Below are positions 1-64,000 of a stretch of 64,000 bases of DNA, in pieces; position 1 is the first letter of the stretch; each line of letters begins with the position of its first letter. The stretch covers positions 416,001-480,000 of the forward strand of contig OX638340.1 of the NCBI GenBank assembly GCA_951812955.1. The letters are read 5' to 3'. The translations under genes and the position numbers were made by a program. The stretch comes from an uncultured Gemmatimonadota bacterium. Lineage in GTDB: Bacteria; JAAXHH01. The notes under the pieces were generated by a model, which ran no database searches, was not told the origin of the DNA, and worked only from the letters and a program-made list of their open reading frames with translations.

Positions 1-923
<923 letters not shown>

Positions 924-946
<23 letters not shown>

Positions 947-1484
947 TCTTGCGTTCCTTCTCCCAGACGGGAAGCGGGGCTTCCGGCGACGGGGTATCCT
1001 TGCTCTGGGATTCACGGGCGAGCGCCACCCGGCCGGTCCGGGCGATTTCCCGCACGCCGAAGGGCCGCACCATGTTGATGATGGCGTCGATCTTGTCCTC
1101 GTTGCCCGTAGCCTCCAGCATGATCGTCTTCTGGTTTATATCGACGATCTTCGCCTTGAAGATGTCAGCGATCTGAACGAGTTCCTGCCGCGTGGACTGA
1201 CTGGCGTTTACCTTGATCAGGGCGAGTTCCCTGTTGATGAAATTCTCGCCGGTCAGATCTACGACCCGGATCACGTCCACCAGCCGGTTCAACTGCTTGA
1301 TGATCTGTTCGATGATCGCCTCGTCACCCTGGGTGACGATGGTCATGCGGGCCGTGCCGGGTTCCGCCGCTTCGCCGACGGCAATGCTGTCGATGTTGAA
1401 ACCCCGTCCGCTGAACAGCCCGGAAATACGGGCGAGGACCCCAAAACGGTTCTCGACCACCATGGATATGGTATGGCGTGCCAT
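924..1484 (-). CDS. ilvN: Acetolactate synthase small (regulatory) subunit
   Basis: 186-aa ORF. The N-terminal ACT domain (ISMVVENRFGVLARISGLFSGRGFNIDSIAVG) and C-terminal ALS_ss_C-like region are typical of IlvH/IlvN. It lies immediately downstream of ilvB. Confidence 0.9.
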
Positions 1485-1560
1485 GGTACAGTAGACTCCC
1501 TGCCGGTATATCCTCCCGGCCTTTTACCGCCGGTAAATTCTCCCGGCCAGTTTTCCTCGC

Positions 1561-3300
1561 CTATTCCTCTATCATCTCGTGGGACGCCGCCCCCGCGGGG
1601 ATCATGGGATACACGTTGTCTTCTTCGGCGATCACCAGATCGAGCATCACGGGACGGTCCTTGACCTTGCTGGCCTCGAGCCAGGCGCCTTCAACGTCTT
1701 CATCCTTGAAGACCCGAATTCCCACGGCGCCGTAGGCCTCCGCCAGCTTCACGAAATCCGGGTTGGACTCGCGCAGGTCAACCTCCGAGTAGCGCCGCGC
1801 ATAGAACATGTCCTGCCACTGCCGCACCATGCCGAGAAATCCGTTGTTCAGCAGCACGATCTTGATCGGCAGCCTGCAGGCCACGGCCGTGGCCATTTCC
1901 TGGATATTCATCTGTATGCTGCCGTCGCCGGAAAACACGATGACCTCGCGATCCGGGAAAGCGAACTGGGCGCCGATCGCGGCGGGCAGTCCGAATCCCA
2001 TCGTACCGAGTCCGCCGGAGGTGACCATCGATCGGGGATTCGAGAAGCCGTACCACTGGGCCGCCCACATCTGGTGCTGGCCGACGTCGGTGACCACGAA
2101 GGCTTCGCCCTTCGTAAGCTGGCCGATCCGCTCGATGGCATACTGTGCACACAGCGGCAGATGGTCCGTGCCCTTCTCGACCGTCTCCCGGTCAACGCCC
2201 TCCAGGCCTTCCTCGTGTACACCGATCGTGTTCGCGTAGGTCAGCGGGTGGTCGCGTTTCCATTCGTCGATCAGCTGGAGCCACTCTTCCGTATCTGCAC
2301 GTTCAACCAGGGGAACCAACTGCTGCAGCACGTTCTTCACGTCGCCCACGATGGGCAGGTCCACCCGCACGTTCTTGTTGAGAGACGACGGGTCGATGTC
2401 GATGTGGATTTTCTTTGAATTGGGAGAAAATTCTTCCAGATTGCCGGTCACCCGGTCGTCGAAACGCGCGCCGATGCAGACCAGCAGGTCGCACATCATG
2501 ACGGCGGTGTTCGCGTACCACGTGCCGTGCATGCCGAGCATCTTCAGCGAAAGCGGATCGTTTTCGGGGAATGCGCCGAGTCCCATCAGCGTAGTCGTCA
2601 CCGGGGCGTTGAGCTTGCGGGCCAGCGCACGGACTTCCTCCGACGCCTCGGAGATGATCGCTCCACCGCCAACGTAGATCACCGGTCTGCTGGCCGAGGT
2701 GAGCATCTCCGCTGCCTTGCGGATCTGCCTCGGATGTCCCTCGGTGCGGGGCTTGTACCCGCGTATATCCGGTCTTTCGGGGTATGCGAACTCGGCGGTC
2801 CCGACTTGCACGTCCTTCGGTACGTCGATCAGGACGGGGCCGGGCCTTCCCGTGGTCGCGATATGAAATGCCTCGGCGAATACCTGCGCGATGTCTTCAG
2901 TTTCCTTGATGAGGAAGTTATGCTTCGTGATCGGCCGGGTGATGCCCACGGTGTCCGATTCCTGGAAGGCATCGTTTCCGATCAGGTGCACCGGTACCTG
3001 GCCCGTGATCACGATCATCGGGATCGAATCCATGTACGCGGTCGCGATGCCGGTTACCGTATTGGTGGCGCCCGGACCCGAAGAGACGAGCACCACGCCG
3101 GGTTTGCCGGTGGCCCGCGCATATCCGTCGGCCATATGGGTCGCGCCCTGCTCGTGCCGGACGAGGATATGCTTGAGCTCGGTGGTGCGCTGAATTACGT
3201 CATAGGTCGGGATCACAACGCCGCCGGGATAACCGAAAACGACATCGACGCCTTCCTGCTTCAGACACTCTATGACTATTTCCGCACCCGACAATTCCAT
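1561..3300 (-). CDS. ilvB: Acetolactate synthase large (catalytic) subunit, ThDP-dependent
   Basis: The ORF track gives 1561..3333. The likely start is the internal ATG at 3300 ([13 protein letters not shown]...) with a GGAGA RBS. It has the ThDP/FAD-binding ALS signature (GYPGG...GPGATN...GDGS motif). Confidence 0.9.
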
Positions 3301-3404
3301 CGAACGTCTCCTTGTAAAACAGGCGTATTCCACCCCGGACGTGATCTACCGTTCACGAAACCGGCTGTGATTTCGTCGTGTAGATAACCCAACTTGTGCT
3401 TCGT

Positions 3405-3432
3405 AAAATATGCCGAAGACGCCTGTTGTCAA
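3405..3432 (-). promoter_or_regulatory. Candidate sigma70-type promoter for the ilvBNC operon
   Basis: On the minus strand: TTGACA, a 16-nt spacer, then TATTTT, about 100 nt upstream of the ilvB start. No leader peptide is evident. Confidence 0.35.
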
Positions 3433-3454
3433 GTTAAAACTCCAGATAAACCCC

Positions 3455-3483
3455 TTGACGAAACGTACCGTTTCCGTTATATG
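3455..3483 (+). promoter_or_regulatory. Candidate sigma70-type promoter for the TPR-protein gene
   Basis: TTGACG, a 17-nt spacer, then TATATG, about 130 nt upstream of ATG 3611. It shares a divergent region with the ilvB promoter. Confidence 0.35.
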
Positions 3484-3610
3484 TTCTAGGCTTTGCGCCA
3501 GCGGTCGGATCCGCTGTCCGTTCGGCGTTTAGCCAGCACGATACACAGCGGTTTAAGGCGGTTTCTAACCGGCGAATTACTCGACGAAACTTCGCAGGAG
3601 GTCCGGGTCG

Positions 3611-4282
3611 ATGGCAAGAACGAGACGGCGCATCAGCCGTCGTGAAATGAAGGAAGACCGATTCATTCTCTGGCTGTACGAGTTGAGCAGCGAGATCGAC
3701 AAGCACTGGAAAACGCTCACGGCGGCTGCCGTCGCTGTGGTCGTCTGCGTGGCCGGCTGGTATTACTGGACAAACAAGCAGACCGATGACATAGTCGAGG
3801 CGGGACGGATACTCGCGCCGGGGCAGACGGCGATGCAGAATAATCGCTATGAAGACGCCATTCCCATGTTCGAGCGGGTCGTGAACGAATTCGGCGGGAC
3901 CGCTCTTGCCCTCGAGGCCACGATCGAACTGGCCAACGCTTGTTTCCAAGCCGGCGACGTTGAGAAGGCACGCACCTACTATCAAAAATACCTCGACGAA
4001 TACGGCAGTCAGAACGCGTATTTCTGGATGGCCGCACGCTCCGGCCTGGCCGCCTGTGACGAAGAGGAAGAGAAGTACGAGGAAGCGGCCAACCAGTATC
4101 TCGCCCTGGTGGACGAAGATCCGGACAGCTATCTCGCCCCCGGTTTTCTCCTGGATGCCGCTCGATGTTTCAGCGCCGCTGAACAGAAGGACCAGGCAAG
4201 GGCCCTGTACGACCGTGTGGTTGATACCTACGAATCCACGCCTTACGCCCGGGAAGCCCGGATCGCGTTGACCGCGCTCTAA
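3611..4282 (+). CDS. Membrane-anchored tetratricopeptide-repeat protein (YfgM-like, uncharacterised)
   Basis: 223 aa. There is one N-terminal TM helix (TLTAAAVAVVVCVAGWYYW) followed by TPR-like helical repeats. A CAGGAGG RBS lies 8 nt upstream. Confidence 0.55.
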   Translation: MARTRRRISRREMKEDRFILWLYELSSEIDKHWKTLTAAAVAVVVCVAGWYYWTNKQTDDIVEAGRILAPGQTAMQNNRYEDAIPMFERVVNEFGGTALALEATIELANACFQAGDVEKARTYYQKYLDEYGSQNAYFWMAARSGLAACDEEEEKYEEAANQYLALVDEDPDSYLAPGFLLDAARCFSAAEQKDQARALYDRVVDTYESTPYAREARIALTAL

Positions 4283-4390
4283 TCGACCGCATTCCAGTTG
4301 ACTGCGTCCTAGTTGCCCGCGTTCCAGCGGAGATCGCGTGGTCCGAACGCACCCCTCGCGTTGACTGCGCGCTAACGGAGATCGCGTGAA
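4255..4390. repeat. Mosaic of short direct repeats copying the 3' end of the TPR gene. It extends into the RBS and GTG start of the next gene.
   Basis: Block cgcgttgacYgcgcKctaa occurs at 4264-4282 (the TPR gene stop) and at 4358-4376. Block cggagatcgcgtg occurs at 4328-4340 and at 4376-4388; the second copy provides the GGAG RBS and GTG start of the downstream aminotransferase. Block gcRttccag occurs twice. Confidence 0.45.
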
Positions 4391-5525
4391 GGTTACCAAC
4401 TTCGCCCCCGGCCCCACACCGGTTCCGGATCGAGTCGTCCGAAAGATGTCGGAACCGGTCCTCACCCACCGATCCAGTGAATTCAGCGGCCTGCTGAGAC
4501 AAGTCACGTCGGGACTGCAGCACGTTTTCCAGACAGAGAACGATGTGCTCGTACTTACGGCCTCCGGCAGCGGCGCCATGGAAGCCGCCGTCGTCAACCT
4601 GCTGTCGCCGGGAGACCGCGTACTGGCGATCAGCGGAGGCAAATTCGGTAGTAGATGGGTCGAACTGTGCGAGACCTTCGGCCTGGACGCCCTGACCTTA
4701 GACGTGGCGTGGGGAAAGGCCGCCGATCCGGATGAAATCGACCGGATCCTGGCTGAGCGGGGACCCTTCGAGGCCGTGCTGGCCACCCATAGCGAAACAT
4801 CGACCGGCGTGCTGCACGACATCGAGGCCCTGGGGAATGTCGTTCGCGGTCACGGCTGCTATTTTGTCGTGGACGCAATCAGTGGACTCGGGGCCAACGA
4901 GCTGAAGACGGACGAATGGCACGTCGACGTGGCCCTGACGGGATCGCAGAAAGCGCTCATGGTCCCGCCCGGCCTCGCCTTTATCAGCGTCAGCGAACGG
5001 GCATGGAAGGGTATAGAGAGAAACACTCTCCCGTCCTATTATCTCAATCTGAAACGGGCCAGAGATTCCTTCTCTAAGGGGCTCACGCCCTATACGCCCG
5101 CCGTTTCGCTGCTCATGGGACTGGCCGAGTCACTGAGGATGATGAAGGAACTCGGACTGGAAGATATCTACCGGATTCACGAAAGAAACGCCCTGGTGAC
5201 CCGTGCGGGCGTCGCTGCGCTCGGGCTGAGGGTTTTCGCCCAGCGCCCTTCCAACGTACTGACTTCCGTATCCATGCCGCCCGGCATCGACGGCTCCGAG
5301 CTGCTGAAGACGATCAAACAGGATTGCGGCGTGACTATCGCCAACGGAATGGAGCACTTCAGGGGCAAATACATCCGCATCGCCCACCTGGGCTACGACA
5401 TCGCCCCTTCGGACATGCTGGTTGCGCTATCGGCACTCGAGCACGGCCTGAGCCGCCACGGGTACGCGTTCGAATCCGGCGCGGGTATCGCCGCGGCACA
5501 GCGGGTGATCCTCGAGACGGGGTAA
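4386..5525 (+). CDS. Class V pyridoxal-phosphate aminotransferase (serine-pyruvate / alanine-glyoxylate aminotransferase family)
   Basis: 379 aa with a GTG start. The fold-type I AGT-like pattern (TGSQKALMVPPGLAF) has a Lys in the SQK motif. The length matches AGXT/SgaA proteins. Confidence 0.8.
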   Translation: MKVTNFAPGPTPVPDRVVRKMSEPVLTHRSSEFSGLLRQVTSGLQHVFQTENDVLVLTASGSGAMEAAVVNLLSPGDRVLAISGGKFGSRWVELCETFGLDALTLDVAWGKAADPDEIDRILAERGPFEAVLATHSETSTGVLHDIEALGNVVRGHGCYFVVDAISGLGANELKTDEWHVDVALTGSQKALMVPPGLAFISVSERAWKGIERNTLPSYYLNLKRARDSFSKGLTPYTPAVSLLMGLAESLRMMKELGLEDIYRIHERNALVTRAGVAALGLRVFAQRPSNVLTSVSMPPGIDGSELLKTIKQDCGVTIANGMEHFRGKYIRIAHLGYDIAPSDMLVALSALEHGLSRHGYAFESGAGIAAAQRVILETG

Positions 5526-5582
5526 GGGTCGGTCGGCCCACGGGCATCTCGGCCGCGCAGCGGGCAGCGGGTGATCCTCGAG
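5490..5582. repeat. Direct repeat duplicating the 3' end of the aminotransferase gene (about 27 bp, two copies 62 bp apart)
   Basis: gccgcggcacagcgggtgatcctcgag (5490-5516, coding) is repeated as gccgcgcagcgggcagcgggtgatcctcgag (5552-5582) after the stop. Confidence 0.5.
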
Positions 5583-5628
5583 CAGGCCGCATCGTAGGAA
5601 GCCAAGTTTCGCAATACCGCAATACCTT

Positions 5629-7155
5629 TTACTTTTTCAGTTCGCGGATCTCGATATTGCCGTCGCTCGTCTCCAGCCAGATCCGGGTGCCGCCGCCGTT
5701 AAGCGCATACGTAGCGCTGATCTCTCCTTCTTCCGCGTCTTCCTCGTAGCGCTCCGCTTCCAGATCGGATCGGATCTTGTATCGCAGTGAATTTCTGACG
5801 TTACTCCGGTTGGAATGGATCACCTTCTTCTTCACTTCGACAGATTTCCTCTGTTTACTTGATAACTCCTGCCGGGCTTCCTGTAATACCTGCTGGGCTT
5901 CCTGCAATTCCCGTTGCATCTCTCGCAGGAACCGTTGCGCCTCTTCGGCTGACATCTGTAACGCCTGGTTCGCGCTCTGCGTCAGCTTTTCAATGATCTC
6001 GTTCAACTTCTCCTCGTCGATCTCCGTATCCGACAGATCGAGGTCGATCGTTGGAATCTCGGGTAATTCGGGCAGGTCGGCAGTTGTGACTACACGTGCG
6101 CGAACGGTTTTGCCGGAGGGATCAACAAACACCCCGAATCCCTCGTCCACGTGGATCCGCGCTTCGATGGTCGCCTTCGCTCCCGGATCCACGTAGAGTA
6201 CAATGTCGCCGCCGGCCGAAATAAGCGAACTGCCCTCTGAACCCTCCGGCGTGATTTCGGCCAGGACGTCGCCGCCTGCGGTCCTCGCGTCGATCGTCCC
6301 CGTTACGTTCAACAGCTCCAATTCGCCACCGGCGGTTTTCGCCTGGACGGCACCCTTCGCGTTTTGCAATTCGATATCTCCGCCGGCTGTCGTGATACGG
6401 GCGTTCGCCGAAAGCTCGTCGATCTCTATATCGCCTCCGGACGTCCTGATACGGGCCTCGCCACCTACAAACTCAATGGTGATGTCTCCGCCGGAAGTCT
6501 GGGCTTCCAGCGAATTGCCGACGCGGCCGATCCGGATATCTCCGCCGGAAGTCTGGACATCCAGGTCGGACGATGCCTCTTCGACCCGGATATCACCCCC
6601 GGACGTCTGCAGATGAACGTCGCCACCAATAGTGCCAACGTGGATGTCGCCTCCCGATGTGGTCAACTCCACTTCACCGCCGATATCCCGAAGCGTTACG
6701 TCGCCGCCCGACGTATGACTCTTCACGTCGCCCTTCAGATCGCCGACGACCTCGATATCGCCACCACCGGTGCGCAGGTCCAGGTCGAACTCCTCGGGCA
6801 GATCGATCTTGAAACGCAGCCCCTGTCTTCTGTTGAATGACCGTCTGGGAAAACGCGGGTCGTAATCGACACGCAGTATGCCCCCGTCGTAGCGTATTCT
6901 GAGGTCACTTTCTATGTTTGGCGGGATGCCCTGGACGGTCACGACCGCTTCATCCTTCCTCCACGTGGAGATGGTGATGTCGCCCGCCCGGGTGTTCAGA
7001 TCGAGCCGCTCGCCCCTTTCCACCTGGAAGGTCTCAGACCGGCTGCTGCCGGCGGCCCTGTTCTGATCCTCCGTGAGTGCCAGGGCTTGTTGCGCCAGGG
7101 CTTGCTGCGAAAAAATCAAAATGCCGAATGTGCAGACCAGAAACCTCATAATCAC
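5629..7155 (-). CDS. Secreted DUF4097-family repeat protein (putative adhesin / beta-helix) with a C-terminal coiled-coil region
   Basis: 508 aa. It has a signal peptide, more than 12 reiterated TSGGDI(x) repeat units, then a charged helical tail. It is the third gene of the sigma/anti-sigma operon. Confidence 0.75.
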   Translation of the reverse strand: MIMRFLVCTFGILIFSQQALAQQALALTEDQNRAAGSSRSETFQVERGERLDLNTRAGDITISTWRKDEAVVTVQGIPPNIESDLRIRYDGGILRVDYDPRFPRRSFNRRQGLRFKIDLPEEFDLDLRTGGGDIEVVGDLKGDVKSHTSGGDVTLRDIGGEVELTTSGGDIHVGTIGGDVHLQTSGGDIRVEEASSDLDVQTSGGDIRIGRVGNSLEAQTSGGDITIEFVGGEARIRTSGGDIEIDELSANARITTAGGDIELQNAKGAVQAKTAGGELELLNVTGTIDARTAGGDVLAEITPEGSEGSSLISAGGDIVLYVDPGAKATIEARIHVDEGFGVFVDPSGKTVRARVVTTADLPELPEIPTIDLDLSDTEIDEEKLNEIIEKLTQSANQALQMSAEEAQRFLREMQRELQEAQQVLQEARQELSSKQRKSVEVKKKVIHSNRSNVRNSLRYKIRSDLEAERYEEDAEEGEISATYALNGGGTRIWLETSDGNIEIRELKK

Positions 7156-7179
7156 TACTCCTTTGTCGGCCGCGTTCCG

Positions 7180-8175
7180 TTAAGGTGCGGGCAGGTTGCT
7201 AAGCACGGTCCTCGCCCTGGTGCGGATATAGGCGTTTTCGTCGGAAACCATCCGGGCCCTTAGTACCCTTTCCAGGTCTTCGTCGATCGAGGTCGGCACC
7301 TGCTCCTGCAGCCGGTTGATCGCGTTGATTCTGAGGGCCGGATTCTCGTCGAAGACCAGTGTGTGGATCATGGCGTCTCTGATCCCCTCGTCAAAAGGAT
7401 ACCGGGAGAGGGCGTTGAACGCCTCGCCCCTGACCCCGGCATTCGAGTCCGTTTTCAAGGCGGTGACGAGGGCATCCTTGATCTCATGCTCCGAATGCAG
7501 GATTTCGGAATCGCTCACGGCGTTCACCGCCCGCAGCCGGACGCCGGGATTCTGTTCATTAAGTACGGCAAAGGTGAGTACACGTTGTATGCCGGGATCG
7601 TCGAGCGTTCCTCTGATCTGCACGGGCCGGACGGCTTCGAACTGGAATTCCAACATGCCATCGGGGGCGCCGGAATCCACGAACCGAACGTTTGAAATGG
7701 CCACGTCGTCATTGGTCAACAGGTCCGTCTGATCCATGCCCGGCGTCGCGAATCCAATGGAACGGTCTCCCTGGAAGGCCAGGTAGTAACCGGCAACCAG
7801 GCCGATGAACAACAGCAGTGCTCCCCCGAGGACGGAGCGGTAGGAAGGAAAGGTGTTTATCGTAACCCTTTGCAAGCCGTCTACTATGCGACCTGCCCAC
7901 CCGCTTGGGATGTGGAGACCCGGGCGGCCGAGTGTCACGTTGGACCAAAATCGGTTTCGAGCTTCATTCAGGTCTGCCGCACCAGGCCTGGCAGGGGCGG
8001 CTTCCCCCATGACCAGTCTGAATTCATCCAGACGGGCGCGGTACGCCCGGCATTGATCACATGATTCGAGATGGACGTCCAACCGCCGCTGATCTGCATC
8101 GGACAATTCACCGTATTGGGAGAGTTCCAGCCATTCTTCCCATTTCGTGTGAGACCGGCTCCTGTCTTCTTTCAT
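7180..8175 (-). CDS. Anti-sigma factor with an N-terminal zinc-finger (HxxxCxxC-type) and a C-terminal HEAT-repeat domain
   Basis: The ORF track gives 7180..8253. The likely start is ATG 8175 (MKEDRS...), overlapping the sigma stop as ATGA. Residues HLESCDQC resemble the zf-HC2 anti-sigma motif. There is a central TM segment (LLLFIGLVAGYYLAF) and HEAT-like repeats (ALRINAINRL, VRLRAVNAV). Confidence 0.65.
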   Translation of the reverse strand: MKEDRSRSHTKWEEWLELSQYGELSDADQRRLDVHLESCDQCRAYRARLDEFRLVMGEAAPARPGAADLNEARNRFWSNVTLGRPGLHIPSGWAGRIVDGLQRVTINTFPSYRSVLGGALLLFIGLVAGYYLAFQGDRSIGFATPGMDQTDLLTNDDVAISNVRFVDSGAPDGMLEFQFEAVRPVQIRGTLDDPGIQRVLTFAVLNEQNPGVRLRAVNAVSDSEILHSEHEIKDALVTALKTDSNAGVRGEAFNALSRYPFDEGIRDAMIHTLVFDENPALRINAINRLQEQVPTSIDEDLERVLRARMVSDENAYIRTRARTVLSNLPAP

Positions 8176-8831
8176 TTTCGTATGTCCTCGAGTTGACTGC
8201 GCAGTCTTCGGGTGGCATCGAAAAGGTATTTCTTTACCGTGCCTTCGGCACATTCCATGATTCCCGCTATCTCCCTCAGTTTGAATCCTTCGTGGTGGCG
8301 CAACACAAACACCGTTCGCAGACGGGGAGAAAGTGTACCGACGGCGGACCGGATCCGCGAAGCGATTTCGCTGTTGATGACTGCCGCGTCCGGCCGTTCG
8401 GGGGTAACGGGCGTAACACCGTAAGTGACCGTAGCCTGGTTTTCGTCGAACTTGTCTTCGATAGGGATGAACCGCCTGGTCCGGTTCCGCGACCGATGCG
8501 TGAGGCAGACATTGGTGACGATCCGGTACAGGTAGGTGGAAAACCGGCTGCGGAATTCGAAATCGGGCAGTGCCTTGAATACACGCATGAAGACTTCCTG
8601 GTATACATCCTTTGCGTCGTCCAGGTCGCCCACGAAGGACACGGCCATGGACAGCACTTTCTCGTCGTATCTGTATACGAGTTCTTCCAGGGCCCGCATG
8701 TCGCCTCCCCGGGCCTTGAGAATCAGCCTGCGCTCCTCCAGGTCCGTGCGATTTCCTGCCGAATCGTTATCCATGTGCTCTTCCCGATCATCCGGTGCGA
8801 TTCGGCCGTCGAGTTTACGGGCAGTTTCCAC
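8172..8831 (-). CDS. ECF-family RNA polymerase sigma-70 factor (sigma-24 type)
   Basis: The sigma-70 region 2 pattern (LEELVYRYDEKVLSMAVSFVGDLDDAKDVYQEVFMRVFKAL) and region 4 HTH (LSPRLRTVFVLRHHEGFKLREIAGIMECAEGTVKKYL) are present. The start may be GTG 8831 or ATG 8775. Confidence 0.85.
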   Translation of the reverse strand: METARKLDGRIAPDDREEHMDNDSAGNRTDLEERRLILKARGGDMRALEELVYRYDEKVLSMAVSFVGDLDDAKDVYQEVFMRVFKALPDFEFRSRFSTYLYRIVTNVCLTHRSRNRTRRFIPIEDKFDENQATVTYGVTPVTPERPDAAVINSEIASRIRSAVGTLSPRLRTVFVLRHHEGFKLREIAGIMECAEGTVKKYLFDATRRLRSQLEDIRK

Positions 8832-9508
8832 GTGGTTACCTGGTCACGTCGTGGTGCATGTGCGTGTAACTAAACTTCGAGAAACTTGCTGTCTCCGATC
8901 GGGCGCTTGGTGACCATGTGCGGGCACCTGATGATGACCTTTCTCGAGCCCTTGTGACTTTACGCTGGCGCGTGGCGCCTGGAATCCATATGCGGGATGC
9001 GGGCGCTTTATGTTCATGAGACCGTGTCTACATCGAATTGGTTGTGGACTAACGCGTTTTTTTAAAAGGAGACCGCGGGAGTATGCGGCGTATACACGAT
9101 CAACACGGTGCGCAATGCAGTCTTTAGGTGATTCAACGCACGGGAACGAGGAAAGTCGAGGGAATTACGGTTGAGGCATGTGGCGATGTGACGATACTGG
9201 CGTGTGGCGAGGTCTGTCCGGCGGACCGGATTCGAGTTCATGATCGTCAGTAAAGGCAGGAATGAGCTGGAAGGTGTTTGAAGGAGCGGGAAGGAGCTGG
9301 ACGAGCATATAACCAAAGGAATCAAAGACTTACGAATCCCAAGAAGGCAGGACGCCAGCGGCAGAGCAAGGATCTGCCGACTGGTCGGAATCGATCGACA
9401 TGATCGGAATCCGTTGTGTCAATAGCCGGAGGGTGGCCATTCAATCCGGTCGGTGGAACCGCACGAATTTTACGCAACCGGAAACAGGCCGCTCGATACG
9501 ACAGGCGT

Positions 9509-9703
9509 TCAGCCGTCCTTCGAGGTAGACGAACCTGACGTATTCTGATTCTCTTCGGCGGGCTCTTTCTTCTGTGCTTTCTTGAATTCGGTGATCCCCT
9601 GGCCCAATCCCTTGGCCAGTTCAGGGAGCTTCTTCGCGCCAAATAGGACCATGACGATTACAAGAATAATAATCAGTTCGGTCGTGCCGAAACTACCGAG
9701 CAT
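9509..9703 (-). CDS. tatA: Twin-arginine translocase subunit TatA/E
   Basis: 64 aa. An N-terminal TM helix followed by an amphipathic helix ([30 protein letters not shown]) is the TatA hallmark. A perfect GAGGAGG RBS is present. Confidence 0.85.
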
Positions 9704-9922
9704 TTAAATCACCTCCTCAGAACGCAGGATACCTTTATTGCCCTGGTTTGTCAAGCGGCAATAAAAGGACTTCCATTCTGCCGCTTAGCTGCCAACGACC
9801 CGGCGCAGTCGCATGGGCATGCCGTTTAGAATACTTGCATAGAAGCAATTTGCGTGTTTACTTATTCCCTGACCACAAATTTTGAAGTCGCTGCCGGTTG
9901 ATTTTATACGTTCAAGGAGGAC

Positions 9923-10165
9923 ATGGTGACTGTACGCATTGTATACTGCGCTGATTGAAGCTATGAACAAGACGCCGCCGGGTTGGCGGTGAAATTACTT
10001 GAGTATTACAAACACGATATCGAGCAGTTGCAGCTTGTGCCTTCCGGGGGCGGCAGGTTCGAAGTCACCGTGGATGATTCGCTGATCTTCTCCAAACTGG
10101 GAACCGACCGGTTTCCCGAATACGGGGAGGTCAAGGACGCCATCGAGGCATCGATCGCGGGTTGA
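9923..10165 (+). CDS. SelW/Rdx-family selenoprotein with in-frame TGA (Sec) at 9956-9958. The ORF track shows only the 3' part, 9983..10165.
   Basis: ATG 9923 with an AAGGAGG RBS reads MVTVRIVYCAD-U-SYEQDAAGLAVKLLEYY...GGGRFEVTVDDSLIFSKLGTDRFPEYGEV. The CxxU redox motif and the G-FEV-V-G-L-FSK-GRFP core match the Rdx/SelW family. The frame is continuous across the TGA. Confidence 0.7.
9973..9991 (+). other. Candidate bacterial SECIS hairpin 15 nt downstream of the Sec-UGA
   Basis: cGCCGCC-GGGUU-GGCGGUg forms a 7-bp stem with a G-rich 5-nt apical loop, placed as a bacterial SECIS should be relative to UGA. Confidence 0.45.
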
Positions 10166-10273
10166 ACCGCAATCGACCGCCGCGGCGTCTATTAAGGATC
10201 CATAATCCAGGTCCGGACGCTTTTCCCGGCCCGGGCGCTTTTCCAGTCTATTGGTCTGAGGACAGAGGTTAGT

Positions 10274-10615
10274 ATGAATATCTACGTTGCGCTGGAAGAC
10301 GAGATCGCCGTGCTTCGCATCGAGGGCAGATTGTGGGAAGAAGGAGACAGCGTTGAGCTGGATCGGATGATCGACGATACCCTTGACCGGGGATGCACGC
10401 GGTTCGTTGCCGATTTGACCGGCGTGCCCATCATGAACAGTTCCGGGTTGGGTTCGCTGATCGCGGCCATGAAGAAAATACGTTCCAGGTCCGGGGAGAT
10501 GGTGCTCACCGGCGTCAACGACCGCCTGGATCAACTGTTCCGGATCACCCGGCTGTACACGGTCTTCAAGAAGTATGACGATGTGGACGCCGCCGTGGAA
10601 AACATGCATGCCTGA
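10274..10615 (+). CDS. STAS-domain protein (SpoIIAA-like anti-sigma-factor antagonist)
   Basis: 113 aa. A conserved phosphorylatable Ser sits in the NSSGLGSL context. The STAS fold pattern matches RsbV/SpoIIAA. Confidence 0.8.
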   Translation: MNIYVALEDEIAVLRIEGRLWEEGDSVELDRMIDDTLDRGCTRFVADLTGVPIMNSSGLGSLIAAMKKIRSRSGEMVLTGVNDRLDQLFRITRLYTVFKKYDDVDAAVENMHA

Positions 10616-13112
10616 CTACCAGCCCCTGGACCTCACGCCGAGTTGCAACGCGCCCCGAAGCATTTACGATTCCATAACGGATCCTCCGCTCGGATCACAG
10701 GAATTCTATGGTCTTCCCTTTCAAATCGGCGACGGCGCCGGAGATTCCGACTGTTTCGTCGGCTTCGGTGACCAGATCGGCTGCTCGTCCTCTCCCGCAG
10801 CGATTCCCGTCGAAAGTTCCGCCGTCAACGTGATCTTCGCCCACGCGGTGATCCGTTCGGAAATCGAGGCCGGCGGTCCGATCGCCCTTCCCGTGGCCAC
10901 TTACCGGTTCATCTGGGACGACGGGCATGACGAGTCCGTTACGATCCGCGAGCGGTTCGAGATCGGCTACATGCCGCTGCCCTGGGGACAATACCCCTTC
11001 CTGTGCGTGCCCGATCAGAAGCCGGTTATTTACAACCGGTCCGGCGGCGATTGGAACGATGCCGGCCGCCGGCAGACCGAAGCCGAGCAGGGTTGGCCAC
11101 AGGGGTACTACCTCTGGGCATGGCGCAATCCCCGGCCCGACCAGGATATCCGTTCCATCGAAATCACGCCGCAGGGCCCACCTTTCGTCGTGGCCGCCAT
11201 CACGCTCGGCCATGTCGACGAAGATCCAATTTGCCGGTGGGCTGCCAGGGACGTCCAGGTCGAACTGAAAAACCCGAAGCGCGCGGAGAAACCCTTCGAC
11301 CTCGAAGTCGAAGTCGACCGCGGCTACGCCACATACGCCTATCCACTGCCCGGGCAGGTCGACCAGGCCTTCATGAACGACACCCACCGCGGATGGGGCC
11401 AGGCGGACAGCAACCGCTCCAGTCCCGCCCATGTTGGCGTGGCTGGCACGCCGTCGGCCACGGTGACCGTAAAACAGGACGGGAAGGCGGTCGGGTCGGC
11501 TAACTGGGGCGAGCTGGAAGCGAAAGAGGTAGTCGATACGCCCGCGGTTCGATTCGAGGTCATCGACACGGGACGAAACTGGGTACACACCACGGTCCTG
11601 GACGACGAGACCGGCCACCCCGTGCCCTGCCGTGTGCATTTTCGATCTGCCAAGGGTGTGCCGTACGCGCCCCACGGCCACCACGCCCACGTGAATTCGA
11701 ACCTGGATACCTGGCACGTGGACGTGGGCGGCGACGTCAGGCTGGGACAGATGTCCTATGCGTACATCGACGGCAGGTGCCAGGGCTGGCTGCCCCGGGG
11801 CGAGGTGCACGTGGACGTGGCCCGGGGATTCGAATATGAGCCGATTCGCGAGTGCGTCACCATCGATCCCGGGCAACGCGAGCTTACCCTCAGGCTGAAG
11901 CGGTGGACCGATCTGAACGCGGAACGGTATTTCAGCGGCGACACCCACGTGCATTTCCTCTCCACCCAGGGCGCTCACCTGGAGGCCCAGGGGGAAGACC
12001 TGAACGTGGTCAATCTCCTGCTGTCCCAATGGGGAGGCCTTTTCACGAACACGGAGGAGTTCACCGGATCGGCGAGCGCGTCGCCGGACGGAGATACGAT
12101 CGTTTACGCCTCGCAGGAAAACCGGCAGCACATCCTGGGCCACCTTTCGCTCCTCGGCCTCAAAGAACCGGTCATGCCCTGGTGTTCGGACGGACCCGGT
12201 GAAGCGGAACTGGGAGGCAACCTGGAAACGACCCTGTCGTACTGGGCCGACGCCTGCCATGCGCAGGGCGGGACGGTCGTGATTCCCCATATCCCCAATC
12301 CAAACTGCGAACCGGCGGTTCTCATCGCCACGGACCGCGCCGACGCCGTGGAGATGCTGGTGCACAGCGAGTACAATCACCTCGAATACTACCGGTACCT
12401 GAACTGCGGCTACCGTCTGCCGCTCACGGGCGGGACGGACAAGATGTCCAGCGACGTGCCCGTGGGGATCTACCGGACCTATGCCTACATCCCGCCGGAC
12501 GAGCCCTTTACCTACGACAACTGGTGCAAGGCGCTGCGCGGCGGCAACACCTTCCTGAGCGCGGGACCCATCATCCGGTTCACGGTGAACGGCCGGCCGA
12601 TCGGCGATACGGTAAATCTACCCGGCAACGGCGGGACGGTGGAGATCGAGGCGTCGGCGGATTCGACCCTGCCGATCCATACCCTGGAAATCGTGCAGCA
12701 GGGCAAGGTCGTCGCCGCTACGGAAGAGATGAAAGGCGTCCGCCGGTTATCGCTCAAGACCTCCCTGAAGATTGAAAGCCACACGTGGCTGGCGGCCCGG
12801 TGCGCCGGACCGAACTACTCCAGCGTACCGCACCACGACGGCTGGCGCCGCGGCATCATGGCCCATACGTCGCCGGTATACGTGGCCTGCGGCGGCCCCT
12901 ACTGGCTGTTCGACCTGGAAAACGCCCAGTACATGCTGAGCCTGATCGAAGGGGGCCTTTCCTACATCAAGCGTCGAAGTTGGCAACACAAGCCGGAAAC
13001 GACCACCCACCACCACGGCGGCGACGACCACGAAGCCTTTCTCGAAGCCCCATACCTGCAGGCGCGGGAAGCCATCCACCGCCGCATGCACGAACTGAAC
13101 ATCCCGCATTGA
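10608..13112 (+). CDS. Large uncharacterised cytoplasmic protein (about 835 aa). Its C-terminal half resembles a PHP / CehA-McbA-like metal-dependent hydrolase.
   Basis: The ORF track gives 10575..13112. The ATG at 10608 overlaps the STAS stop (ATGCCTGA). The GDTHVHF motif plus downstream His/Asp clusters (HHAHV, QHILGH, EYNH) are typical of PHP-superfamily metallohydrolases. The N-terminal 400 aa resemble nothing I recognise. Confidence 0.5.
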   Translation: MPDYQPLDLTPSCNAPRSIYDSITDPPLGSQEFYGLPFQIGDGAGDSDCFVGFGDQIGCSSSPAAIPVESSAVNVIFAHAVIRSEIEAGGPIALPVATYRFIWDDGHDESVTIRERFEIGYMPLPWGQYPFLCVPDQKPVIYNRSGGDWNDAGRRQTEAEQGWPQGYYLWAWRNPRPDQDIRSIEITPQGPPFVVAAITLGHVDEDPICRWAARDVQVELKNPKRAEKPFDLEVEVDRGYATYAYPLPGQVDQAFMNDTHRGWGQADSNRSSPAHVGVAGTPSATVTVKQDGKAVGSANWGELEAKEVVDTPAVRFEVIDTGRNWVHTTVLDDETGHPVPCRVHFRSAKGVPYAPHGHHAHVNSNLDTWHVDVGGDVRLGQMSYAYIDGRCQGWLPRGEVHVDVARGFEYEPIRECVTIDPGQRELTLRLKRWTDLNAERYFSGDTHVHFLSTQGAHLEAQGEDLNVVNLLLSQWGGLFTNTEEFTGSASASPDGDTIVYASQENRQHILGHLSLLGLKEPVMPWCSDGPGEAELGGNLETTLSYWADACHAQGGTVVIPHIPNPNCEPAVLIATDRADAVEMLVHSEYNHLEYYRYLNCGYRLPLTGGTDKMSSDVPVGIYRTYAYIPPDEPFTYDNWCKALRGGNTFLSAGPIIRFTVNGRPIGDTVNLPGNGGTVEIEASADSTLPIHTLEIVQQGKVVAATEEMKGVRRLSLKTSLKIESHTWLAARCAGPNYSSVPHHDGWRRGIMAHTSPVYVACGGPYWLFDLENAQYMLSLIEGGLSYIKRRSWQHKPETTTHHHGGDDHEAFLEAPYLQAREAIHRRMHELNIPH

Positions 13113-13161
13113 GCATCCGTGCGGGCATGTCGTCCCGTTAAACCGAACCGGAGAATGACAC

Positions 13162-14748
13162 ATGCAGGGACCCCGTGTCGACCGGGTCATATTCTGGGTC
13201 GCGCTGCCGCTGATCGCGGGCGTCTCGGTACCGCTGGTGCTGTTTCCCGTCGAGGGAGAAGCCCTCCTGAGCGCGGCTTTCGGCTGGCTGACACGGGTCC
13301 TGGGATGGGCCTATCTCTGGTTCACGATCGCCGCCTTCGCGATCCTGGTCTATTACGCCCTGGGCAAGTACGGTCATGTGCGTTTCGGGGGGCCCGACGC
13401 CAAACCCGAATTCTCCCTGGTCAGCTGGATCGCCATGATCTTCTGCGCCGGCATCGGCGCCAGCGTCCTGTACTGGGGCACCATCGAGTGGGTCTACTAT
13501 TACACGAACCCGCCCTTCGGCCTCGAACCGCGCTCCACCGAGGCCACCGAGTGGGCGGCGACCTACGGGCTGTTTCACTGGGGATTCACGGCATGGGCCA
13601 TTTACTGTATCCCGACGCTTCCCCTGGCCTACCTGTTCTGGAACCGCGGGCGGCCCATCCTGCGCATGTCCGCGGCCTGTGAAGGCGTCATCGGCGAACG
13701 CGCCACACGGGGCTTTCCGGGCAAGGTCATCGACATGTTCTTCATGTTCGGCCTGCTCGGCGGGGTTGGAACGTCCATCGGACTGAGCACGCCCATGATT
13801 TCGGCCGGCCTGTCGGAACTGCTGGGTGTGGAAAGAGGATTCTGGCTCGACGCGGCGGTGGTGATCACTTTGGGGGTGATCTTCGGCGTCAGCGTCTATA
13901 CGGGGCTGCAGCGCGGCATCCGTGTCCTGAGCGGGGTCAACCTCTGGCTCACCATCGGGGTGCTGACCTTCGTCTTCCTGTTCGGTCCCACGCTGTTCAT
14001 CATCGACACGTTCACCAACAGCATCGGCCTGCTGGTGCAGAACTTCATCAAGATGAGCTTTTACCTCGAACCCGTCGCCAAGGCGGAATCTATTATCTCG
14101 GCGGCGGCGGAAGGGAGATCGGGACTGTCTTCCGCGGATACGTTCTCTGAACAGTGGACCATCTTCTATTGGGCGTGGTGGATCGCCTTCGCGCCCTTCA
14201 TGGGTCTCTTCGTCGCCCGGATCTCCCGGGGCCGCACGATCCGCGAGTTGATCGGCGCTGAATTAGTAGGCGGATCTCTGGGCTGCTGGCTGTTCTTCGC
14301 GGTGCTCGGCAACACGAGCCTGTTTCTGCAGCTTGAAGGATCCCAGGACCTCACCGGCCTGGTTGCCCGCAACATGACCCCGGAGGCGATCATCACGACC
14401 GTGGTAGCCGTGGGGGACCGGGTGATCCCTTTCGCCGTGCCCCTCCTGATGGTTTTCGTAACCCTTGCGATCATCTTCGCCGCCACCACGCTGGACTCGG
14501 CGTCTTACATCCTGGCGTCAGTGGCTACGAAGGAACAGGCCGAGGTACGGGAACCCGCGCGCTGGCACCGCTGCTTCTGGGCCGTCGTACTCAGTTCCGT
14601 TGCCCTGTCATTGATGTTCGTTGGAGGTACGGAAAGCCTGCGGGCGGTCCAGTCGGCGTCCCTGATCGTCGCGCTTCCCCTCATCGCCGTGCTGGTCCTG
14701 ATGACGATGTCCTTCATCCGGTGGCTGAGGCAGGACCACGGATCGTGA
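13162..14748 (+). CDS. BCCT-family transporter (betaine/carnitine/choline type)
   Basis: 528 aa with 12 predicted TM helices and a BCCT signature region (WTIFYWAWWIAFAPFMGLFVARISRGRTIRE). A GGAGAA RBS is present. Confidence 0.85.
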   Translation: MQGPRVDRVIFWVALPLIAGVSVPLVLFPVEGEALLSAAFGWLTRVLGWAYLWFTIAAFAILVYYALGKYGHVRFGGPDAKPEFSLVSWIAMIFCAGIGASVLYWGTIEWVYYYTNPPFGLEPRSTEATEWAATYGLFHWGFTAWAIYCIPTLPLAYLFWNRGRPILRMSAACEGVIGERATRGFPGKVIDMFFMFGLLGGVGTSIGLSTPMISAGLSELLGVERGFWLDAAVVITLGVIFGVSVYTGLQRGIRVLSGVNLWLTIGVLTFVFLFGPTLFIIDTFTNSIGLLVQNFIKMSFYLEPVAKAESIISAAAEGRSGLSSADTFSEQWTIFYWAWWIAFAPFMGLFVARISRGRTIRELIGAELVGGSLGCWLFFAVLGNTSLFLQLEGSQDLTGLVARNMTPEAIITTVVAVGDRVIPFAVPLLMVFVTLAIIFAATTLDSASYILASVATKEQAEVREPARWHRCFWAVVLSSVALSLMFVGGTESLRAVQSASLIVALPLIAVLVLMTMSFIRWLRQDHGS

Positions 14749-14788
14749 AGTCTTCCCAATATGCCGCAAATGTCGCGGTAGCATAACA

Positions 14789-14829
14789 AAGCCCGGACTG
14801 CTCAGGAGAGCGATCCGGGCTTCGCTTTC
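14789..14829. terminator. Candidate bidirectional intrinsic terminator between convergent BCCT and TonB-receptor genes
   Basis: A 9-bp stem aagcccgga / tccgggctt has a 16-nt loop. It is followed by a cgctttc tract on the plus strand. Confidence 0.35.
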
Positions 14830-14890
14830 AGGACGGATCAACGCCTGCCTTCATTGATCCCCCGCTCAGTGTTCCTCCTCCGTTCGCCTC

Positions 14891-17860
14891 CTACTGAAAC
14901 TGGTACGTCAGCCCCAGCTTGAAACGCCTTCCTTTCGGATCGTGCGTCAGTGCGTCGAAGGCCAGTTCCTGGTTCACATAGGGCGGCGGCGCGTCGGTCA
15001 GGTTAAACATCGACAGGGTGGCGACCACACCCGCATTGGGTATCCGCCACTGAAAATTCATATCGAAGGTCAGGAACGAGTCGATCTGGGTCCAGTCTTC
15101 GCCCGCGGGCCCCGTATCGAACCACCAGTCCCCATTCTCGTATGAGGAGATGTAATGTCCCCTGGCGATGGCGCTGTAGTCGCTCCAGTGGTATCCGGCG
15201 GACGCGTTCAGTCGCAGGGGAGGCAATGGCGGCGCCAGGGGATTCGTCGCGTTGAGGAACCCCACGGCCTCATTCTCGCCGACCAGCTCCACGCCGTTGT
15301 GCATGAGAGGCTCTATGGTATAGTCCAGGGTGTAACTGCCATCCAGGTGAACGTCGATCGCGCCACTGCCCATTACCTGTCGCGCACCGATATGCCAGTC
15401 GATCCCCGAGGTCTTGAGGCCGGGCCAGTTGATATGGTTGATCCTGATCCGTTCCATGTCACCCGGAGCGCAACTCCCGTCGTTTCGATTGCCGGGACAG
15501 TAAATGCGGTCCTGCACCGCGGCTCGGGTTGACGGATCCACGTAGGCCGCCGCCAGGGCGGCATCGGGAATGACACCGATGGGATTGTTGAAGTCGAAAT
15601 TCCAGTAATCCACCGCTGCTTCGAAACCGGTGTCGTTTTCTACGATCACGCCGATGTTATAGGTAAACGCTTCTTCCGGTTCGAGGTCTTCCACGCCCCG
15701 GTTTTCAATGGCCTTCCAGGCGCCTGTCGGTCCGACGTAAGCCGTGTAGATGACTACGTCTGTATTCAGATCGTCCACTGAGGGTGTTCGGAAGGTAGTC
15801 TGAACCGTACCCCGCAGAGCCAGGTTATCGTTTAACTGCGCCCGCAGGGAGACTTTCGGGTCCAGGCTGTTTGCGAACCCGTAATCCTCGAAATGCAGCG
15901 CCGCCTGGGTATCCAGCCAATCGCTGTACTTAAGCGCCAGTTCGGCAAAAACTGCGTGGGTCGTCTGATTGGCTTCATATGGATGGATACCCGATGTGAA
16001 GGTAAAGGACCCAGTCTGAATATCACAGCTCGTATCCCCCGGTATGCGGCAGGGATTCCGGGAGAGGTCGCCGGGCGCATTGGGCACGGCGGAGACATCG
16101 ACGCGGCGCAACTGGTACCCCGCGGCGTAGCTGGCGACGTCTTCCTTCAGCACACCGCTCAACAGACCGTCCAGCACCAGCAGGCTGGCCTCGCTGGTTG
16201 TGGCGACTTTTTCGTTTATCCAACCGAGCAGCTCGGGACTGTGCGCGAGGTCGGCGCGGTAATTCGGATTGGCGCTGTCCGTATAGGGTGCGTCCGGTTG
16301 CGCGGAAAACTGGATGCCATTGCTGAAGGGATTGAAGTAGGAGCAGTTCCCGGATCCTGCGATGACGCCGCTGGGGATAGTTCCGAGGGCAAGGCCGGAA
16401 GGCGCGCTGGGAACCGGGACGACCCCGACGCCGCAGTTCGCCCCTCCGTATCCACGGAAAGCCAGGAACTTCCGGTACGCGTATTCCGCGGGTTGGCGCA
16501 CCGTGCCCTTCGTATCCGAATAAGATATACCGAGATCGTAGCTGATGTTGGACTCGCCTATCGGTCCGGTAAGCGATCCGGCCAGGCGGCGGGTAACGGA
16601 CTCCCTGCTCTGGACGCGTCCGGGGCCGGCATTTCCGACCAGGCGGCCGAAGAAGTACCAGGGCTGGTCGCCGGTAAGGTCCAGCACATCTCCGCTAGCG
16701 TTCGTATAGGTGGGGTTCTCCGCTACGAAGGCCACGCGGCCGGGATGATCGACAGGTACCTGCTGCACGCCGTCATAGAAGGCGATGGGAGGAAACGAAG
16801 GGGTCGTCTCCCACTCGGGTACCCGTGCGTCATGGTAGAGCGCTTCCACGTGATACGTCGTTTCGCCCAATGAACCGTTCAACTCGGCGAATCCCCGGGT
16901 GTGCTGGAGTTTTTCGATGATGCTGTCCCAGGGCTGATAGCGGAAGCGGCACGTACTGGCGCCCACCTGGTAACCGCCCAGGCCTTCACAACCCGGATCG
17001 ACGAATCGAGGTTCGCCGGAAAGTACGGCCTCGTCTGTTATATTCCCGTCCGGTATGATGAATGCGCCGGGGTTGCCGTACCAGGACCAGCCCCATCCGT
17101 AGTTCGGAAAGGGACGCAGCGCCCAGTCCCGCTCTTCGGCGCGCAAATTCTGGCGGCGCTTGTGTTCCAGGGATACCACCAGGTGGGAATCGCCGACTTT
17201 GCCGCCCCAGATGCCGCCCAGCATGGCGTCTCCGGCGGAGTCGAAATAGTCATAGGACACGTCCAGCTCGAAACCTTCGAAACCGCTTCGCGTGATGAAG
17301 TTGGCGACGCCCGCGATCGCATCCGATCCATATACGGCGCCCGCGCCTTCCTTCAGGATATCCAGCCGTTCGATGGAGATGGACGGGAAAGCGTTCACGT
17401 CGACAAACCGGCCCCCGACGAGCCGGCCCGCGACGTAGGTCTGCCTGCGGCCATTGAGCAGCACCAGGCTGCGCGAAGCGCCGAGGCCGCGGAGGTTGAT
17501 GTTCGCCACGGTTTCGGGGATGTCTCCCGACTGCGCGTTGTACCAGCTGTTGGCCTCGCCGATGACGCCGCTGCTCGCACTCAGGTTCTTGAACAGGTCG
17601 ACCATGGATGGCGCACCCTGTTCAGCCAACGACGATCGGTCGATGCGGGCGACTGCATAGGGGAGTTCGATCGGGGATTCCCGGACCGCGGTACCGGTCA
17701 CGACGATCGCCTCCGCCTCGATCACGGGCAGCAGGAAGAGGGAATCCAGCTCCGCTTCCTCCTGTTGGTCCGCGTACGTGTTGGAGTAAGGCGGCATTCC
17801 GGCCAGACAAAGCCAGCCGAAGGCAATCAATGCCAATGAACGCATATCCATGTTGTACAT
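14891..17860 (-). CDS. TonB-dependent outer-membrane receptor
   Basis: 989 aa. It has a signal peptide and a plug domain (NINLRGLGASRSLVLLNGRR). The C-terminal barrel ends with an aromatic residue (GLTYQFQ). Confidence 0.85.
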   Translation of the reverse strand: MYNMDMRSLALIAFGWLCLAGMPPYSNTYADQQEEAELDSLFLLPVIEAEAIVVTGTAVRESPIELPYAVARIDRSSLAEQGAPSMVDLFKNLSASSGVIGEANSWYNAQSGDIPETVANINLRGLGASRSLVLLNGRRQTYVAGRLVGGRFVDVNAFPSISIERLDILKEGAGAVYGSDAIAGVANFITRSGFEGFELDVSYDYFDSAGDAMLGGIWGGKVGDSHLVVSLEHKRRQNLRAEERDWALRPFPNYGWGWSWYGNPGAFIIPDGNITDEAVLSGEPRFVDPGCEGLGGYQVGASTCRFRYQPWDSIIEKLQHTRGFAELNGSLGETTYHVEALYHDARVPEWETTPSFPPIAFYDGVQQVPVDHPGRVAFVAENPTYTNASGDVLDLTGDQPWYFFGRLVGNAGPGRVQSRESVTRRLAGSLTGPIGESNISYDLGISYSDTKGTVRQPAEYAYRKFLAFRGYGGANCGVGVVPVPSAPSGLALGTIPSGVIAGSGNCSYFNPFSNGIQFSAQPDAPYTDSANPNYRADLAHSPELLGWINEKVATTSEASLLVLDGLLSGVLKEDVASYAAGYQLRRVDVSAVPNAPGDLSRNPCRIPGDTSCDIQTGSFTFTSGIHPYEANQTTHAVFAELALKYSDWLDTQAALHFEDYGFANSLDPKVSLRAQLNDNLALRGTVQTTFRTPSVDDLNTDVVIYTAYVGPTGAWKAIENRGVEDLEPEEAFTYNIGVIVENDTGFEAAVDYWNFDFNNPIGVIPDAALAAAYVDPSTRAAVQDRIYCPGNRNDGSCAPGDMERIRINHINWPGLKTSGIDWHIGARQVMGSGAIDVHLDGSYTLDYTIEPLMHNGVELVGENEAVGFLNATNPLAPPLPPLRLNASAGYHWSDYSAIARGHYISSYENGDWWFDTGPAGEDWTQIDSFLTFDMNFQWRIPNAGVVATLSMFNLTDAPPPYVNQELAFDALTHDPKGRRFKLGLTYQFQ

Positions 17861-17919
17861 GATAGTCCGCCAATCTGTGTAAGTTTTTTATGATTTCATG
17901 GTTTCGGAATTAGAAACAA

Positions 17920-17948
17920 TGTATACATAACAATCTCCATTATGTCAA
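17920..17948 (-). promoter_or_regulatory. Candidate sigma70 promoter in the AT-rich region upstream of the TonB-dependent receptor
   Basis: On the minus strand: TTGACA, a 17-nt spacer, then TATACA. The surrounding 150 bp is markedly AT-rich compared with the window. Confidence 0.35.
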
Positions 17949-18114
17949 GGGAATTAAGGACTTATACTTGCGTTACAAAAGCTCACAATACACTGTGCAA
18001 TAACTTGAAACTGTAAATGGCAAATCGTAATTCCCGGCGGCCTTACTGGACGATGCCCGCATTTCGCACCGCGTCTCGTCGCACCATTGCTGCACATGAT
18101 CCGGTGCCTGCACA

Positions 18115-19008
18115 TCATTGCCTGATCAGATTAAGGCACCAGAACAGCGGTGGCAAGGCGAACACATCGCTACGTCCTTCCACGTACCGCTTGTGCTGAT
18201 CGTCCGGAGAATCGTTACAGACGACTTCCCAGAACCCATGGACATTAAACTCAGATTCCACACGGTCCGGATCGAAGGACGTAATCATGGGTTCACCCAG
18301 TTTGCCCACATAGTTCTTCAAACTGATCGCAAGCGGGCGTTTTTCCTCAGGGATGCTGCCGTCTTCTGCCAGGTAATCGAAGACGATCTCGGAACCGGGG
18401 CAGGCAATGCCGGCCACGTGTTTCAGCGTGTCTTGAATCGCTTCCCGTGAAAGGTAATAGGTCACGCCCAGCCAGTTGAAGAAAGACTTCTTACCCGGGT
18501 CGAATCCATGGGCGGTCAACTTGTCTCCGAGATCGTCTTTTTCAAAGTCGAAAGGAATGTGCCGCACACAGTCTGGAAACGCCAGTCCGGCCGCGCGGGC
18601 CCGCTCCCTTTTGAGGGCGATCGTAGATGCGAGATCGATTTCATAGATGGTTACGCCGAGTCGTGGATGACGCAGCGCGAAGGTATCATAGCCTGAGCCG
18701 AGTATGACGTATTGTCTTACGCCCTTTTCGATCGACGCCAGCAGGCGATCTTCTGTAAATCGAGCCCGCGTGAGGGGTTGTGTGGTGATCGGCATGAGCC
18801 TGCGCAGCAGGACCTTTGATACAATCATGTCGCGCAGTCTTGAACCGAGGATCCGTTGCCACCGCTTGCTCAGAAAACGGAACGCGAAGGGATCGTTGAA
18901 AATGTAGGGTGGTTTGTGCCGGAGGAGATGCCGCGCACGGCTTACCGCCACGAGTTCGGCCGTTCGGCTGCCATGTATCTGAACCTGACCGGGGGGCTGT
19001 TCAGACAT
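18115..19008 (-). CDS. Class I SAM-dependent methyltransferase (leucine-carboxyl / TcmP-like O-methyltransferase family)
   Basis: 297 aa. A motif I-like VILGSGYDT and overall LCM-family architecture are present. Confidence 0.7.
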   Translation of the reverse strand: MSEQPPGQVQIHGSRTAELVAVSRARHLLRHKPPYIFNDPFAFRFLSKRWQRILGSRLRDMIVSKVLLRRLMPITTQPLTRARFTEDRLLASIEKGVRQYVILGSGYDTFALRHPRLGVTIYEIDLASTIALKRERARAAGLAFPDCVRHIPFDFEKDDLGDKLTAHGFDPGKKSFFNWLGVTYYLSREAIQDTLKHVAGIACPGSEIVFDYLAEDGSIPEEKRPLAISLKNYVGKLGEPMITSFDPDRVESEFNVHGFWEVVCNDSPDDQHKRYVEGRSDVFALPPLFWCLNLIRQ

Positions 19009-19040
19009 AGTTAGGTATTGGGTTACCTTGATTACCCGGT

Positions 19041-19382
19041 TCAGGTTCCGAAGGCTTCGATAGCGCCTTCCAACGTATCGTGGACGGCGAACACGGTGGT
19101 CAACTTCGTCATCTGGAGAAGGCTGCTGACGCTGCGTGTCACCCGCGCGAGCTTGAGGTCCCCGCCGACCTTTTGCATGCGGGTGTATGCGCGGATGAGG
19201 AGACCCAGGCCCGAACTGTCGATCCAGTGCACCTTGCTCAGATCGAAGATGATCTTCCTGGAGCCATTGTCGGCCAGTTTGTTGATACGCTCGCTCAGGG
19301 CGTCGGTGTCCCTTCCCTCGGCCATGCGGCCACTCAATTCCAGCACCGTGACGTCACCGTGCTTTAATTCTCTGACTTTCAC
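19041..19382 (-). CDS. STAS-domain protein (anti-sigma-factor antagonist), second copy
   Basis: 113 aa. It has the DSSGLGLL phospho-Ser motif. It lies 32 nt upstream of the methyltransferase on the same strand. Confidence 0.8.
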   Translation of the reverse strand: MKVRELKHGDVTVLELSGRMAEGRDTDALSERINKLADNGSRKIIFDLSKVHWIDSSGLGLLIRAYTRMQKVGGDLKLARVTRSVSSLLQMTKLTTVFAVHDTLEGAIEAFGT

Positions 19383-19721
19383 TGATTCCTGCCTCTCTCA
19401 AGCGGGACCGGGGCGGAAACCTGCTGATTTCCCCGCAATCATCCCGCGATTTGAACGCTATCCCAACGACGCTTCGGCCATTCCGGGAAGGACGTTCCGT
19501 TCGTTGACCGTCGACCGGTCATTCCATGGTGTCGTGTGTCGCAAAATCCCCGAACCCGTTTAAATCCGCACGCCCATCCGCACATGCACAGGGGCAGTTG
19601 CAGGCGAAATTAGAGGGATCAAGAATGATATACCTTGACTTGGCGGGGTACTGGCGCCGGAAGAACGTCCCGCAACTCCGGAATGGGTAATCAAACCGAG
19701 CGGCATAAACGAGAACTTCCA

Positions 19722-19760
19722 CCGGATGCCACCCCAAGGGGTGAATCCGGTCTTGTCTTG
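19722..19760 (+). promoter_or_regulatory. Terminator-like hairpin plus U-tract inside the 5' leader of the RibD-C gene (candidate attenuator / riboswitch expression platform)
   Basis: ccggatgccaccccaaggggtgaatccgg forms a bipartite stem of about 11 bp. It is followed by tcttgtcttg and lies about 95 nt upstream of the start codon. A further 80 nt of structured sequence precedes it. Confidence 0.4.
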
Positions 19761-19857
19761 ATGAAATGCGCGTTGAATAATATACTGTTCAAGTTCACCT
19801 GTCAAGTCGATTTTATGGGCTGATTCCTGATTCCTCACTCGATTGGACCGACTTGAA

Positions 19858-20553
19858 ATGAAACCGGACCGACGACCCCACATCCTGCTTAATTACGCCA
19901 TGAGCCTGGACGGCAAGATCTCCACGGAGCATCGCGATCCGGTTCTATTCACGAGCAAGATAGACCGCGGGCTAATGGACGAGATCAGGGCGGACGTCGA
20001 CGCCGTACTCATCGGCGCCGGTACGCTTCGCGCAGAGGAGCCACCGGTCAGGATACGGTCAGCCAGGCGGAGGGATGAGCGCGTGCGAACCGGTAAATCG
20101 CCCCATCCCGTCTCGGTGATTCTGTCCCGCACCATGCTGCTGCCCGTCGAAGGAAGGTATTGGAAAGACGACAAGGTTGAACGGATCATCGCGACCACGA
20201 ACCAGGCGCCGGATGAGCGGATATTACCCTTTAAAGCGAAGGCGGAGGTCATCCGGTCAGGCCGGTACGCCGTGGACCTTGGTGAATTATGCCGTCTGCT
20301 GTATGACCGCGGCATATCCCGGCTACTCGTGGAAGGCGGAGGTGAGGTCAATATGGCATTCTGGGAAGCCGGGCTGGTGGACGAGGTGTACCTGACCCTG
20401 TGTCCCGTGGTGATCGGTGGGCGGAACGCGCCGACAGCGGCAGACGGTACGGGTTTCACCGTAGACTGTATCCGTAAACTCAGACTGATCGAATCCAGAC
20501 GGGTCGGGCAGGAGTTGTTTCTGCGATACCGGATGGTGCGAACCAGGTCGTAG
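19858..20553 (+). CDS. RibD C-terminal-domain reductase (dihydrofolate-reductase-like family)
   Basis: The LNYAMSLDGKI start, the LVDEVYLTLCPVVIGG motif and the length match the RibD_C/DHFR fold. The start may be TTG 19843 or ATG 19858. Confidence 0.75.
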   Translation: MKPDRRPHILLNYAMSLDGKISTEHRDPVLFTSKIDRGLMDEIRADVDAVLIGAGTLRAEEPPVRIRSARRRDERVRTGKSPHPVSVILSRTMLLPVEGRYWKDDKVERIIATTNQAPDERILPFKAKAEVIRSGRYAVDLGELCRLLYDRGISRLLVEGGGEVNMAFWEAGLVDEVYLTLCPVVIGGRNAPTAADGTGFTVDCIRKLRLIESRRVGQELFLRYRMVRTRS

Positions 20554-20595
20554 TGGGCGGTGTACCTTCCCGTGCCGGTTTCCAGACCGATAAAA

Positions 20596-21063
20596 TCACC
20601 GCAGCGTATGCACCCTGATCAAGACGGATCCGTCCTGCACTTTCAGCGTGGACTCGGCCAGGAACAGAGGGACTTCGACAGGGCCGCCGTCTGCGGTCTC
20701 GGGTTCCAGCGTCACGTCCAGCCTCGCAGGTTTCAAGCCCTCCCACGTTCCCCAGTAGATGTCGATGAAGAGACCGATGCCAAGGGTGAGCAGGATGTCG
20801 GCGATGACAACAGAAGGCAATTTGACCTTCTGCAGGACGATCCACTTCGTTTCGTAACCCGGTTTGGAGATTTCTACCAGGTGGGATTCATTCCGCGGAA
20901 GTTCGATCGTAAACGGATTCGTGTCCCGGTCGATGCGATCCGGGATCTTGATTCGGGCATCTGCCGGCGTAACGTTGATTTCCACTTTCTGCGTGTCGCC
21001 CAGGAACACCCGTCCGCATCCCGTCAAGAATACCAGTAAAAAGCATAACATCAAACGCCGCAT
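20596..21063 (-). CDS. PEGA-domain lipoprotein
   Basis: The signal peptide has a lipobox LTGC. A PEGA-like segment (ISKPGYET) is present. A GGAGG RBS precedes the ATG at 21063. Confidence 0.6.
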   Translation of the reverse strand: MRRLMLCFLLVFLTGCGRVFLGDTQKVEINVTPADARIKIPDRIDRDTNPFTIELPRNESHLVEISKPGYETKWIVLQKVKLPSVVIADILLTLGIGLFIDIYWGTWEGLKPARLDVTLEPETADGGPVEVPLFLAESTLKVQDGSVLIRVHTLR

Positions 21064-21194
21064 CGATTTCCTCCGATTACTAAGTTTGGTAAAACATGCC
21101 ATTCATCCGTAGGGATGCGCACGTCCAGACCAGAACGAATGCGCACATCACGTCCAGTACGGATGCTTCATCATGATCGGAACGGTTACGCACA

Positions 21195-22160
21195 TCACGT
21201 CCAGTTCGTGTACGGCGGAAGCGGCCAGTCCGCTTCCCGGCCGATGGCTAAAGCTCGCATCCGTTCGTCGGCGGTAAGGGGCGGTACGCAGTCCGCTCCG
21301 GCATTTTCCTCGAGCTGCGCGCGATTCTTCGCACCGGGTATCACCGAGGTCACGCCCGGGGTATCCAGCACGAACCGGAGCGCGGCCTGCACCATGGTGC
21401 GTTTACCTCCCGCAACCAGAAAAGACAGTTCCGACAGTTTTCTCAGCGCGGAATGGATTCGGGGATTGTCGAAACGCTCGTGCCGGCGGTCCTGCGTATC
21501 GAGCCGGGACAATGAATCGAAGTACTTGCCGGTCAGCGCGCCTTGCGCAAGGGGCACGCGAATTAGCGTACCCAGGTTTTCCTCTGCCGCGAACCGCAAT
21601 CCCGCATTTCCCACCGGATTGACGATGCTGTAGCCGATCTGCGCCATCGCGAGGTCGCCCAGCGCCATCAGGGACCGCATGACTTCCGTCTCGTACGTCG
21701 AGATGCCGAAACACCGGATCTTGCCTTCTTCGACCAGCCGCGTTAACGCCTCCACGATCGCAGGCATGTCGGCCTCGTCCGGCTCTCCGTGCAACTGGTA
21801 GACGTCGATGTATTCGGTCTGAAGCCGTTCCAGGCTTCCCTCGCAATTCCGTGCGATGTAACGCTGTATCGACTCGTCCGGATCGTCCGTCCTGGGGGCC
21901 ACCTTGGTTGCGATTACGTAGCGTTCGCGTCTGCCCCGGAGTGCTCGGCCGATGATCCGCTCGCTATGGCCGGCTCCATACCCGTTGGCCGTGTCCAGCA
22001 GGTTGATTCCAAGCGATTCCGCGTGCTGTATGGTGGCGATGGACTCATCGTCGTCGATGCCCGACCAGTTCGCTCCGCCGGCCATGCCGGCCATGGGCCA
22101 GCAGCCCAGGCCGATACACGACACCTCGATTCCCGTCTTTCCCAGAACTCGGTACTCCAA
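21195..22160 (-). CDS. Aldo/keto reductase
   Basis: 321 aa. The AKR signature (LGCW...DTANGYG...GHSE) and C-terminal NADP-binding motifs are present. Confidence 0.85.
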   Translation of the reverse strand: MEYRVLGKTGIEVSCIGLGCWPMAGMAGGANWSGIDDDESIATIQHAESLGINLLDTANGYGAGHSERIIGRALRGRRERYVIATKVAPRTDDPDESIQRYIARNCEGSLERLQTEYIDVYQLHGEPDEADMPAIVEALTRLVEEGKIRCFGISTYETEVMRSLMALGDLAMAQIGYSIVNPVGNAGLRFAAEENLGTLIRVPLAQGALTGKYFDSLSRLDTQDRRHERFDNPRIHSALRKLSELSFLVAGGKRTMVQAALRFVLDTPGVTSVIPGAKNRAQLEENAGADCVPPLTADERMRALAIGREADWPLPPYTNWT

Positions 22161-22314
22161 TGATCTAACGTCCCTCCTGCAACCAGAGTTTCATTACTGG
22201 CCGAACAGCCGGGGCCGACGGACGAAATTTCAATGGTGGCCGAACAACCGCGGCCGCCAGACGAAGACACGCAGCCAGACAGAAACGCGCAGCCAACCGA
22301 TCAACCCCGGCTGA

Positions 22315-24654
22315 TCAACGCGGCATGATCGTAAGCCGATGCCCCGCAATGCCTTCCACCGCTTCTCGACTGAACGCCAGCGGAAGATATTCGTCCTCCG
22401 CCCAGGTTTCCAGCAGGCTGCCGTAGTATGGGCTTTCCGGCTGACCCGACTGACCCGGCGTGATGATGAAGACCGAGCGGTCCCAGTCGTCGGTGTCCAG
22501 GATATGGCGGAAGCTCACCGACGTGGCGGCGATGGTGCCGTAGCCACCGGACCGCTCCACGGCGGGCAATGAGAAGGCGTCCGTCACGAGATGGGTGAAT
22601 GGGCTTCTCTGCAGCCGACCGTACCGCCACTGGTCCCAGTTCTCCCCCAGTTCCCCTTTCAACCGGTCCACGGTCTTGCGCAGGCCTGCTTCGATGAGCG
22701 GCTGTCGTTCCTCAGTTGGAGTCTCCGGATCGAATGCGGCCGATTCGGCTTCGCCCCGCCAGCGGTACCACACTGCCGCGCCGGCGCTGTCCCGGTCCAG
22801 CACGCCATTCCAGCCTGCGACCAGTCCGCGGGCCCGTTCGACTTCGGCGTCGTCCGACACCCAGCCTCGGAACGACGGGATATCTGCCTCTGCGCGCAGC
22901 GAATAGGCGTCCAACTGGATACGCTTGTGGTCGTCGACGGTGTACTTGCGGTTGGATTGCAGCAGTTGCTTCATGCGTTCTATCCGGGAGTATTCGACGC
23001 CTCGCGAGGAGTGGAACATGACCGGCCGGCCCTCGTAGTCCGGCGGGTGGGAATCGTTGTTCGCGGACCCTACCCAGCCGCGCTGGGGGTTGTACTCCCG
23101 GGGCAAGTCTTCCCTAAACCCCTGCCACTCGTATCGCCCGTCACCCGGGACCGGCAGCCGGCCATTCCATCCGTCTCGGTCCGGCGTAAGGGCCGAGACC
23201 TGGAAGGCGATATTGCCCTCCACGTCGCCGAATACCAGGTTGTGGGTAGGCACCTTCCAGAACATGGCGCGTTCGAAAAAGTCCTCCGCGCTCTCCGCCT
23301 GGGCCATGCGGAAGCATCCCAGGTAGGGGGCCGTGCCCGGTTCGTGGGTGATGGAACGCACGGCGTAGGCCACGCCGTTGTCCGGGTCCTCGTAGAACAC
23401 CGGTCCGTGCCGGCTATACTTGAGCACGACCTCGCGGGGCTCTTCGCCCTTCACCGGGATCTCCTCCCGAATGACGCGGAGAGGTTCCCAGCCGTCCTGC
23501 CACCGCACCATGTCGGGCTGGTCCGGGTGCAGCGCTTCCACGTACACGTCGTTCACGTCGACCCCCGCGAAGGTGAATCCCCAGGCGACCCGGTCGTTGT
23601 GTCCGGCGTTCACGCCCACGAAGGGCGGCTCGCTCGCTCCGATCATGTTCCAGCCCGGGGCGTTCAGATGGGCATAGTATCTCAGCGACGGATTCTCGAG
23701 CCGGCGGTGGGGATCGTTGACGACCATGACCTGGCCCGTGATGGACAGGGCGCCGCTTACGGCCCAGTTGTTGCTGCCGATCTCGAGCAACTGCTCTTCC
23801 GTGGGCGCTTCGGCCTGGCGGTCCGCGGGTACAAGACCTGTATACGGCTCGACGAGTTCAAGCTGCGGAAGCCGTCCGGGCACCAGGGGATCACCCTCCC
23901 CTTTTCGCATCGCGGCCACGATATCCTCATGGACGAGGGTCACGTCCAGTCCTTCTGGCACCACGAGGTCATCCCACGGCAATGGCGCCGCCCGGCGATT
24001 GGCCTCCTCGACGCCGAGTTCCGCCACGGACCGGGCCAGCCGGATCTCGTCCCCGGCGTCGTTTCCCGCGCTTGGGAAGAAGAGTCCGGTCCAGCGCCGC
24101 ACCACGGTCTCTTTGGTCCACCGGCCGGGCTGAATGCCCGTCAGCTTGAACTCCACCGGCAGGTTGTCGGCATGCGCGTCTATAAACGCGTTGACGCCGT
24201 TTGCGTAGGCGGTGAAGATCCGCTCGCCCTCGGCGTGGTAGCTTGTCCATTCGCGCTCGTCAAAGGGGCCGCGGTACATCATGAGCCGCGTGCGGGCATC
24301 ATAGTCGAAGGCCTCGGGACCAAAGATCTCCGCGAGACGTCCCTCCCGCCACCGGCGCCACAGCTCCATCTGCCACAGGCGGTCCTGGGCCATCACGTAA
24401 CCCTGGGCGAAGAAGAGGTCGTCCGTGTTCTGCGCGTAGATGTGCGGAATGCCGTGCTGATCGCGGATCACTTCCACCGGCTCGTTCAGACCATCCAGCG
24501 CCAGTTCGCCCTCGATCTGGGAGAGGGATTCGCGGGCCAAGGACAGAAGCTGCTCGTCGGAATCAGCCATTTCGACCTCCTCGCCGCATCCCGTGATCAT
24601 CAGGGGAACAACGAAAAGCACCGCGCAAAAGTAGATGAAGTGAGAAATCGTCAT
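22315..24654 (-). CDS. Penicillin acylase family Ntn-hydrolase (penicillin amidase / AHL-acylase-like)
   Basis: 779 aa with a signal peptide. The beta-subunit N-terminal nucleophile motif GSNNWAVSG is characteristic of the PGA/PvdQ family. Confidence 0.85.
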   Translation of the reverse strand: MTISHFIYFCAVLFVVPLMITGCGEEVEMADSDEQLLSLARESLSQIEGELALDGLNEPVEVIRDQHGIPHIYAQNTDDLFFAQGYVMAQDRLWQMELWRRWREGRLAEIFGPEAFDYDARTRLMMYRGPFDEREWTSYHAEGERIFTAYANGVNAFIDAHADNLPVEFKLTGIQPGRWTKETVVRRWTGLFFPSAGNDAGDEIRLARSVAELGVEEANRRAAPLPWDDLVVPEGLDVTLVHEDIVAAMRKGEGDPLVPGRLPQLELVEPYTGLVPADRQAEAPTEEQLLEIGSNNWAVSGALSITGQVMVVNDPHRRLENPSLRYYAHLNAPGWNMIGASEPPFVGVNAGHNDRVAWGFTFAGVDVNDVYVEALHPDQPDMVRWQDGWEPLRVIREEIPVKGEEPREVVLKYSRHGPVFYEDPDNGVAYAVRSITHEPGTAPYLGCFRMAQAESAEDFFERAMFWKVPTHNLVFGDVEGNIAFQVSALTPDRDGWNGRLPVPGDGRYEWQGFREDLPREYNPQRGWVGSANNDSHPPDYEGRPVMFHSSRGVEYSRIERMKQLLQSNRKYTVDDHKRIQLDAYSLRAEADIPSFRGWVSDDAEVERARGLVAGWNGVLDRDSAGAAVWYRWRGEAESAAFDPETPTEERQPLIEAGLRKTVDRLKGELGENWDQWRYGRLQRSPFTHLVTDAFSLPAVERSGGYGTIAATSVSFRHILDTDDWDRSVFIITPGQSGQPESPYYGSLLETWAEDEYLPLAFSREAVEGIAGHRLTIMPR

Positions 24655-24811
24655 GAATGGCTCCTCCTGCTATCCACTTTCGGATTGCTCGTTTCAACAC
24701 ACTTGAATCAAGTCGTATCACCAGGCTGCTCACCGTCGGTGAAACGGCCGTTACGGTAGACAAACATCCTACCACGAGGACGCATGGTTGTCAAGCAACC
24801 CGGGGCCTTGA

Positions 24812-25768
24812 TCAATCGCGCAGCTCCGCCCGGATGCGGTCGGCCAGCCTCATCGTCTCCACAGCCTCCTCCAGCCCCGCCGCGGGCAGATCCACGGGCC
24901 GGTCCTCCTTGATGCAGTCGATGAGGAAGCGGGCCTGTTCGGCCGTTCCGGCGGATTCCACCGTGTCGAGCACTTCTTCTTTGCCGTCCCGCTGTACCAC
25001 TGCTCTCTTCACGCCTTCCAGGTAGGCCGAACAGTCCCTGCCGTGGATTTCATAGCGCTCCAGGCGGGCGTCCGTCGTGAAATTGGCTGTGAGCTGGGCC
25101 ACGCACCCATTTTCGAATCGTAAGAGCGCCGCGTAGACGTCGACATATCGAGAATGAGCCCTGCGGGCGACGGCATGGACTTCGGCGATGGGAGAACTGC
25201 CCGCCAGGGACCGGGTCAGGTCGATGGCGTGGATCGGCGTCTCGTAGATGAAGTTGTCCAGCAGATGGTCTGGGAAGGGCCGTTCACGCAGGCGCGTCAT
25301 GCTCTTGTGAAATTCCGCCACGATCTGGGTGACGGGTCCCCGCTCCTCGATCATGCCTCGGGCCTTGCAGATCAGGGAATGGAACCGGCGGTTCCAGCCG
25401 ACCAGCACCTTCGCTCCGGATGCGTTGGCGGCGTCGCGGAGCCCCTCGGCTTCCGCGCCCGACAGGCCGGGCGGCTTTTCAATGAGCGCGTGCACACCGG
25501 CCTGTATGACGGGCAGCGCGCATTGGCCGTTCAGGTGGGCCGGCGTCGCGACTACCGCCAGGTCCAGATCTTCCATCGACAGCATGTCCTCGATATCTTC
25601 GTATCGCCGCGGGACTGCGTTTTCCTCAGCCACCCGGTCGCGCAGTTCCTTCACCGGATCGCACACGGCCACGAACCGCAGGTCGTCGAAGGTCTTCATG
25701 GTCTCGAGATGACCGCGACCCCGCCCTCCGCATCCGATCAGGGCGGCTTTTAAGACTGTTTCCGGCAT
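24812..25768 (-). CDS. Gfo/Idh/MocA-family NAD(P)-dependent oxidoreductase
   Basis: An N-terminal Rossmann motif (KAALIGCGGRGRGH) and an EKP motif (LIEKPPGL) are present. The ATG at 25768 has a GGAG RBS. The track's TTG 25831 adds an atypical extension. Confidence 0.8.
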   Translation of the reverse strand: MPETVLKAALIGCGGRGRGHLETMKTFDDLRFVAVCDPVKELRDRVAEENAVPRRYEDIEDMLSMEDLDLAVVATPAHLNGQCALPVIQAGVHALIEKPPGLSGAEAEGLRDAANASGAKVLVGWNRRFHSLICKARGMIEERGPVTQIVAEFHKSMTRLRERPFPDHLLDNFIYETPIHAIDLTRSLAGSSPIAEVHAVARRAHSRYVDVYAALLRFENGCVAQLTANFTTDARLERYEIHGRDCSAYLEGVKRAVVQRDGKEEVLDTVESAGTAEQARFLIDCIKEDRPVDLPAAGLEEAVETMRLADRIRAELRD

Positions 25769-25847
25769 TTGGGTTGCTCCGGTTGCGGTGGTGAGCATCC
25801 TCTGCGAAGCGTATATTACTATAAGTTGCAATCACCACGGTATATTG

Positions 25848-25911
25848 CTTGACGCGTGCAATGCTAGACGCGTGCAATGATTGACGCATGCTTTGCTTGA
25901 CGCGTGCAATG
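25848..25911. promoter_or_regulatory. Four tandem 16-bp repeats (YTWGACGCRTGCWWTG), a candidate operator array in a divergent promoter
   Basis: cttgacgcgtgcaatg / ctagacgcgtgcaatg / attgacgcatgctttg / cttgacgcgtgcaatg are phased 16 bp apart. Each has a partial palindrome centred on ACGCGT. The array lies between the Gfo/Idh/MocA gene (minus) and the PhyH gene (plus). Confidence 0.5.
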
Positions 25912-25964
25912 TATCGCCATTTCTTCTGCAAGTAAACCCACCATTATCGAACGGTGATTCCTGC

Positions 25965-26702
25965 ATGCTGGATCTCGACTTTTTCAGGCAAAACGGATAC
26001 GTCAACCTCGGCCGGGTTTTCGTTGGCGAGGAATTGAACCGTTTTGTCGAACTGTACGACCAGGACCGGTCGAATCGGGGTTGCTTCTGGCATCCCATTT
26101 CCAATCACGGCCACCAGACCCTGAACTGCGAGCCCCTGATCTCCTCGCCGGAGATCGACGGACTGATCCGCCACCCCAAGTTAATCAAACCGATCGAGAC
26201 CATTTTCCAGGGCCCCAGCTGTCTCGGTGAAGTCTGCCTGCGCCACATGGTCCCGCGCGACGGCGAACCGGAGGAGATCTGGCACCGGGACCGGCCGCAT
26301 GCGAAGGACCGGCCCTACCGGTGCGGCTTCCTGCAGATGATGCTCTACCTGACCGACGTGCACGAGGGCACGCACTGCTTTTCAATCTCTCCCGAGCCCT
26401 GCGACGGTCCTGTGCTCGATACAAAAGAGCAGCTCGACCAGCGGGGCGCGGTCCATCTGCACGGACCGGCCGGTACCGTCATTCTCTTCAACCTTTCCGT
26501 GCTGCACGCCGCAACGGTTCGGATCACCCCGCACGAACGCAAGACCGTCCAGATCTACTACGGCCATCGCGATGGTCCTGTGCTGAGCGACTGTACTTTG
26601 ATTCCCACTAGTTTCTGGCGGGACCATCCCGACCCCGAGGTGCGGGGTTTCTACGGCCTGATGACCAGCCGTTCCAGGCAATATGCCGAGGCCTTTGGCT
26701 GA
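25965..26702 (+). CDS. Phytanoyl-CoA dioxygenase (PhyH) family Fe(II)/2-oxoglutarate oxygenase
   Basis: The WHRD...H facial-triad-like arrangement and PhyH-like length are present. The track's start at 25881 would overlap the repeat array, so ATG 25965 is preferred. Confidence 0.65.
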   Translation: MLDLDFFRQNGYVNLGRVFVGEELNRFVELYDQDRSNRGCFWHPISNHGHQTLNCEPLISSPEIDGLIRHPKLIKPIETIFQGPSCLGEVCLRHMVPRDGEPEEIWHRDRPHAKDRPYRCGFLQMMLYLTDVHEGTHCFSISPEPCDGPVLDTKEQLDQRGAVHLHGPAGTVILFNLSVLHAATVRITPHERKTVQIYYGHRDGPVLSDCTLIPTSFWRDHPDPEVRGFYGLMTSRSRQYAEAFG

Positions 26703-26777
26703 GTCATGGGTAGAATCAATGGCCAGGATGGGACCGTCTGTTGAGGTTGGTACAAACTGGCACAAATTGGAGAGCGA

Positions 26778-27833
26778 ATGTCGAATAAACGTCCTCAGGT
26801 ACTCATCGCATGCAGCGAACGCGTCCGAAATGGATACATGCCGCCAAAGGAACTGGCCCGTCTCGAGGAGTTTGCCGATTGGACATGGTTCCACTGCGAG
26901 GGCGGCGGGATCTACGATACCAGTTCGGATCCCGAGACCACGGTGCAACTGGCGAAGGAAATGGCCGGGGTGGACGCGCTCGTCGTCTGCCACGGCGCGC
27001 CGAGGGTTGGCGCCGAAGTCCTGGATGCCGCGCCGCGGCTCCGTTTTGTCGGCGAACTGGAAGGAGACCGTTTCGCCGCGCGGCTTGACCTGGAATCGAT
27101 GTGGTCCCGTGGCATCAGCACGATAGATACGACCAACGGCTCCACCTATCCGGTAGCGGAATGGGCCCTGGGGCTGACGCTGATCTCCATGCGCAATGCC
27201 GGGGCACTCTTTCGTAGGATCATCGAACGCAATACGCAGGATCGTGATCTCATTCAGCCCATGGCGGGCATCCTTACCGGCAAAAGAGTGGGATTGATCG
27301 GCGGCGGGCACATGGGACGGCGGCTGATGAAGCTGCTACGACCCTTCGATGTGGAATTGTGGGTCCATGATCCGTACCTGCCGCAGGAATTGCCCGAAGC
27401 GCTGGGATTCCTGCAGACCTCGCTGGACAATGTGCTTTCCAAGTGCAACGCGATCATCTGCGTGGCGCCCCTCACGCCGAAGACCCAGGGCATGATCGGG
27501 CAGCGCGAACTGGACCTCATCCCTTCTGGCTCGGTGTTCGTGAATGTTTCGCGGGGGCCGATCGTCGACTCGGCAGCCCTGATCGAGCGCCTCAAGCGCA
27601 ATGATATCGCCGCGGGGCTGGACGTTTTCGATCCGGAGCCCATCCCCGAAGACAGCGAAATCATCGGCCTGCCCAATGTTTTCCTGACACCCCACTTCTC
27701 CGGACGCACGGGTGAAGAATACCCCCACTTCTTCGGCTTCATGGTCGATGAACTGGAACGGTTCTTCTCCGGTCACGAGACCTGGTTCAACCTGACGCCG
27801 CGATCGAAAGCCAACCGCGAGGGACAATCGTGA
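26778..27833 (+). CDS. D-isomer-specific 2-hydroxyacid dehydrogenase family protein (NAD-binding)
   Basis: The GLIGGGHMGRR Rossmann motif is present. The catalytic region has the conserved R, E/D, H arrangement (VNVSRGPIVD...HFSG). Confidence 0.8.
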   Translation: MSNKRPQVLIACSERVRNGYMPPKELARLEEFADWTWFHCEGGGIYDTSSDPETTVQLAKEMAGVDALVVCHGAPRVGAEVLDAAPRLRFVGELEGDRFAARLDLESMWSRGISTIDTTNGSTYPVAEWALGLTLISMRNAGALFRRIIERNTQDRDLIQPMAGILTGKRVGLIGGGHMGRRLMKLLRPFDVELWVHDPYLPQELPEALGFLQTSLDNVLSKCNAIICVAPLTPKTQGMIGQRELDLIPSGSVFVNVSRGPIVDSAALIERLKRNDIAAGLDVFDPEPIPEDSEIIGLPNVFLTPHFSGRTGEEYPHFFGFMVDELERFFSGHETWFNLTPRSKANREGQS

Positions 27834-29269
27834 CACGACCCAATCTGCTCTACATTTTCACTGACCAGCAGCGTGCCGACACGCTGGCCTGCTACGGCAA
27901 TCACCAGATTGAAACCCCTGCGCTCAACAGACTGGCCGAGGACAGTTTCGTCTTCGAAAACGCCTACGTGAGCCAGCCCGTATGCAGTCCGGCCCGGGCA
28001 ACCATGCTTACCGGCCTCTGGCCCCACACGGCGGGCGTCCCGTCCTGCAACGTACCGCTGGCCTGCGACAAGCCGACCATCGCCGAGATGCTTCCGGCGG
28101 AATACGATACGGCCTTCATGGGGAAGTGGCACCTGGGAGACGAGATCTTCCCCCAGCACGGCTTTAAGACCTGGGTGGGTACGGAAGACCAATATCGAAG
28201 CGGATACTCGGAAACGGATCGGTTGGCCGAAGTCAGCGACTATCATCACTTCCTCGTGGATAAGGGGCACACGCCCGACATCGAGCTGCTGGGACAAAGG
28301 GTTTTTTCGAGACACTATGCGGCGTCCCTGCCCGAGGAATCCACCAAGGCATGGTACCTGGGCGAACGGGCGGCCGACTACATCAATAATCAGGGCGACG
28401 ACCCCTTCACCCTGTGCGTCAGCTACCTGGAACCCCATCCTCCGCACACCGGTCCGTTGAACGACTTCTACAACCCGGACAGCCTGCCGACCGGGCCGGC
28501 CTTCATGCGGCAGCCACCCTTCGACGCACCGCTTCTCGTCCGTTTGATGGCGGCCTTCTACATGCAGTCGGAGAACTACGGACTGGATCTGCGGACCGAG
28601 GCGGGCTGGCGGGCCTTGATGGCACGGTACTGGGGCAACGTTACCCTGGTGGACCGTTCGGTGGGGAGGATTTTGAAAGCCCTCGAAGAAAGCGGCAAGG
28701 CCGATGACACCATCGTCGTGTTCACTTCGGACCACGGAGAGTTGATGGGCGATCATGGCATCCTAGGCAAGACGCTCATGTACGAGGAGTCCATCAAGGT
28801 GCCGATGTTGCTGCGCGCGCCCATGCTGGATCACGAATCGCGACAAATCGGCGGCCGGTTCAGCCATATCGACCTCGTGCCCACCCTGATGGAGTTATTG
28901 GGCCTCGAGCGACCGGACAGGTTGCAAGGTCGAAGCCGCGTGCCCGTGCTGCAGGGGCACGAGAACCTGGATAATGATGATGTGTTCGTCGAGTGGAGCG
29001 GAGAGGACGGCCATGCGCGGGCCGGACTTGGGGAAGCCGAACCGAACCAGAGCATGGTGCATCAGAACCGGACGATCGTGACCGCGGAGGGATGGAAACT
29101 CAACCTGTACGGAAAAGGGCAGGGAGAGCTGTACGATTTGAACAACGATCCCTGTGAATTGGTGAACCTGTTTCATCGGGGTGAGCAGGCGGGACGGATC
29201 GGAGATCTGACGCAGCGGATTCGGGCGTGGCAGGAGGAGACTGGGGATGGGGTGGAGTTGGGGGTATAG
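27830..29269 (+). CDS. Sulfatase (formylglycine-dependent, arylsulfatase family)
   Basis: The CSPARATMLTG motif (C-x-P-x-R) is present, and the N-terminal LLYIFTDQQRAD is typical of sulfatases. The GTG start overlaps the upstream stop (GTGA). Confidence 0.85.
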   Translation: MTRPNLLYIFTDQQRADTLACYGNHQIETPALNRLAEDSFVFENAYVSQPVCSPARATMLTGLWPHTAGVPSCNVPLACDKPTIAEMLPAEYDTAFMGKWHLGDEIFPQHGFKTWVGTEDQYRSGYSETDRLAEVSDYHHFLVDKGHTPDIELLGQRVFSRHYAASLPEESTKAWYLGERAADYINNQGDDPFTLCVSYLEPHPPHTGPLNDFYNPDSLPTGPAFMRQPPFDAPLLVRLMAAFYMQSENYGLDLRTEAGWRALMARYWGNVTLVDRSVGRILKALEESGKADDTIVVFTSDHGELMGDHGILGKTLMYEESIKVPMLLRAPMLDHESRQIGGRFSHIDLVPTLMELLGLERPDRLQGRSRVPVLQGHENLDNDDVFVEWSGEDGHARAGLGEAEPNQSMVHQNRTIVTAEGWKLNLYGKGQGELYDLNNDPCELVNLFHRGEQAGRIGDLTQRIRAWQEETGDGVELGV

Positions 29270-29346
29270 CGATACTAGCGTCAATCTCATCTCAGTAAGC
29301 ACACTCACTGAAAGATGATCCGGAACGATACAAGGAAATCCAGAAC

Positions 29347-30153
29347 ATGGCCATGACCGACGAAGAACGCTTCCGATTCGACTTGACCGGATTTTTAGTG
29401 CGCCCGGCCATTCTCACGGCGGACGAAGTAAAAGAAATCCGAGAGCAGATCTACCTGATCAAGCACGATCCGGAGTCGCTCCCGCCCGAACATCGAGACG
29501 TCCCCGGTGGACCGTCGAGCATTCTAATCGATCATCCCGCTGTCATCGACGTCATCTCGGAGATCATCAGTCCCGATTTTCGGCTGGAGAACTGCAGTTG
29601 TGTCTGGCGCAATAAGGGGGAAGAACACGGGGAACTTCACGGCGGGGGTCCCAACCAGATCGATCCCATTTTTGGCTACCGCGTGCAGCGGGAACGCATC
29701 TATGCTGGTATGGTCCGGGTGATTTTCGAGTTTACGGATATAAAAATGGAGGACCAGAGCACGCACTTCGTGGTAGGCAGCCACAAGGCCAACTTCCCCA
29801 TGCATCCAGATCACAAGTCGTTGGAGCCTGGGAAACGGAGTGATTTCCTGATGACTTATGCCTGTCCCGCAGGCAGCGCTGTGTTCTTCACCGAGAACCT
29901 GTGTCACGCCGGCCCCAAGTGGAACCGGGACGAGCCCAGGGTTACCGTCCTCAACGCCTATTCCCACCTGGCCACCCACTGGCACCGGTTGAAAACTCCG
30001 CCAGAGGTCATTGCTGGGCTGCCTCGCGAGAAGCAGGTCTACTTCCGCGAAACGTGGATCGCCGATTTTCGATCGAATCCTGCCACGATCAATACAGCGG
30101 AACGCTTCCTGGGCAACGACGAACCGCCCATAGACTCGGATAACGAACCCTAG
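29347..30153 (+). CDS. Phytanoyl-CoA dioxygenase (PhyH) family protein, second copy
   Basis: 268 aa with a PhyH-like HxD...H arrangement (HGGGP...H). Confidence 0.7.
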   Translation: MAMTDEERFRFDLTGFLVRPAILTADEVKEIREQIYLIKHDPESLPPEHRDVPGGPSSILIDHPAVIDVISEIISPDFRLENCSCVWRNKGEEHGELHGGGPNQIDPIFGYRVQRERIYAGMVRVIFEFTDIKMEDQSTHFVVGSHKANFPMHPDHKSLEPGKRSDFLMTYACPAGSAVFFTENLCHAGPKWNRDEPRVTVLNAYSHLATHWHRLKTPPEVIAGLPREKQVYFRETWIADFRSNPATINTAERFLGNDEPPIDSDNEP

Positions 30154-30211
30154 AATCAATCCTTGAAAGTATGGGGCCGGTTGGGTTGGATGCCTGGTCC
30201 GCTACAGCACG

Positions 30212-31429
30212 CTAGGGCCTTACGATGCTGCCATCCGCCCTCCGGTCCTCCGCGGCATAGCGCGGCATAGCCGCATCCTCTGCGTCCAGCAACCTGGCCG
30301 CTGCGTCCTCGTCGATGTCCAGCCCCAATCCCGGATTGTCGTTCGCGTAGAGATGCCCGTCCGCCAGCACGCACGCCCCGGGGAACGCCGCGTATTCCGA
30401 TTCGCTGAAGGTGTTCTCTTCCTGGATCCCGAAGCTCCAGCTTGACATGTCGAGATGAACGGCCGCGGCCTGGTTGACCGGGTCGTTGTCTCCCCCTTCC
30501 TGCCAGGCCGTGTTGATGCCGAAGGATTCGCACAGGTTCGCGATCTTCCGGCACGGGGTGATGCCGCCCGCCTTGGAAACCCGTACCCGGACGTAATCGA
30601 TCAGGCGCTCGGTGATGAGGGGCGTCCATTCGTGGGGATTCACGAAGAGTTCGCCCATGGCCTGCGGCGTCGTGCATTGCTCCCGAATCAGGCGGTACCA
30701 CTGGACCTGCTCGGGGGACAGGACGTCCTCCAGAAAGAACAGGCGGTAGGGTTCGAGGCGCTTGGACAGGGCGACAGCGGACTGGGGCCGCAGGTGCTCG
30801 TGGACGTCATGGGTCAGTTTGGGGCCGAATCCGAGCTTCGAGCGCAGATACTCGAACATGTTCGGAATGGCCTCGATGTAGGCCTCGTCGTCGAAGACCT
30901 GGTCTGCGGGCCAGGCGTTGGCGGGGCGAGGTGCGTCTTCCGATGGAATGAACCCCCCGCCGCCGTAACCACCCAGCTGGCAGCGGACCACAGGAAACCC
31001 TTCATCAAGGTAGCCCTGTATGGCTTCCAGCAGGGTTTCGGGGGTACCACCGCCCGCGTGGGCGTAGCAGGGGACGGCGCTCCGGCAAGCGCCGCCCAGG
31101 AGCTGGTAGACGGGCATCCCCGCCTCCTTGCCCTTGATGTCCCACAGCGCCATGTCGATGCCGCTCAGAGCCGTGTTGGTGATGGCCCCGTTCCGCCAGT
31201 ACCCGCTCGTGTAGAAGGTCTGCCAGATGTCCTCGATGCGGCTGACGTCGCGGCCGATGAGTTTCGGGGCCAGCATGGACTCGATGGCCTCGATGACGGC
31301 GCCCTGGTGGTAGTGGTCGCTCGCCGATCCGATGCCGTGCAGTCCGGGCTGGTTCGTGGTGATCTTGACGATGCCCCAGGTTCCGTTCGATCGCGTCCGG
31401 ATACACTTCACCCCGGTGATGGTGGTCAC
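30212..31429 (-). CDS. Enolase-superfamily dehydratase, mandelate racemase subgroup (D-mannonate / D-galactonate dehydratase ManD-like)
   Basis: 405 aa. The N-terminal capping domain (ITGVKCIRTRSNGTWGIVKITTNQPGLHGIG) and the barrel-domain metal ligands are typical of the ManD family. Confidence 0.8.
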   Translation of the reverse strand: MTTITGVKCIRTRSNGTWGIVKITTNQPGLHGIGSASDHYHQGAVIEAIESMLAPKLIGRDVSRIEDIWQTFYTSGYWRNGAITNTALSGIDMALWDIKGKEAGMPVYQLLGGACRSAVPCYAHAGGGTPETLLEAIQGYLDEGFPVVRCQLGGYGGGGFIPSEDAPRPANAWPADQVFDDEAYIEAIPNMFEYLRSKLGFGPKLTHDVHEHLRPQSAVALSKRLEPYRLFFLEDVLSPEQVQWYRLIREQCTTPQAMGELFVNPHEWTPLITERLIDYVRVRVSKAGGITPCRKIANLCESFGINTAWQEGGDNDPVNQAAAVHLDMSSWSFGIQEENTFSESEYAAFPGACVLADGHLYANDNPGLGLDIDEDAAARLLDAEDAAMPRYAAEDRRADGSIVRP

Positions 31430-31522
31430 GTTCCGCTCCTTGGATTGCGGTGTAGTTGCAGTCGCACGGCTTGTGTTGAATCTGTGTTGGACCAGTGTTT
31501 CGGATGCTACGGGCTACGGTGT

Positions 31523-32293
31523 CTAATCGGCCGTTACCCGCTCGCCGTCCATGAGAAAGGGCTCCGCGTTGCTCCAGTTTCGTGTCCCGTCCTCTGTGAG
31601 GATCGGTTCCGCCGAGTACTGGGTCAGGTATACGCGACGCCAGCCGTCTGAGGTATTCGTACTGCTTCTGTGGAAGGAGACGCTGGAGAATACCAGGATA
31701 CTTCCGGCCGGCGCGACCACCGGTATGCCGGGATCATCGCCGTAATAGCCTATCTTGTCGTTGGATTCATCCAGGATGCTGTGTTCCTGCCGGTGCCGGG
31801 TCCCCGCACGGGAGAAGGGCAGGACATAGACCGTGCCGTTTTCCTCGTTCACGTCGTCCAGGGCGGCCCAGCAGCTCATGTAGGGCCGGTGGTCGAATCC
31901 CACGTAGCCCGAATCCTGGTGCCAGCCGAACTTCATGCCGACTTCGGGTCCCTTCACCACGAACTGCTCATGGAACAGGTAGGCGGTGGGTCCCAGGGTG
32001 CTCCGGCAGATTTCGGCCATGAGATCGCTGAAAATGTACGGACGCAGGCTGGGGTTCTCCCGGTGCCGATTGGAAACGAAGTACCTCTTGCCCTTGTGAT
32101 TGATTCCCCGTGTGGTCTCGTCTGCCTCGGCCATCTGGGCTTCCATTTCCTCGGTCAGCCGATCGCACTCGCCGCGTATGTACGCCAGCATCGCGTCGTC
32201 CATGGCCGACTCGAGGATGAAGTACCCTTCCTCTTGGTACTGCTCTTTCTGTTCTACCGTTATTTCGACAGGTTGCGCCTTGGTTTCCGTCAT
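31523..32293 (-). CDS. Phytanoyl-CoA dioxygenase (PhyH) family protein, third copy
   Basis: 256 aa. The WHQD...H motif is typical of PhyH-family Fe/2OG oxygenases. Confidence 0.7.
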   Translation of the reverse strand: MTETKAQPVEITVEQKEQYQEEGYFILESAMDDAMLAYIRGECDRLTEEMEAQMAEADETTRGINHKGKRYFVSNRHRENPSLRPYIFSDLMAEICRSTLGPTAYLFHEQFVVKGPEVGMKFGWHQDSGYVGFDHRPYMSCWAALDDVNEENGTVYVLPFSRAGTRHRQEHSILDESNDKIGYYGDDPGIPVVAPAGSILVFSSVSFHRSSTNTSDGWRRVYLTQYSAEPILTEDGTRNWSNAEPFLMDGERVTAD

Positions 32294-33051
32294 TATCCCC
32301 GTCCTATGTAGGGCATGGTCGTCGCCATGACTGTTATGAACTGTACGTTGGCGTCAAGGGACAAACCGGCCATGAAGACGATGGCGTCGGCCACGTTCTT
32401 CACGTGCATCCGCGCCTCGGCCACCAGGTCGCCGCTCGGCTGCAGGATGCCCTCTTTCATCCGCTCCGTCATTTCCGTGGCCGCGTTGCCGATGTCGATC
32501 TGGCCGCAGGCGATGTTGTATTTCCGGCCATCGAGGGAAGTCGAACGCGTCAAACCGGTTACGGCGTGTTTCGTAGCCGTGTACGGCGCCGAATTCGGCC
32601 GCGGCACCTGGGCGGAAACCGACCCGTTGTTGATGATCCGGCCGCCTTGCGGGTCCTGGTCCTTCATGATCTTGAAGGCTTCCCTGGTACAAAGGAAGGA
32701 ACCGGTCAGGTTGACGTCCACCACGGTCTGCCACTGTTCGGCCGTCAGTTCCTCTAGGAGTACCGCGGGCGCGCCGGTTCCCGCATTGTTGAACAGCAAG
32801 TCCAGCCGTCCGTAGGCCGCCTTTGTTTCGGCGAAGAGACGTTCGACCTGCGAAGCATCGCCCACGTCCGTTGGGACGACGACCAGTCGATCCGCGGCGT
32901 CGCCGGCTTCGGTCACGGTCGACTCCAAAGCTTCCCTTCTCCTTCCAGCAAGTACCACGCTGAAGCCCGCGTCAAGCAGGGCGAGGGAACAGGCCTTGCC
33001 TATCCCGGAACCCGCCCCGGTCACTACGGCGACTTTCTTACCTGCGCTCAT
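32293..33051 (-). CDS. Short-chain dehydrogenase/reductase (SDR)
   Basis: The TGAGSGIG cofactor motif and the YxxxK catalytic motif (YTATKHAV) are present. Confidence 0.85.
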
Positions 33052-33278
33052 GCTGTGCTCCTATCTCAGGTGTAGATACAATGTTTATACGTCCCTCAGT
33101 TAATTTTACATCCATTTGGTTCTCGGTTATTCGTCCATCAGTTTACCGGGTATATACGTCGATCATCGCTATGGTCATGCTGTTTGTCGATTCGTCTCTG
33201 CAACTAACAAATCCGGGATGGCTCCTGCAATCTTTTTTCACGAATACGGGTCCGCTGCGTCATGCTCGGCATCATACA

Positions 33279-34352
33279 TCACGAATACGGATCCGCTGCG
33301 TCGCGCAAGGCGTCTCCCAGGAAGTTGAAGGCTATGACGACGACCAGGACGGGGGCTGCGGGAAACAGCAGCCATGGATGGTTGAGCAGCACGGTCACCC
33401 GCTGCGCTTCCTCGAGCAGGACGCCCCAGCTGGTCATGGGAGGCCGGATGCCCAGTCCGAGAAAACTCAGGGCGGTTTCGCCCAGGATCATGCCGGGGAT
33501 GGCCAGTGTGGCCACGACGATGATGTGGCTGTAGCACCCGGGCATCAGGTGGCGCGAGATGATGTACCAGTGTCCCGCGCCAGCAGACCGCGCTGCCGTG
33601 GTGTAATCCTGTTCCCGGAAAACGAGGACCTTGCCCCGGACTTCGCGCGCCAGGCCGCCCCAGCTGATGATGGACAGGATGATGGTGATGCCCAGGTAGG
33701 TTTCGATACTCGTCCACCCGGCCGGTAGCGCAGCCCCGAGGGCCATCCAGAGCGGAATTGGCGGAAAAGACGCCAGGATTTCGACGACACGCTGCAGGGC
33801 GTGGTCTATCCAGCCACCGAAGTACCCTGACAGCGTGCCCAGGACGGAGCCCAGGATCAGGCTGAGGAAAACGCCGATGATTCCTACCGTGAGGGAGACC
33901 CGGGCGCCGTGGAAGATGCGCGAGAGCAGGTCGCGCCCCATGCGGTCCGTACCGAGCAGGTACATGGGACCCGCTGAATGGACCAGCCGGAAGTCTCCGC
34001 CCCCGTCACGCGACAGAAACCGGACCGGGAACCGTTGAGAACGGTCCGTCTCGTACTCCAGTTCCAGCGTTTCCGGGTTCTGCGTGGAAGTCAGTCCGTT
34101 GACGTAGAACCCGGCGGACCAGTCGAAATGCAAATCCTGGGGTGGAAGATATCGGACCTGGATCCGGATGTCGTTGTGGTCGTACGGGGAGAAAAAACCG
34201 GCGAATAACGCCACCAGGTAGAACAGTCCCAGGATCGCCCCCGCCGCGATCCCCATGCGGTTCTTCCGGAACCGACGCCAAATCAGCGTGCGGTAGCTCA
34301 GATAGCCCGCATCCCGGACCGTTTCTGCCTGATCGACCGTGGTCGTAGTCAT
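33279..34352 (-). CDS. Peptide/nickel ABC transporter permease (DppC/OppC type)
   Basis: It has the BPD_transp_1 core with an N-terminal OppC extension. Other dpp genes flank it. Confidence 0.85.
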   Translation of the reverse strand: MTTTTVDQAETVRDAGYLSYRTLIWRRFRKNRMGIAAGAILGLFYLVALFAGFFSPYDHNDIRIQVRYLPPQDLHFDWSAGFYVNGLTSTQNPETLELEYETDRSQRFPVRFLSRDGGGDFRLVHSAGPMYLLGTDRMGRDLLSRIFHGARVSLTVGIIGVFLSLILGSVLGTLSGYFGGWIDHALQRVVEILASFPPIPLWMALGAALPAGWTSIETYLGITIILSIISWGGLAREVRGKVLVFREQDYTTAARSAGAGHWYIISRHLMPGCYSHIIVVATLAIPGMILGETALSFLGLGIRPPMTSWGVLLEEAQRVTVLLNHPWLLFPAAPVLVVVIAFNFLGDALRDAADPYS

Positions 34353-34356
34353 GGGT

Positions 34357-34440
34357 TTGCTCCGCTTGCGCCGCTTACTCCGAGAACGCTTGCTCCGCTT
34401 GTTCCGCTTAGTCCGCTTGCTCCGCTTTGTCCGCGAACGC
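34357..34440. repeat. Array of about eight imperfect 9-bp tandem repeats (minus-strand unit CAAGCGGAG) in the dppB-dppC intergenic space
   Basis: The plus strand reads gctccgcttg cgccgcttac tccgagaacgcttg ctccgcttg ttccgctta gtccgcttg ctccgcttt gtccgcg. It contains in-frame stops, so it is untranslated. It sits inside an operon. Confidence 0.5.
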
Positions 34441-34466
34441 TGCCATTCATTAAAAGGCCAACTGCA

Positions 34467-35453
34467 CTAGTCATATCGTATCCTCGGATCCGCCCAGGCC
34501 AGCGCGATGTCGGCCAGGATATTGCCGATGATCAGAAGCAGGCTGAACATCATCAGCAGGGTACCCGCCAGGTAAATGTCCTCGGCGACCAGGGCCCGTA
34601 GCAGCAGCGGCCCCACGGTAGGCAATCCCAGGACGATCGCCACGATCGTGGCCCCGGAGAGGATGTTGGGCAGGCTCATGCCCAGGATCGTGATCAGCGG
34701 ATTGATGGCGATGCGCGCCGCGTGCTTTATGACGACGACGGATTCCTTAAGGCCCTTGGCGCGGGCTGTCTGCACGAAAGGCTGGCCCAGGACGTCCAGC
34801 AGGTTGCCGCGCATGATACGCATGAGCCCGGCCGTGCCGTTGATGCCCACCACGATGACCGGGATCCAGAGGTGCTTCAGGAAATCGACAAGCTTGTCCC
34901 ATGTCCATGGCGCTCCTTCGTACTCGCTCGAGAAAAGCCCGAACAAGGGTATCCTGTAGATCTCGAACACGAAGACCAGGAGGGCCAGGGCCAGCAGGAA
35001 ACCCGGCATGGACATGCCGATGAAGCTGATGAAGGACAGCACGTTGTCGGATAGACGGTACTGGTGGGTGGCCGAGTAGATACCGATGGGTATCGCCACG
35101 GCGTAGGTGAACATCAGGGCGCCCAGGGCGATGAGCACGGTAAAGGCAAGCCGGTCCCAGATCAGCTGGTTGACTTCCTGCTCGTATTCGAAGGACTCGC
35201 CGAAATCGCCCACGACGAACCCTGATATCCAGTCCACGTACTGCCGCCACATGGGCTGGTCCAGGCCGTAACGTTCGCGAAGTTCATCGATGCGCGCGAT
35301 GGAGCTGCTGTCACCGTACATTTCTTCCAGCTCCTGGATCTTGCGGTCCAGGAAATCACCCTCCGGCAACTGGATGATGACGAACCCTATCATCGATATG
35401 GCCAGGAGGGTCGGGATGGCGAGGAGACAGCGCTGTATGACGTAATGGATCAT
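34467..35453 (-). CDS. Peptide ABC transporter permease (DppB/OppB type)
   Basis: 328 aa. The typical N-terminal TM helix plus BPD_transp_1 domain are present. Confidence 0.85.
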   Translation of the reverse strand: MIHYVIQRCLLAIPTLLAISMIGFVIIQLPEGDFLDRKIQELEEMYGDSSSIARIDELRERYGLDQPMWRQYVDWISGFVVGDFGESFEYEQEVNQLIWDRLAFTVLIALGALMFTYAVAIPIGIYSATHQYRLSDNVLSFISFIGMSMPGFLLALALLVFVFEIYRIPLFGLFSSEYEGAPWTWDKLVDFLKHLWIPVIVVGINGTAGLMRIMRGNLLDVLGQPFVQTARAKGLKESVVVIKHAARIAINPLITILGMSLPNILSGATIVAIVLGLPTVGPLLLRALVAEDIYLAGTLLMMFSLLLIIGNILADIALAWADPRIRYD

Positions 35454-35518
35454 GGGTTAACCAGGGGACAGGCCGCGGTCCATGGACTGCCCGGCATGCG
35501 GTATGTGTGATCATCCCT

Positions 35519-37477
35519 TCAGTCGATGTAAAACTGCTCGGGGAAACTCGTCGCGGGACCCGCGATGGCCCACGGGCCGAGTATTCCGCTGTCGGGTACG
35601 TTATGGAAGTTGTTCTTCACGATGACGGGCTTGGGCGTACGAGCTACCGTGCCCAGATGAAAGGGTCCATGTTCGATGTGGATCCGCACGGCGTCCTGTA
35701 CCAGCCGATGACGGGCGTCCAGGTCCTTCTCCCGCTTGATCCGGTCGTAGATATCGAGCAGTGCGACCATGACGCCCGTGGGCGCCTCGCCCTTTTCGCC
35801 GCCCGTTTCGTACCACTTGCCCACCTTGGGATGCCAGTATTTCCCAGACGTTGGAAACACCCAGTCGGGGTAGGTGAACAGGTCCATTTCCGCCTCGCCG
35901 TGGAGATGGGCGGTGAACTCGCCGAGGTCGCGACGCAGTTTCAATTCGGCGCCGGGTGGCGTATAGACTAGGACGTCCAGTCCCAGTTCCCGCCAACCCT
36001 CGGCCACGATCAGGGCGACGTCATTCTCGTGGGCGATGTGCGCCGCCGCCGGCGCGTCCAGCACGAGGGTCAGCCGCTGGCCATCGGGACGAACCCGGTA
36101 CCCTTCGGCGTCACGGCGGGTAAGCCCCATCTCGTCGAGCAGCCTGTTCGCCATTTCCAAGTCGAATTCCGCGTCGGTAGCCTTCCACAGGTCGAAGAGC
36201 CGTGCGCCCTCCGTGTCCAGGAAATGCCAGCCTTCCTCGCTCACGGTGGCGCCCTGGGGCTCCACCAGGCCCTTGAAGGCGACGGCGTTGCATTTCTCGC
36301 GGTCGATGGCCGCGGCGAGGGCCTTCCGGAATCGCTGGTCTCGTATCAGGCCGCGGAGGACCGGGTCGTTGTCCGACCAGTTGAGGTTGATCGCGGGATC
36401 CGCGCCGGATGCACTCTCCCACAATTTGACCCGGTATCCGCCCTTTTCCCGGCTTTCCATGAAGAGCGAGAAGTCCCGCAGGTCGAGATCACGGAACTGG
36501 CAGTCCACTTCTCCGGCCAGCACCCGCAGGACCCGGATCTGAGACTCAGGGACCAGGGTCGTAACCACCCTGTCGATATAAGGCAACTGGCGCCCGTTGT
36601 CATCCACGACGTAGTAGTAGGGGTTGCGTTCCAGGATCACCCGGAATCCGCCCTTCTCGATGCGGGAGATCGTCCACGGCCACAGGGAAGGCTTTTCCGG
36701 GTTGCGCTGGGGCAGCCTGTGCTTCTCGTATAACACGAAGTCGTCCACCCCGGCGTTGTGGTCCGGATGGAACTGCTTCATGTAGTGTTCCGGCACGTTA
36801 TACTCTTCGCTCCACCAGAAGCCGGTCGCCAGCCACAGGGGCACGAGCCAGTTGGGCCCGGCGAATTTCATGACGATGGTGTAGTCGTCCGGTGTTTCCA
36901 CCTCCATGGGCTTGCCGTCCACGAGACACCACACGGGCGGCGGGTAACGGTGTCGGTCGTCGAGACACAGGTCGTACCACGCGCGGAAGGAAGCCGAAGT
37001 AAAGGGATGGCCATCGGACCACCGCACGCCCTCACGCAGTTTGAGGGTCAGCGCCGTGCCGTCCTCGTTAAACGCCCACGATTCCGCCAGGCCGGGCTCG
37101 AGGCCCGTGGTCATCCGGTTCCAACGGATCAGCGGGGCGTATCCGGCGATCATCTTCCAGGTGCCGAGGTCCGTATTGTTGTGCAATTGACGCCAGGTCC
37201 CGCCGTAGACTCCGGGACCATCGTACCCTTCGTAATCATTTTTGGCCACGAGCGGGTTGGCGGGGATCCGTTCGTGAAGGGGCGGCAGGTTGCCCTCAGC
37301 TACCCGGGCGGCCAGTTGTGGCGCTTCCAGCGACGAGCGGGCCGATGCGTCGGAAACCGGTACGTCCGATGCGGGTCCGCCGCCATTGCCGGTACAGGCC
37401 AGCAGTCCGGTCAGGGCAATAAGAGGCAGGTAATTCAGTATCTCTCTCGTTCTTCGTCTCATCCGTGACTCCAACAA
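35519..37477 (-). CDS. ABC transporter substrate-binding protein, family 5 (oligopeptide/dipeptide-binding)
   Basis: 652 aa with a signal peptide and lipobox-like LLACTG. It has SBP_bac_5 architecture. Confidence 0.85.
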   Translation of the reverse strand: MLESRMRRRTREILNYLPLIALTGLLACTGNGGGPASDVPVSDASARSSLEAPQLAARVAEGNLPPLHERIPANPLVAKNDYEGYDGPGVYGGTWRQLHNNTDLGTWKMIAGYAPLIRWNRMTTGLEPGLAESWAFNEDGTALTLKLREGVRWSDGHPFTSASFRAWYDLCLDDRHRYPPPVWCLVDGKPMEVETPDDYTIVMKFAGPNWLVPLWLATGFWWSEEYNVPEHYMKQFHPDHNAGVDDFVLYEKHRLPQRNPEKPSLWPWTISRIEKGGFRVILERNPYYYVVDDNGRQLPYIDRVVTTLVPESQIRVLRVLAGEVDCQFRDLDLRDFSLFMESREKGGYRVKLWESASGADPAINLNWSDNDPVLRGLIRDQRFRKALAAAIDREKCNAVAFKGLVEPQGATVSEEGWHFLDTEGARLFDLWKATDAEFDLEMANRLLDEMGLTRRDAEGYRVRPDGQRLTLVLDAPAAAHIAHENDVALIVAEGWRELGLDVLVYTPPGAELKLRRDLGEFTAHLHGEAEMDLFTYPDWVFPTSGKYWHPKVGKWYETGGEKGEAPTGVMVALLDIYDRIKREKDLDARHRLVQDAVRIHIEHGPFHLGTVARTPKPVIVKNNFHNVPDSGILGPWAIAGPATSFPEQFYID

Positions 37478-37493
37478 TCGAATTTTTGGCCGG

Positions 37494-38492
37494 TCAAACG
37501 CCCTGGAGAGACAGCGTGTCGCTGTAATGGCACGCCGCTTCGACGCCTCCGGGGTAGGTCTTCAGCGGGGGATCGGACTCCCGGCACAGGTCGGTTGCGT
37601 ATCGACACCTCGGATGGAAATAGCACCCTTTCGGCGGCGATGCGGGATCGGGCACGTCGCCGGGCAGGGCGATGCGCTTCCGTTTCTTCTGCACCGCGGG
37701 ATCGGCCACCGGCACGGCGGAGATCAGGGCCTCCGTGTATGGGTGGAGCGGGTTGTGGTAGACCTGTTCGGAGGGACCCGTTTCCACGATCCGGCCCAGG
37801 TACATGATCGCCACCCGGTCGCTGATGTGCTGCAGCACGCTCAGGTCGTGCGTGATGAAGATATAGGACAGGTCCAGGCGGTCCTTGAGCGAGACAAGCA
37901 GGTTCAGAATCTGTGACTGGACCGATACGTCCAGCGCCGATACGGGTTCGTCCGCTATGACCAGTTCCGGCCTCAGGGAAAGAGCCCGGGCGATGCCGAT
38001 GCGCTGGCGCTGGCCACCGCTGAAGGCGTGAGGATAGCGTCGCATGTCCGCTGCGTTCAGTCCCACGTCCGCCAGCAAGCCGGCTACTTGGTCTTCCAGC
38101 TCCGACCCCCGGGCCAGCCCGTTCACACGAAGGGGTTCCCCCACGATATCACCCACCGTCATCCGTGGATTGAGGGAGGAATTCGGATCCTGGAACACCA
38201 TCTGCATCCGGCGCCGGTAGGGCTTCATTCCACGCCGGTCAAGGGAGCTCAGATTCGCCTTCTCCGCACCGAAGTAAATATCGCCCTCCGTGGACGGGAT
38301 CGTCTTCAGCACGCAGCGTCCCAGGGTGGTCTTGCCGCAACCGCTTTCGCCCGCCAGTCCCAGGGTCTCCCCTGCGTCGCAGTGGAGATCCACGCCGTCC
38401 ACTGCCCGGACGTCGCCCCGCTTGCGGCGCCATAGCCCCTTGCGGACAGGGTAGTATTTCTTCAGGTTCCGCACCTCGAGAATGGTGGACAT
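37494..38492 (-). CDS. Peptide ABC transporter ATP-binding protein (DppF/OppF type)
   Basis: Walker A (GESGCGKTT), ABC signature ([15 protein letters not shown]) and Walker B are present, plus the C-terminal oligopeptide-transporter domain. The start is taken at MSTILEV (38492). The track's 38648 start adds an implausible Cys/Arg-rich extension. Confidence 0.8.
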
Positions 38493-38657
38493 GACGGGTG
38501 CTCCGTGGACATCTGCGTCTGGATGGATGAGGGCGCCGGTTGCTTCGAGGCCTGGTGGCGCTGCATGCTGGCGAACAAAACGGCAATCGCCGAAACACAG
38601 GTGGCCGGTCCTGCAAGCGGCCTGCCCACAAGCGGCCCGGGCCCGCAAACGGTCGGC

Positions 38658-39662
38658 CTATCGATCCAGAGCTACGCGTTCAACGTGCCAGCACCGTGCG
38701 CGGTGCCCTTCTGTAATTTCCTCTAACATTGGTTCCGTGGTGCACTGCTCCGTGGCGTACCGGCAACGAGGCGCGAATGCGCAGCCCTTCGGCAAGTTGA
38801 GCGGCGAGGGAACCGTACCCGGTATCGTAGACAGCATGGATGCCCTTTCTCGATTTATCCGCGGCGCCGAATCGAGCAGTCCCCTGGTATACGGATGGGC
38901 AGGATGGTAGAAGATCCTTTCGGGCGAGCCGGTTTCGACCACCTGCCCAGCGTACATGATCATGATTTCGTCGGCCATGTCGGCGATCACCCCCAGGTCG
39001 TGTGTGATCATCAGGATGGCCATATTATGGCTTTTCTGGAGTTCTCTCAGCAGGTCGAGGATCTGGGCCTGGATCGTCACGTCCAGCGCCGTGGTGGGCT
39101 CGTCGGCGATCAGCAGTTCGGGACCGCACGACAGGGCCATGGCGATCATGGCGCGCTGCCGCATGCCGCCGGACAATTCGTGGGGGTACTCATCCACCCG
39201 CTGCCGCGCACCGGGTATGCCGACCTCGGAAAGGGCCTGCACCGCGCGGGAACGGGCATGCTCCCGGTCCATGCCGTGGTGCAGGCGGAGGGCTTCGCCT
39301 ATCTGGTTCCCCACGGTGTATACCGGGTTGAGGGCGGTCATGGGTTCCTGGAAGATCATGGCGATTTTTCGGCCCCGGATTCTCCGCATTTCATCGCCAT
39401 TCTGCTCGAGATCGTGAATCCCGATGCCTGAACCGCCTTCCCGATCGTGAAGAACGATCTCTCCTTCCACGTAACCCGGTCTGGGAACCAGGCGCATCAG
39501 GGACAGCCCCATCATGCTCTTGCCGCAGCCGCTTTCACCGACCACACCGAGTGTTCTGCCTCGCCTGATCTGAAACGAAACGTCGCGCACGGCCCGGACG
39601 GGACCGTCGTCTGTGGGGATTATGGCGGACAGGTGCGATATATCGAGAAGGAGGTCGTGCAT
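38658..39662 (-). CDS. Peptide ABC transporter ATP-binding protein (DppD/OppD type)
   Basis: Walker A (GESGCGKS), signature LSGGMRQRAMIAMAL and Walker B are present. Confidence 0.85.
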   Translation of the reverse strand: MHDLLLDISHLSAIIPTDDGPVRAVRDVSFQIRRGRTLGVVGESGCGKSMMGLSLMRLVPRPGYVEGEIVLHDREGGSGIGIHDLEQNGDEMRRIRGRKIAMIFQEPMTALNPVYTVGNQIGEALRLHHGMDREHARSRAVQALSEVGIPGARQRVDEYPHELSGGMRQRAMIAMALSCGPELLIADEPTTALDVTIQAQILDLLRELQKSHNMAILMITHDLGVIADMADEIMIMYAGQVVETGSPERIFYHPAHPYTRGLLDSAPRINRERASMLSTIPGTVPSPLNLPKGCAFAPRCRYATEQCTTEPMLEEITEGHRARCWHVERVALDR

Positions 39663-39828
39663 ACAAGTTCATTGTAACGCCCTGTTCGAAGGGATGTCAA
39701 GGTGTACGGACGGTGGAGGCAGTGTAATTTTGAAGAAACCGGGGCGCTGGTTTGTAAGACTTAAAACTGTATTCTCTCATTCAACCCAAACGGATCTACC
39801 AGGTCTGGATTTATTCAAGGAGTCGAAT

Positions 39829-41079
39829 ATGCATGTGTCAGAAACAGCCCGGAATGCCTGGACACGTCGAGGATTCATGAAGGGCGCGCTCGCCGCCGGA
39901 ACGGCCGGTGTCGCACTGTCCATGTCAGACAGGATTGCGATGGCCACGCAGTTGATCACGGGCGGAAAGCCCACAATCGAAGCCATCCGGGGCGTAGGCG
40001 TCCAGCCTGGTCTCGTTCGCATGAGCCTGAATGAGAATCCGCTGGGACCGTCGCCGCGGGCCATCGAAGCCATGGCGAACCGGTTGTTCGGCGTCAACCG
40101 CTATGGTACGGACCTGAGCGATCTGATGCAGGCCCTGTCGACCTTCGACGGGGTGGAACTGCCCGAGCCGGACAATTCAAGGCGGCGCTCGTTTTTCCGT
40201 CCGCCTCCCGGCCCATTCATGCTGACCCCGGGATCCAGTCTTATCCTCGACCTGCTGTGCCTGGCCTATCTCAGCCGCGACGGCGGCGAAGTCATCGAAG
40301 CGGAGTATGGCTACGGGTCCGTTTCCCGATCCGCCAGTGGTTTCAATGATATGTTCGGCGTCGACGTCAACATCATCCGGGCGCCGATGACACAGGAATA
40401 CAAGCACGACCTGGACGGGATGGCTTCCCTGGCATCCGAAAAGACCTCTCTGGTGGTCATCACCAATCCGAACAATCCCACGGGCACGTTGCTGCAGCCC
40501 GATGAAATCGAAGCTTTCGTCAAAAAGGTCCCTTCTTCGGCCATCGTGGTCATCGACGAGGCCTATCTGCACTTCGCGGAGCAGGACCCGATTCCCTCGG
40601 CCATCCCGCTCGCCGTCAAGTACGACAACGTGGTCGTGGTGAGAACCTTCTCCAAGGCCTACGCGCTCGCCGCTGTGAGACTGGGTTACTGTGTTGCCTC
40701 GCAAAAGGTCCAGGACGAATTGCGGAAGTACTACCAGGAATCTCCGAATGCCCTGGCCAGCGTGGCCGGCGCCGCAGCTGTGCGCGATCTCGAGCATCTT
40801 CAGAAGTCCAGAGAAGCCGTATGGGACTTCAAAAAGCGCTGTTACGCAGCCTTCGACGAGATGGGGATCGAGTACCTGCCGTCCCAGGGTACCTTCGTGA
40901 TGGCCGACCTGAAGCGGTCGGCGATGCAGGTAGTCAGGGAAATGCGGACACGTAACGTCTGGATAAGTTCCCGACGCCAGCAGGAATTTAGAAACTGGAT
41001 CAGGGTTTCCGCCGGTACCGAAGCGGAAACCGAGGTATTCATCCAGACCCTCAAGGACGTGCTGGCCAAGTCCAGCTAA
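39829..41079 (+). CDS. PLP-dependent class I/II aminotransferase (histidinol-phosphate aminotransferase-like) carrying an N-terminal twin-arginine (Tat) signal peptide
   Basis: ATG 39829 has an AAGGAG RBS. The N-terminus TRRGFMKGALAAGTAGVALSMSDRIAMA is a textbook S/T-RRxFLK Tat motif plus h-region plus AxA site. The mature domain has the class-I aminotransferase pattern with the conserved Lys in TFSKAYALA. Confidence 0.75.
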   Translation: MHVSETARNAWTRRGFMKGALAAGTAGVALSMSDRIAMATQLITGGKPTIEAIRGVGVQPGLVRMSLNENPLGPSPRAIEAMANRLFGVNRYGTDLSDLMQALSTFDGVELPEPDNSRRRSFFRPPPGPFMLTPGSSLILDLLCLAYLSRDGGEVIEAEYGYGSVSRSASGFNDMFGVDVNIIRAPMTQEYKHDLDGMASLASEKTSLVVITNPNNPTGTLLQPDEIEAFVKKVPSSAIVVIDEAYLHFAEQDPIPSAIPLAVKYDNVVVVRTFSKAYALAAVRLGYCVASQKVQDELRKYYQESPNALASVAGAAAVRDLEHLQKSREAVWDFKKRCYAAFDEMGIEYLPSQGTFVMADLKRSAMQVVREMRTRNVWISSRRQQEFRNWIRVSAGTEAETEVFIQTLKDVLAKSS

Positions 41080-41116
41080 GGCCTTTTCGGAATAGGCCTT
41101 GTTTTATTTGATGAGA

Positions 41117-41155
41117 AAGCCCAGCGGTGTGGTCGCCGCTGGGCTTTAGTTTTCG
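41117..41155. terminator. Strong intrinsic terminator (bidirectional) between the Tat-aminotransferase and APH-like genes
   Basis: A perfect 12-bp stem aaagcccagcgg / ccgctgggcttt has a 7-nt loop. It is followed by agttttcg. Confidence 0.6.
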
Positions 41156-41180
41156 ATGTAAGTGCAAGCCGTTCGGAATG

Positions 41181-41953
41181 CTATTTCATAAGGTTCCTGG
41201 ACTCCACCCTCAACCAGTCTCTCTCGCGCTTGATGGTCTCCAGGTCACCTCTTCTGTAAAAGAAGCTCCACGGTTCGATTCCTCTCCTTCCAAACGTGGA
41301 TATCCTCTCTATCTCCGATTCCTGGAGATCAAGAAGCACCTGGATGATGCGACTTGGAAAGAAACCTCCGTAGGCTTCGCAAAGCACATTTAGTCTATCT
41401 CTCAATACAGGCGGTTCTTCGTAGCCGACCTTCCGCCAGGATTCGCTGCCGCGCGCAGGGGTACAAGATACCAGGCGATCTGTGCCAAATCTGTCACAGC
41501 CTCACCCGGTTCGGCGAAATCCCAGTCTATTACGCCCTGCAGCACGCCATCATGCCAAATTGTGTTCCAGGGGCCGAGATCGCCATGACGTATAATCAGA
41601 CCAGGCTGCCACTTCACATCCGGCGCACACCATTCGGTTTCTTCGGGAGGGACGTAATCTTTCACCGCGAGATGGTAGGATTTGAGAAACCCGGCCAACT
41701 GGCTCAGGCCGCTATCGGTCTTGAGTACTTCGGGCCAGGGTCTTAAGCCGGCTTTACCTTCGATGTAGGACAGTTCTTCGTACCCGTCTTTTAAGTCTGC
41801 AACACGTGGAACGCGTCCAAGACCGGCATCTTCAAGAAATCTGAGCAAGCCGTGCACCGCCGATGTCCATCGGTTCACCGGGCGTCGTACCAGACTCCCA
41901 ATGTGTTCGACGGTGTTCAAGGCACCGCGATTCATGTCGCGACCAGAAGTCAT
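41181..41953 (-). pseudogene. Aminoglycoside/homoserine-kinase-type phosphotransferase (APH family), split by a frameshift near 41402-41405
   Basis: ORF 41953..41402 (183 aa, APH N-lobe-like) and ORF 41405..41181 (74 aa, C-terminal continuation) overlap by 4 nt in different frames. The combined length of about 257 aa fits the family. This could be an authentic pseudogene or a sequencing indel. Confidence 0.45.
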
Positions 41954-41968
41954 ATACGACCCAAAGTA

Positions 41969-41996
41969 AAACGGGAGCGTGAGATACGACTCCCGC
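41969..41996 (-). terminator. Candidate intrinsic terminator downstream of ftsH
   Basis: On the minus strand: cgggagtcgtatctcacgctcccg followed by tttt. It lies about 45 nt after the ftsH stop. Confidence 0.45.
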
Positions 41997-42039
41997 CCCC
42001 GTTATCGCCGATCTTGTATTACCCGTTGTTTGCTTAGTC

Positions 42040-44286
42040 TCAACTCCCCTTCGACTCTACTGTTTTATCGATCTCGGGGGCCGTTCCTACCGGCTCCTCG
42101 TCCGATCCGTCCTCCGATGGGACTCCGTTACCATCCACTGAAGGCGCATCAGATGTCGATGCTTCAGTGTTCGACGCAGTGTTCGACGCTTCCGGCTTTT
42201 CCGTGCCAGGTTCCGGGGATTGCACTGATTCTGCAGCCTGCCCAGACTCCGAGGCCTTGGCAGACTCTTCGGTCTCGGCGGTCTGCCCAGACTCCGCGGC
42301 CTGCTCAGCCTCAGCGGCCTTCGCAGTCTCCGCGGCCTTCGCAGCCTCCTCAGCCTCGGCGGCAAGTCTTTCGCGCTCCTGTTCCATCGCCTCGAATTTG
42401 TCCTTCCCATATATGAGCTTTGCTACTTCATCCCTTATGAGCGTATCGTGCTCCAGCAGGGCCTTGGCCACGAGATGAAGCTGGGGTTCGTAGTCCCTGA
42501 GCAGTTTCTCCACCCGGTCTCCGGCTTCGGACACGAACCGCTGGATCTCCTGGTCGATCCGGTGGGCGGTTGTTTCGCTGTAGTTCGGCTGGTGGGCGAT
42601 ATCCCGGCCCAGGAAGACCTCGTGCTCCTTCTCGCCCAGGGCCGTGGCCCCAATTTCCTCGCTCATCCCCCAGTCGCATACCATGTGGCGGCTGATCCGG
42701 GTGACCTGTTCGATATCGCTTTGCGCGCCGGAGGTGACTTCCCCGAAGACGATCTGCTCGGCCGCGCGGCCTCCCAGTGCCGCGGCCATCGTGCCCAGGC
42801 AGTACGAGCGGGACTGCAGGTAGCGCTCCTCCGGCAGGGAAATAGTCACGCCCAAACCGCGGCCCTGCGGCAGGATCGTCACCTTGTGCAGTGGGTCGAT
42901 TTCTTCGATGAGTTCGAAGGCGAGGGCATGGCCGGCCTCGTGGTAGGCCACGACTTTCCGCTCCTTGTCGCTGATCACGAGATGCCGCTTCGCGCCCATC
43001 ATCATCTTCTCTTTCGCCTCTTCGAAATCCTCGTTCGTCACGGAGGTGTGGTCGTACCGCGCGGCAATCAGGGCGGCTTCGTTCACCATGTTAGCCAGGT
43101 CCGCCCCGACCATCCCAGGCACGCCCTTGGCCAGCACGTCGAGCTTGACCGAGTCGTCGAGCGGGATTTTGCGGCTCTTCACATGTATCTCAAGGATCTT
43201 TTCCCGACCCACCACATCGGGCCGGTCGACGACGATATGGCGGTCGAAGCGGCCGGGACGGAGCAGGGCGGGGTCGAGCACGTCCGGCCGGTTGGTTGCG
43301 CCGATCACGATGATGGAATCCGTCTTTTCGAAGCCGTCCAGCCCCACCAGCAACTGGTTCAGGGTTTGTTCCCGCTCGTCGTGCCCGCCGCCGAGGCCGG
43401 CGCCGCGGTGACGGCCGATGGCGTCGATTTCATCGATGAAGATGATACACGGGGCGTTCTGGCGGGCCTGGTCGAAGAGATCGCGCACGCGGGAGGCGCC
43501 GACCCCGACAAACATCTCGACGAAGTCTGATCCGCTCATGCTGAAGAAGGGCACGCCCGCCTCGCCTGCCACGGCCTTGGCCAGCAGGGTCTTGCCGGTA
43601 CCCGGGGGGCCCAGCAGCAGTGCGCCTTTCGGTATGCGGCCGCCCAGGGCGTGGAACTTGTCCGGATTCTTCAGAAATTCCACGATTTCCTGCAGGTCGC
43701 GCTTGGCTTCGAGCACCCCCGCCACGTCGGCGAAGGTGATGGAGGGCCGATCTTCGACGATCATCTTGGCCCGGCTCTTGCCAAAGGAGAACATGCCGCG
43801 CTGTCCCGACTGCATCTGTCGCAGAATGAAAATCCAGAACCCGATCAACAACAGCCAGGGCAGGGCGGCGATGAGGTAGCCGACCCAGTTGGTGGCCTCC
43901 GGCTCGGCCGTCACCATGACGTTCCTGGCCATGAGATCGGCTACGAGATCCGGATCGTCAAAGGGGATGTATACCTTGAAGTCACGCAGGCTCTGGTTCG
44001 TGCCCTCGATCATCGTCGATGAATCCTGACGGAGCCGGCCGGTTATCAATTTCTCGGTGATGGTGACCTGCTCGATATTGTCGGCTTCGAGAAACTGCTG
44101 GAACTGCGTGTAGGAAACCGTAATCGAGCTATCGCCCCGCTGGGGAAGGAACTGCGCGGCCATCAGGAAGAAAAGGAAGAGCACGAGCCAGATAAGGATT
44201 GAGCGGTTCTTCTTCGACTTGTCCGGCTGTGGCTGTCGTTCGTTTCGGGGCGGGGGCTGTTGCCGTTCGTTGTGCGGTTGGGACAT
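42040..44286 (-). CDS. ftsH: ATP-dependent zinc metalloprotease FtsH with a low-complexity C-terminal extension of about 110 aa rich in Ala/Glu
   Basis: Two N-terminal TM helices are present. The AAA+ module has Walker A GPPGTGKT, Walker B IIFIDEID and the SRH. The HEAGH zinc site is present. The tail [38 protein letters not shown] is encoded by tandemly repeated GC-rich DNA at about 42160-42370. Confidence 0.9.
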
Positions 44287-44323
44287 TCGTCTGGAAGACC
44301 TCGGTTCGTTCGACGGGTTGGAT

Positions 44324-44929
44324 TCAGAACCCGGAGCAGATCGGCGCGGCTACGATAAGGTGGCGAAGGTCCAGGCTACCCTCGAAAGGATTACGGGACC
44401 AGTTCCTGAACATGTTGCGAAGCTTGCTTCGCGCTTCCGACAGCCTCCGTTTGACGGTGCCCACGGGGACGTCCATTCTCATGCTGACCTCGTCACAGGA
44501 ATAGCCGGTAAAATAGTACATGGCCACCGTACGCCTGAGCGCTTGCGAAAGGGCATTCACCCCATGCTTCAACTTGCGGCTGTTCGCCCGTTTCAGGTGT
44601 TCGTCTCCCGGCCAGGCGTCCTGCCCGGGTTCGAGCTCCGGCCACTCCTCGCCCCGGTTCCTCAGGTCGCCCACGTGAGCGAGGCACCGATTGCGCGCAA
44701 TGACACGCAGCCACTGGGGAAATCGGTCGCGGTCGCGGAGGGACGACAGTCGCTGGTAGGCGGAGATCCAGACGTCTTGAACGATGTCCTGGGCATCCTG
44801 GCGGTTTCTCACCATGGAACCGACTACGCGCCGGATCTCACGGTCGTACCGCTTGACCAGCGTCTCGAAGTCGTCAGTGCAGCCGTTCAGCACGCTATCT
44901 ATGATGATTCCGTCCGCTGTATGCGCCAT
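44324..44929 (-). CDS. ECF-family sigma-70 factor
   Basis: Region 2 (RRVVGSMVRNRQDAQDIVQDVWISAYQRL) and region 4 HTH (TVAMYYFTGYSCDEVSMRMDVPVGTVKRRL) are present. It lies 38 nt upstream of ftsH on the same strand. No anti-sigma gene is adjacent. Confidence 0.8.
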   Translation of the reverse strand: MAHTADGIIIDSVLNGCTDDFETLVKRYDREIRRVVGSMVRNRQDAQDIVQDVWISAYQRLSSLRDRDRFPQWLRVIARNRCLAHVGDLRNRGEEWPELEPGQDAWPGDEHLKRANSRKLKHGVNALSQALRRTVAMYYFTGYSCDEVSMRMDVPVGTVKRRLSEARSKLRNMFRNWSRNPFEGSLDLRHLIVAAPICSGF

Positions 44930-45068
44930 GCCTTAAGCACCTGCCATTGGGGTTCATTCACTCCTGAAGCGCGGAAGCGAACGCTCCGCTTCACGCATTC
45001 TACTATATTCAGAGGACCGGGGGAGGAAAAAGGTTCGGTTTTTTTTCACACCCATCCGATCCGCCGGT

Positions 45069-45098
45069 AATATACCCTTAAATCGGGACTCCGTCAAG
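45069..45098 (-). promoter_or_regulatory. Candidate sigma70 promoter for the ECF sigma-ftsH unit
   Basis: On the minus strand: TTGACG, an 18-nt spacer, then TATATT. The -35 element overlaps the stop of the upstream AGCS gene. Confidence 0.3.
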
Positions 45099-46437
45099 CA
45101 GCCCCGGCGGCCCGTTCGTTGGCGGATACTACGCGAATCTCCCGGGTCAGACCGATCAATCCCACCAGGTTGGGAAACATCATGCAGGCGACCATGATGT
45201 CGCCCAGGTCCCAGATAACCCGTGCTTCGTAAACGGCCCCGAAAAATGCGGCCGCGCACCAGGCGATGCGGATGCCCCACACCACGCCCCGGGAATCCGT
45301 CACGAACCGGAGGCCCTGTTCGGCATAGTAGGACCACGTGACCATGGTGGTGAAACCGAACATGAGCGAGCAGAGCGCGACGATGACGCCGCCGAAGGGG
45401 ATCGAGGTGTTGAGCGCGGAAGCCACGAGCGCAGTACTGATTTCGCCGTTGTGCCACACGCCGGCGATGACTACGGTGACCGCGGTCATGGAGCAGACGA
45501 TTATCGTGTCGATGAAGACCCCGATCATGGAAATGTAGCCCTGCCGCATTGGTTTGGTCGTCCGGGCGGCGCTGTGGGCGATTCCCGCGCTGCCGAGCCC
45601 GGCCTCGCTGGATATGACGCCCCTGCGGATGCCGTACTGAACCGTACGTGCGATCGTGGCTCCTGCGAATCCTCCGATCGCCGCCACCGGGGTGAAGGCG
45701 CTCTCCACGATCAGCCACAGGGCCGCCGGCAGGGCTTCGATGTGTGTGAATACAACGTAACACACGCTGACGGCGTAAACGACCACCATGGTGGGTACGA
45801 GCCTTTCGGCGACGAGGCCAATACGCTTTATCCCGCCGATGATGACCACGGCCAGGATGACGGTCAGCAGGAGACCGGTGATCCACTTGGCCACGTCGAA
45901 CTGGGTGCTCATCACGAGGGCGATGGAATTCGCCTGGCCGATGTTGCCCCCACCCAGGCCACCCAACGTGGCGCAAAGGGCGAAGATGGCGCCAATGGTG
46001 GGCAGGTTCAGGCCCTCCTTCAGGTAGGACATGGGACCGCCGAGCATGAGGCCGTCCCGGGTCTTCCCCCGGTACCTCAGCGCCAGCACGGTCTCGGCAT
46101 ACTTCGTCGCCATGCCCAGGGGCGCCATGGCCGCCATCCAGAAGGCCGCGCCCGGGCCTCCGACTGCGATGGCCGTGGCCACGCCGGCGATGTTGCCGTT
46201 GCCGATGGTCGCCGCCATGGCGGTAGTCAGCGCCTGGAACGGCGATATGTCGCCTGAATCCTGCTCGCCCTTGTCCCGCCGCAGGGCGCCCCGCATGACC
46301 AGGCCGATGGCCGTGCCGAACTTCCGGAACTGGACTCCCCTGCTGGCCACGGTGAGCATGAGACCCAGGATGGCGAGCACACCGATCGTCCAGGGACCCC
46401 ACATGAAATCGGAAATCGCGCGCAGGACGGCATCCAT
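45094..46437 (-). CDS. Alanine/glycine:cation symporter (AGCS family)
   Basis: The start is taken at MDAVLRAISDFMWGPW (46437). The AGCS N-terminal consensus and 11 or more TM helices are present. Confidence 0.85.
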   Translation of the reverse strand: MDAVLRAISDFMWGPWTIGVLAILGLMLTVASRGVQFRKFGTAIGLVMRGALRRDKGEQDSGDISPFQALTTAMAATIGNGNIAGVATAIAVGGPGAAFWMAAMAPLGMATKYAETVLALRYRGKTRDGLMLGGPMSYLKEGLNLPTIGAIFALCATLGGLGGGNIGQANSIALVMSTQFDVAKWITGLLLTVILAVVIIGGIKRIGLVAERLVPTMVVVYAVSVCYVVFTHIEALPAALWLIVESAFTPVAAIGGFAGATIARTVQYGIRRGVISSEAGLGSAGIAHSAARTTKPMRQGYISMIGVFIDTIIVCSMTAVTVVIAGVWHNGEISTALVASALNTSIPFGGVIVALCSLMFGFTTMVTWSYYAEQGLRFVTDSRGVVWGIRIAWCAAAFFGAVYEARVIWDLGDIMVACMMFPNLVGLIGLTREIRVVSANERAAGAA

Positions 46438-46648
46438 GGCGTACCTCTTTCTCCGAAGTCGAGTTGACGTTGAATGTAAACGGCTTAAACCGGGAGACAG
46501 GTTCAATCTACTGAGCCGTGGCGGTGATACAAGGGAAAGTAGGGAAAGTAAGCAGCGGCCGGTCCCTTAAGTCCTGTTTTCATTGTCACCGCCATTGACG
46601 GCTTTTATTTTGGGAGTTCACATCTTTTCCGCTTCATCCGGAGTTCCC

Positions 46649-47791
46649 ATGGCTTACCGGACATATGGGGTGCTGCTGGTGAGTTTCAGCAGGCACAGCC
46701 ACCAGCGCAGCTTCGTTCCCGCCTTCGTGGATCATCCCCGAGTCCGGATCGTCGGGGTTGCGGACGATAAGGACATCGACCCATATCTCGAACCGCTGAA
46801 CCGGTCCTGGGCCGACCGGCTGGGCGTACCCTATCACCAGGGCATCGAAGCGGCCGTGCGGCGGTCCGAAGTGGACATCGTGAGCATCGGTCACGAGATA
46901 GAACGGCGCGCCGAGATCGCTATGATGGCCGCGGACGCGGGGAAGCACCTGTGGATCGACAAATTCATCGGCGCCGACATGGACGAGTGCAACGCCGTCG
47001 TCGACGCCGTGGATGGATCAGGTGTCTCAACCATCCTTCCCAGTTACGTTTACAACGATCTTGTCAACCAGTTCCGAAGGATGATTAGTACGGGTTTTCT
47101 CGGCGAGTTGACGGCGATGCACGTCGATATCCTCTTCGCGAAAGGGATTCCCCGGTCCATCTCGAAGGCCCGGTGGAAAACGGATTTCCTGCCGCCGGGG
47201 AGATGGAAGTTCCCGGACATCAAGCGGGAGATTCTGACCGTCGGCGCCTACGCCGTGGCTCTGGTACAGCAGTGTTTCGAACCCATCGCGGAAGTGTACG
47301 GCCAGGGCGGAGCCTATTTCTTTCCGGAGCACGCCGCCCATGGCGCGGACGACTTCGGAACGCTGACGCTCGTCGATCGATCGGGCCGGGTGGCCTCCAT
47401 ATCGGCAGGCCGCAGCGGTATCGCGTCTCACGGAGCGGGCGGACCGAACCAGGCCTACCTCTTCGGCACGAAAGGCACGGGTCGGATCGACGGGAAGCGT
47501 CCGGGTGTCGACACCCACTTGAGAAACCGCATCGTTCATGGTGATTTCAGCGTTGGCGACGACGATCCCATGCAGTGGCACAGCGGTCCGCCCACGCTCC
47601 TGGCCTCAACCGGCCCCGACTTCTCGACCGAAGCGCTGAAGGACCTGGTAAACGCGCTGGACACCGGTGGCAGTCCCCGCTACACCGTCCACGACGCGCG
47701 GGATCTCATGGAAGTCCTGCTGGCCGGATACGATTCCATAGTCCGGCATGGATCCGTGCAACTGCCGGTACGGGGCAAGGAGGCCTCGTGA
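46649..47791 (+). CDS. Gfo/Idh/MocA-family oxidoreductase
   Basis: ATG 46649 has a GGAG RBS. The Rossmann N-terminus (RIVGVADDKD...VDIVSIGHEIERRAE) and GFL(G)EL motif are present. Confidence 0.75.
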   Translation: MAYRTYGVLLVSFSRHSHQRSFVPAFVDHPRVRIVGVADDKDIDPYLEPLNRSWADRLGVPYHQGIEAAVRRSEVDIVSIGHEIERRAEIAMMAADAGKHLWIDKFIGADMDECNAVVDAVDGSGVSTILPSYVYNDLVNQFRRMISTGFLGELTAMHVDILFAKGIPRSISKARWKTDFLPPGRWKFPDIKREILTVGAYAVALVQQCFEPIAEVYGQGGAYFFPEHAAHGADDFGTLTLVDRSGRVASISAGRSGIASHGAGGPNQAYLFGTKGTGRIDGKRPGVDTHLRNRIVHGDFSVGDDDPMQWHSGPPTLLASTGPDFSTEALKDLVNALDTGGSPRYTVHDARDLMEVLLAGYDSIVRHGSVQLPVRGKEAS

Positions 47792-48663
47792 TTCCCATCG
47801 ACGGGCTGGTGATCGGCGGTAAGCAGGATTACGACCTGTTTCGGGAGGACACCGAAGGGCAGGCCGGCATGGCCTTCGCCGGGGTACCCGGAAGCATGCG
47901 CGACGGCGGGGGCGCTGGATCCGACGGAGAGACTACGGTTGCCTCTGCACCGGGTGTGTTCGAAGCATACCGGCCCCGCAGGGTCCTGTTCCTCTCCCCC
48001 TACCGGGGCATGGCCGCGGACGTTGAACGTCTAACGGCAAGCGGCGTCGAAGTGCGGACTGCCGGGCCGCTTCCCAGGTTTTCGCCTCGACGGATCCACC
48101 CGCCCATCGTCGATATGCAACATGCCGACCGAGGTTTCACGGCGATGCTGGAAATGAGCCGGGACGCCGATTTCGGAGAGCCGGTATATCTGAGGGTGAT
48201 TTCCTCCCCGGATGGCGGACGGTGGAGCAAGTGGTGGTGCGCTTTCCGGCAGTGCCGCATGGCCGGTGCCCTGCTTGGTGCTCGGCTGCGCAGGATATAC
48301 GTTGCATCCACGGGCAGCGCGGACCGGGGGCATGTGTCCATCACGCTGAAAACGGAACGTGATTCCACCGGTCATCTACTGGTCGCGTCACGTGGATCCG
48401 GACTGCGGGACGATGTGTTCTTTCTGGGTACCGGCGGCACACTCGCCGGAGATGCCCTGCTCAATCGACCGGGCGTGTACGACGGATCGAACTACAGGTT
48501 GCTACCGGACCCGGCCTTGAGACGCCTGGCCGATCTGTGGAATGCAGATGCGGTCGCCGAATTGAACGGCGCCGAATACCGGTTCTATTACGGCCTTCTT
48601 CGCGCGATCGGAAGGGCGTCCCGATCGGGGATTGGAATATGCCTGGATTACCCCGGTGTATGA
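47788..48663 (+). CDS. Hypothetical protein (Arg/Gly-rich, no recognisable domain), translationally coupled to the upstream oxidoreductase
   Basis: GTG 47788 overlaps the upstream stop (GTGA) and follows an AAGGAGG RBS. Third-position GC bias in this frame is consistent with coding. The track's 47575 start would overlap the upstream gene by 217 nt. Confidence 0.4.
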   Translation: MIPIDGLVIGGKQDYDLFREDTEGQAGMAFAGVPGSMRDGGGAGSDGETTVASAPGVFEAYRPRRVLFLSPYRGMAADVERLTASGVEVRTAGPLPRFSPRRIHPPIVDMQHADRGFTAMLEMSRDADFGEPVYLRVISSPDGGRWSKWWCAFRQCRMAGALLGARLRRIYVASTGSADRGHVSITLKTERDSTGHLLVASRGSGLRDDVFFLGTGGTLAGDALLNRPGVYDGSNYRLLPDPALRRLADLWNADAVAELNGAEYRFYYGLLRAIGRASRSGIGICLDYPGV

Positions 48664-48711
48664 TGTTTTTGACTTCTGACAGGTCGCACACTGTAAGGGA
48701 TTCGTGATACC

Positions 48712-49701
48712 ATGACCGTGATTGCTTCTACCGCGGCCAACGTGGATTCGGACGAGACCGTTCGCGCGCCCGTCGCCTTCCACCAACGCATGCTGAAAAA
48801 TCCCATGGTCTGCGCGGGTGGCGGCATGGTCCTTTTCCTGGTGGTCATGGCACTGGCCGCGCCGGTCCTAACCGGACTGGGTTTCCTCGAGGATCCCATG
48901 CGCCAACTCTCTGACGGGCTGGACGCCGACGGACTGCCCATCCCGCCAGGGGACCGGTTCCTGATCGGGACGGACCACCTGGGCCGGGATATGCTGGCCC
49001 GGTTGGTTCACGGCACCCGTATCTCCCTGTTCGTGGGTATCGTGGCCATGCTGATCGCAGTCTGCGTCGGAGTGACCGTGGGCATGCTCGCGGGGTACCA
49101 CGGCGGCTGGGTGAACACTGTGCTTATGCGCGGGACCGACGTGATGCTGACGATCCCGGGCCTGCTTCTGGCTATCGCCTTAGCGGGGCTGATGGACGGA
49201 CGGGTGATTCACCTGCATCCCGATGCGCTGGACTGGCACGGGCTGGACATTACGCTCAAACGCGGACTCGTCAGCGTGTTCCTCGTCATCGGCCTGATCA
49301 GTTGGACCTGGATCGCCCGGACCATAAGGGGACAGGTCCTGGTCCTGAAGACCCGGGAGTTCGTCGCTTCATCGCAGGCCATCGGCTGTTCGGACGTACG
49401 TATCATGTTCCGGCACCTGTTGCCGAACGTCATGCCCCTGGTCATTGTGCTCGGTTCCCTGGCTACGGCGAATACCGTCCTGCTCGATGCCGGGTTGAGC
49501 TACCTGGGCGTCGGCGTGCCGCCGCCCACACCGTCTTGGGGAACCATGATCGCGGAAGGGCAGCCCTACTTCATCGTTTCTCCGCACCTTACCATCGCAC
49601 CGGGTGTGTCCATTATCGTGGCCGTGGTGGGATTCAACCTGCTGGGACAGGGCCTGCAAGAGGTGCTGGATCCTTATGTGAAGGATGGACAGGGGAAGTG
49701 A
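48712..49701 (+). CDS. Peptide-type ABC transporter permease (DppC/OppC-like)
   Basis: 329 aa with the BPD_transp_1 domain (LFVGIVAMLIAVCVGVTVGMLAGYHGGWVNTVLMRGTDVMLTIPGLLLAIALAG). Confidence 0.8.
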   Translation: MTVIASTAANVDSDETVRAPVAFHQRMLKNPMVCAGGGMVLFLVVMALAAPVLTGLGFLEDPMRQLSDGLDADGLPIPPGDRFLIGTDHLGRDMLARLVHGTRISLFVGIVAMLIAVCVGVTVGMLAGYHGGWVNTVLMRGTDVMLTIPGLLLAIALAGLMDGRVIHLHPDALDWHGLDITLKRGLVSVFLVIGLISWTWIARTIRGQVLVLKTREFVASSQAIGCSDVRIMFRHLLPNVMPLVIVLGSLATANTVLLDAGLSYLGVGVPPPTPSWGTMIAEGQPYFIVSPHLTIAPGVSIIVAVVGFNLLGQGLQEVLDPYVKDGQGK

Positions 49702-49709
49702 ACGGGATC

Positions 49710-51389
49710 ATGGTTGCCTGCGGATCTTACCTGCGTAAGCGTATATACCGGTGGCGTATATACAATGTGTCTACAAACCCTCGATGCGGGATCCTGGTTC
49801 CCCTCTGGCTCGCGATCCTCTTCTTATCCGCGTCCTGTGGAGGAGACGGCCGGCTCGAGCGGCTGCATCCCGAGGAGAACGTGCTGCGGATCGCCGTACC
49901 GTCGGATCCACGATCGCTCGATCCGGCCATCGCCTACGACGTGGTGACCTGGCCGCTCGTGCGCACCCTGTTTCACGGTCTGGTCGACTATGACGACGAC
50001 CTGAATCTGGTACCCTGGCATGCGCGATCATGGACGATCTCCGAGGATGGACGGACGATCACTTTCAAACTGCGACAGGACATACGATTCTCGAACGGCC
50101 GGCCGATAACTTCCGAAGATTTCGCCTATTCCCTCCAACGGATTCTGAATCCAGCCGTCAAGTCCCCCGGACAGGGATTCTATCGGAATATAGCCGGTGC
50201 AAGAGCGTTTCAGGACGGTTCGGCGGACCGGGTCTCCGGCCTGCGCACCCCCGATCTGGAGACCCTCGAGATCGAGCTGGTCCAACCCGATCTGCCTTTT
50301 CTCTACTGTATCGCCATGCCCTTTGCCTATGCCGTTCCCCGCGAAGAAGTGGAGCGGCACGGGGACGAGTTCGGCCGGTATCCCGTGGGATCCGGCCCCT
50401 TCACGCTGGCGCGGTGGCAACGGGGCACGGGACTGAGGCTGGAGAAGAACCCGGGCTACTACCGGGCGGACGATATCCGGCTTGAAGCCATCGATCTGAT
50501 GGTCGGAGGGGATGAAACCCTGCATATGATGATGTTCGAGCGCGGCGAGCTGGATATCGCGAGTGTCACGTCAACGGGTATTCCTGACGCGGACTTTATC
50601 CGGGTTATGAACGATCCCGTGCTCAGCAAGCGCGTCGCCCACCAGCCGTTGAACGCCATTCAGTACCTTTCGATGAACACCGAACTGCCGCCTTTCGACA
50701 ACGTAAACGTGCGCAGGGCGGTAAACCACGCCATCGACCGCAAGCGTATCGTAGGCCTGATCAGCGACCGGGGGATTCCCGCCCGGGGCGTGCTGCCGCC
50801 CGGCATGCCGGGATTCAACGAAGCGCTCACAGGATATGACCACGACCCGGAAAAGGCCAGGACACTGCTCGAGGAGGCCGGATTTTCGGAAGGATTTACC
50901 ACCGAGCTCATGGTCACGGCCCAGAGCGGTATTGATTCCAAGATCGGACAGGCGGTGCAGCAGGACCTTGCAGAGGTCGGTATAACCGTGGAGATCAGGC
51001 CGGTGACCGGTCCAACGCGAATCGAAGCGACGGGCCGGCGCGGCGCGGTGCCCTTCGCCACCTTCGGCTGGTACCAGGACTATCCTGACCCGAGCAACTT
51101 CCTCGACGTGCTGCTGAATGGCAACCGGATCACAGAGGTACACAGCACCAACGTGGCGTTCTATGACAATGAGCGGGTCAATGCTTTACTGAACGAAGCG
51201 TCCTCCAGTACCGATCAGGGCCATCGACTGGCCCTGTACCAGGAAGCGGAACGGCTGATCGTGGATGACGCACCCTGGGTGTTTCTGTACTACCCGCAGA
51301 TGTACCTGCTTCGTCAGCCGTGGCTGAAGGGACTGAAGCTCAATCCGGTCTGGCCCATCCGCTACGAACTGATGTGGGTCGAACCATGA
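49710..51389 (+). CDS. ABC transporter substrate-binding protein, family 5 (peptide/nickel-binding), lipoprotein
   Basis: ATG 49710 is in-frame within the longer track ORF 49302..51389. The signal peptide has lipobox LSASCGG. The SBP_bac_5 pattern is present. Confidence 0.8.
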   Translation: MVACGSYLRKRIYRWRIYNVSTNPRCGILVPLWLAILFLSASCGGDGRLERLHPEENVLRIAVPSDPRSLDPAIAYDVVTWPLVRTLFHGLVDYDDDLNLVPWHARSWTISEDGRTITFKLRQDIRFSNGRPITSEDFAYSLQRILNPAVKSPGQGFYRNIAGARAFQDGSADRVSGLRTPDLETLEIELVQPDLPFLYCIAMPFAYAVPREEVERHGDEFGRYPVGSGPFTLARWQRGTGLRLEKNPGYYRADDIRLEAIDLMVGGDETLHMMMFERGELDIASVTSTGIPDADFIRVMNDPVLSKRVAHQPLNAIQYLSMNTELPPFDNVNVRRAVNHAIDRKRIVGLISDRGIPARGVLPPGMPGFNEALTGYDHDPEKARTLLEEAGFSEGFTTELMVTAQSGIDSKIGQAVQQDLAEVGITVEIRPVTGPTRIEATGRRGAVPFATFGWYQDYPDPSNFLDVLLNGNRITEVHSTNVAFYDNERVNALLNEASSSTDQGHRLALYQEAERLIVDDAPWVFLYYPQMYLLRQPWLKGLKLNPVWPIRYELMWVEP

Positions 51390-51420
51390 AAAACAAGACG
51401 GACCATCGCGGAAGACCAAC

Positions 51421-52341
51421 ATGCTGAATCGAATCCTGCGGCGCCTTGGCTGGGCAGTCGTGATACTGTGGGGAACGACGGTGATTACGTTTCTCATCGT
51501 CCACGCGGTTCCGGCCGATCCGGTCAGAGTATACGCGGGGGCGAACGCGGACGCGGAGACGATCGAGCGGATCCGATCGGAAATGGGTTTCGACGATCCC
51601 CTTGTCGTACAGTACGGACGCTACATCGGCAACCTGTTGCAGGGCGACCTCGGCACGTCCCTGGTGACGGGAGAACGGGTGCTTGACGCCATTCTGGTGC
51701 GGTTTCCCGTCACTTTCTCCCTGGCCCTGACAGCGGTTTTCCTTTGGATGCTGATGAGTGTGCCCCTGGGTGTCCTTACGGCGAAGTACAGGGGCCGAGC
51801 CATCGACCGGACCGTGCTCATCGTATCCCTGGTCGCCATATCCCTGCCCGTCTTCTGGCTGGCGCGCATGTTGCAATACTACCTGGCCTACCGGACCGGC
51901 TTGTTTCCCGTGGGCGGGCTGGCGGGCTGGACCCACATCATTCTGCCCGCGGTGACTCTTGCCCTGGTCATTACGGGTTACTACGCCCGATTGGTCCACA
52001 CGAACATGGTGGAGGTGCTGAACGCCGATTACGTGCGCGTGGCCCGTGCCAAGGGGATCCCCGAGTATGTCGTGTTGTTCAAGCATGGACTGCGGAACGC
52101 GGTAATCCCCGTCATCACCATCCTAGGCCTCGACATGGCTGCGCTCATGGGCGGCGTGGTGTTCACCGAGAACGTATTCGCCCTGCCCGGACTGGGCGTC
52201 CTGGCCCTGCAATCGGTCTTCAATCTCGACGTTCCCATGATCATGGGCGTCGTACTCTTCTCGGCCGCGATGGTAGTCTGTGCCAATATCGTGGTCGATT
52301 TCGTGTACATGTGGATCGATCCGAGAGTCGAAGGAACTTAG
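51421..52341 (+). CDS. Peptide-type ABC transporter permease (DppB/OppB-like)
   Basis: 306 aa with the typical N-terminus MLNRILRRLGWAVVILWGTTVITFLIVHAVPADP. Confidence 0.85.
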   Translation: MLNRILRRLGWAVVILWGTTVITFLIVHAVPADPVRVYAGANADAETIERIRSEMGFDDPLVVQYGRYIGNLLQGDLGTSLVTGERVLDAILVRFPVTFSLALTAVFLWMLMSVPLGVLTAKYRGRAIDRTVLIVSLVAISLPVFWLARMLQYYLAYRTGLFPVGGLAGWTHIILPAVTLALVITGYYARLVHTNMVEVLNADYVRVARAKGIPEYVVLFKHGLRNAVIPVITILGLDMAALMGGVVFTENVFALPGLGVLALQSVFNLDVPMIMGVVLFSAAMVVCANIVVDFVYMWIDPRVEGT

Positions 52342-52464
52342 CGATTTGCGGATCGGGGTCCTGCAAAGCGCTGCAGGTTGCTACGGCAACTGCCGCAACT
52401 GCTGCGACCCGCCGCACGCACGCGGACGCTAGCCGTAATCAGGAAATCAGCGCGGTGGCGCTGG

Positions 52465-53088
52465 TCAGGAAAGCAGGGCAGACGACAGCAGGTCCACCAC
52501 CAGTTCTTCCTCTTCGTACCCGTAGGCCAGCCAGAACTGGTTCTCGTCGTGATCAAGGATCATGGTGGGGAACTTGTCGGCGTGGAGGGACCGGCGCAAT
52601 TCGAAATCCTTGTGGAGCAATTCGTCGGTGTGGTTTGAAACGAGGTCCTCGCAGAAGCGGTCGACATCCAGTCCCGCTTCCCCGGCGAGTTGCGCGAGCG
52701 TCTCCGCGTTCGACGGATTCCGCGCTTCGAGGTAATAGGCCCGCTGAATGGCGTTAAACATCGCCTCCGTCCCTTCCGGCCGTTGCATCCCGGCGGCGAT
52801 GACCGCCCGGCAGGCAGGGTAGGTCGATCTTCGCGGCTCGCAGTCCTTCCAGAAATCCCAGTTGAATTCCGCACCCGTCCGTTCTGCGACCAGCCGCCAC
52901 TGGGACTGCACGTAGGACCGGGTTTCACCGGACATGGGTTCTTCAGCATCGCGGGCCAGGCCGCCCATGACGTAGCGAATGGGGATTTCGACCGGTAGCA
53001 CGCCGGAGACCGACTCCAGCACGGGGCTGAATCCCCAGCACCAGGAGCACATGGGATCGGCGATGTAGTAGAGCACGTCCCGTTGCAT
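52465..53088 (-). CDS. DsbA-like thioredoxin-fold protein (FrnE / 2-hydroxychromene-2-carboxylate-isomerase-like)
   Basis: The YYIADPMCSWCWGF N-terminus carries a CxxC motif. Confidence 0.75.
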   Translation of the reverse strand: MQRDVLYYIADPMCSWCWGFSPVLESVSGVLPVEIPIRYVMGGLARDAEEPMSGETRSYVQSQWRLVAERTGAEFNWDFWKDCEPRRSTYPACRAVIAAGMQRPEGTEAMFNAIQRAYYLEARNPSNAETLAQLAGEAGLDVDRFCEDLVSNHTDELLHKDFELRRSLHADKFPTMILDHDENQFWLAYGYEEEELVVDLLSSALLS

Positions 53089-53211
53089 GGCACGCCTTCC
53101 GCGAGTCGCCTGAAACCAACCAAAAAGACCTGTGCGAGTGTATTCCCGGAACGTATTATAATGAAGCCGAGATCACTTTTCCAAGAGTATATATCAGGAG
53201 GAGATGCACAT

Positions 53212-54300
53212 ATGTTCAACGGACTGGGCATGGACATGGGAAACCTGCCGCGGTTGTCGCGCGCCCGCACGCGATCCATCTCGCCGGAAAACACGGATGG
53301 CGGCAAGGGCCGGGGCGGCATGGCCACGGAGGGCACCGGAGCCCACAACGCGCGGCATCTCGGGCAGGGTTGGAAGGTTTCCCCATCCTTCGACATCGAA
53401 GCCGGCGAAACACTGACGATGGCCGATATAGAAGGATCCGGGGCCATACAGCATATCTGGCTGACACCCACCGGCCACTGGCGCTTCGCCATACTCCGCA
53501 TATTCTGGGACGACGAGGAACATCCTTCCGTGGAATGTCCCGTAGGTGATTTTTTCGCCTGCGGCTGGAGTGAATACGCGCACGTGTCGTCGTTAGCCGT
53601 GTGCGTGAACCCGGCCAGCTCTTTCAACTGCTACTGGGAAATGCCATTCCGCAAACGTTGCCGCATCACGCTGGAGAACATCGCCGACGAGAAGATGCGC
53701 GTGTACTACCAGATCGACTACACCCTGACCGAAGTGCCCGACGACATCGGCTACTTCCACGCAAACTTCAGGCGCGTGAACCCCCTTCCGTACAAAAAAG
53801 TATTCACCATTGTCGACGGTGTGAAGGGGCACGGCCATTACGTCGGCACCTACATGGCGTGGGGATCCAACAGCAACGGATGGTGGGGCGAGGGCGAGAT
53901 CAAGTTTTACATCGACGGGGACGACGAGTTTCCGACGATCTGCGGGACGGGCGTCGAGGACTACTTCTGCGGATCATACAACTTCGATATCGATGGCCGG
54001 TACGTGGAATACACCACCCCGTACGCGGGCATGCCCCAGGTCATCCGCCCGGACGGCCTGTATAAGTCCCAGCAGCGCTTCGGCATGTACCGGTGGCACG
54101 TGTCGGATCCCGTACGGTTCGAAGAAGATCTCAGGGTGACGATCCAGGCGCTGGGCTGGCGTCAGCTGCTCGGTTTTGCCGAAGGCGGCCCCTTTCAACC
54201 GCTCCAGGACGATATCGCTTCGGTGGCATTCTGGTACCAGACCCTGCCGAGTGAACCCTTCCCCGCGTTGCCGGACCGGGATCGACTGGAAGTCATCTGA
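53212..54300 (+). CDS. Hypothetical protein; possibly a DUF2961 / GH172-like beta-sandwich protein (uncertain)
   Basis: ATG 53212 has an AGGAGGAG RBS. It has an aromatic-rich, Gly-rich beta-sandwich-like composition and no signal peptide. The family assignment is from memory only. Confidence 0.4.
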   Translation: MFNGLGMDMGNLPRLSRARTRSISPENTDGGKGRGGMATEGTGAHNARHLGQGWKVSPSFDIEAGETLTMADIEGSGAIQHIWLTPTGHWRFAILRIFWDDEEHPSVECPVGDFFACGWSEYAHVSSLAVCVNPASSFNCYWEMPFRKRCRITLENIADEKMRVYYQIDYTLTEVPDDIGYFHANFRRVNPLPYKKVFTIVDGVKGHGHYVGTYMAWGSNSNGWWGEGEIKFYIDGDDEFPTICGTGVEDYFCGSYNFDIDGRYVEYTTPYAGMPQVIRPDGLYKSQQRFGMYRWHVSDPVRFEEDLRVTIQALGWRQLLGFAEGGPFQPLQDDIASVAFWYQTLPSEPFPALPDRDRLEVI

Positions 54301-54356
54301 GTGGGAGGAATGTTACACGCGGCGGTACGGCACGTGCACCGGTCCGCGGGAGCATA

Positions 54357-55610
54357 ATGGAACCGGAACAGCTTCAGTCGGTCCGCAGCCGGATCACGCA
54401 CACCCTGTTCGTTACCCAGGCCCTCTTCGGCGCTACTCAGGTCGCGGCCTTCACCGTGGTGCCCATCCTGGCGGCGCAGCTAGCCGACAGCGAGCGCATG
54501 ACGGGCGTGCCCATGACCATCGCTTTTCTCGCCCGCTCGATCAGCGCTTTCCCCTTCGGCTGGATCATGGACCGCCTGGGTCGCCGGGCCGGGCTTACGG
54601 CCGGGTACGTGTCGTCCCTGATCGCCGCGGCAACGAGTTTCCTCAGCGTGGCCGTCCATTCCTTCGCCGGGTTCTGCATCGCGTCCTTTTTCGCAGGCAT
54701 GGCGCGCAGTTCCAGCGAGCAGGCCCGGTTTGTCGGCGCCGAAATCTACCCCGAGTCCGAACGGGCGCGCATCATCGGCCGAATCGTTTCCGCCGGCACG
54801 ATCAGCGCCATCGCCGGCGCCATGATGGTGGCGCCAGCGGGGATCTGGATCGCCCAATACGGCTACCCGCCCATGTCCGGCCCCTTCGTCGTCGGCGTGG
54901 GCCTGAGCCTTGCCGCAGTCCTGCTTACCGTATTTCTCGTCCGCCCCGATCCGCTGGACATCGCCCGGCGGATCAGACCTTCAGCTGAATCGGATATCGA
55001 CGAGTCGACCGCACGTCCCGTGCGGGAAATCCTCCGTAACGTGCACGTCAGATACGGGATCACGGCCATGGCCATCGGCCAGTTCGTCATGACGCTGCTC
55101 ATGGTGATTACCCCGCTGCACATGAGTCACCACGACCATGGTACGTGGCTGATCTCCTGGGTCATCATGGCCCACGCTATCGGCATGTTCGGGGTTTCCG
55201 GCATAACCGGCCGCCTGATCATGCGGTGGGGGCAGCACAATGTGATCATATGGGGCATGATCATCCTCCTCGTCTCCTGCGTGATCGCACCTGTTTCACC
55301 ACGGTTCATTCCGCTCGCGATCGCCCTCTTCCTCCTGGGGCTGGGGTGGAACTTCTGTTTCATCGCTGGCTCGTCTCTGCTTTCCAATGCGCTCGCCCCC
55401 CTCGAACGTGGACGCGTCCAGGGCGTCAACGAGATGTTCATCGCGCTGGCAGCGAGCTCCGCCAGCCTGGTGACGGGGTTTCTATTCGAAATGGGCGGTA
55501 TGCTGCTGCTGGCCGCGATCGGGACGGCCTTTTCCGTCGTGCTGGGATGCTACAGCCTGCTCTACGCTCGGAAAACGGGTCGGGAAACGCAAGCGGAAGC
55601 AGCGGGTTGA
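54357..55610 (+). CDS. MFS transporter
   Basis: 417 aa with 12 TM helices. An MFS motif A-like GWIMDRLGRR lies between TM2 and TM3. Confidence 0.8.
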   Translation: MEPEQLQSVRSRITHTLFVTQALFGATQVAAFTVVPILAAQLADSERMTGVPMTIAFLARSISAFPFGWIMDRLGRRAGLTAGYVSSLIAAATSFLSVAVHSFAGFCIASFFAGMARSSSEQARFVGAEIYPESERARIIGRIVSAGTISAIAGAMMVAPAGIWIAQYGYPPMSGPFVVGVGLSLAAVLLTVFLVRPDPLDIARRIRPSAESDIDESTARPVREILRNVHVRYGITAMAIGQFVMTLLMVITPLHMSHHDHGTWLISWVIMAHAIGMFGVSGITGRLIMRWGQHNVIIWGMIILLVSCVIAPVSPRFIPLAIALFLLGLGWNFCFIAGSSLLSNALAPLERGRVQGVNEMFIALAASSASLVTGFLFEMGGMLLLAAIGTAFSVVLGCYSLLYARKTGRETQAEAAG

Positions 55611-55645
55611 GCGCGGTTTGATTACTTGTACATTTATTGTGTGGT

Positions 55646-56803
55646 TTACGGCCGAACCGGTTCGGGGATCTCGTCCACCGAGGCACATCCCAGGTTGGCC
55701 ATGTTGACTTCGAGATCGGCCTTGAGGATCTCGAAGGCATGATCGCCCCCCGTTTTACCGAATGCGCCCACGCCGTACATGAAGGCCCTTCCCAGCAGCA
55801 CGAAATCTGCGCCCAGCGACAGGGCCCGGATGATGTCCAGTCCGGTGCGCACCCCGCTGTCGAACAGGACACGGGCCCGTCCATTGACCTGGCGGACGAT
55901 GGGTGCAAGCGCGTCGATGGCGGCGAGCGTGCCGTCAAACTGCCGCGCGCCGTGGTTCGAGACCTGGATGCCGTCCACGCCGGTCTCTATCGCCCGTTCC
56001 GCGTCGTCGGGATGAAGGATGCCCTTCACGATCACCGGTCCGTCCCAGATATCGCGCGCCTCACGGATATAGTCCCAGTCCAGCGTACCGCCCAGTTCCT
56101 GGCCGACGTAACTCGCCACCTCGCCCATCTGCTTCGAATCGGCGTATTTTTCGATGGCCCTGAGCCTGGGCAGGCCGGCGAGCAGGGTCTGAATCGTCCA
56201 GGTGGGATGCATCAGCGCTTCGTAAACGAACCCGGCCGTGATCCGCGGCGGCGTCTCCAGGCCCGCCCGGCTGGTCCGTTCCCTGCGGCTGCCCACGGGC
56301 ACGTCCGCCGTGACCACGAGCGTATGGAAGCCGGCGTCCATGGCGCGCTTCAACAGATCGTCCCGTATTTCCCGCCGCCTGGGAGGATATAGTTGAAACC
56401 AGCCCATGTCACCTACCAGGGGGCCGACCGACTCGGGCGACTGCGTGGCTACCGTACTCAGGCAGTAGGGAAAGCGGTATTTCGCGGCTGTGGCGGCCAG
56501 GATAAACTCCGCCCTGGGCCACATGAGCCCAGTCAGTCCCACCGGCGAAACGCCAAAAGGCACGCTGTACGTCCGGCCGAACAGTTTCGTGGTCAGATCG
56601 GGCTTCAGTTCGCCCCGCATGAACACCGGCGCGAGCATGACTTCCGCCATGCGTTCCAGGTTCCTCGCCACCGCACGTTCGTCCCCTGTCCCGCAGTCCA
56701 GGTATTCCCACGCAATGTGCGGCAGTCTCTTGCGGGTCAGTCTGCGCAGGTCGCTCACTGCCGGATATCGCTGCAACCGTCGTTTGAATCGTTTTTCCGT
56801 CAT
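55646..56803 (-). CDS. FMN-dependent alpha-hydroxy-acid dehydrogenase / oxidase (LldD / glycolate-oxidase family)
   Basis: The start is taken at MTEKRFKRRLQRY (56803). FMN_dh motifs are present (SNHGARQ, DSGVRTGLDI). Confidence 0.85.
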   Translation of the reverse strand: MTEKRFKRRLQRYPAVSDLRRLTRKRLPHIAWEYLDCGTGDERAVARNLERMAEVMLAPVFMRGELKPDLTTKLFGRTYSVPFGVSPVGLTGLMWPRAEFILAATAAKYRFPYCLSTVATQSPESVGPLVGDMGWFQLYPPRRREIRDDLLKRAMDAGFHTLVVTADVPVGSRRERTSRAGLETPPRITAGFVYEALMHPTWTIQTLLAGLPRLRAIEKYADSKQMGEVASYVGQELGGTLDWDYIREARDIWDGPVIVKGILHPDDAERAIETGVDGIQVSNHGARQFDGTLAAIDALAPIVRQVNGRARVLFDSGVRTGLDIIRALSLGADFVLLGRAFMYGVGAFGKTGGDHAFEILKADLEVNMANLGCASVDEIPEPVRP

Positions 56804-56945
56804 GTTGTTCGTTCCGCTCGGGCGGTAAATGATGGTTGATTTCAGCCGTGGTACCGCGTAATTTGCTATGGGCCTCGCGCCGCGAGTCCGGCGGCGAGCG
56901 TACCCCAAGATATAGGTATGCACTCAAAAAAAGCAAGGCGATCAA

Positions 56946-59036
56946 ATGGAAAGCAATCCACTGCTGAACTGGAACGACCTGCCCTCCTTCGACCAGATCG
57001 AAATCGGTCATATCGAACCGGGCATCCATGCGGTGCTTGAACGATGCGAACGGTCCGTAGTCCGTCTCGAGGAAACAGCGCCGTGCACCTGGCACGCGCT
57101 CATGGACCCGCTCGAGAAAATAGAAGACGACCTGGGACGCACATGGGGCATCGTGTCCCACCTCCACGGGGTGAAGAACTCACCTGAACTGCGGGAGGTC
57201 TACGACCCCCTGCTTGCTGAAGTGGTCAAGTTCAGCAACCGGCTCGGCCAAAGCGGACCCCTGTACCAGGCGTTCTGCGCCTTGCGGGACAGTGACGAAG
57301 CAAAGCAATTCGAACCCGCGCAGGAGCGTATACTGGCGTCGGCTATCCACGAAGCCGAGTTGAACGGCGTGGGGCTCGACGACGCGGGACGCGAACGCTA
57401 CAACGAGATCAGCGAACGGCTCGCGGAACTGAGCACGAAGTTTTCGAACAATGTCCTCGACGCCACCAAGGCCTACAGAATCACGCTGACAGAATCTGAA
57501 GAAGTCGACGGGCTTCCGGCTACCCTGCTCGAACTGGCAGCGGACACGGCCCGGCAGGAGGGACACGAACAGGCCACTTCGTCGGACGGTCCGTGGGTGC
57601 TCACGCTGGACTATCCCAGTTTCATGCCGTTCATGCAGCACAGCAAGCGACGGGACCTGCGGGAGCAAATGTACCGCGCCTTCGTTTCCAAGGCGTCGGA
57701 CGGACAGTGGGACAACCGGGATGTAGCCAGGGAGATCGTCGCCCTGAGGAACGACAAGTGCAGACTGCTCGGGTTTAATACCTTCGCGGAGTTGAGTCTC
57801 AGTCGGAAAATGGCGCCTGATGCGGGATCTGTGCGGGGCCTGCTCAACGAACTGAGCTCGGCGAGCCGCGGCGCCGCCAAACACGACATGGAGGCGCTCA
57901 AGGCGCTGGCAGGCGTCGAGAAAGACGGCGAACTGAGGCACTGGGACGTCCCCTACTGGTCGGAACGGCTTCGCGAGACGCGCTACGACCTGAAGGACGA
58001 AGAACTCAGACCCTATTTTCCGTTGCCCCGCGTGTTGAACGGATTGTTCGAACTCACGGAGCGGCTGTTCGAGGTGCGCCTGGAGGAGACGACCGGCGAA
58101 GCACCGGTATGGCATGAAGACGTACAGTACTTCCGGGTATACGACGATCGGAACGAACCCGTGGCGGGGTTCTACCTGGACCCGTACAGCCGTCCCGCGG
58201 AGAAGCAGGGCGGCGCGTGGATGGATACGCTGGTGGGCAGAAGCGCGGTCATGGCTTCCTCCGGACAGGCTGCCCGGCTGCCCGTGGCCTATATGATCTG
58301 CAACCAGGGTAAGCCCGTCGGCGGCAAACCCTCCCTCATGACGTTCCGGGAAGTGGAAACCCTTTTTCACGAGTTCGGCCACGCCCTCCAGCACATGTTG
58401 ACGAACATCGATTACGGCATGGCGTCCGGTATTTCCAACGTGGAATGGGACGCGGTGGAGATCGCCAGTCAGTTCATGGAAAACTGGTGTTACGACCGGG
58501 CGACGTTGAAAGGCCTGGCACGCCATTACGAGACGGACGAACCGCTGCCGGATGAAATCATCGATCGCCTGCTTGGCGCCAGGACGTTCCGGGAGGGCAG
58601 CAATACCCTCAGGCAGGTGAACTTCGGCCTGCTCGACATGGAGCTGCACGAAGGTTTCGATCCGGAGGGATCGGAGACCATCCTAGACGTGCAGCGCCGG
58701 ATCGATGCGCAGACGCTGATCCTGCCGTCGCTGGCGGAGGATCGGTTCTTCTGTTCGTTCTCCCACATTTTCGCGGGAGGTTACGCGGCAGGATACTATA
58801 GTTACAAGTGGTCGGAAGTGCTCAGTGCGGACGCCTTCTCCGCGTTCCAGGAAGCGGGTCTGGATAACGACGGGGAGATGCGTCGCCTGGGCCGCAGGTT
58901 CCGCGATACCATCCTCGCCCTCGGCGGCAGCCGGCATCCCATGGACGTCTTCAGAGATTTCCGCGGGCGGGAACCTACCACGGAAGCGCTGCTTCGCCAG
59001 GGCGGCCTTCTGGAGGCGGGCGGTGAAAGTCGCTGA
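56946..59036 (+). CDS. prlC: M3-family zinc metallopeptidase (oligopeptidase A type)
   Basis: 696 aa with the HEFGHALQH zincin motif and downstream Glu. The length and architecture match OpdA/PrlC. Confidence 0.85.
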   Translation: MESNPLLNWNDLPSFDQIEIGHIEPGIHAVLERCERSVVRLEETAPCTWHALMDPLEKIEDDLGRTWGIVSHLHGVKNSPELREVYDPLLAEVVKFSNRLGQSGPLYQAFCALRDSDEAKQFEPAQERILASAIHEAELNGVGLDDAGRERYNEISERLAELSTKFSNNVLDATKAYRITLTESEEVDGLPATLLELAADTARQEGHEQATSSDGPWVLTLDYPSFMPFMQHSKRRDLREQMYRAFVSKASDGQWDNRDVAREIVALRNDKCRLLGFNTFAELSLSRKMAPDAGSVRGLLNELSSASRGAAKHDMEALKALAGVEKDGELRHWDVPYWSERLRETRYDLKDEELRPYFPLPRVLNGLFELTERLFEVRLEETTGEAPVWHEDVQYFRVYDDRNEPVAGFYLDPYSRPAEKQGGAWMDTLVGRSAVMASSGQAARLPVAYMICNQGKPVGGKPSLMTFREVETLFHEFGHALQHMLTNIDYGMASGISNVEWDAVEIASQFMENWCYDRATLKGLARHYETDEPLPDEIIDRLLGARTFREGSNTLRQVNFGLLDMELHEGFDPEGSETILDVQRRIDAQTLILPSLAEDRFFCSFSHIFAGGYAAGYYSYKWSEVLSADAFSAFQEAGLDNDGEMRRLGRRFRDTILALGGSRHPMDVFRDFRGREPTTEALLRQGGLLEAGGESR

Positions 59037-59081
59037 GCGGCAGATTCAGCGTCTTCCTGGCCTACACCGGCGGGTTGCTCC

Positions 59082-60161
59082 ATGAAAGACTCCGTTCGCA
59101 TCGGCATGATCGGCGCCGGGCACATTGCGCATTCCCATGCGGAGGCCTGGCGGAAGGAAGCCTCGCTGACCGCGGTCGCCAGCCGCCGTATCGAAAGCGC
59201 CCGATCTCTGGCGGACCGGTATGGCATTCCCCACGTGTGCCGGGATGTCGACGAGTTGCTCAATCGCAGCGACGTCGACGCCGTCGGCATTACCACGCCC
59301 CATCACCTGCATCATCCAATCGCCCTGGCGGCCCTGAATGCCGGTAAGTCCGTATTCTCCGAGAAACCTCTCGCGATGAACGGGTCACAGGCACGGGAGA
59401 TGTGGCTCGCAGCCCGTCGCTACGGGGCAAAAACCGGTATCCAGTCGGGCCTTCGACTCTTTTCCGCGCTCCGGCTCCTGTCCCGATTGTTGCGGGACGG
59501 AACAGCCGGGAGAGTCCATACATTCGACGCCCACTGGTCCTTCGACTGGGCAAGGCAGCCCGATTTTCCGCTCACCTGGCGGTTCCGTCGGGCCGAAGCG
59601 GGCACCGGGGCCCTGGGCGATCTCGGGGTATACATGATCGACGCGGCCCGGTGGCTCGTCGGCGAGATATCGCAGGTGAATGCGGAACTGGCCTTGTACG
59701 TGACGCACCGTCCATTGCTCACCGCGGAAGATCATTTCGGTGAACTGCGTAGGAAGCACCGGGAAGGGGAACTGGATATCCCGCGCGAGACCGGGCAGGT
59801 GGAAAACGATGACGTCTGCCAGTTAATGCTGCGGTTCGAGAACGGAGCCCGTGGGTCGATCCGAGCCAGCAGGCTGCACCAGGAACATACCCTGCGCGTG
59901 GATTGCGAGCGGACTTCCTATTTCTGGCAGATGGAGGGCGGCGGAGACCTGATGGAACGGGCTTCGGACGACAAATACATGCCCGTATGGGTTCCTGCAA
60001 CGTCCCACGATGACAGCATCGTCACGACTTTTCTGGACAATATCCGACAGGACCGGGACGAGGCGCCCACCTTCCGTGATGGCCTGGCGGCCCAGCTTGT
60101 GATTGACGCGGCGGTAGAGTCGAACGACACAGGCAGGTGGGTTGAAGTTGAGCGAATCTAG
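59082..60161 (+). CDS. Gfo/Idh/MocA-family oxidoreductase
   Basis: MKDSVRIGMIGAGHIAHSHAEAW plus the EKP motif (VFSEKPLAMN). Confidence 0.8.
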   Translation: MKDSVRIGMIGAGHIAHSHAEAWRKEASLTAVASRRIESARSLADRYGIPHVCRDVDELLNRSDVDAVGITTPHHLHHPIALAALNAGKSVFSEKPLAMNGSQAREMWLAARRYGAKTGIQSGLRLFSALRLLSRLLRDGTAGRVHTFDAHWSFDWARQPDFPLTWRFRRAEAGTGALGDLGVYMIDAARWLVGEISQVNAELALYVTHRPLLTAEDHFGELRRKHREGELDIPRETGQVENDDVCQLMLRFENGARGSIRASRLHQEHTLRVDCERTSYFWQMEGGGDLMERASDDKYMPVWVPATSHDDSIVTTFLDNIRQDRDEAPTFRDGLAAQLVIDAAVESNDTGRWVEVERI

Positions 60162-60206
60162 GGACCTGGGGATGCTCCCGAAGTACGAAAAGCCGGTGAG
60201 TCGCCA

Positions 60207-60974
60207 ATGAATCTCGATTTCCTGCTTGTATCCGCTACGAATATTGAACAGGAGTCGATCCGTGCATCGATGAAAGTCGACGGAACGGATCGGCCCCAGG
60301 GGCGACCGTGGCACCTAGGCTCGTTGTCCGGAAAGTCGGTGCTCCTGATCGAGGGCGGCGTGGGACAGGTCAATACGGCCTCGGCCCTGACCCTGGCGCT
60401 GACACGCCATGAACCCGCTGTCATCCTGCAATTCGGTGTGGGCGGCGCATACTTGCGGTCAGGTCTCCGCGTCGGCGACCTCGCCGTCGCCACAGAGGAA
60501 TGGTACGGTGACACCGGCATCGTGACACCGGAGGGCTGGATGGATATGGAGCAGATGGGGTTTCCCATGCTCGCCGGCCGTACGGCCGTCCACGGAAAGA
60601 CGCCAGAGGAGCCCCTGTACAACAGGATACCGCTCGACGCAGCGCGAACGGAGAACATCCGGCAATGCCTCGCATCCGGATTGGAAGCCGAATCAGCACA
60701 CCAGACCGTGGCCGGTTCCTTCGTCACCGTGCAGCAATGCAGCGGCGTCCAGTCGGTCGGCGATACGCTGGCCGCCCGTTATGACGGAATATGTGAGAAC
60801 ATGGAAGGCGCGGCGGCAGCTCATGTAGCCGTGGCGAACGGCATTCCCTTTGTGGAAATCCGCGGCATCAGCAACCGGGTGGTCGACCGAGACCTGTCCG
60901 GCTGGGATCTGCCCCTGGCAATCCGCCGCTGCCAGCAGGCGGTGAAACTGATCATGGAACAGGGAGTCCAATGA
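60207..60974 (+). CDS. mqnB: Futalosine hydrolase (MTA/SAH-nucleosidase fold, PNP_UDP_1 family)
   Basis: 255 aa. The nucleosidase pattern (LLVSATNIE...GVGQVNTA...CENMEGAAAAH...EIRGISN) is present. It sits immediately upstream of mqnD. Confidence 0.65.
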   Translation: MNLDFLLVSATNIEQESIRASMKVDGTDRPQGRPWHLGSLSGKSVLLIEGGVGQVNTASALTLALTRHEPAVILQFGVGGAYLRSGLRVGDLAVATEEWYGDTGIVTPEGWMDMEQMGFPMLAGRTAVHGKTPEEPLYNRIPLDAARTENIRQCLASGLEAESAHQTVAGSFVTVQQCSGVQSVGDTLAARYDGICENMEGAAAAHVAVANGIPFVEIRGISNRVVDRDLSGWDLPLAIRRCQQAVKLIMEQGVQ

Positions 60975-61048
60975 CTGGGCGCGCGCTTAGCGGCTCTTTT
61001 CCAGGATATGTACTGCGTCTTCGATCCCGCATGTAAACAGGTAGCATC

Positions 61049-61876
61049 ATGACACCCCTTTCACTCGGGTACTCTCCCTGTCCGAACGATACGTTCATCT
61101 TCTGTGCCTTGACCCAGGGCAGGATTCCCGATGCGCCTCCTTGCCGTGAGGTATTGGAAGATATCGAGTCCCTGAATACCCTCGCTCTTGAGCGGAAACT
61201 GGACCTGACGAAAATTTCCTTTCACGCCCTGGCCCACCTCAGGGACCATTACGTCCTGCTCCGGTCCGGTGGGGCGCTGGGCCGGGGATGCGGCCCCCTG
61301 GTGGTTTCGAGAGAACCGTTGTCGCCGGAACGGTTGAAGGGAAAGAAAATCGCGCTGCCCGGACGCCTGACCACGGCGGCACTGCTAATGAGGCTTTTCG
61401 ATCCTGCCCTGGATCGACTGGTCTACCTTCCATTCGACGAGATCATGCCGGCCTGCGAACGCGGTGACGTCGACGCCGGGGTGATCATCCACGAAAGCCG
61501 GTTTACTTTCGCAGCATACGGCCTCTCGCAAGTGATCGACCTCGGAGCCTGGTGGGAGGAAGAGACCGGTCACCCGATACCCCTGGGAGGGATTCTCGCG
61601 CGGAGGGACCTGGGACGTTCGATGCACGAACGGCTCGACCGGTCGATACGATCGAGCATCGAATTCGCCTATGCCCATCCCTGTGAAGTCAGGCCCTATA
61701 TCAGGCGCTACGCCCAGGAAATGGATGAAACGGTCATGCAGCAACACATCGATCTCTACGTGAATGAGTACTCCCTGCAGTATGGAGAGGACGGGGAAGC
61801 TGCTATTCACGACCTGTACGCACGCGCCGAGGAAGCCGGTATCGTGCCTGCGTCGGGTCATTCACTGTACGAGTGA
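61049..61876 (+). CDS. mqnD: 1,4-dihydroxy-6-naphthoate synthase (futalosine-pathway menaquinone biosynthesis)
   Basis: The N-terminus LSLGYSPCPNDTFIF is the MqnD (VitK2_biosynth) hallmark. The protein is 275 aa. Confidence 0.8.
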   Translation: MTPLSLGYSPCPNDTFIFCALTQGRIPDAPPCREVLEDIESLNTLALERKLDLTKISFHALAHLRDHYVLLRSGGALGRGCGPLVVSREPLSPERLKGKKIALPGRLTTAALLMRLFDPALDRLVYLPFDEIMPACERGDVDAGVIIHESRFTFAAYGLSQVIDLGAWWEEETGHPIPLGGILARRDLGRSMHERLDRSIRSSIEFAYAHPCEVRPYIRRYAQEMDETVMQQHIDLYVNEYSLQYGEDGEAAIHDLYARAEEAGIVPASGHSLYE

Positions 61877-61953
61877 CGGCGCTTGCGCCAAGGGAAACCC
61901 GAGACGGTAATCCAGGTCTTGCGGGTGATCCGATATTATCGAAAGGAAGCAAC

Positions 61954-62766
61954 ATGCGAATACTGATCATGACGGACATGGAAGGGGTCAGCGGCATCGT
62001 GGCCTGGGACCAGGTAAACGGCGGCAAGCCCATGTACGAGGAGGGCAGGCGGCTGTATACAGAGGAGATCAACGCCGCCGTTCGGGGCGCACGGGCTGCG
62101 GGGGCAACGGAGATCGTGGTGGTCGACTGTCACGGCGCCGGGGGAGACTGGACCTTCAATTCGCTGGTGCCCGAGTTACTCGATCCCGGATGTGAATGGG
62201 TCGCGAAGCATCCCTGGTCGCGTTACACGGAGATGTTTGAAACGGGATGCGACGCCGCGCTTTTCGTCGGCATGCACGCCCGGGCGAACACCCCCGACGG
62301 CGTGATGTGTCACACGATCTCCACCACGGGCTGGCGCAGTTTGCATTTCAATGACGACGAGGTGGGTGAAGTCGGTATCAACGCCGCCCTGTGCGGTCAC
62401 TACGGGGTTCCCGTGCTGCTGGTCACCGGCGACGAGGCCGTTTGCCGGGAATCCCGGGAACTCCTGGGCGAGAATCTGCCGGTCGTGGCCGTGAAACGGG
62501 GTCTTTCAAGGTACTCGGCCAGGCAGATTCCCCCGGTGCGGGCTCGACAGATGATCGAGGACGGAACGCGGCAGGCGCTTCAGGACATGCCGAATATCAA
62601 TCCATACGTCCCAACGGCGCCCACGAAGATCACCATCGAATTGGACACCGTGGACAACGCATCACATCACAGGGGCAGGCAAGGAGTGTCGTTTCCCGAC
62701 CCCCTGACCGTCGTCAGCGAGGGCCGGGACTGGATGGAAGCCTGGAATCAGATCTGGGGCTGGTAG
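61954..62766 (+). CDS. M55-family D-aminopeptidase (DppA-like)
   Basis: ATG 61954 has an AAGGAAG RBS. MRILIMTDMEGVSGI is the canonical M55 N-terminus. Confidence 0.75.
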   Translation: MRILIMTDMEGVSGIVAWDQVNGGKPMYEEGRRLYTEEINAAVRGARAAGATEIVVVDCHGAGGDWTFNSLVPELLDPGCEWVAKHPWSRYTEMFETGCDAALFVGMHARANTPDGVMCHTISTTGWRSLHFNDDEVGEVGINAALCGHYGVPVLLVTGDEAVCRESRELLGENLPVVAVKRGLSRYSARQIPPVRARQMIEDGTRQALQDMPNINPYVPTAPTKITIELDTVDNASHHRGRQGVSFPDPLTVVSEGRDWMEAWNQIWGW

Positions 62767-62768
62767 TT

Positions 62769-62789
62769 GCTGGCCAGCCAGGTTTTTTC
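62769..62789. terminator. Weak candidate terminator between convergent M55 peptidase and sugar-phosphate isomerase genes
   Basis: A short palindrome ctggccagccagg is followed by tttttt. Confidence 0.3.
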
Positions 62790-62834
62790 AAACTGATCTT
62801 CGAAAACGCCCGTTAGCGCGACTATCCGAGATGC

Positions 62835-63653
62835 CTACAGCTGTTCCATCAGGTTACGGACGAACCGCAGGTCCGAACGGGCGAGATCGACGACCGTGTC
62901 CACGGGTTCTCCCCCATATTCACTATGCATGGTGACGGGCCCGTCGAATCCCTGGGCCTTCAGCGTGGCAAGGGTCGTTTTCCAGTCTCCGAATCCCGTA
63001 CCAAGACGGACCACGTCGACCTCCCACCGCCTCTCGCCGTCCCGGATCCGCTGCACACGTGCGAGGTCCTTGAAGGACATGACGGAAAGGTATTCCCTGA
63101 CGATGTTGAGCGCCATGTCGATCGGCTCCCCGCAGATGGACAGGTGTCCCACGTCCGCGAATACGCCGACGTGTGCGGGATCGAATCCCTGTACCACGTG
63201 CATGACTGCGGACGAATTCAGGCCCATGGAGTGCCCCGAATGGTTGTGTACGACCGTCTTTACACCCGTTTTCTCCGATAGGCGTTGAAATCCGTCCAGT
63301 TCCTTCCGCGCACGGTCCAGTTCCGTCCAGTAATCCGACCCCGGCGACCAGTGCCAGTACCCCAGCTTGATGTGCTTTACTCCGTTCTCGCCGCAGGCCT
63401 GGTAGTATTTCTCCGCGTAATCCAGCGTGGCCGTGGTGAAATCCCCCGGCGCGGTCACCAGTGGAATGGAAAGTCCAGCGTCTGAAAGCACCCGCGCGGC
63501 TTTCGGAAGGGCCCGGTCTATGTTGCCGGGATTCACCGGATAGCCGTCGCGCACGCACAGATCGGCGCCGGAAACGCCCACGCTCTGGACTTTCTCCGCT
63601 ATTTCCGATATAGTCAGGCCCTCGAGATGCTTTGTGAACATGATGAACTGCAT
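62835..63653 (-). CDS. Sugar phosphate isomerase/epimerase (xylose-isomerase-like TIM-barrel)
   Basis: 272 aa with an AP_endonuc_2-type TIM barrel pattern (VHNHSGHSMG...FADVGHL). Confidence 0.8.
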   Translation of the reverse strand: MQFIMFTKHLEGLTISEIAEKVQSVGVSGADLCVRDGYPVNPGNIDRALPKAARVLSDAGLSIPLVTAPGDFTTATLDYAEKYYQACGENGVKHIKLGYWHWSPGSDYWTELDRARKELDGFQRLSEKTGVKTVVHNHSGHSMGLNSSAVMHVVQGFDPAHVGVFADVGHLSICGEPIDMALNIVREYLSVMSFKDLARVQRIRDGERRWEVDVVRLGTGFGDWKTTLATLKAQGFDGPVTMHSEYGGEPVDTVVDLARSDLRFVRNLMEQL

Positions 63654-63784
63654 TAGTTAATTCCTCCATGAGTTTAGATGCGGGCAAAGTGAGGGACCCC
63701 CGGAAGGTGTCACGCCGCATGGATGAATCGGTACTCGAATGAAAGACGCTGATCGACTCCAATGTTCATTAACCTGCCGTGTAC

Positions 63785-64000
63785 TCAATACGATTCCCAT
63801 CGATGGGGTTGGTCCGGGAACCAGGCCAGGTCGACCCCCATGGCGACAAGTTGCCAGAACAGATAAGCGAGCAGGACGCCAATAAACATCCGTCGGACCT
63901 TCTGGTAAAGTGCCGGACCTCCAATGCGGAATACGATGGTCTGGACCAGCCACGCCAGGAAAATCGGCAAAAACGCGCTTCGCACCGGGGCGGACATGAC
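63785..64000 (-). CDS. Small hydrophobic membrane protein, partial (N-terminus may extend past the window end)
   Basis: 70+ aa with two predicted TM helices. No family is recognised. Confidence 0.3.
   Translation of the reverse strand, partial: VMSAPVRSAFLPIFLAWLVQTIVFRIGGPALYQKVRRMFIGVLLAYLFWQLVAMGVDLAWFPDQPHRWESY

Follow-up and report, generated by a model that had tools for sequence, protein, structure and literature searches.

A HisC-like aminotransferase with a predicted twin-arginine signal peptide, encoded head-to-head with an Opp-type ABC importer cluster

Background

An aminotransferase gene in the 64-kb stretch of DNA analysed here (called the window in what follows) raises the question of where its product works and on what. 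A preliminary description proposed that the protein is a PLP-dependent enzyme carrying a twin-arginine (Tat) signal peptide, and that it acts in the periplasm on amino-acid or peptide-derived metabolites imported by flanking Dpp/Opp systems. The questions that follow are whether the N-terminus is a true export signal, what chemistry the mature domain may perform, and whether the neighbouring transporter genes belong with the enzyme. The reading that we favour, with a probability of roughly 0.7, is that of a HisC-fold PLP transaminase that is exported by Tat, has its signal cleaved, resides in the periplasm and is tied to the divergent importer cluster.

Results

Reading frame and translation start

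The gene and its immediate flanks contain three features.

39829..41079, + strand: aminotransferase CDS, 416 aa, predicted Tat signal and HisC-fold PLP aminotransferase, ATG start, TAA stop
39817..39822, + strand: Shine-Dalgarno AAGGAG, 6 nt 5' of the ATG, read directly from the sequence
41116..41147, no strand assigned: hairpin with a 14-bp stem and T-tract, from a terminator scan, separating the convergent aminotransferase and APH-like genes

The frame thus has the extent first attributed to it, with its own ribosome-binding site, and the orthologous locus L001 shares ...GAGTCGAATATG at the corresponding Shine-Dalgarno region. The stem of the hairpin is also kept in L001, with its substitutions paired, and we read it as a probable bidirectional intrinsic terminator; the aminotransferase gene is monocistronic. 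The possibility that translation begins downstream of the RR motif, raised in the preliminary description, is ruled out because most homologues have Leu or Ile in place of Met17. On the same ground we rejected a start at Met17 with a Sec-like signal, and neither Met17 nor Met32 nor Met38 is kept among homologues as an alternative start. No second aminotransferase paralogue was found by tblastn within the 64-kb window, and an Rfam search of the whole window gave no riboswitch or other RNA 5' of the gene.

Predicted signal peptide

The N-terminal features are the following.

39829..39945, + strand: predicted Tat signal peptide, residues 1-39 (TIGR01409 match, n/h/c anatomy, invariant A39)
39862..39882, + strand: twin-arginine motif T12-R-R-G-F-M-K18, with R13, R14 and F16 invariant in 45 homologues

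The N-terminus reads MHVSETARNAWTRRGFMKGALAAGTAGVALSMSDRIAMA followed by TQ. Its n-region (residues 1-18) has a net charge of +3, its h-region GALAAGTAGVALSM (residues 19-32) is Gly/Ala-rich with a mean Kyte-Doolittle value of 1.43, and its c-region, SDRIAMA, places an Arg at -5 and an A-x-A at -3/-1. Tat signals often have a basic 'Sec-avoidance' residue in the c-region, and A-x-A with Ala at -1 is a hallmark of signal-peptidase I cleavage; cleavage by this peptidase would fall between AMA and TQ, after Ala39. The hydrophobic region and the A-x-A site proposed earlier are both present, and TRRGFMK conforms to the S/T-RRxFLK consensus, as had been claimed: the NCBIfam model TIGR01409 (TAT_signal_seq) matches residues 11-31 with 25.1 bits (E 1.5e-5), against a curated cut-off of 16.7 bits. 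Scanning the 64-kb window in all six frames brought up no other Tat-type N-terminus. Residues 1-32 have a pLDDT below 50 in the AF2 model and are unstructured or of low confidence, in contrast to the confidently modelled mature domain.

Comparison with homologues points the same way. Among 45 aligned sequences (37-90% identity) R13, R14, F16 and A39 are invariant and the flanking n-region varies, and the wider survey of Tat-signal homologues that had been proposed found RR-x-phi-phi in 106 of 115 full-length, non-fragment sequences (38-91% identity). In a sister clade a Sec-type signal of greater hydrophobicity stands in place of the Tat signal, the maximum 10-residue hydrophobicity window being 2.0-3.25 in the Sec-type relatives against a mean of 1.85 in the Tat-type ones; such a swap makes sense only for an N-terminus that serves in export. 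Three related sequences are without any signal. Alignment to cytoplasmic HisC, also suggested at the outset, confirmed that the extension is extra: it stops where HisC begins, E. coli HisC and the TIGR01141 profile both starting at about residue 40, and ordinary HisC proteins recovered by a profile search of genome contigs start at the mature domain without it. Judged from sequence, the twin-arginine export signal of the aminotransferase is genuine and evolutionarily conserved, and its pattern of conservation indicates selection.

The window also holds part of the export machinery, as the preliminary description had noted.

9509..9703, - strand: tatA/E, 64 aa, TatA hallmark sequence read directly

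This gene lies about 30 kb from the aminotransferase gene, and tatC was not seen within the 64-kb window. Together with a TonB-dependent receptor encoded in the window, tatA suggests a diderm host with Tat. The aminotransferase most likely works in the periplasm, as far as its sequence allows this to be judged.

Catalytic domain

The rest of the protein is covered by PF00155 (Aminotran_1_2; 150.9 bits, E 7e-44, gathering cut-off 19.7 bits), and the proposed HisC-like character and Schiff-base lysine are both borne out.

40654..40656, + strand: codon of the Schiff-base lysine K276 (in TFSKAY), counterpart of K214 in E. coli HisC and without variation across 113 family members

The label 'class-I' applied earlier agrees with Pfam in part, the family being named 'class I and II', but not with PROSITE, which we take to put HisC in class II; structurally the enzyme is of fold-type I. 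All aligned PLP-binding and catalytic residues are retained, Y92, N216, D243, Y246, S275, K276, R284 and R392 corresponding to E. coli HisC Y55, N157, D184, Y187, S213, K214, R222 and R335. The E. coli HisC positions Y20, D85 and R322, which we take from E. coli HisC structures to be histidinol-phosphate contacts, are I50, S137 and S380 in the aminotransferase, and across 113 members they are A/I/V, G/S and T/S.

Curated models were also scored against the protein. The TIGR01141 HisC equivalog gave 211.7 bits, below its cut-off of 276.55; the PtaA equivalog NF051461 gave 169.6 bits in two stretches, below its cut-off of 500; and NF006580 (PRK09105) was the best curated model at 220.9 bits, yet below its cut-off of 444. 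A model of the threonine-phosphate decarboxylase CobD gave 127 bits. The AF2 model (mean pLDDT 85) has a HisC-like fold, with 3ffh and 3ly1 as its best structural matches (TM-score 0.72/0.87), and CobD structures are also close fold matches. The sequence comparisons indicate that the aminotransferase is other than a histidinol-phosphate aminotransferase, and the automatic annotation of such proteins under that name is contradicted by the active-site comparison. Since the HisC, PtaA and PRK09105 cut-offs all failed and the HisC-specific residues are lost, we assign the protein to an uncharacterised subfamily.

Divergent gene cluster

Upstream of the aminotransferase gene, and transcribed away from it, lies a cluster whose genes were assigned with Pfam and NCBIfam.

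30212..39662, - strand: divergent cluster, whole
38658..39662, - strand: OppD
37494..38648, - strand: OppF
35519..37477, - strand: family-5 SBP, lipoprotein-type, lipobox LLAC
34467..35453, - strand: OppB
33279..34352, - strand: OppC
32293..33051, - strand: SDR
31523..32293, - strand: PhyH dioxygenase
30212..31429, - strand: ManD-like dehydratase
39671..39700, - strand: sigma-70-like promoter TTGACA-18-TACAAT facing the ABC operon, assigned only by an 11/12 consensus match

Five independent orthologue contexts (L001, L004, L089, L095/L096 and the P0025 contig), which differ on their other flank, keep the aminotransferase gene and an Opp-type ABC cluster in head-to-head orientation, and orthologues of at least 60% identity show this arrangement every time. 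The earlier proposal of a link to the flanking Dpp/Opp systems thus stands for the upstream ABC system and falls for the second, downstream one, which is not conserved. When six orthologous intergenic regions were aligned, 5 of the 6 contained TGTCAAG, which is the -35 element of the divergent promoter; beyond it the regions had no operator-like motif in common. From this arrangement we infer a functional tie between the aminotransferase and the transporter.

Conserved along with the transporter are ManD/DgoD (galactonate-dehydratase)-like enolases, PhyH and SDR, none of them a peptidase. The suggestion of peptide-derived substrates is weakened by this set, and a peptide substrate is not favoured, because the cluster enzymes are acid-sugar dehydratase-like, PhyH and SDR proteins instead of peptidases. 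By their predicted families these enzymes suggest sugar acids over peptides, and a sugar-acid-type substrate class for the cluster is a speculative extension of that. The combination of a family-5 SBP with acid-sugar dehydratases is unusual. The genes around the more distant paralogue clades are quite unlike these, so that no family-wide function can be drawn from context.

Homologues and distribution

The nearest named relatives are from Gemmatimonadetes MAGs, and the subfamily, as sampled here and as delimited by sequence, appears to occur mostly in Gemmatimonadota-type marine MAGs. The N-terminal 135 residues, searched against 1.84 billion representatives, yielded 124 matches at E <= 1e-3, of which 20 reached E <= 1e-10; since many of the matches are fragments, these counts set only an approximate lower limit to the size of the family. 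A single-protein search of metagenome contigs returned two loci, of 99% and 91% identity, that brought no new context. In plasmids tblastn found only ordinary hisC, matching from about residue 46, with no informative annotated context. The profile search of genome contigs used the family alignment with the generic patterns NPNNPTGT and NV..RTFSK; the matches listed include ordinary cytoplasmic HisC at 30-35% identity, and no close orthologues are among them. Tat-type HisC-like proteins from Bacteroidota, Acidobacteriota and another Gemmatimonadota MAG were also among the matches listed.

Discussion

We infer export, cleavage, dimeric state, reaction type, substrate and transporter coupling in the following scheme. 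The protein would fold in the cytoplasm, bind PLP and probably dimerise there; its canonical twin-arginine signal peptide would direct it through the TatABC translocase, and cleavage after Ala39 would yield a soluble periplasmic enzyme. In the periplasm it would transfer amino groups by a ping-pong mechanism, its two partners being an amino compound and a 2-oxo acid that bears a carboxylate or phosphate. In this lineage the aminotransferase is co-inherited, and probably co-regulated, with the divergent Opp-type importer, and its most economical role would be to convert an extracytoplasmic amino compound to its oxo form, or the reverse, for import and catabolism by the cluster; one possibility is conversion of an amino-aldonate or other amino acid derivative to a 2-oxo acid.

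Three other explanations compete with this scheme at different steps. That the protein is an ordinary cytoplasmic biosynthetic HisC-type enzyme, its RR pair being fortuitous or part of a non-export helix or its start lying downstream, is hardly credible, even though characterised HisC-family enzymes are almost all cytoplasmic, the name 'histidinol-phosphate aminotransferase' is given to the homologues in many sources, and three related sequences have no signal. Such an enzyme would have to be reconciled with a Tat HMM score above cut-off, with a tripartite signal conserved at 37-90% identity and replaced by a Sec signal in the sister clade, with ordinary HisC sequences that begin at the mature domain and have no extension, and with the loss of the histidinol-phosphate-binding residues and the missed HisC cut-off; furthermore, Met17, Met32 and Met38 are unconserved and the RBS precedes Met1. 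Export without cleavage, leaving the protein anchored at the outer face of the inner membrane, perhaps beside the ABC transporter, is very unlikely: the A-x-A with its invariant -1 Ala is kept across the family, and a 14-residue Gly/Ala-rich h-region with a hydropathy of 1.43 would make a poor membrane anchor, although the h-region is helical in the AF2 model, continuous with residues 13-44, and the neighbouring transporter has an SBP that is likewise tethered to the membrane, through its lipobox LLAC.

The reaction itself could also differ, a periplasmic HisC-fold PLP enzyme carrying out decarboxylation, beta/gamma-elimination or an oxidative reaction instead of transamination. The CobD model score of 127 bits, the closeness of CobD structures in fold, and the fact that the active-site residues held in common with HisC are also held in common with CobD all speak for such chemistry, which would not require an oxo-acid co-substrate in the periplasm, and PvdN is a case of unusual PLP chemistry in the periplasm (PMC6206403). 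We nevertheless consider it distinctly unlikely, since the HisC, PRK09105 and PtaA models (212, 221 and 170 bits) all score above CobD, and PtaA, the only characterised exported relative, is a 'normal' transaminase (PMC6206403). A cleaved, periplasmic transaminase is therefore the reading that we retain.

A broader proposal, which we put forward tentatively and hold to be unlikely as it stands, is that marine Gemmatimonadota and neighbouring phyla harbour a large and so far unstudied radiation of HisC-fold PLP enzymes that are exported, with clade-specific extracytoplasmic partners and a role in periplasmic amino-group metabolism. The present protein would be one representative of it, and a single genome can hold two or more of the paralogues. 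The partner set in the clade of the aminotransferase is an Opp-type importer with ManD/DgoD-like dehydratases; in another clade it is a porin with a PBP-type SBP, and in a third a periplasmic Gluconate_2-dh3/GMC flavoprotein dehydrogenase encoded directly upstream on the same strand. If the proposal is true, it would mean periplasmic amino-group metabolism on 2-oxo sugar acids, amino-aldonates or similar compounds, in which, for example, a periplasmic dehydrogenase would produce a 2-oxo acid that is aminated by the transaminase or serves as the long-sought amino acceptor.

Comparison with known systems

HisC (TIGR01141; E. coli b2021) has the same fold and the same PLP-binding and catalytic residues, but is without the 39-residue Tat signal and without an insertion of about 20 residues found in the aminotransferase at about residues 110-130. 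Closest by curated model is PRK09105 (NF006580), onto which residues 10-414 align at profile positions 4-373, the signal region included; no solved structure matches the sequence better than that of its member 3LY1 (Pectobacterium atrosepticum YP_050345.1; E 3e-32), with about 26% identity. The PRK09105 subfamily is functionally uncharacterised, so that membership would give no function. PvdN is likewise a PLP enzyme that Tat exports in the folded state, cofactor included (PMC6206403, PMC6085387), but it belongs to a class V-like family and acts in pyoverdine tailoring, by oxidative decarboxylation to succinamide, and is an analogue in export logic only.

The nearest functional precedent is PtaA ('periplasmic transaminase A', PflA506_4424 / PA2531), which is exported by Tat folded and with PLP bound and is described as a 'normal' transaminase (PMC6206403); the PA2531 signal peptide has been validated by experiment (PMC6085387). 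The kind of enzyme presented in the preliminary description as an exception is therefore not unprecedented: a Tat-exported HisC-like PLP transaminase is an unusual kind of enzyme, yet one with a characterised precedent, and the PRK09105 model already aligns with the present protein from residue 10. By sequence PtaA resembles the present protein as a HisC-like PLP transaminase of PF00155 that begins with a twin-arginine signal, and the predicted route is the same, from cytoplasmic folding and cofactor loading through Tat to periplasmic transamination. PtaA comes from Pseudomonas (P. fluorescens, P. aeruginosa), whereas the aminotransferase comes from Gemmatimonadota-type marine MAGs. The PtaA substrate, the gamma-linked Glu of pyoverdine, is not expected here because the protein scores far under the PtaA cut-off, neither the window nor the orthologous loci contain NRPS or pvd genes, and the partner genes differ, the conserved partners being, unlike those of PtaA, an Opp-type ABC importer and acid-sugar dehydratase-like enzymes. 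The source of the periplasmic amino acceptor or donor is flagged as an open problem in the PtaA literature (PMC6206403).

PtaA is essentially the only periplasmic PLP transaminase that has been characterised, and the same architecture is found here in a distant phylum, repeatedly linked to an ABC importer and sugar-acid-type catabolic enzymes. Because the aminotransferase locus is tightly linked to these genes, periplasmic transamination may serve nutrient acquisition besides siderophore tailoring.

The gene, its start and its terminator

The reading frame that the preliminary description had assigned to the aminotransferase was recovered exactly, from ATG at 39829 to TAA at 41077-41079. The features of the window that enter the analysis are the following.

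3434..4822 (-), ORF of 461 aa
9509..9703 (-), tatA/E, 64 aa, standing alone
10575..13112 (+), ORF of 845 aa
13162..14748 (+), BCCT betaine/carnitine/choline transporter
22315..24654 (-), penicillin amidase
27830..29269 (+), sulfatase (SGSH_C domain)
30212..31429 (-), ManD-like dehydratase, enolase superfamily
35519..37477 (-), family-5 substrate-binding protein (SBP)
39817-39822, AAGGAG ribosome-binding site, read directly, six bases 5' of the ATG
39829..41079 (+), aminotransferase, 416 aa
41116-41147, hairpin with a 14-bp stem and then a T-run, from a terminator scan, between the aminotransferase and the convergent APH-like gene
41402..41953 (-), APH-family (PF01636) gene
about 48.7-51.4 kb, second Opp-like system
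61873..62766 (+), D-aminopeptidase (M55)

A GTG at 39613 offers a longer in-frame reading, which would result in an overlap with the divergent oppD gene. In the orthologue at locus L001 (90% identical) the ribosome-binding site and ATG are unchanged and the sequence upstream is different. Met17, the sole plausible downstream start lacking the arginine pair, was rejected because most homologues have Leu or Ile there, so the true start does not lie 3' of this pair. The hairpin is also present in L001 (about 11285-11320), with paired substitutions that leave the stem intact, so it may well work as a terminator in both directions; the gene is hence a monocistronic unit. The convergent APH gene encodes 183 aa in the window vs 255 aa in L001. 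Two inserted base pairs, absent from L001, cause a frameshift and an early stop, and similarity persists beyond that stop; either the gene has recently become a pseudogene or the assembly is wrong here.

A conserved twin-arginine signal

The protein begins with MHVSETARNAWTRRGFMKGALAAGTAGVALSMSDRIAMA, followed after the predicted cleavage site by TQLITGG. This stretch has the tripartite anatomy of a Tat signal: an n-region (residues 1-18, net charge +3) ending in TRRGFMK, a 14-residue h-region rich in Gly and Ala (mean Kyte-Doolittle 1.43), and a c-region, SDRIAMA, with Arg at -5 and A-x-A at -3/-1. When residues 1-46 were compared with NCBIfam, TIGR01409 (TAT_signal_seq) matched residues 11-31 with 25.1 bits (E 1.5e-5; curated cut-off 16.7 bits). 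When all six frames of the 64-kb window were scanned for ORFs with an RR motif close to the start and an uncharged hydrophobic stretch after it, no second exported-protein candidate emerged, so the motif is not a compositional commonplace of this sequence of 60.6% G+C.

In a search of 5.8 billion proteins the best 120 matches had 37-93% identity. Once five fragments were removed, 106 of 115 homologues carried RR-x-phi-phi at the same spacing, about 62-67 residues before LNENP; protein P0019, on a 1.2-kb contig, is an exception in appearance only, because its start was wrongly placed at the Met of RRGFMKG. Among 45 aligned members, the most distant at 37% identity, R13, R14, F16 and A39 are invariant, A39 being at -1 of the predicted cleavage site, and the residues N-terminal to the motif are free to vary. 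Five relatives (P0093-97, P0100) have in its place a more hydrophobic Sec-type signal, e.g. MKKQIRWLKGLIVIGVALVMGTHLALAQS, and three (P0102, P0104, P0114) have no signal. The swap of one export signal for another would be hard to explain unless this N-terminus is itself an export signal.

Nor does the region belong to the cytoplasmic HisC fold. Position 17 of the TIGR01141 HisC profile aligns with residue 56, residue 18 of PDB 3LY1 with residue 62, and E. coli HisC, aligned directly, begins some 33 residues further on; ordinary HisC genes among the matches listed lack the extension and have M...PY.PGKP...LASNENP at their very start. An AlphaFold2 model built from the 45-sequence alignment (mean pLDDT 85) falls below 50 over residues 1-32 and is mostly above 90 in the mature domain.

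Among the matches listed from species-representative genomes, at least nine HisC-like genes have RR-type signals (L010, L013, L021, L032, L042, L049, L071, L079, L084); their sources are Saprospiraceae/Flavobacteriia, Acidobacteriota and Gemmatimonadota, so that exported HisC-fold enzymes would be phylogenetically widespread. One MAG contig, L005, encodes three paralogues within about 6 kb, at 8001-9326 (+), 11361-12488 (-) and 12879-14099 (-): one with a Tat signal, one with a Sec-type signal (MKKQTQWLKRSVLVGVALVMGSQLALAQS) and one without a signal. With Sec export, a PLP enzyme would need to pick up its cofactor in the periplasm.

A HisC-fold enzyme outside the named families

The mature protein matches PF00155 (E 7e-44), and the structures closest to its model are all of the HisC family (3FFH, 3LY1, 8BJ1 and 4R2N; TM-score about 0.72 query-normalised, 0.82-0.87 target-normalised). 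When E. coli HisC was mapped onto 113 family members, all PLP and catalytic positions were conserved (Y55, N157, D184, Y187, S213, K214, R222 and R335, corresponding to Y92, N216, D243, Y246, S275, K276, R284 and R392), including the Schiff-base Lys, K276, whose conservation the preliminary description had noted. Three positions were not conserved: Y20 (I50; A/I/V in the family), D85 (S137; G/S) and R322 (S380; T/S). These residues, verified at those numbers in the E. coli sequence, we take to be the contacts to the imidazole and phosphate of histidinol phosphate. Some 20 residues are inserted at roughly 110-130; this stretch varies, and model confidence is lower there. The protein also fails the cut-offs for HisC (212 vs 277 bits) and PRK09105 (NF006580; 221 vs 444 bits). 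The intact PLP site, the lost substrate contacts and the failed cut-offs together indicate a HisC-fold PLP enzyme outside the named equivalogs: most likely a transaminase that retains a carboxylate/phosphate-binding Arg, and, as judged from its residues and scores, not a histidinol-phosphate aminotransferase.

Host, neighbours and paralogues

The closest named homologues, among the best 120 matches, are from Gemmatimonadetes MAGs, and metagenome contig MKWU01001970.1 holds a 99%-identical copy. The window does encode TatA, as had been stated, and a TonB-dependent receptor, which points to a diderm in which a Tat system is at least partly present; tatC was not found in the 64 kb, and neither tatB nor tatC lies beside tatA/E there. 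The wider window holds the penicillin amidase, sulfatase, BCCT transporter and D-aminopeptidase (M55), and three GFO/IDH/MocA oxidoreductases; this scavenging-heterotroph set fits the marine-metagenome contigs and samples with close homologues. The 461-aa and 845-aa ORFs, without a Pfam match at E <= 1e-5, could be spurious in G+C-rich sequence.

Upstream and divergent lies an ABC cluster comprising oppD, oppF, a family-5 SBP with a lipobox, oppB, oppC, an SDR, a PhyH dioxygenase and the ManD-like dehydratase. The SBP (lipobox ...LTGLLAC/TGNGG; listed TTG start uncertain) would be of lipoprotein type in a diderm, and is very divergent from named SBPs (best match NikA, 84 bits vs a cut-off of 393). 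The head-to-head arrangement recurs at L001 (90% identity), L004 (63%), L089 (61%), L095 and L096 (62%) and the P0025 contig (60%), and the other flank varies, with APH and FtsH at one locus, an RND efflux pump at a second and different genes at the rest. Among the 60-63% orthologues the immediate divergent neighbour is a 372-aa enolase-superfamily gene (L004 6623-7741, L089 6562-7680, L095 5871-6989, all (-); 303-315 bits vs a galactonate-dehydratase equivalog threshold of 311); the window lacks it and has the ManD-like gene instead. From this synteny, the conserved partners are a predicted transporter and acid-sugar-dehydratase-like enzymes, not peptidases. The proposed link to flanking Opp systems is thus supported for the upstream system and not for the downstream one, which is not conserved beside the gene, and a peptide-derived substrate is not favoured. 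Other ligands of family-5 SBPs include oligosaccharides, opines and metallophores.

Each more distant paralogue clade has its own recurring context. P0046 and P0065 follow Porin_5, PBP-like SBP, GFO_IDH_MocA and ceramidase genes and precede Peptidase_S15, nitroreductase and DHDPS; P0030 and P0032 stand behind a short NAD-dependent epimerase/dehydrogenase. P0107 and P0113 (roughly 41% identical) lie 53-54 nt downstream, on the same strand, of genes for a Gluconate_2-dh3 small subunit and a GMC flavoprotein oxidoreductase (L007 5586-9272; L092 5588-9272), an array that resembles an operon in which periplasmic oxidation would be followed by transamination. Two paralogues share a contig twice among the best 120 matches (P0004 with P0113, P0008 with P0059).

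Relation to known periplasmic transaminases

We propose that the enzyme would fold and load PLP in the cytoplasm, be exported by Tat, lose its signal and carry out ping-pong transamination in the periplasm. Export as a PLP enzyme is the best-founded part and appears quite probable; for export and reaction type together we estimate a probability of about 0.72. A specific coupling to the ABC/sugar-acid cluster is tentative, and any particular substrate considerably more doubtful still. The preliminary reading as a periplasmic transaminase was thus largely right, except that it is not peptide-linked on present evidence and that a precedent exists.

That precedent is PtaA of Pseudomonas, which turns the gamma-linked glutamate of pyoverdine into 2-oxoglutarate and is present also in species that make no pyoverdine (PMC6206403); for PA2531, its orthologue in P. 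aeruginosa, an amidase reporter validated the signal peptide (PMC6085387). The review explicitly raises the question of PMP recycling in the periplasm (PMC6206403). In full-text searches, literature on other exported aminotransferases traced back only to PtaA or PvdN. PtaA has a dedicated NCBIfam model, whose cut-off the window protein fails (170 vs 500 bits), and the PRK09105 model alignment spans its signal region. Tat-dependent periplasmic HisC-like transaminases are therefore already known, and the window protein would belong to an uncharacterised subfamily of them, for which the steps proposed are those of PtaA, with another substrate and in another phylum.
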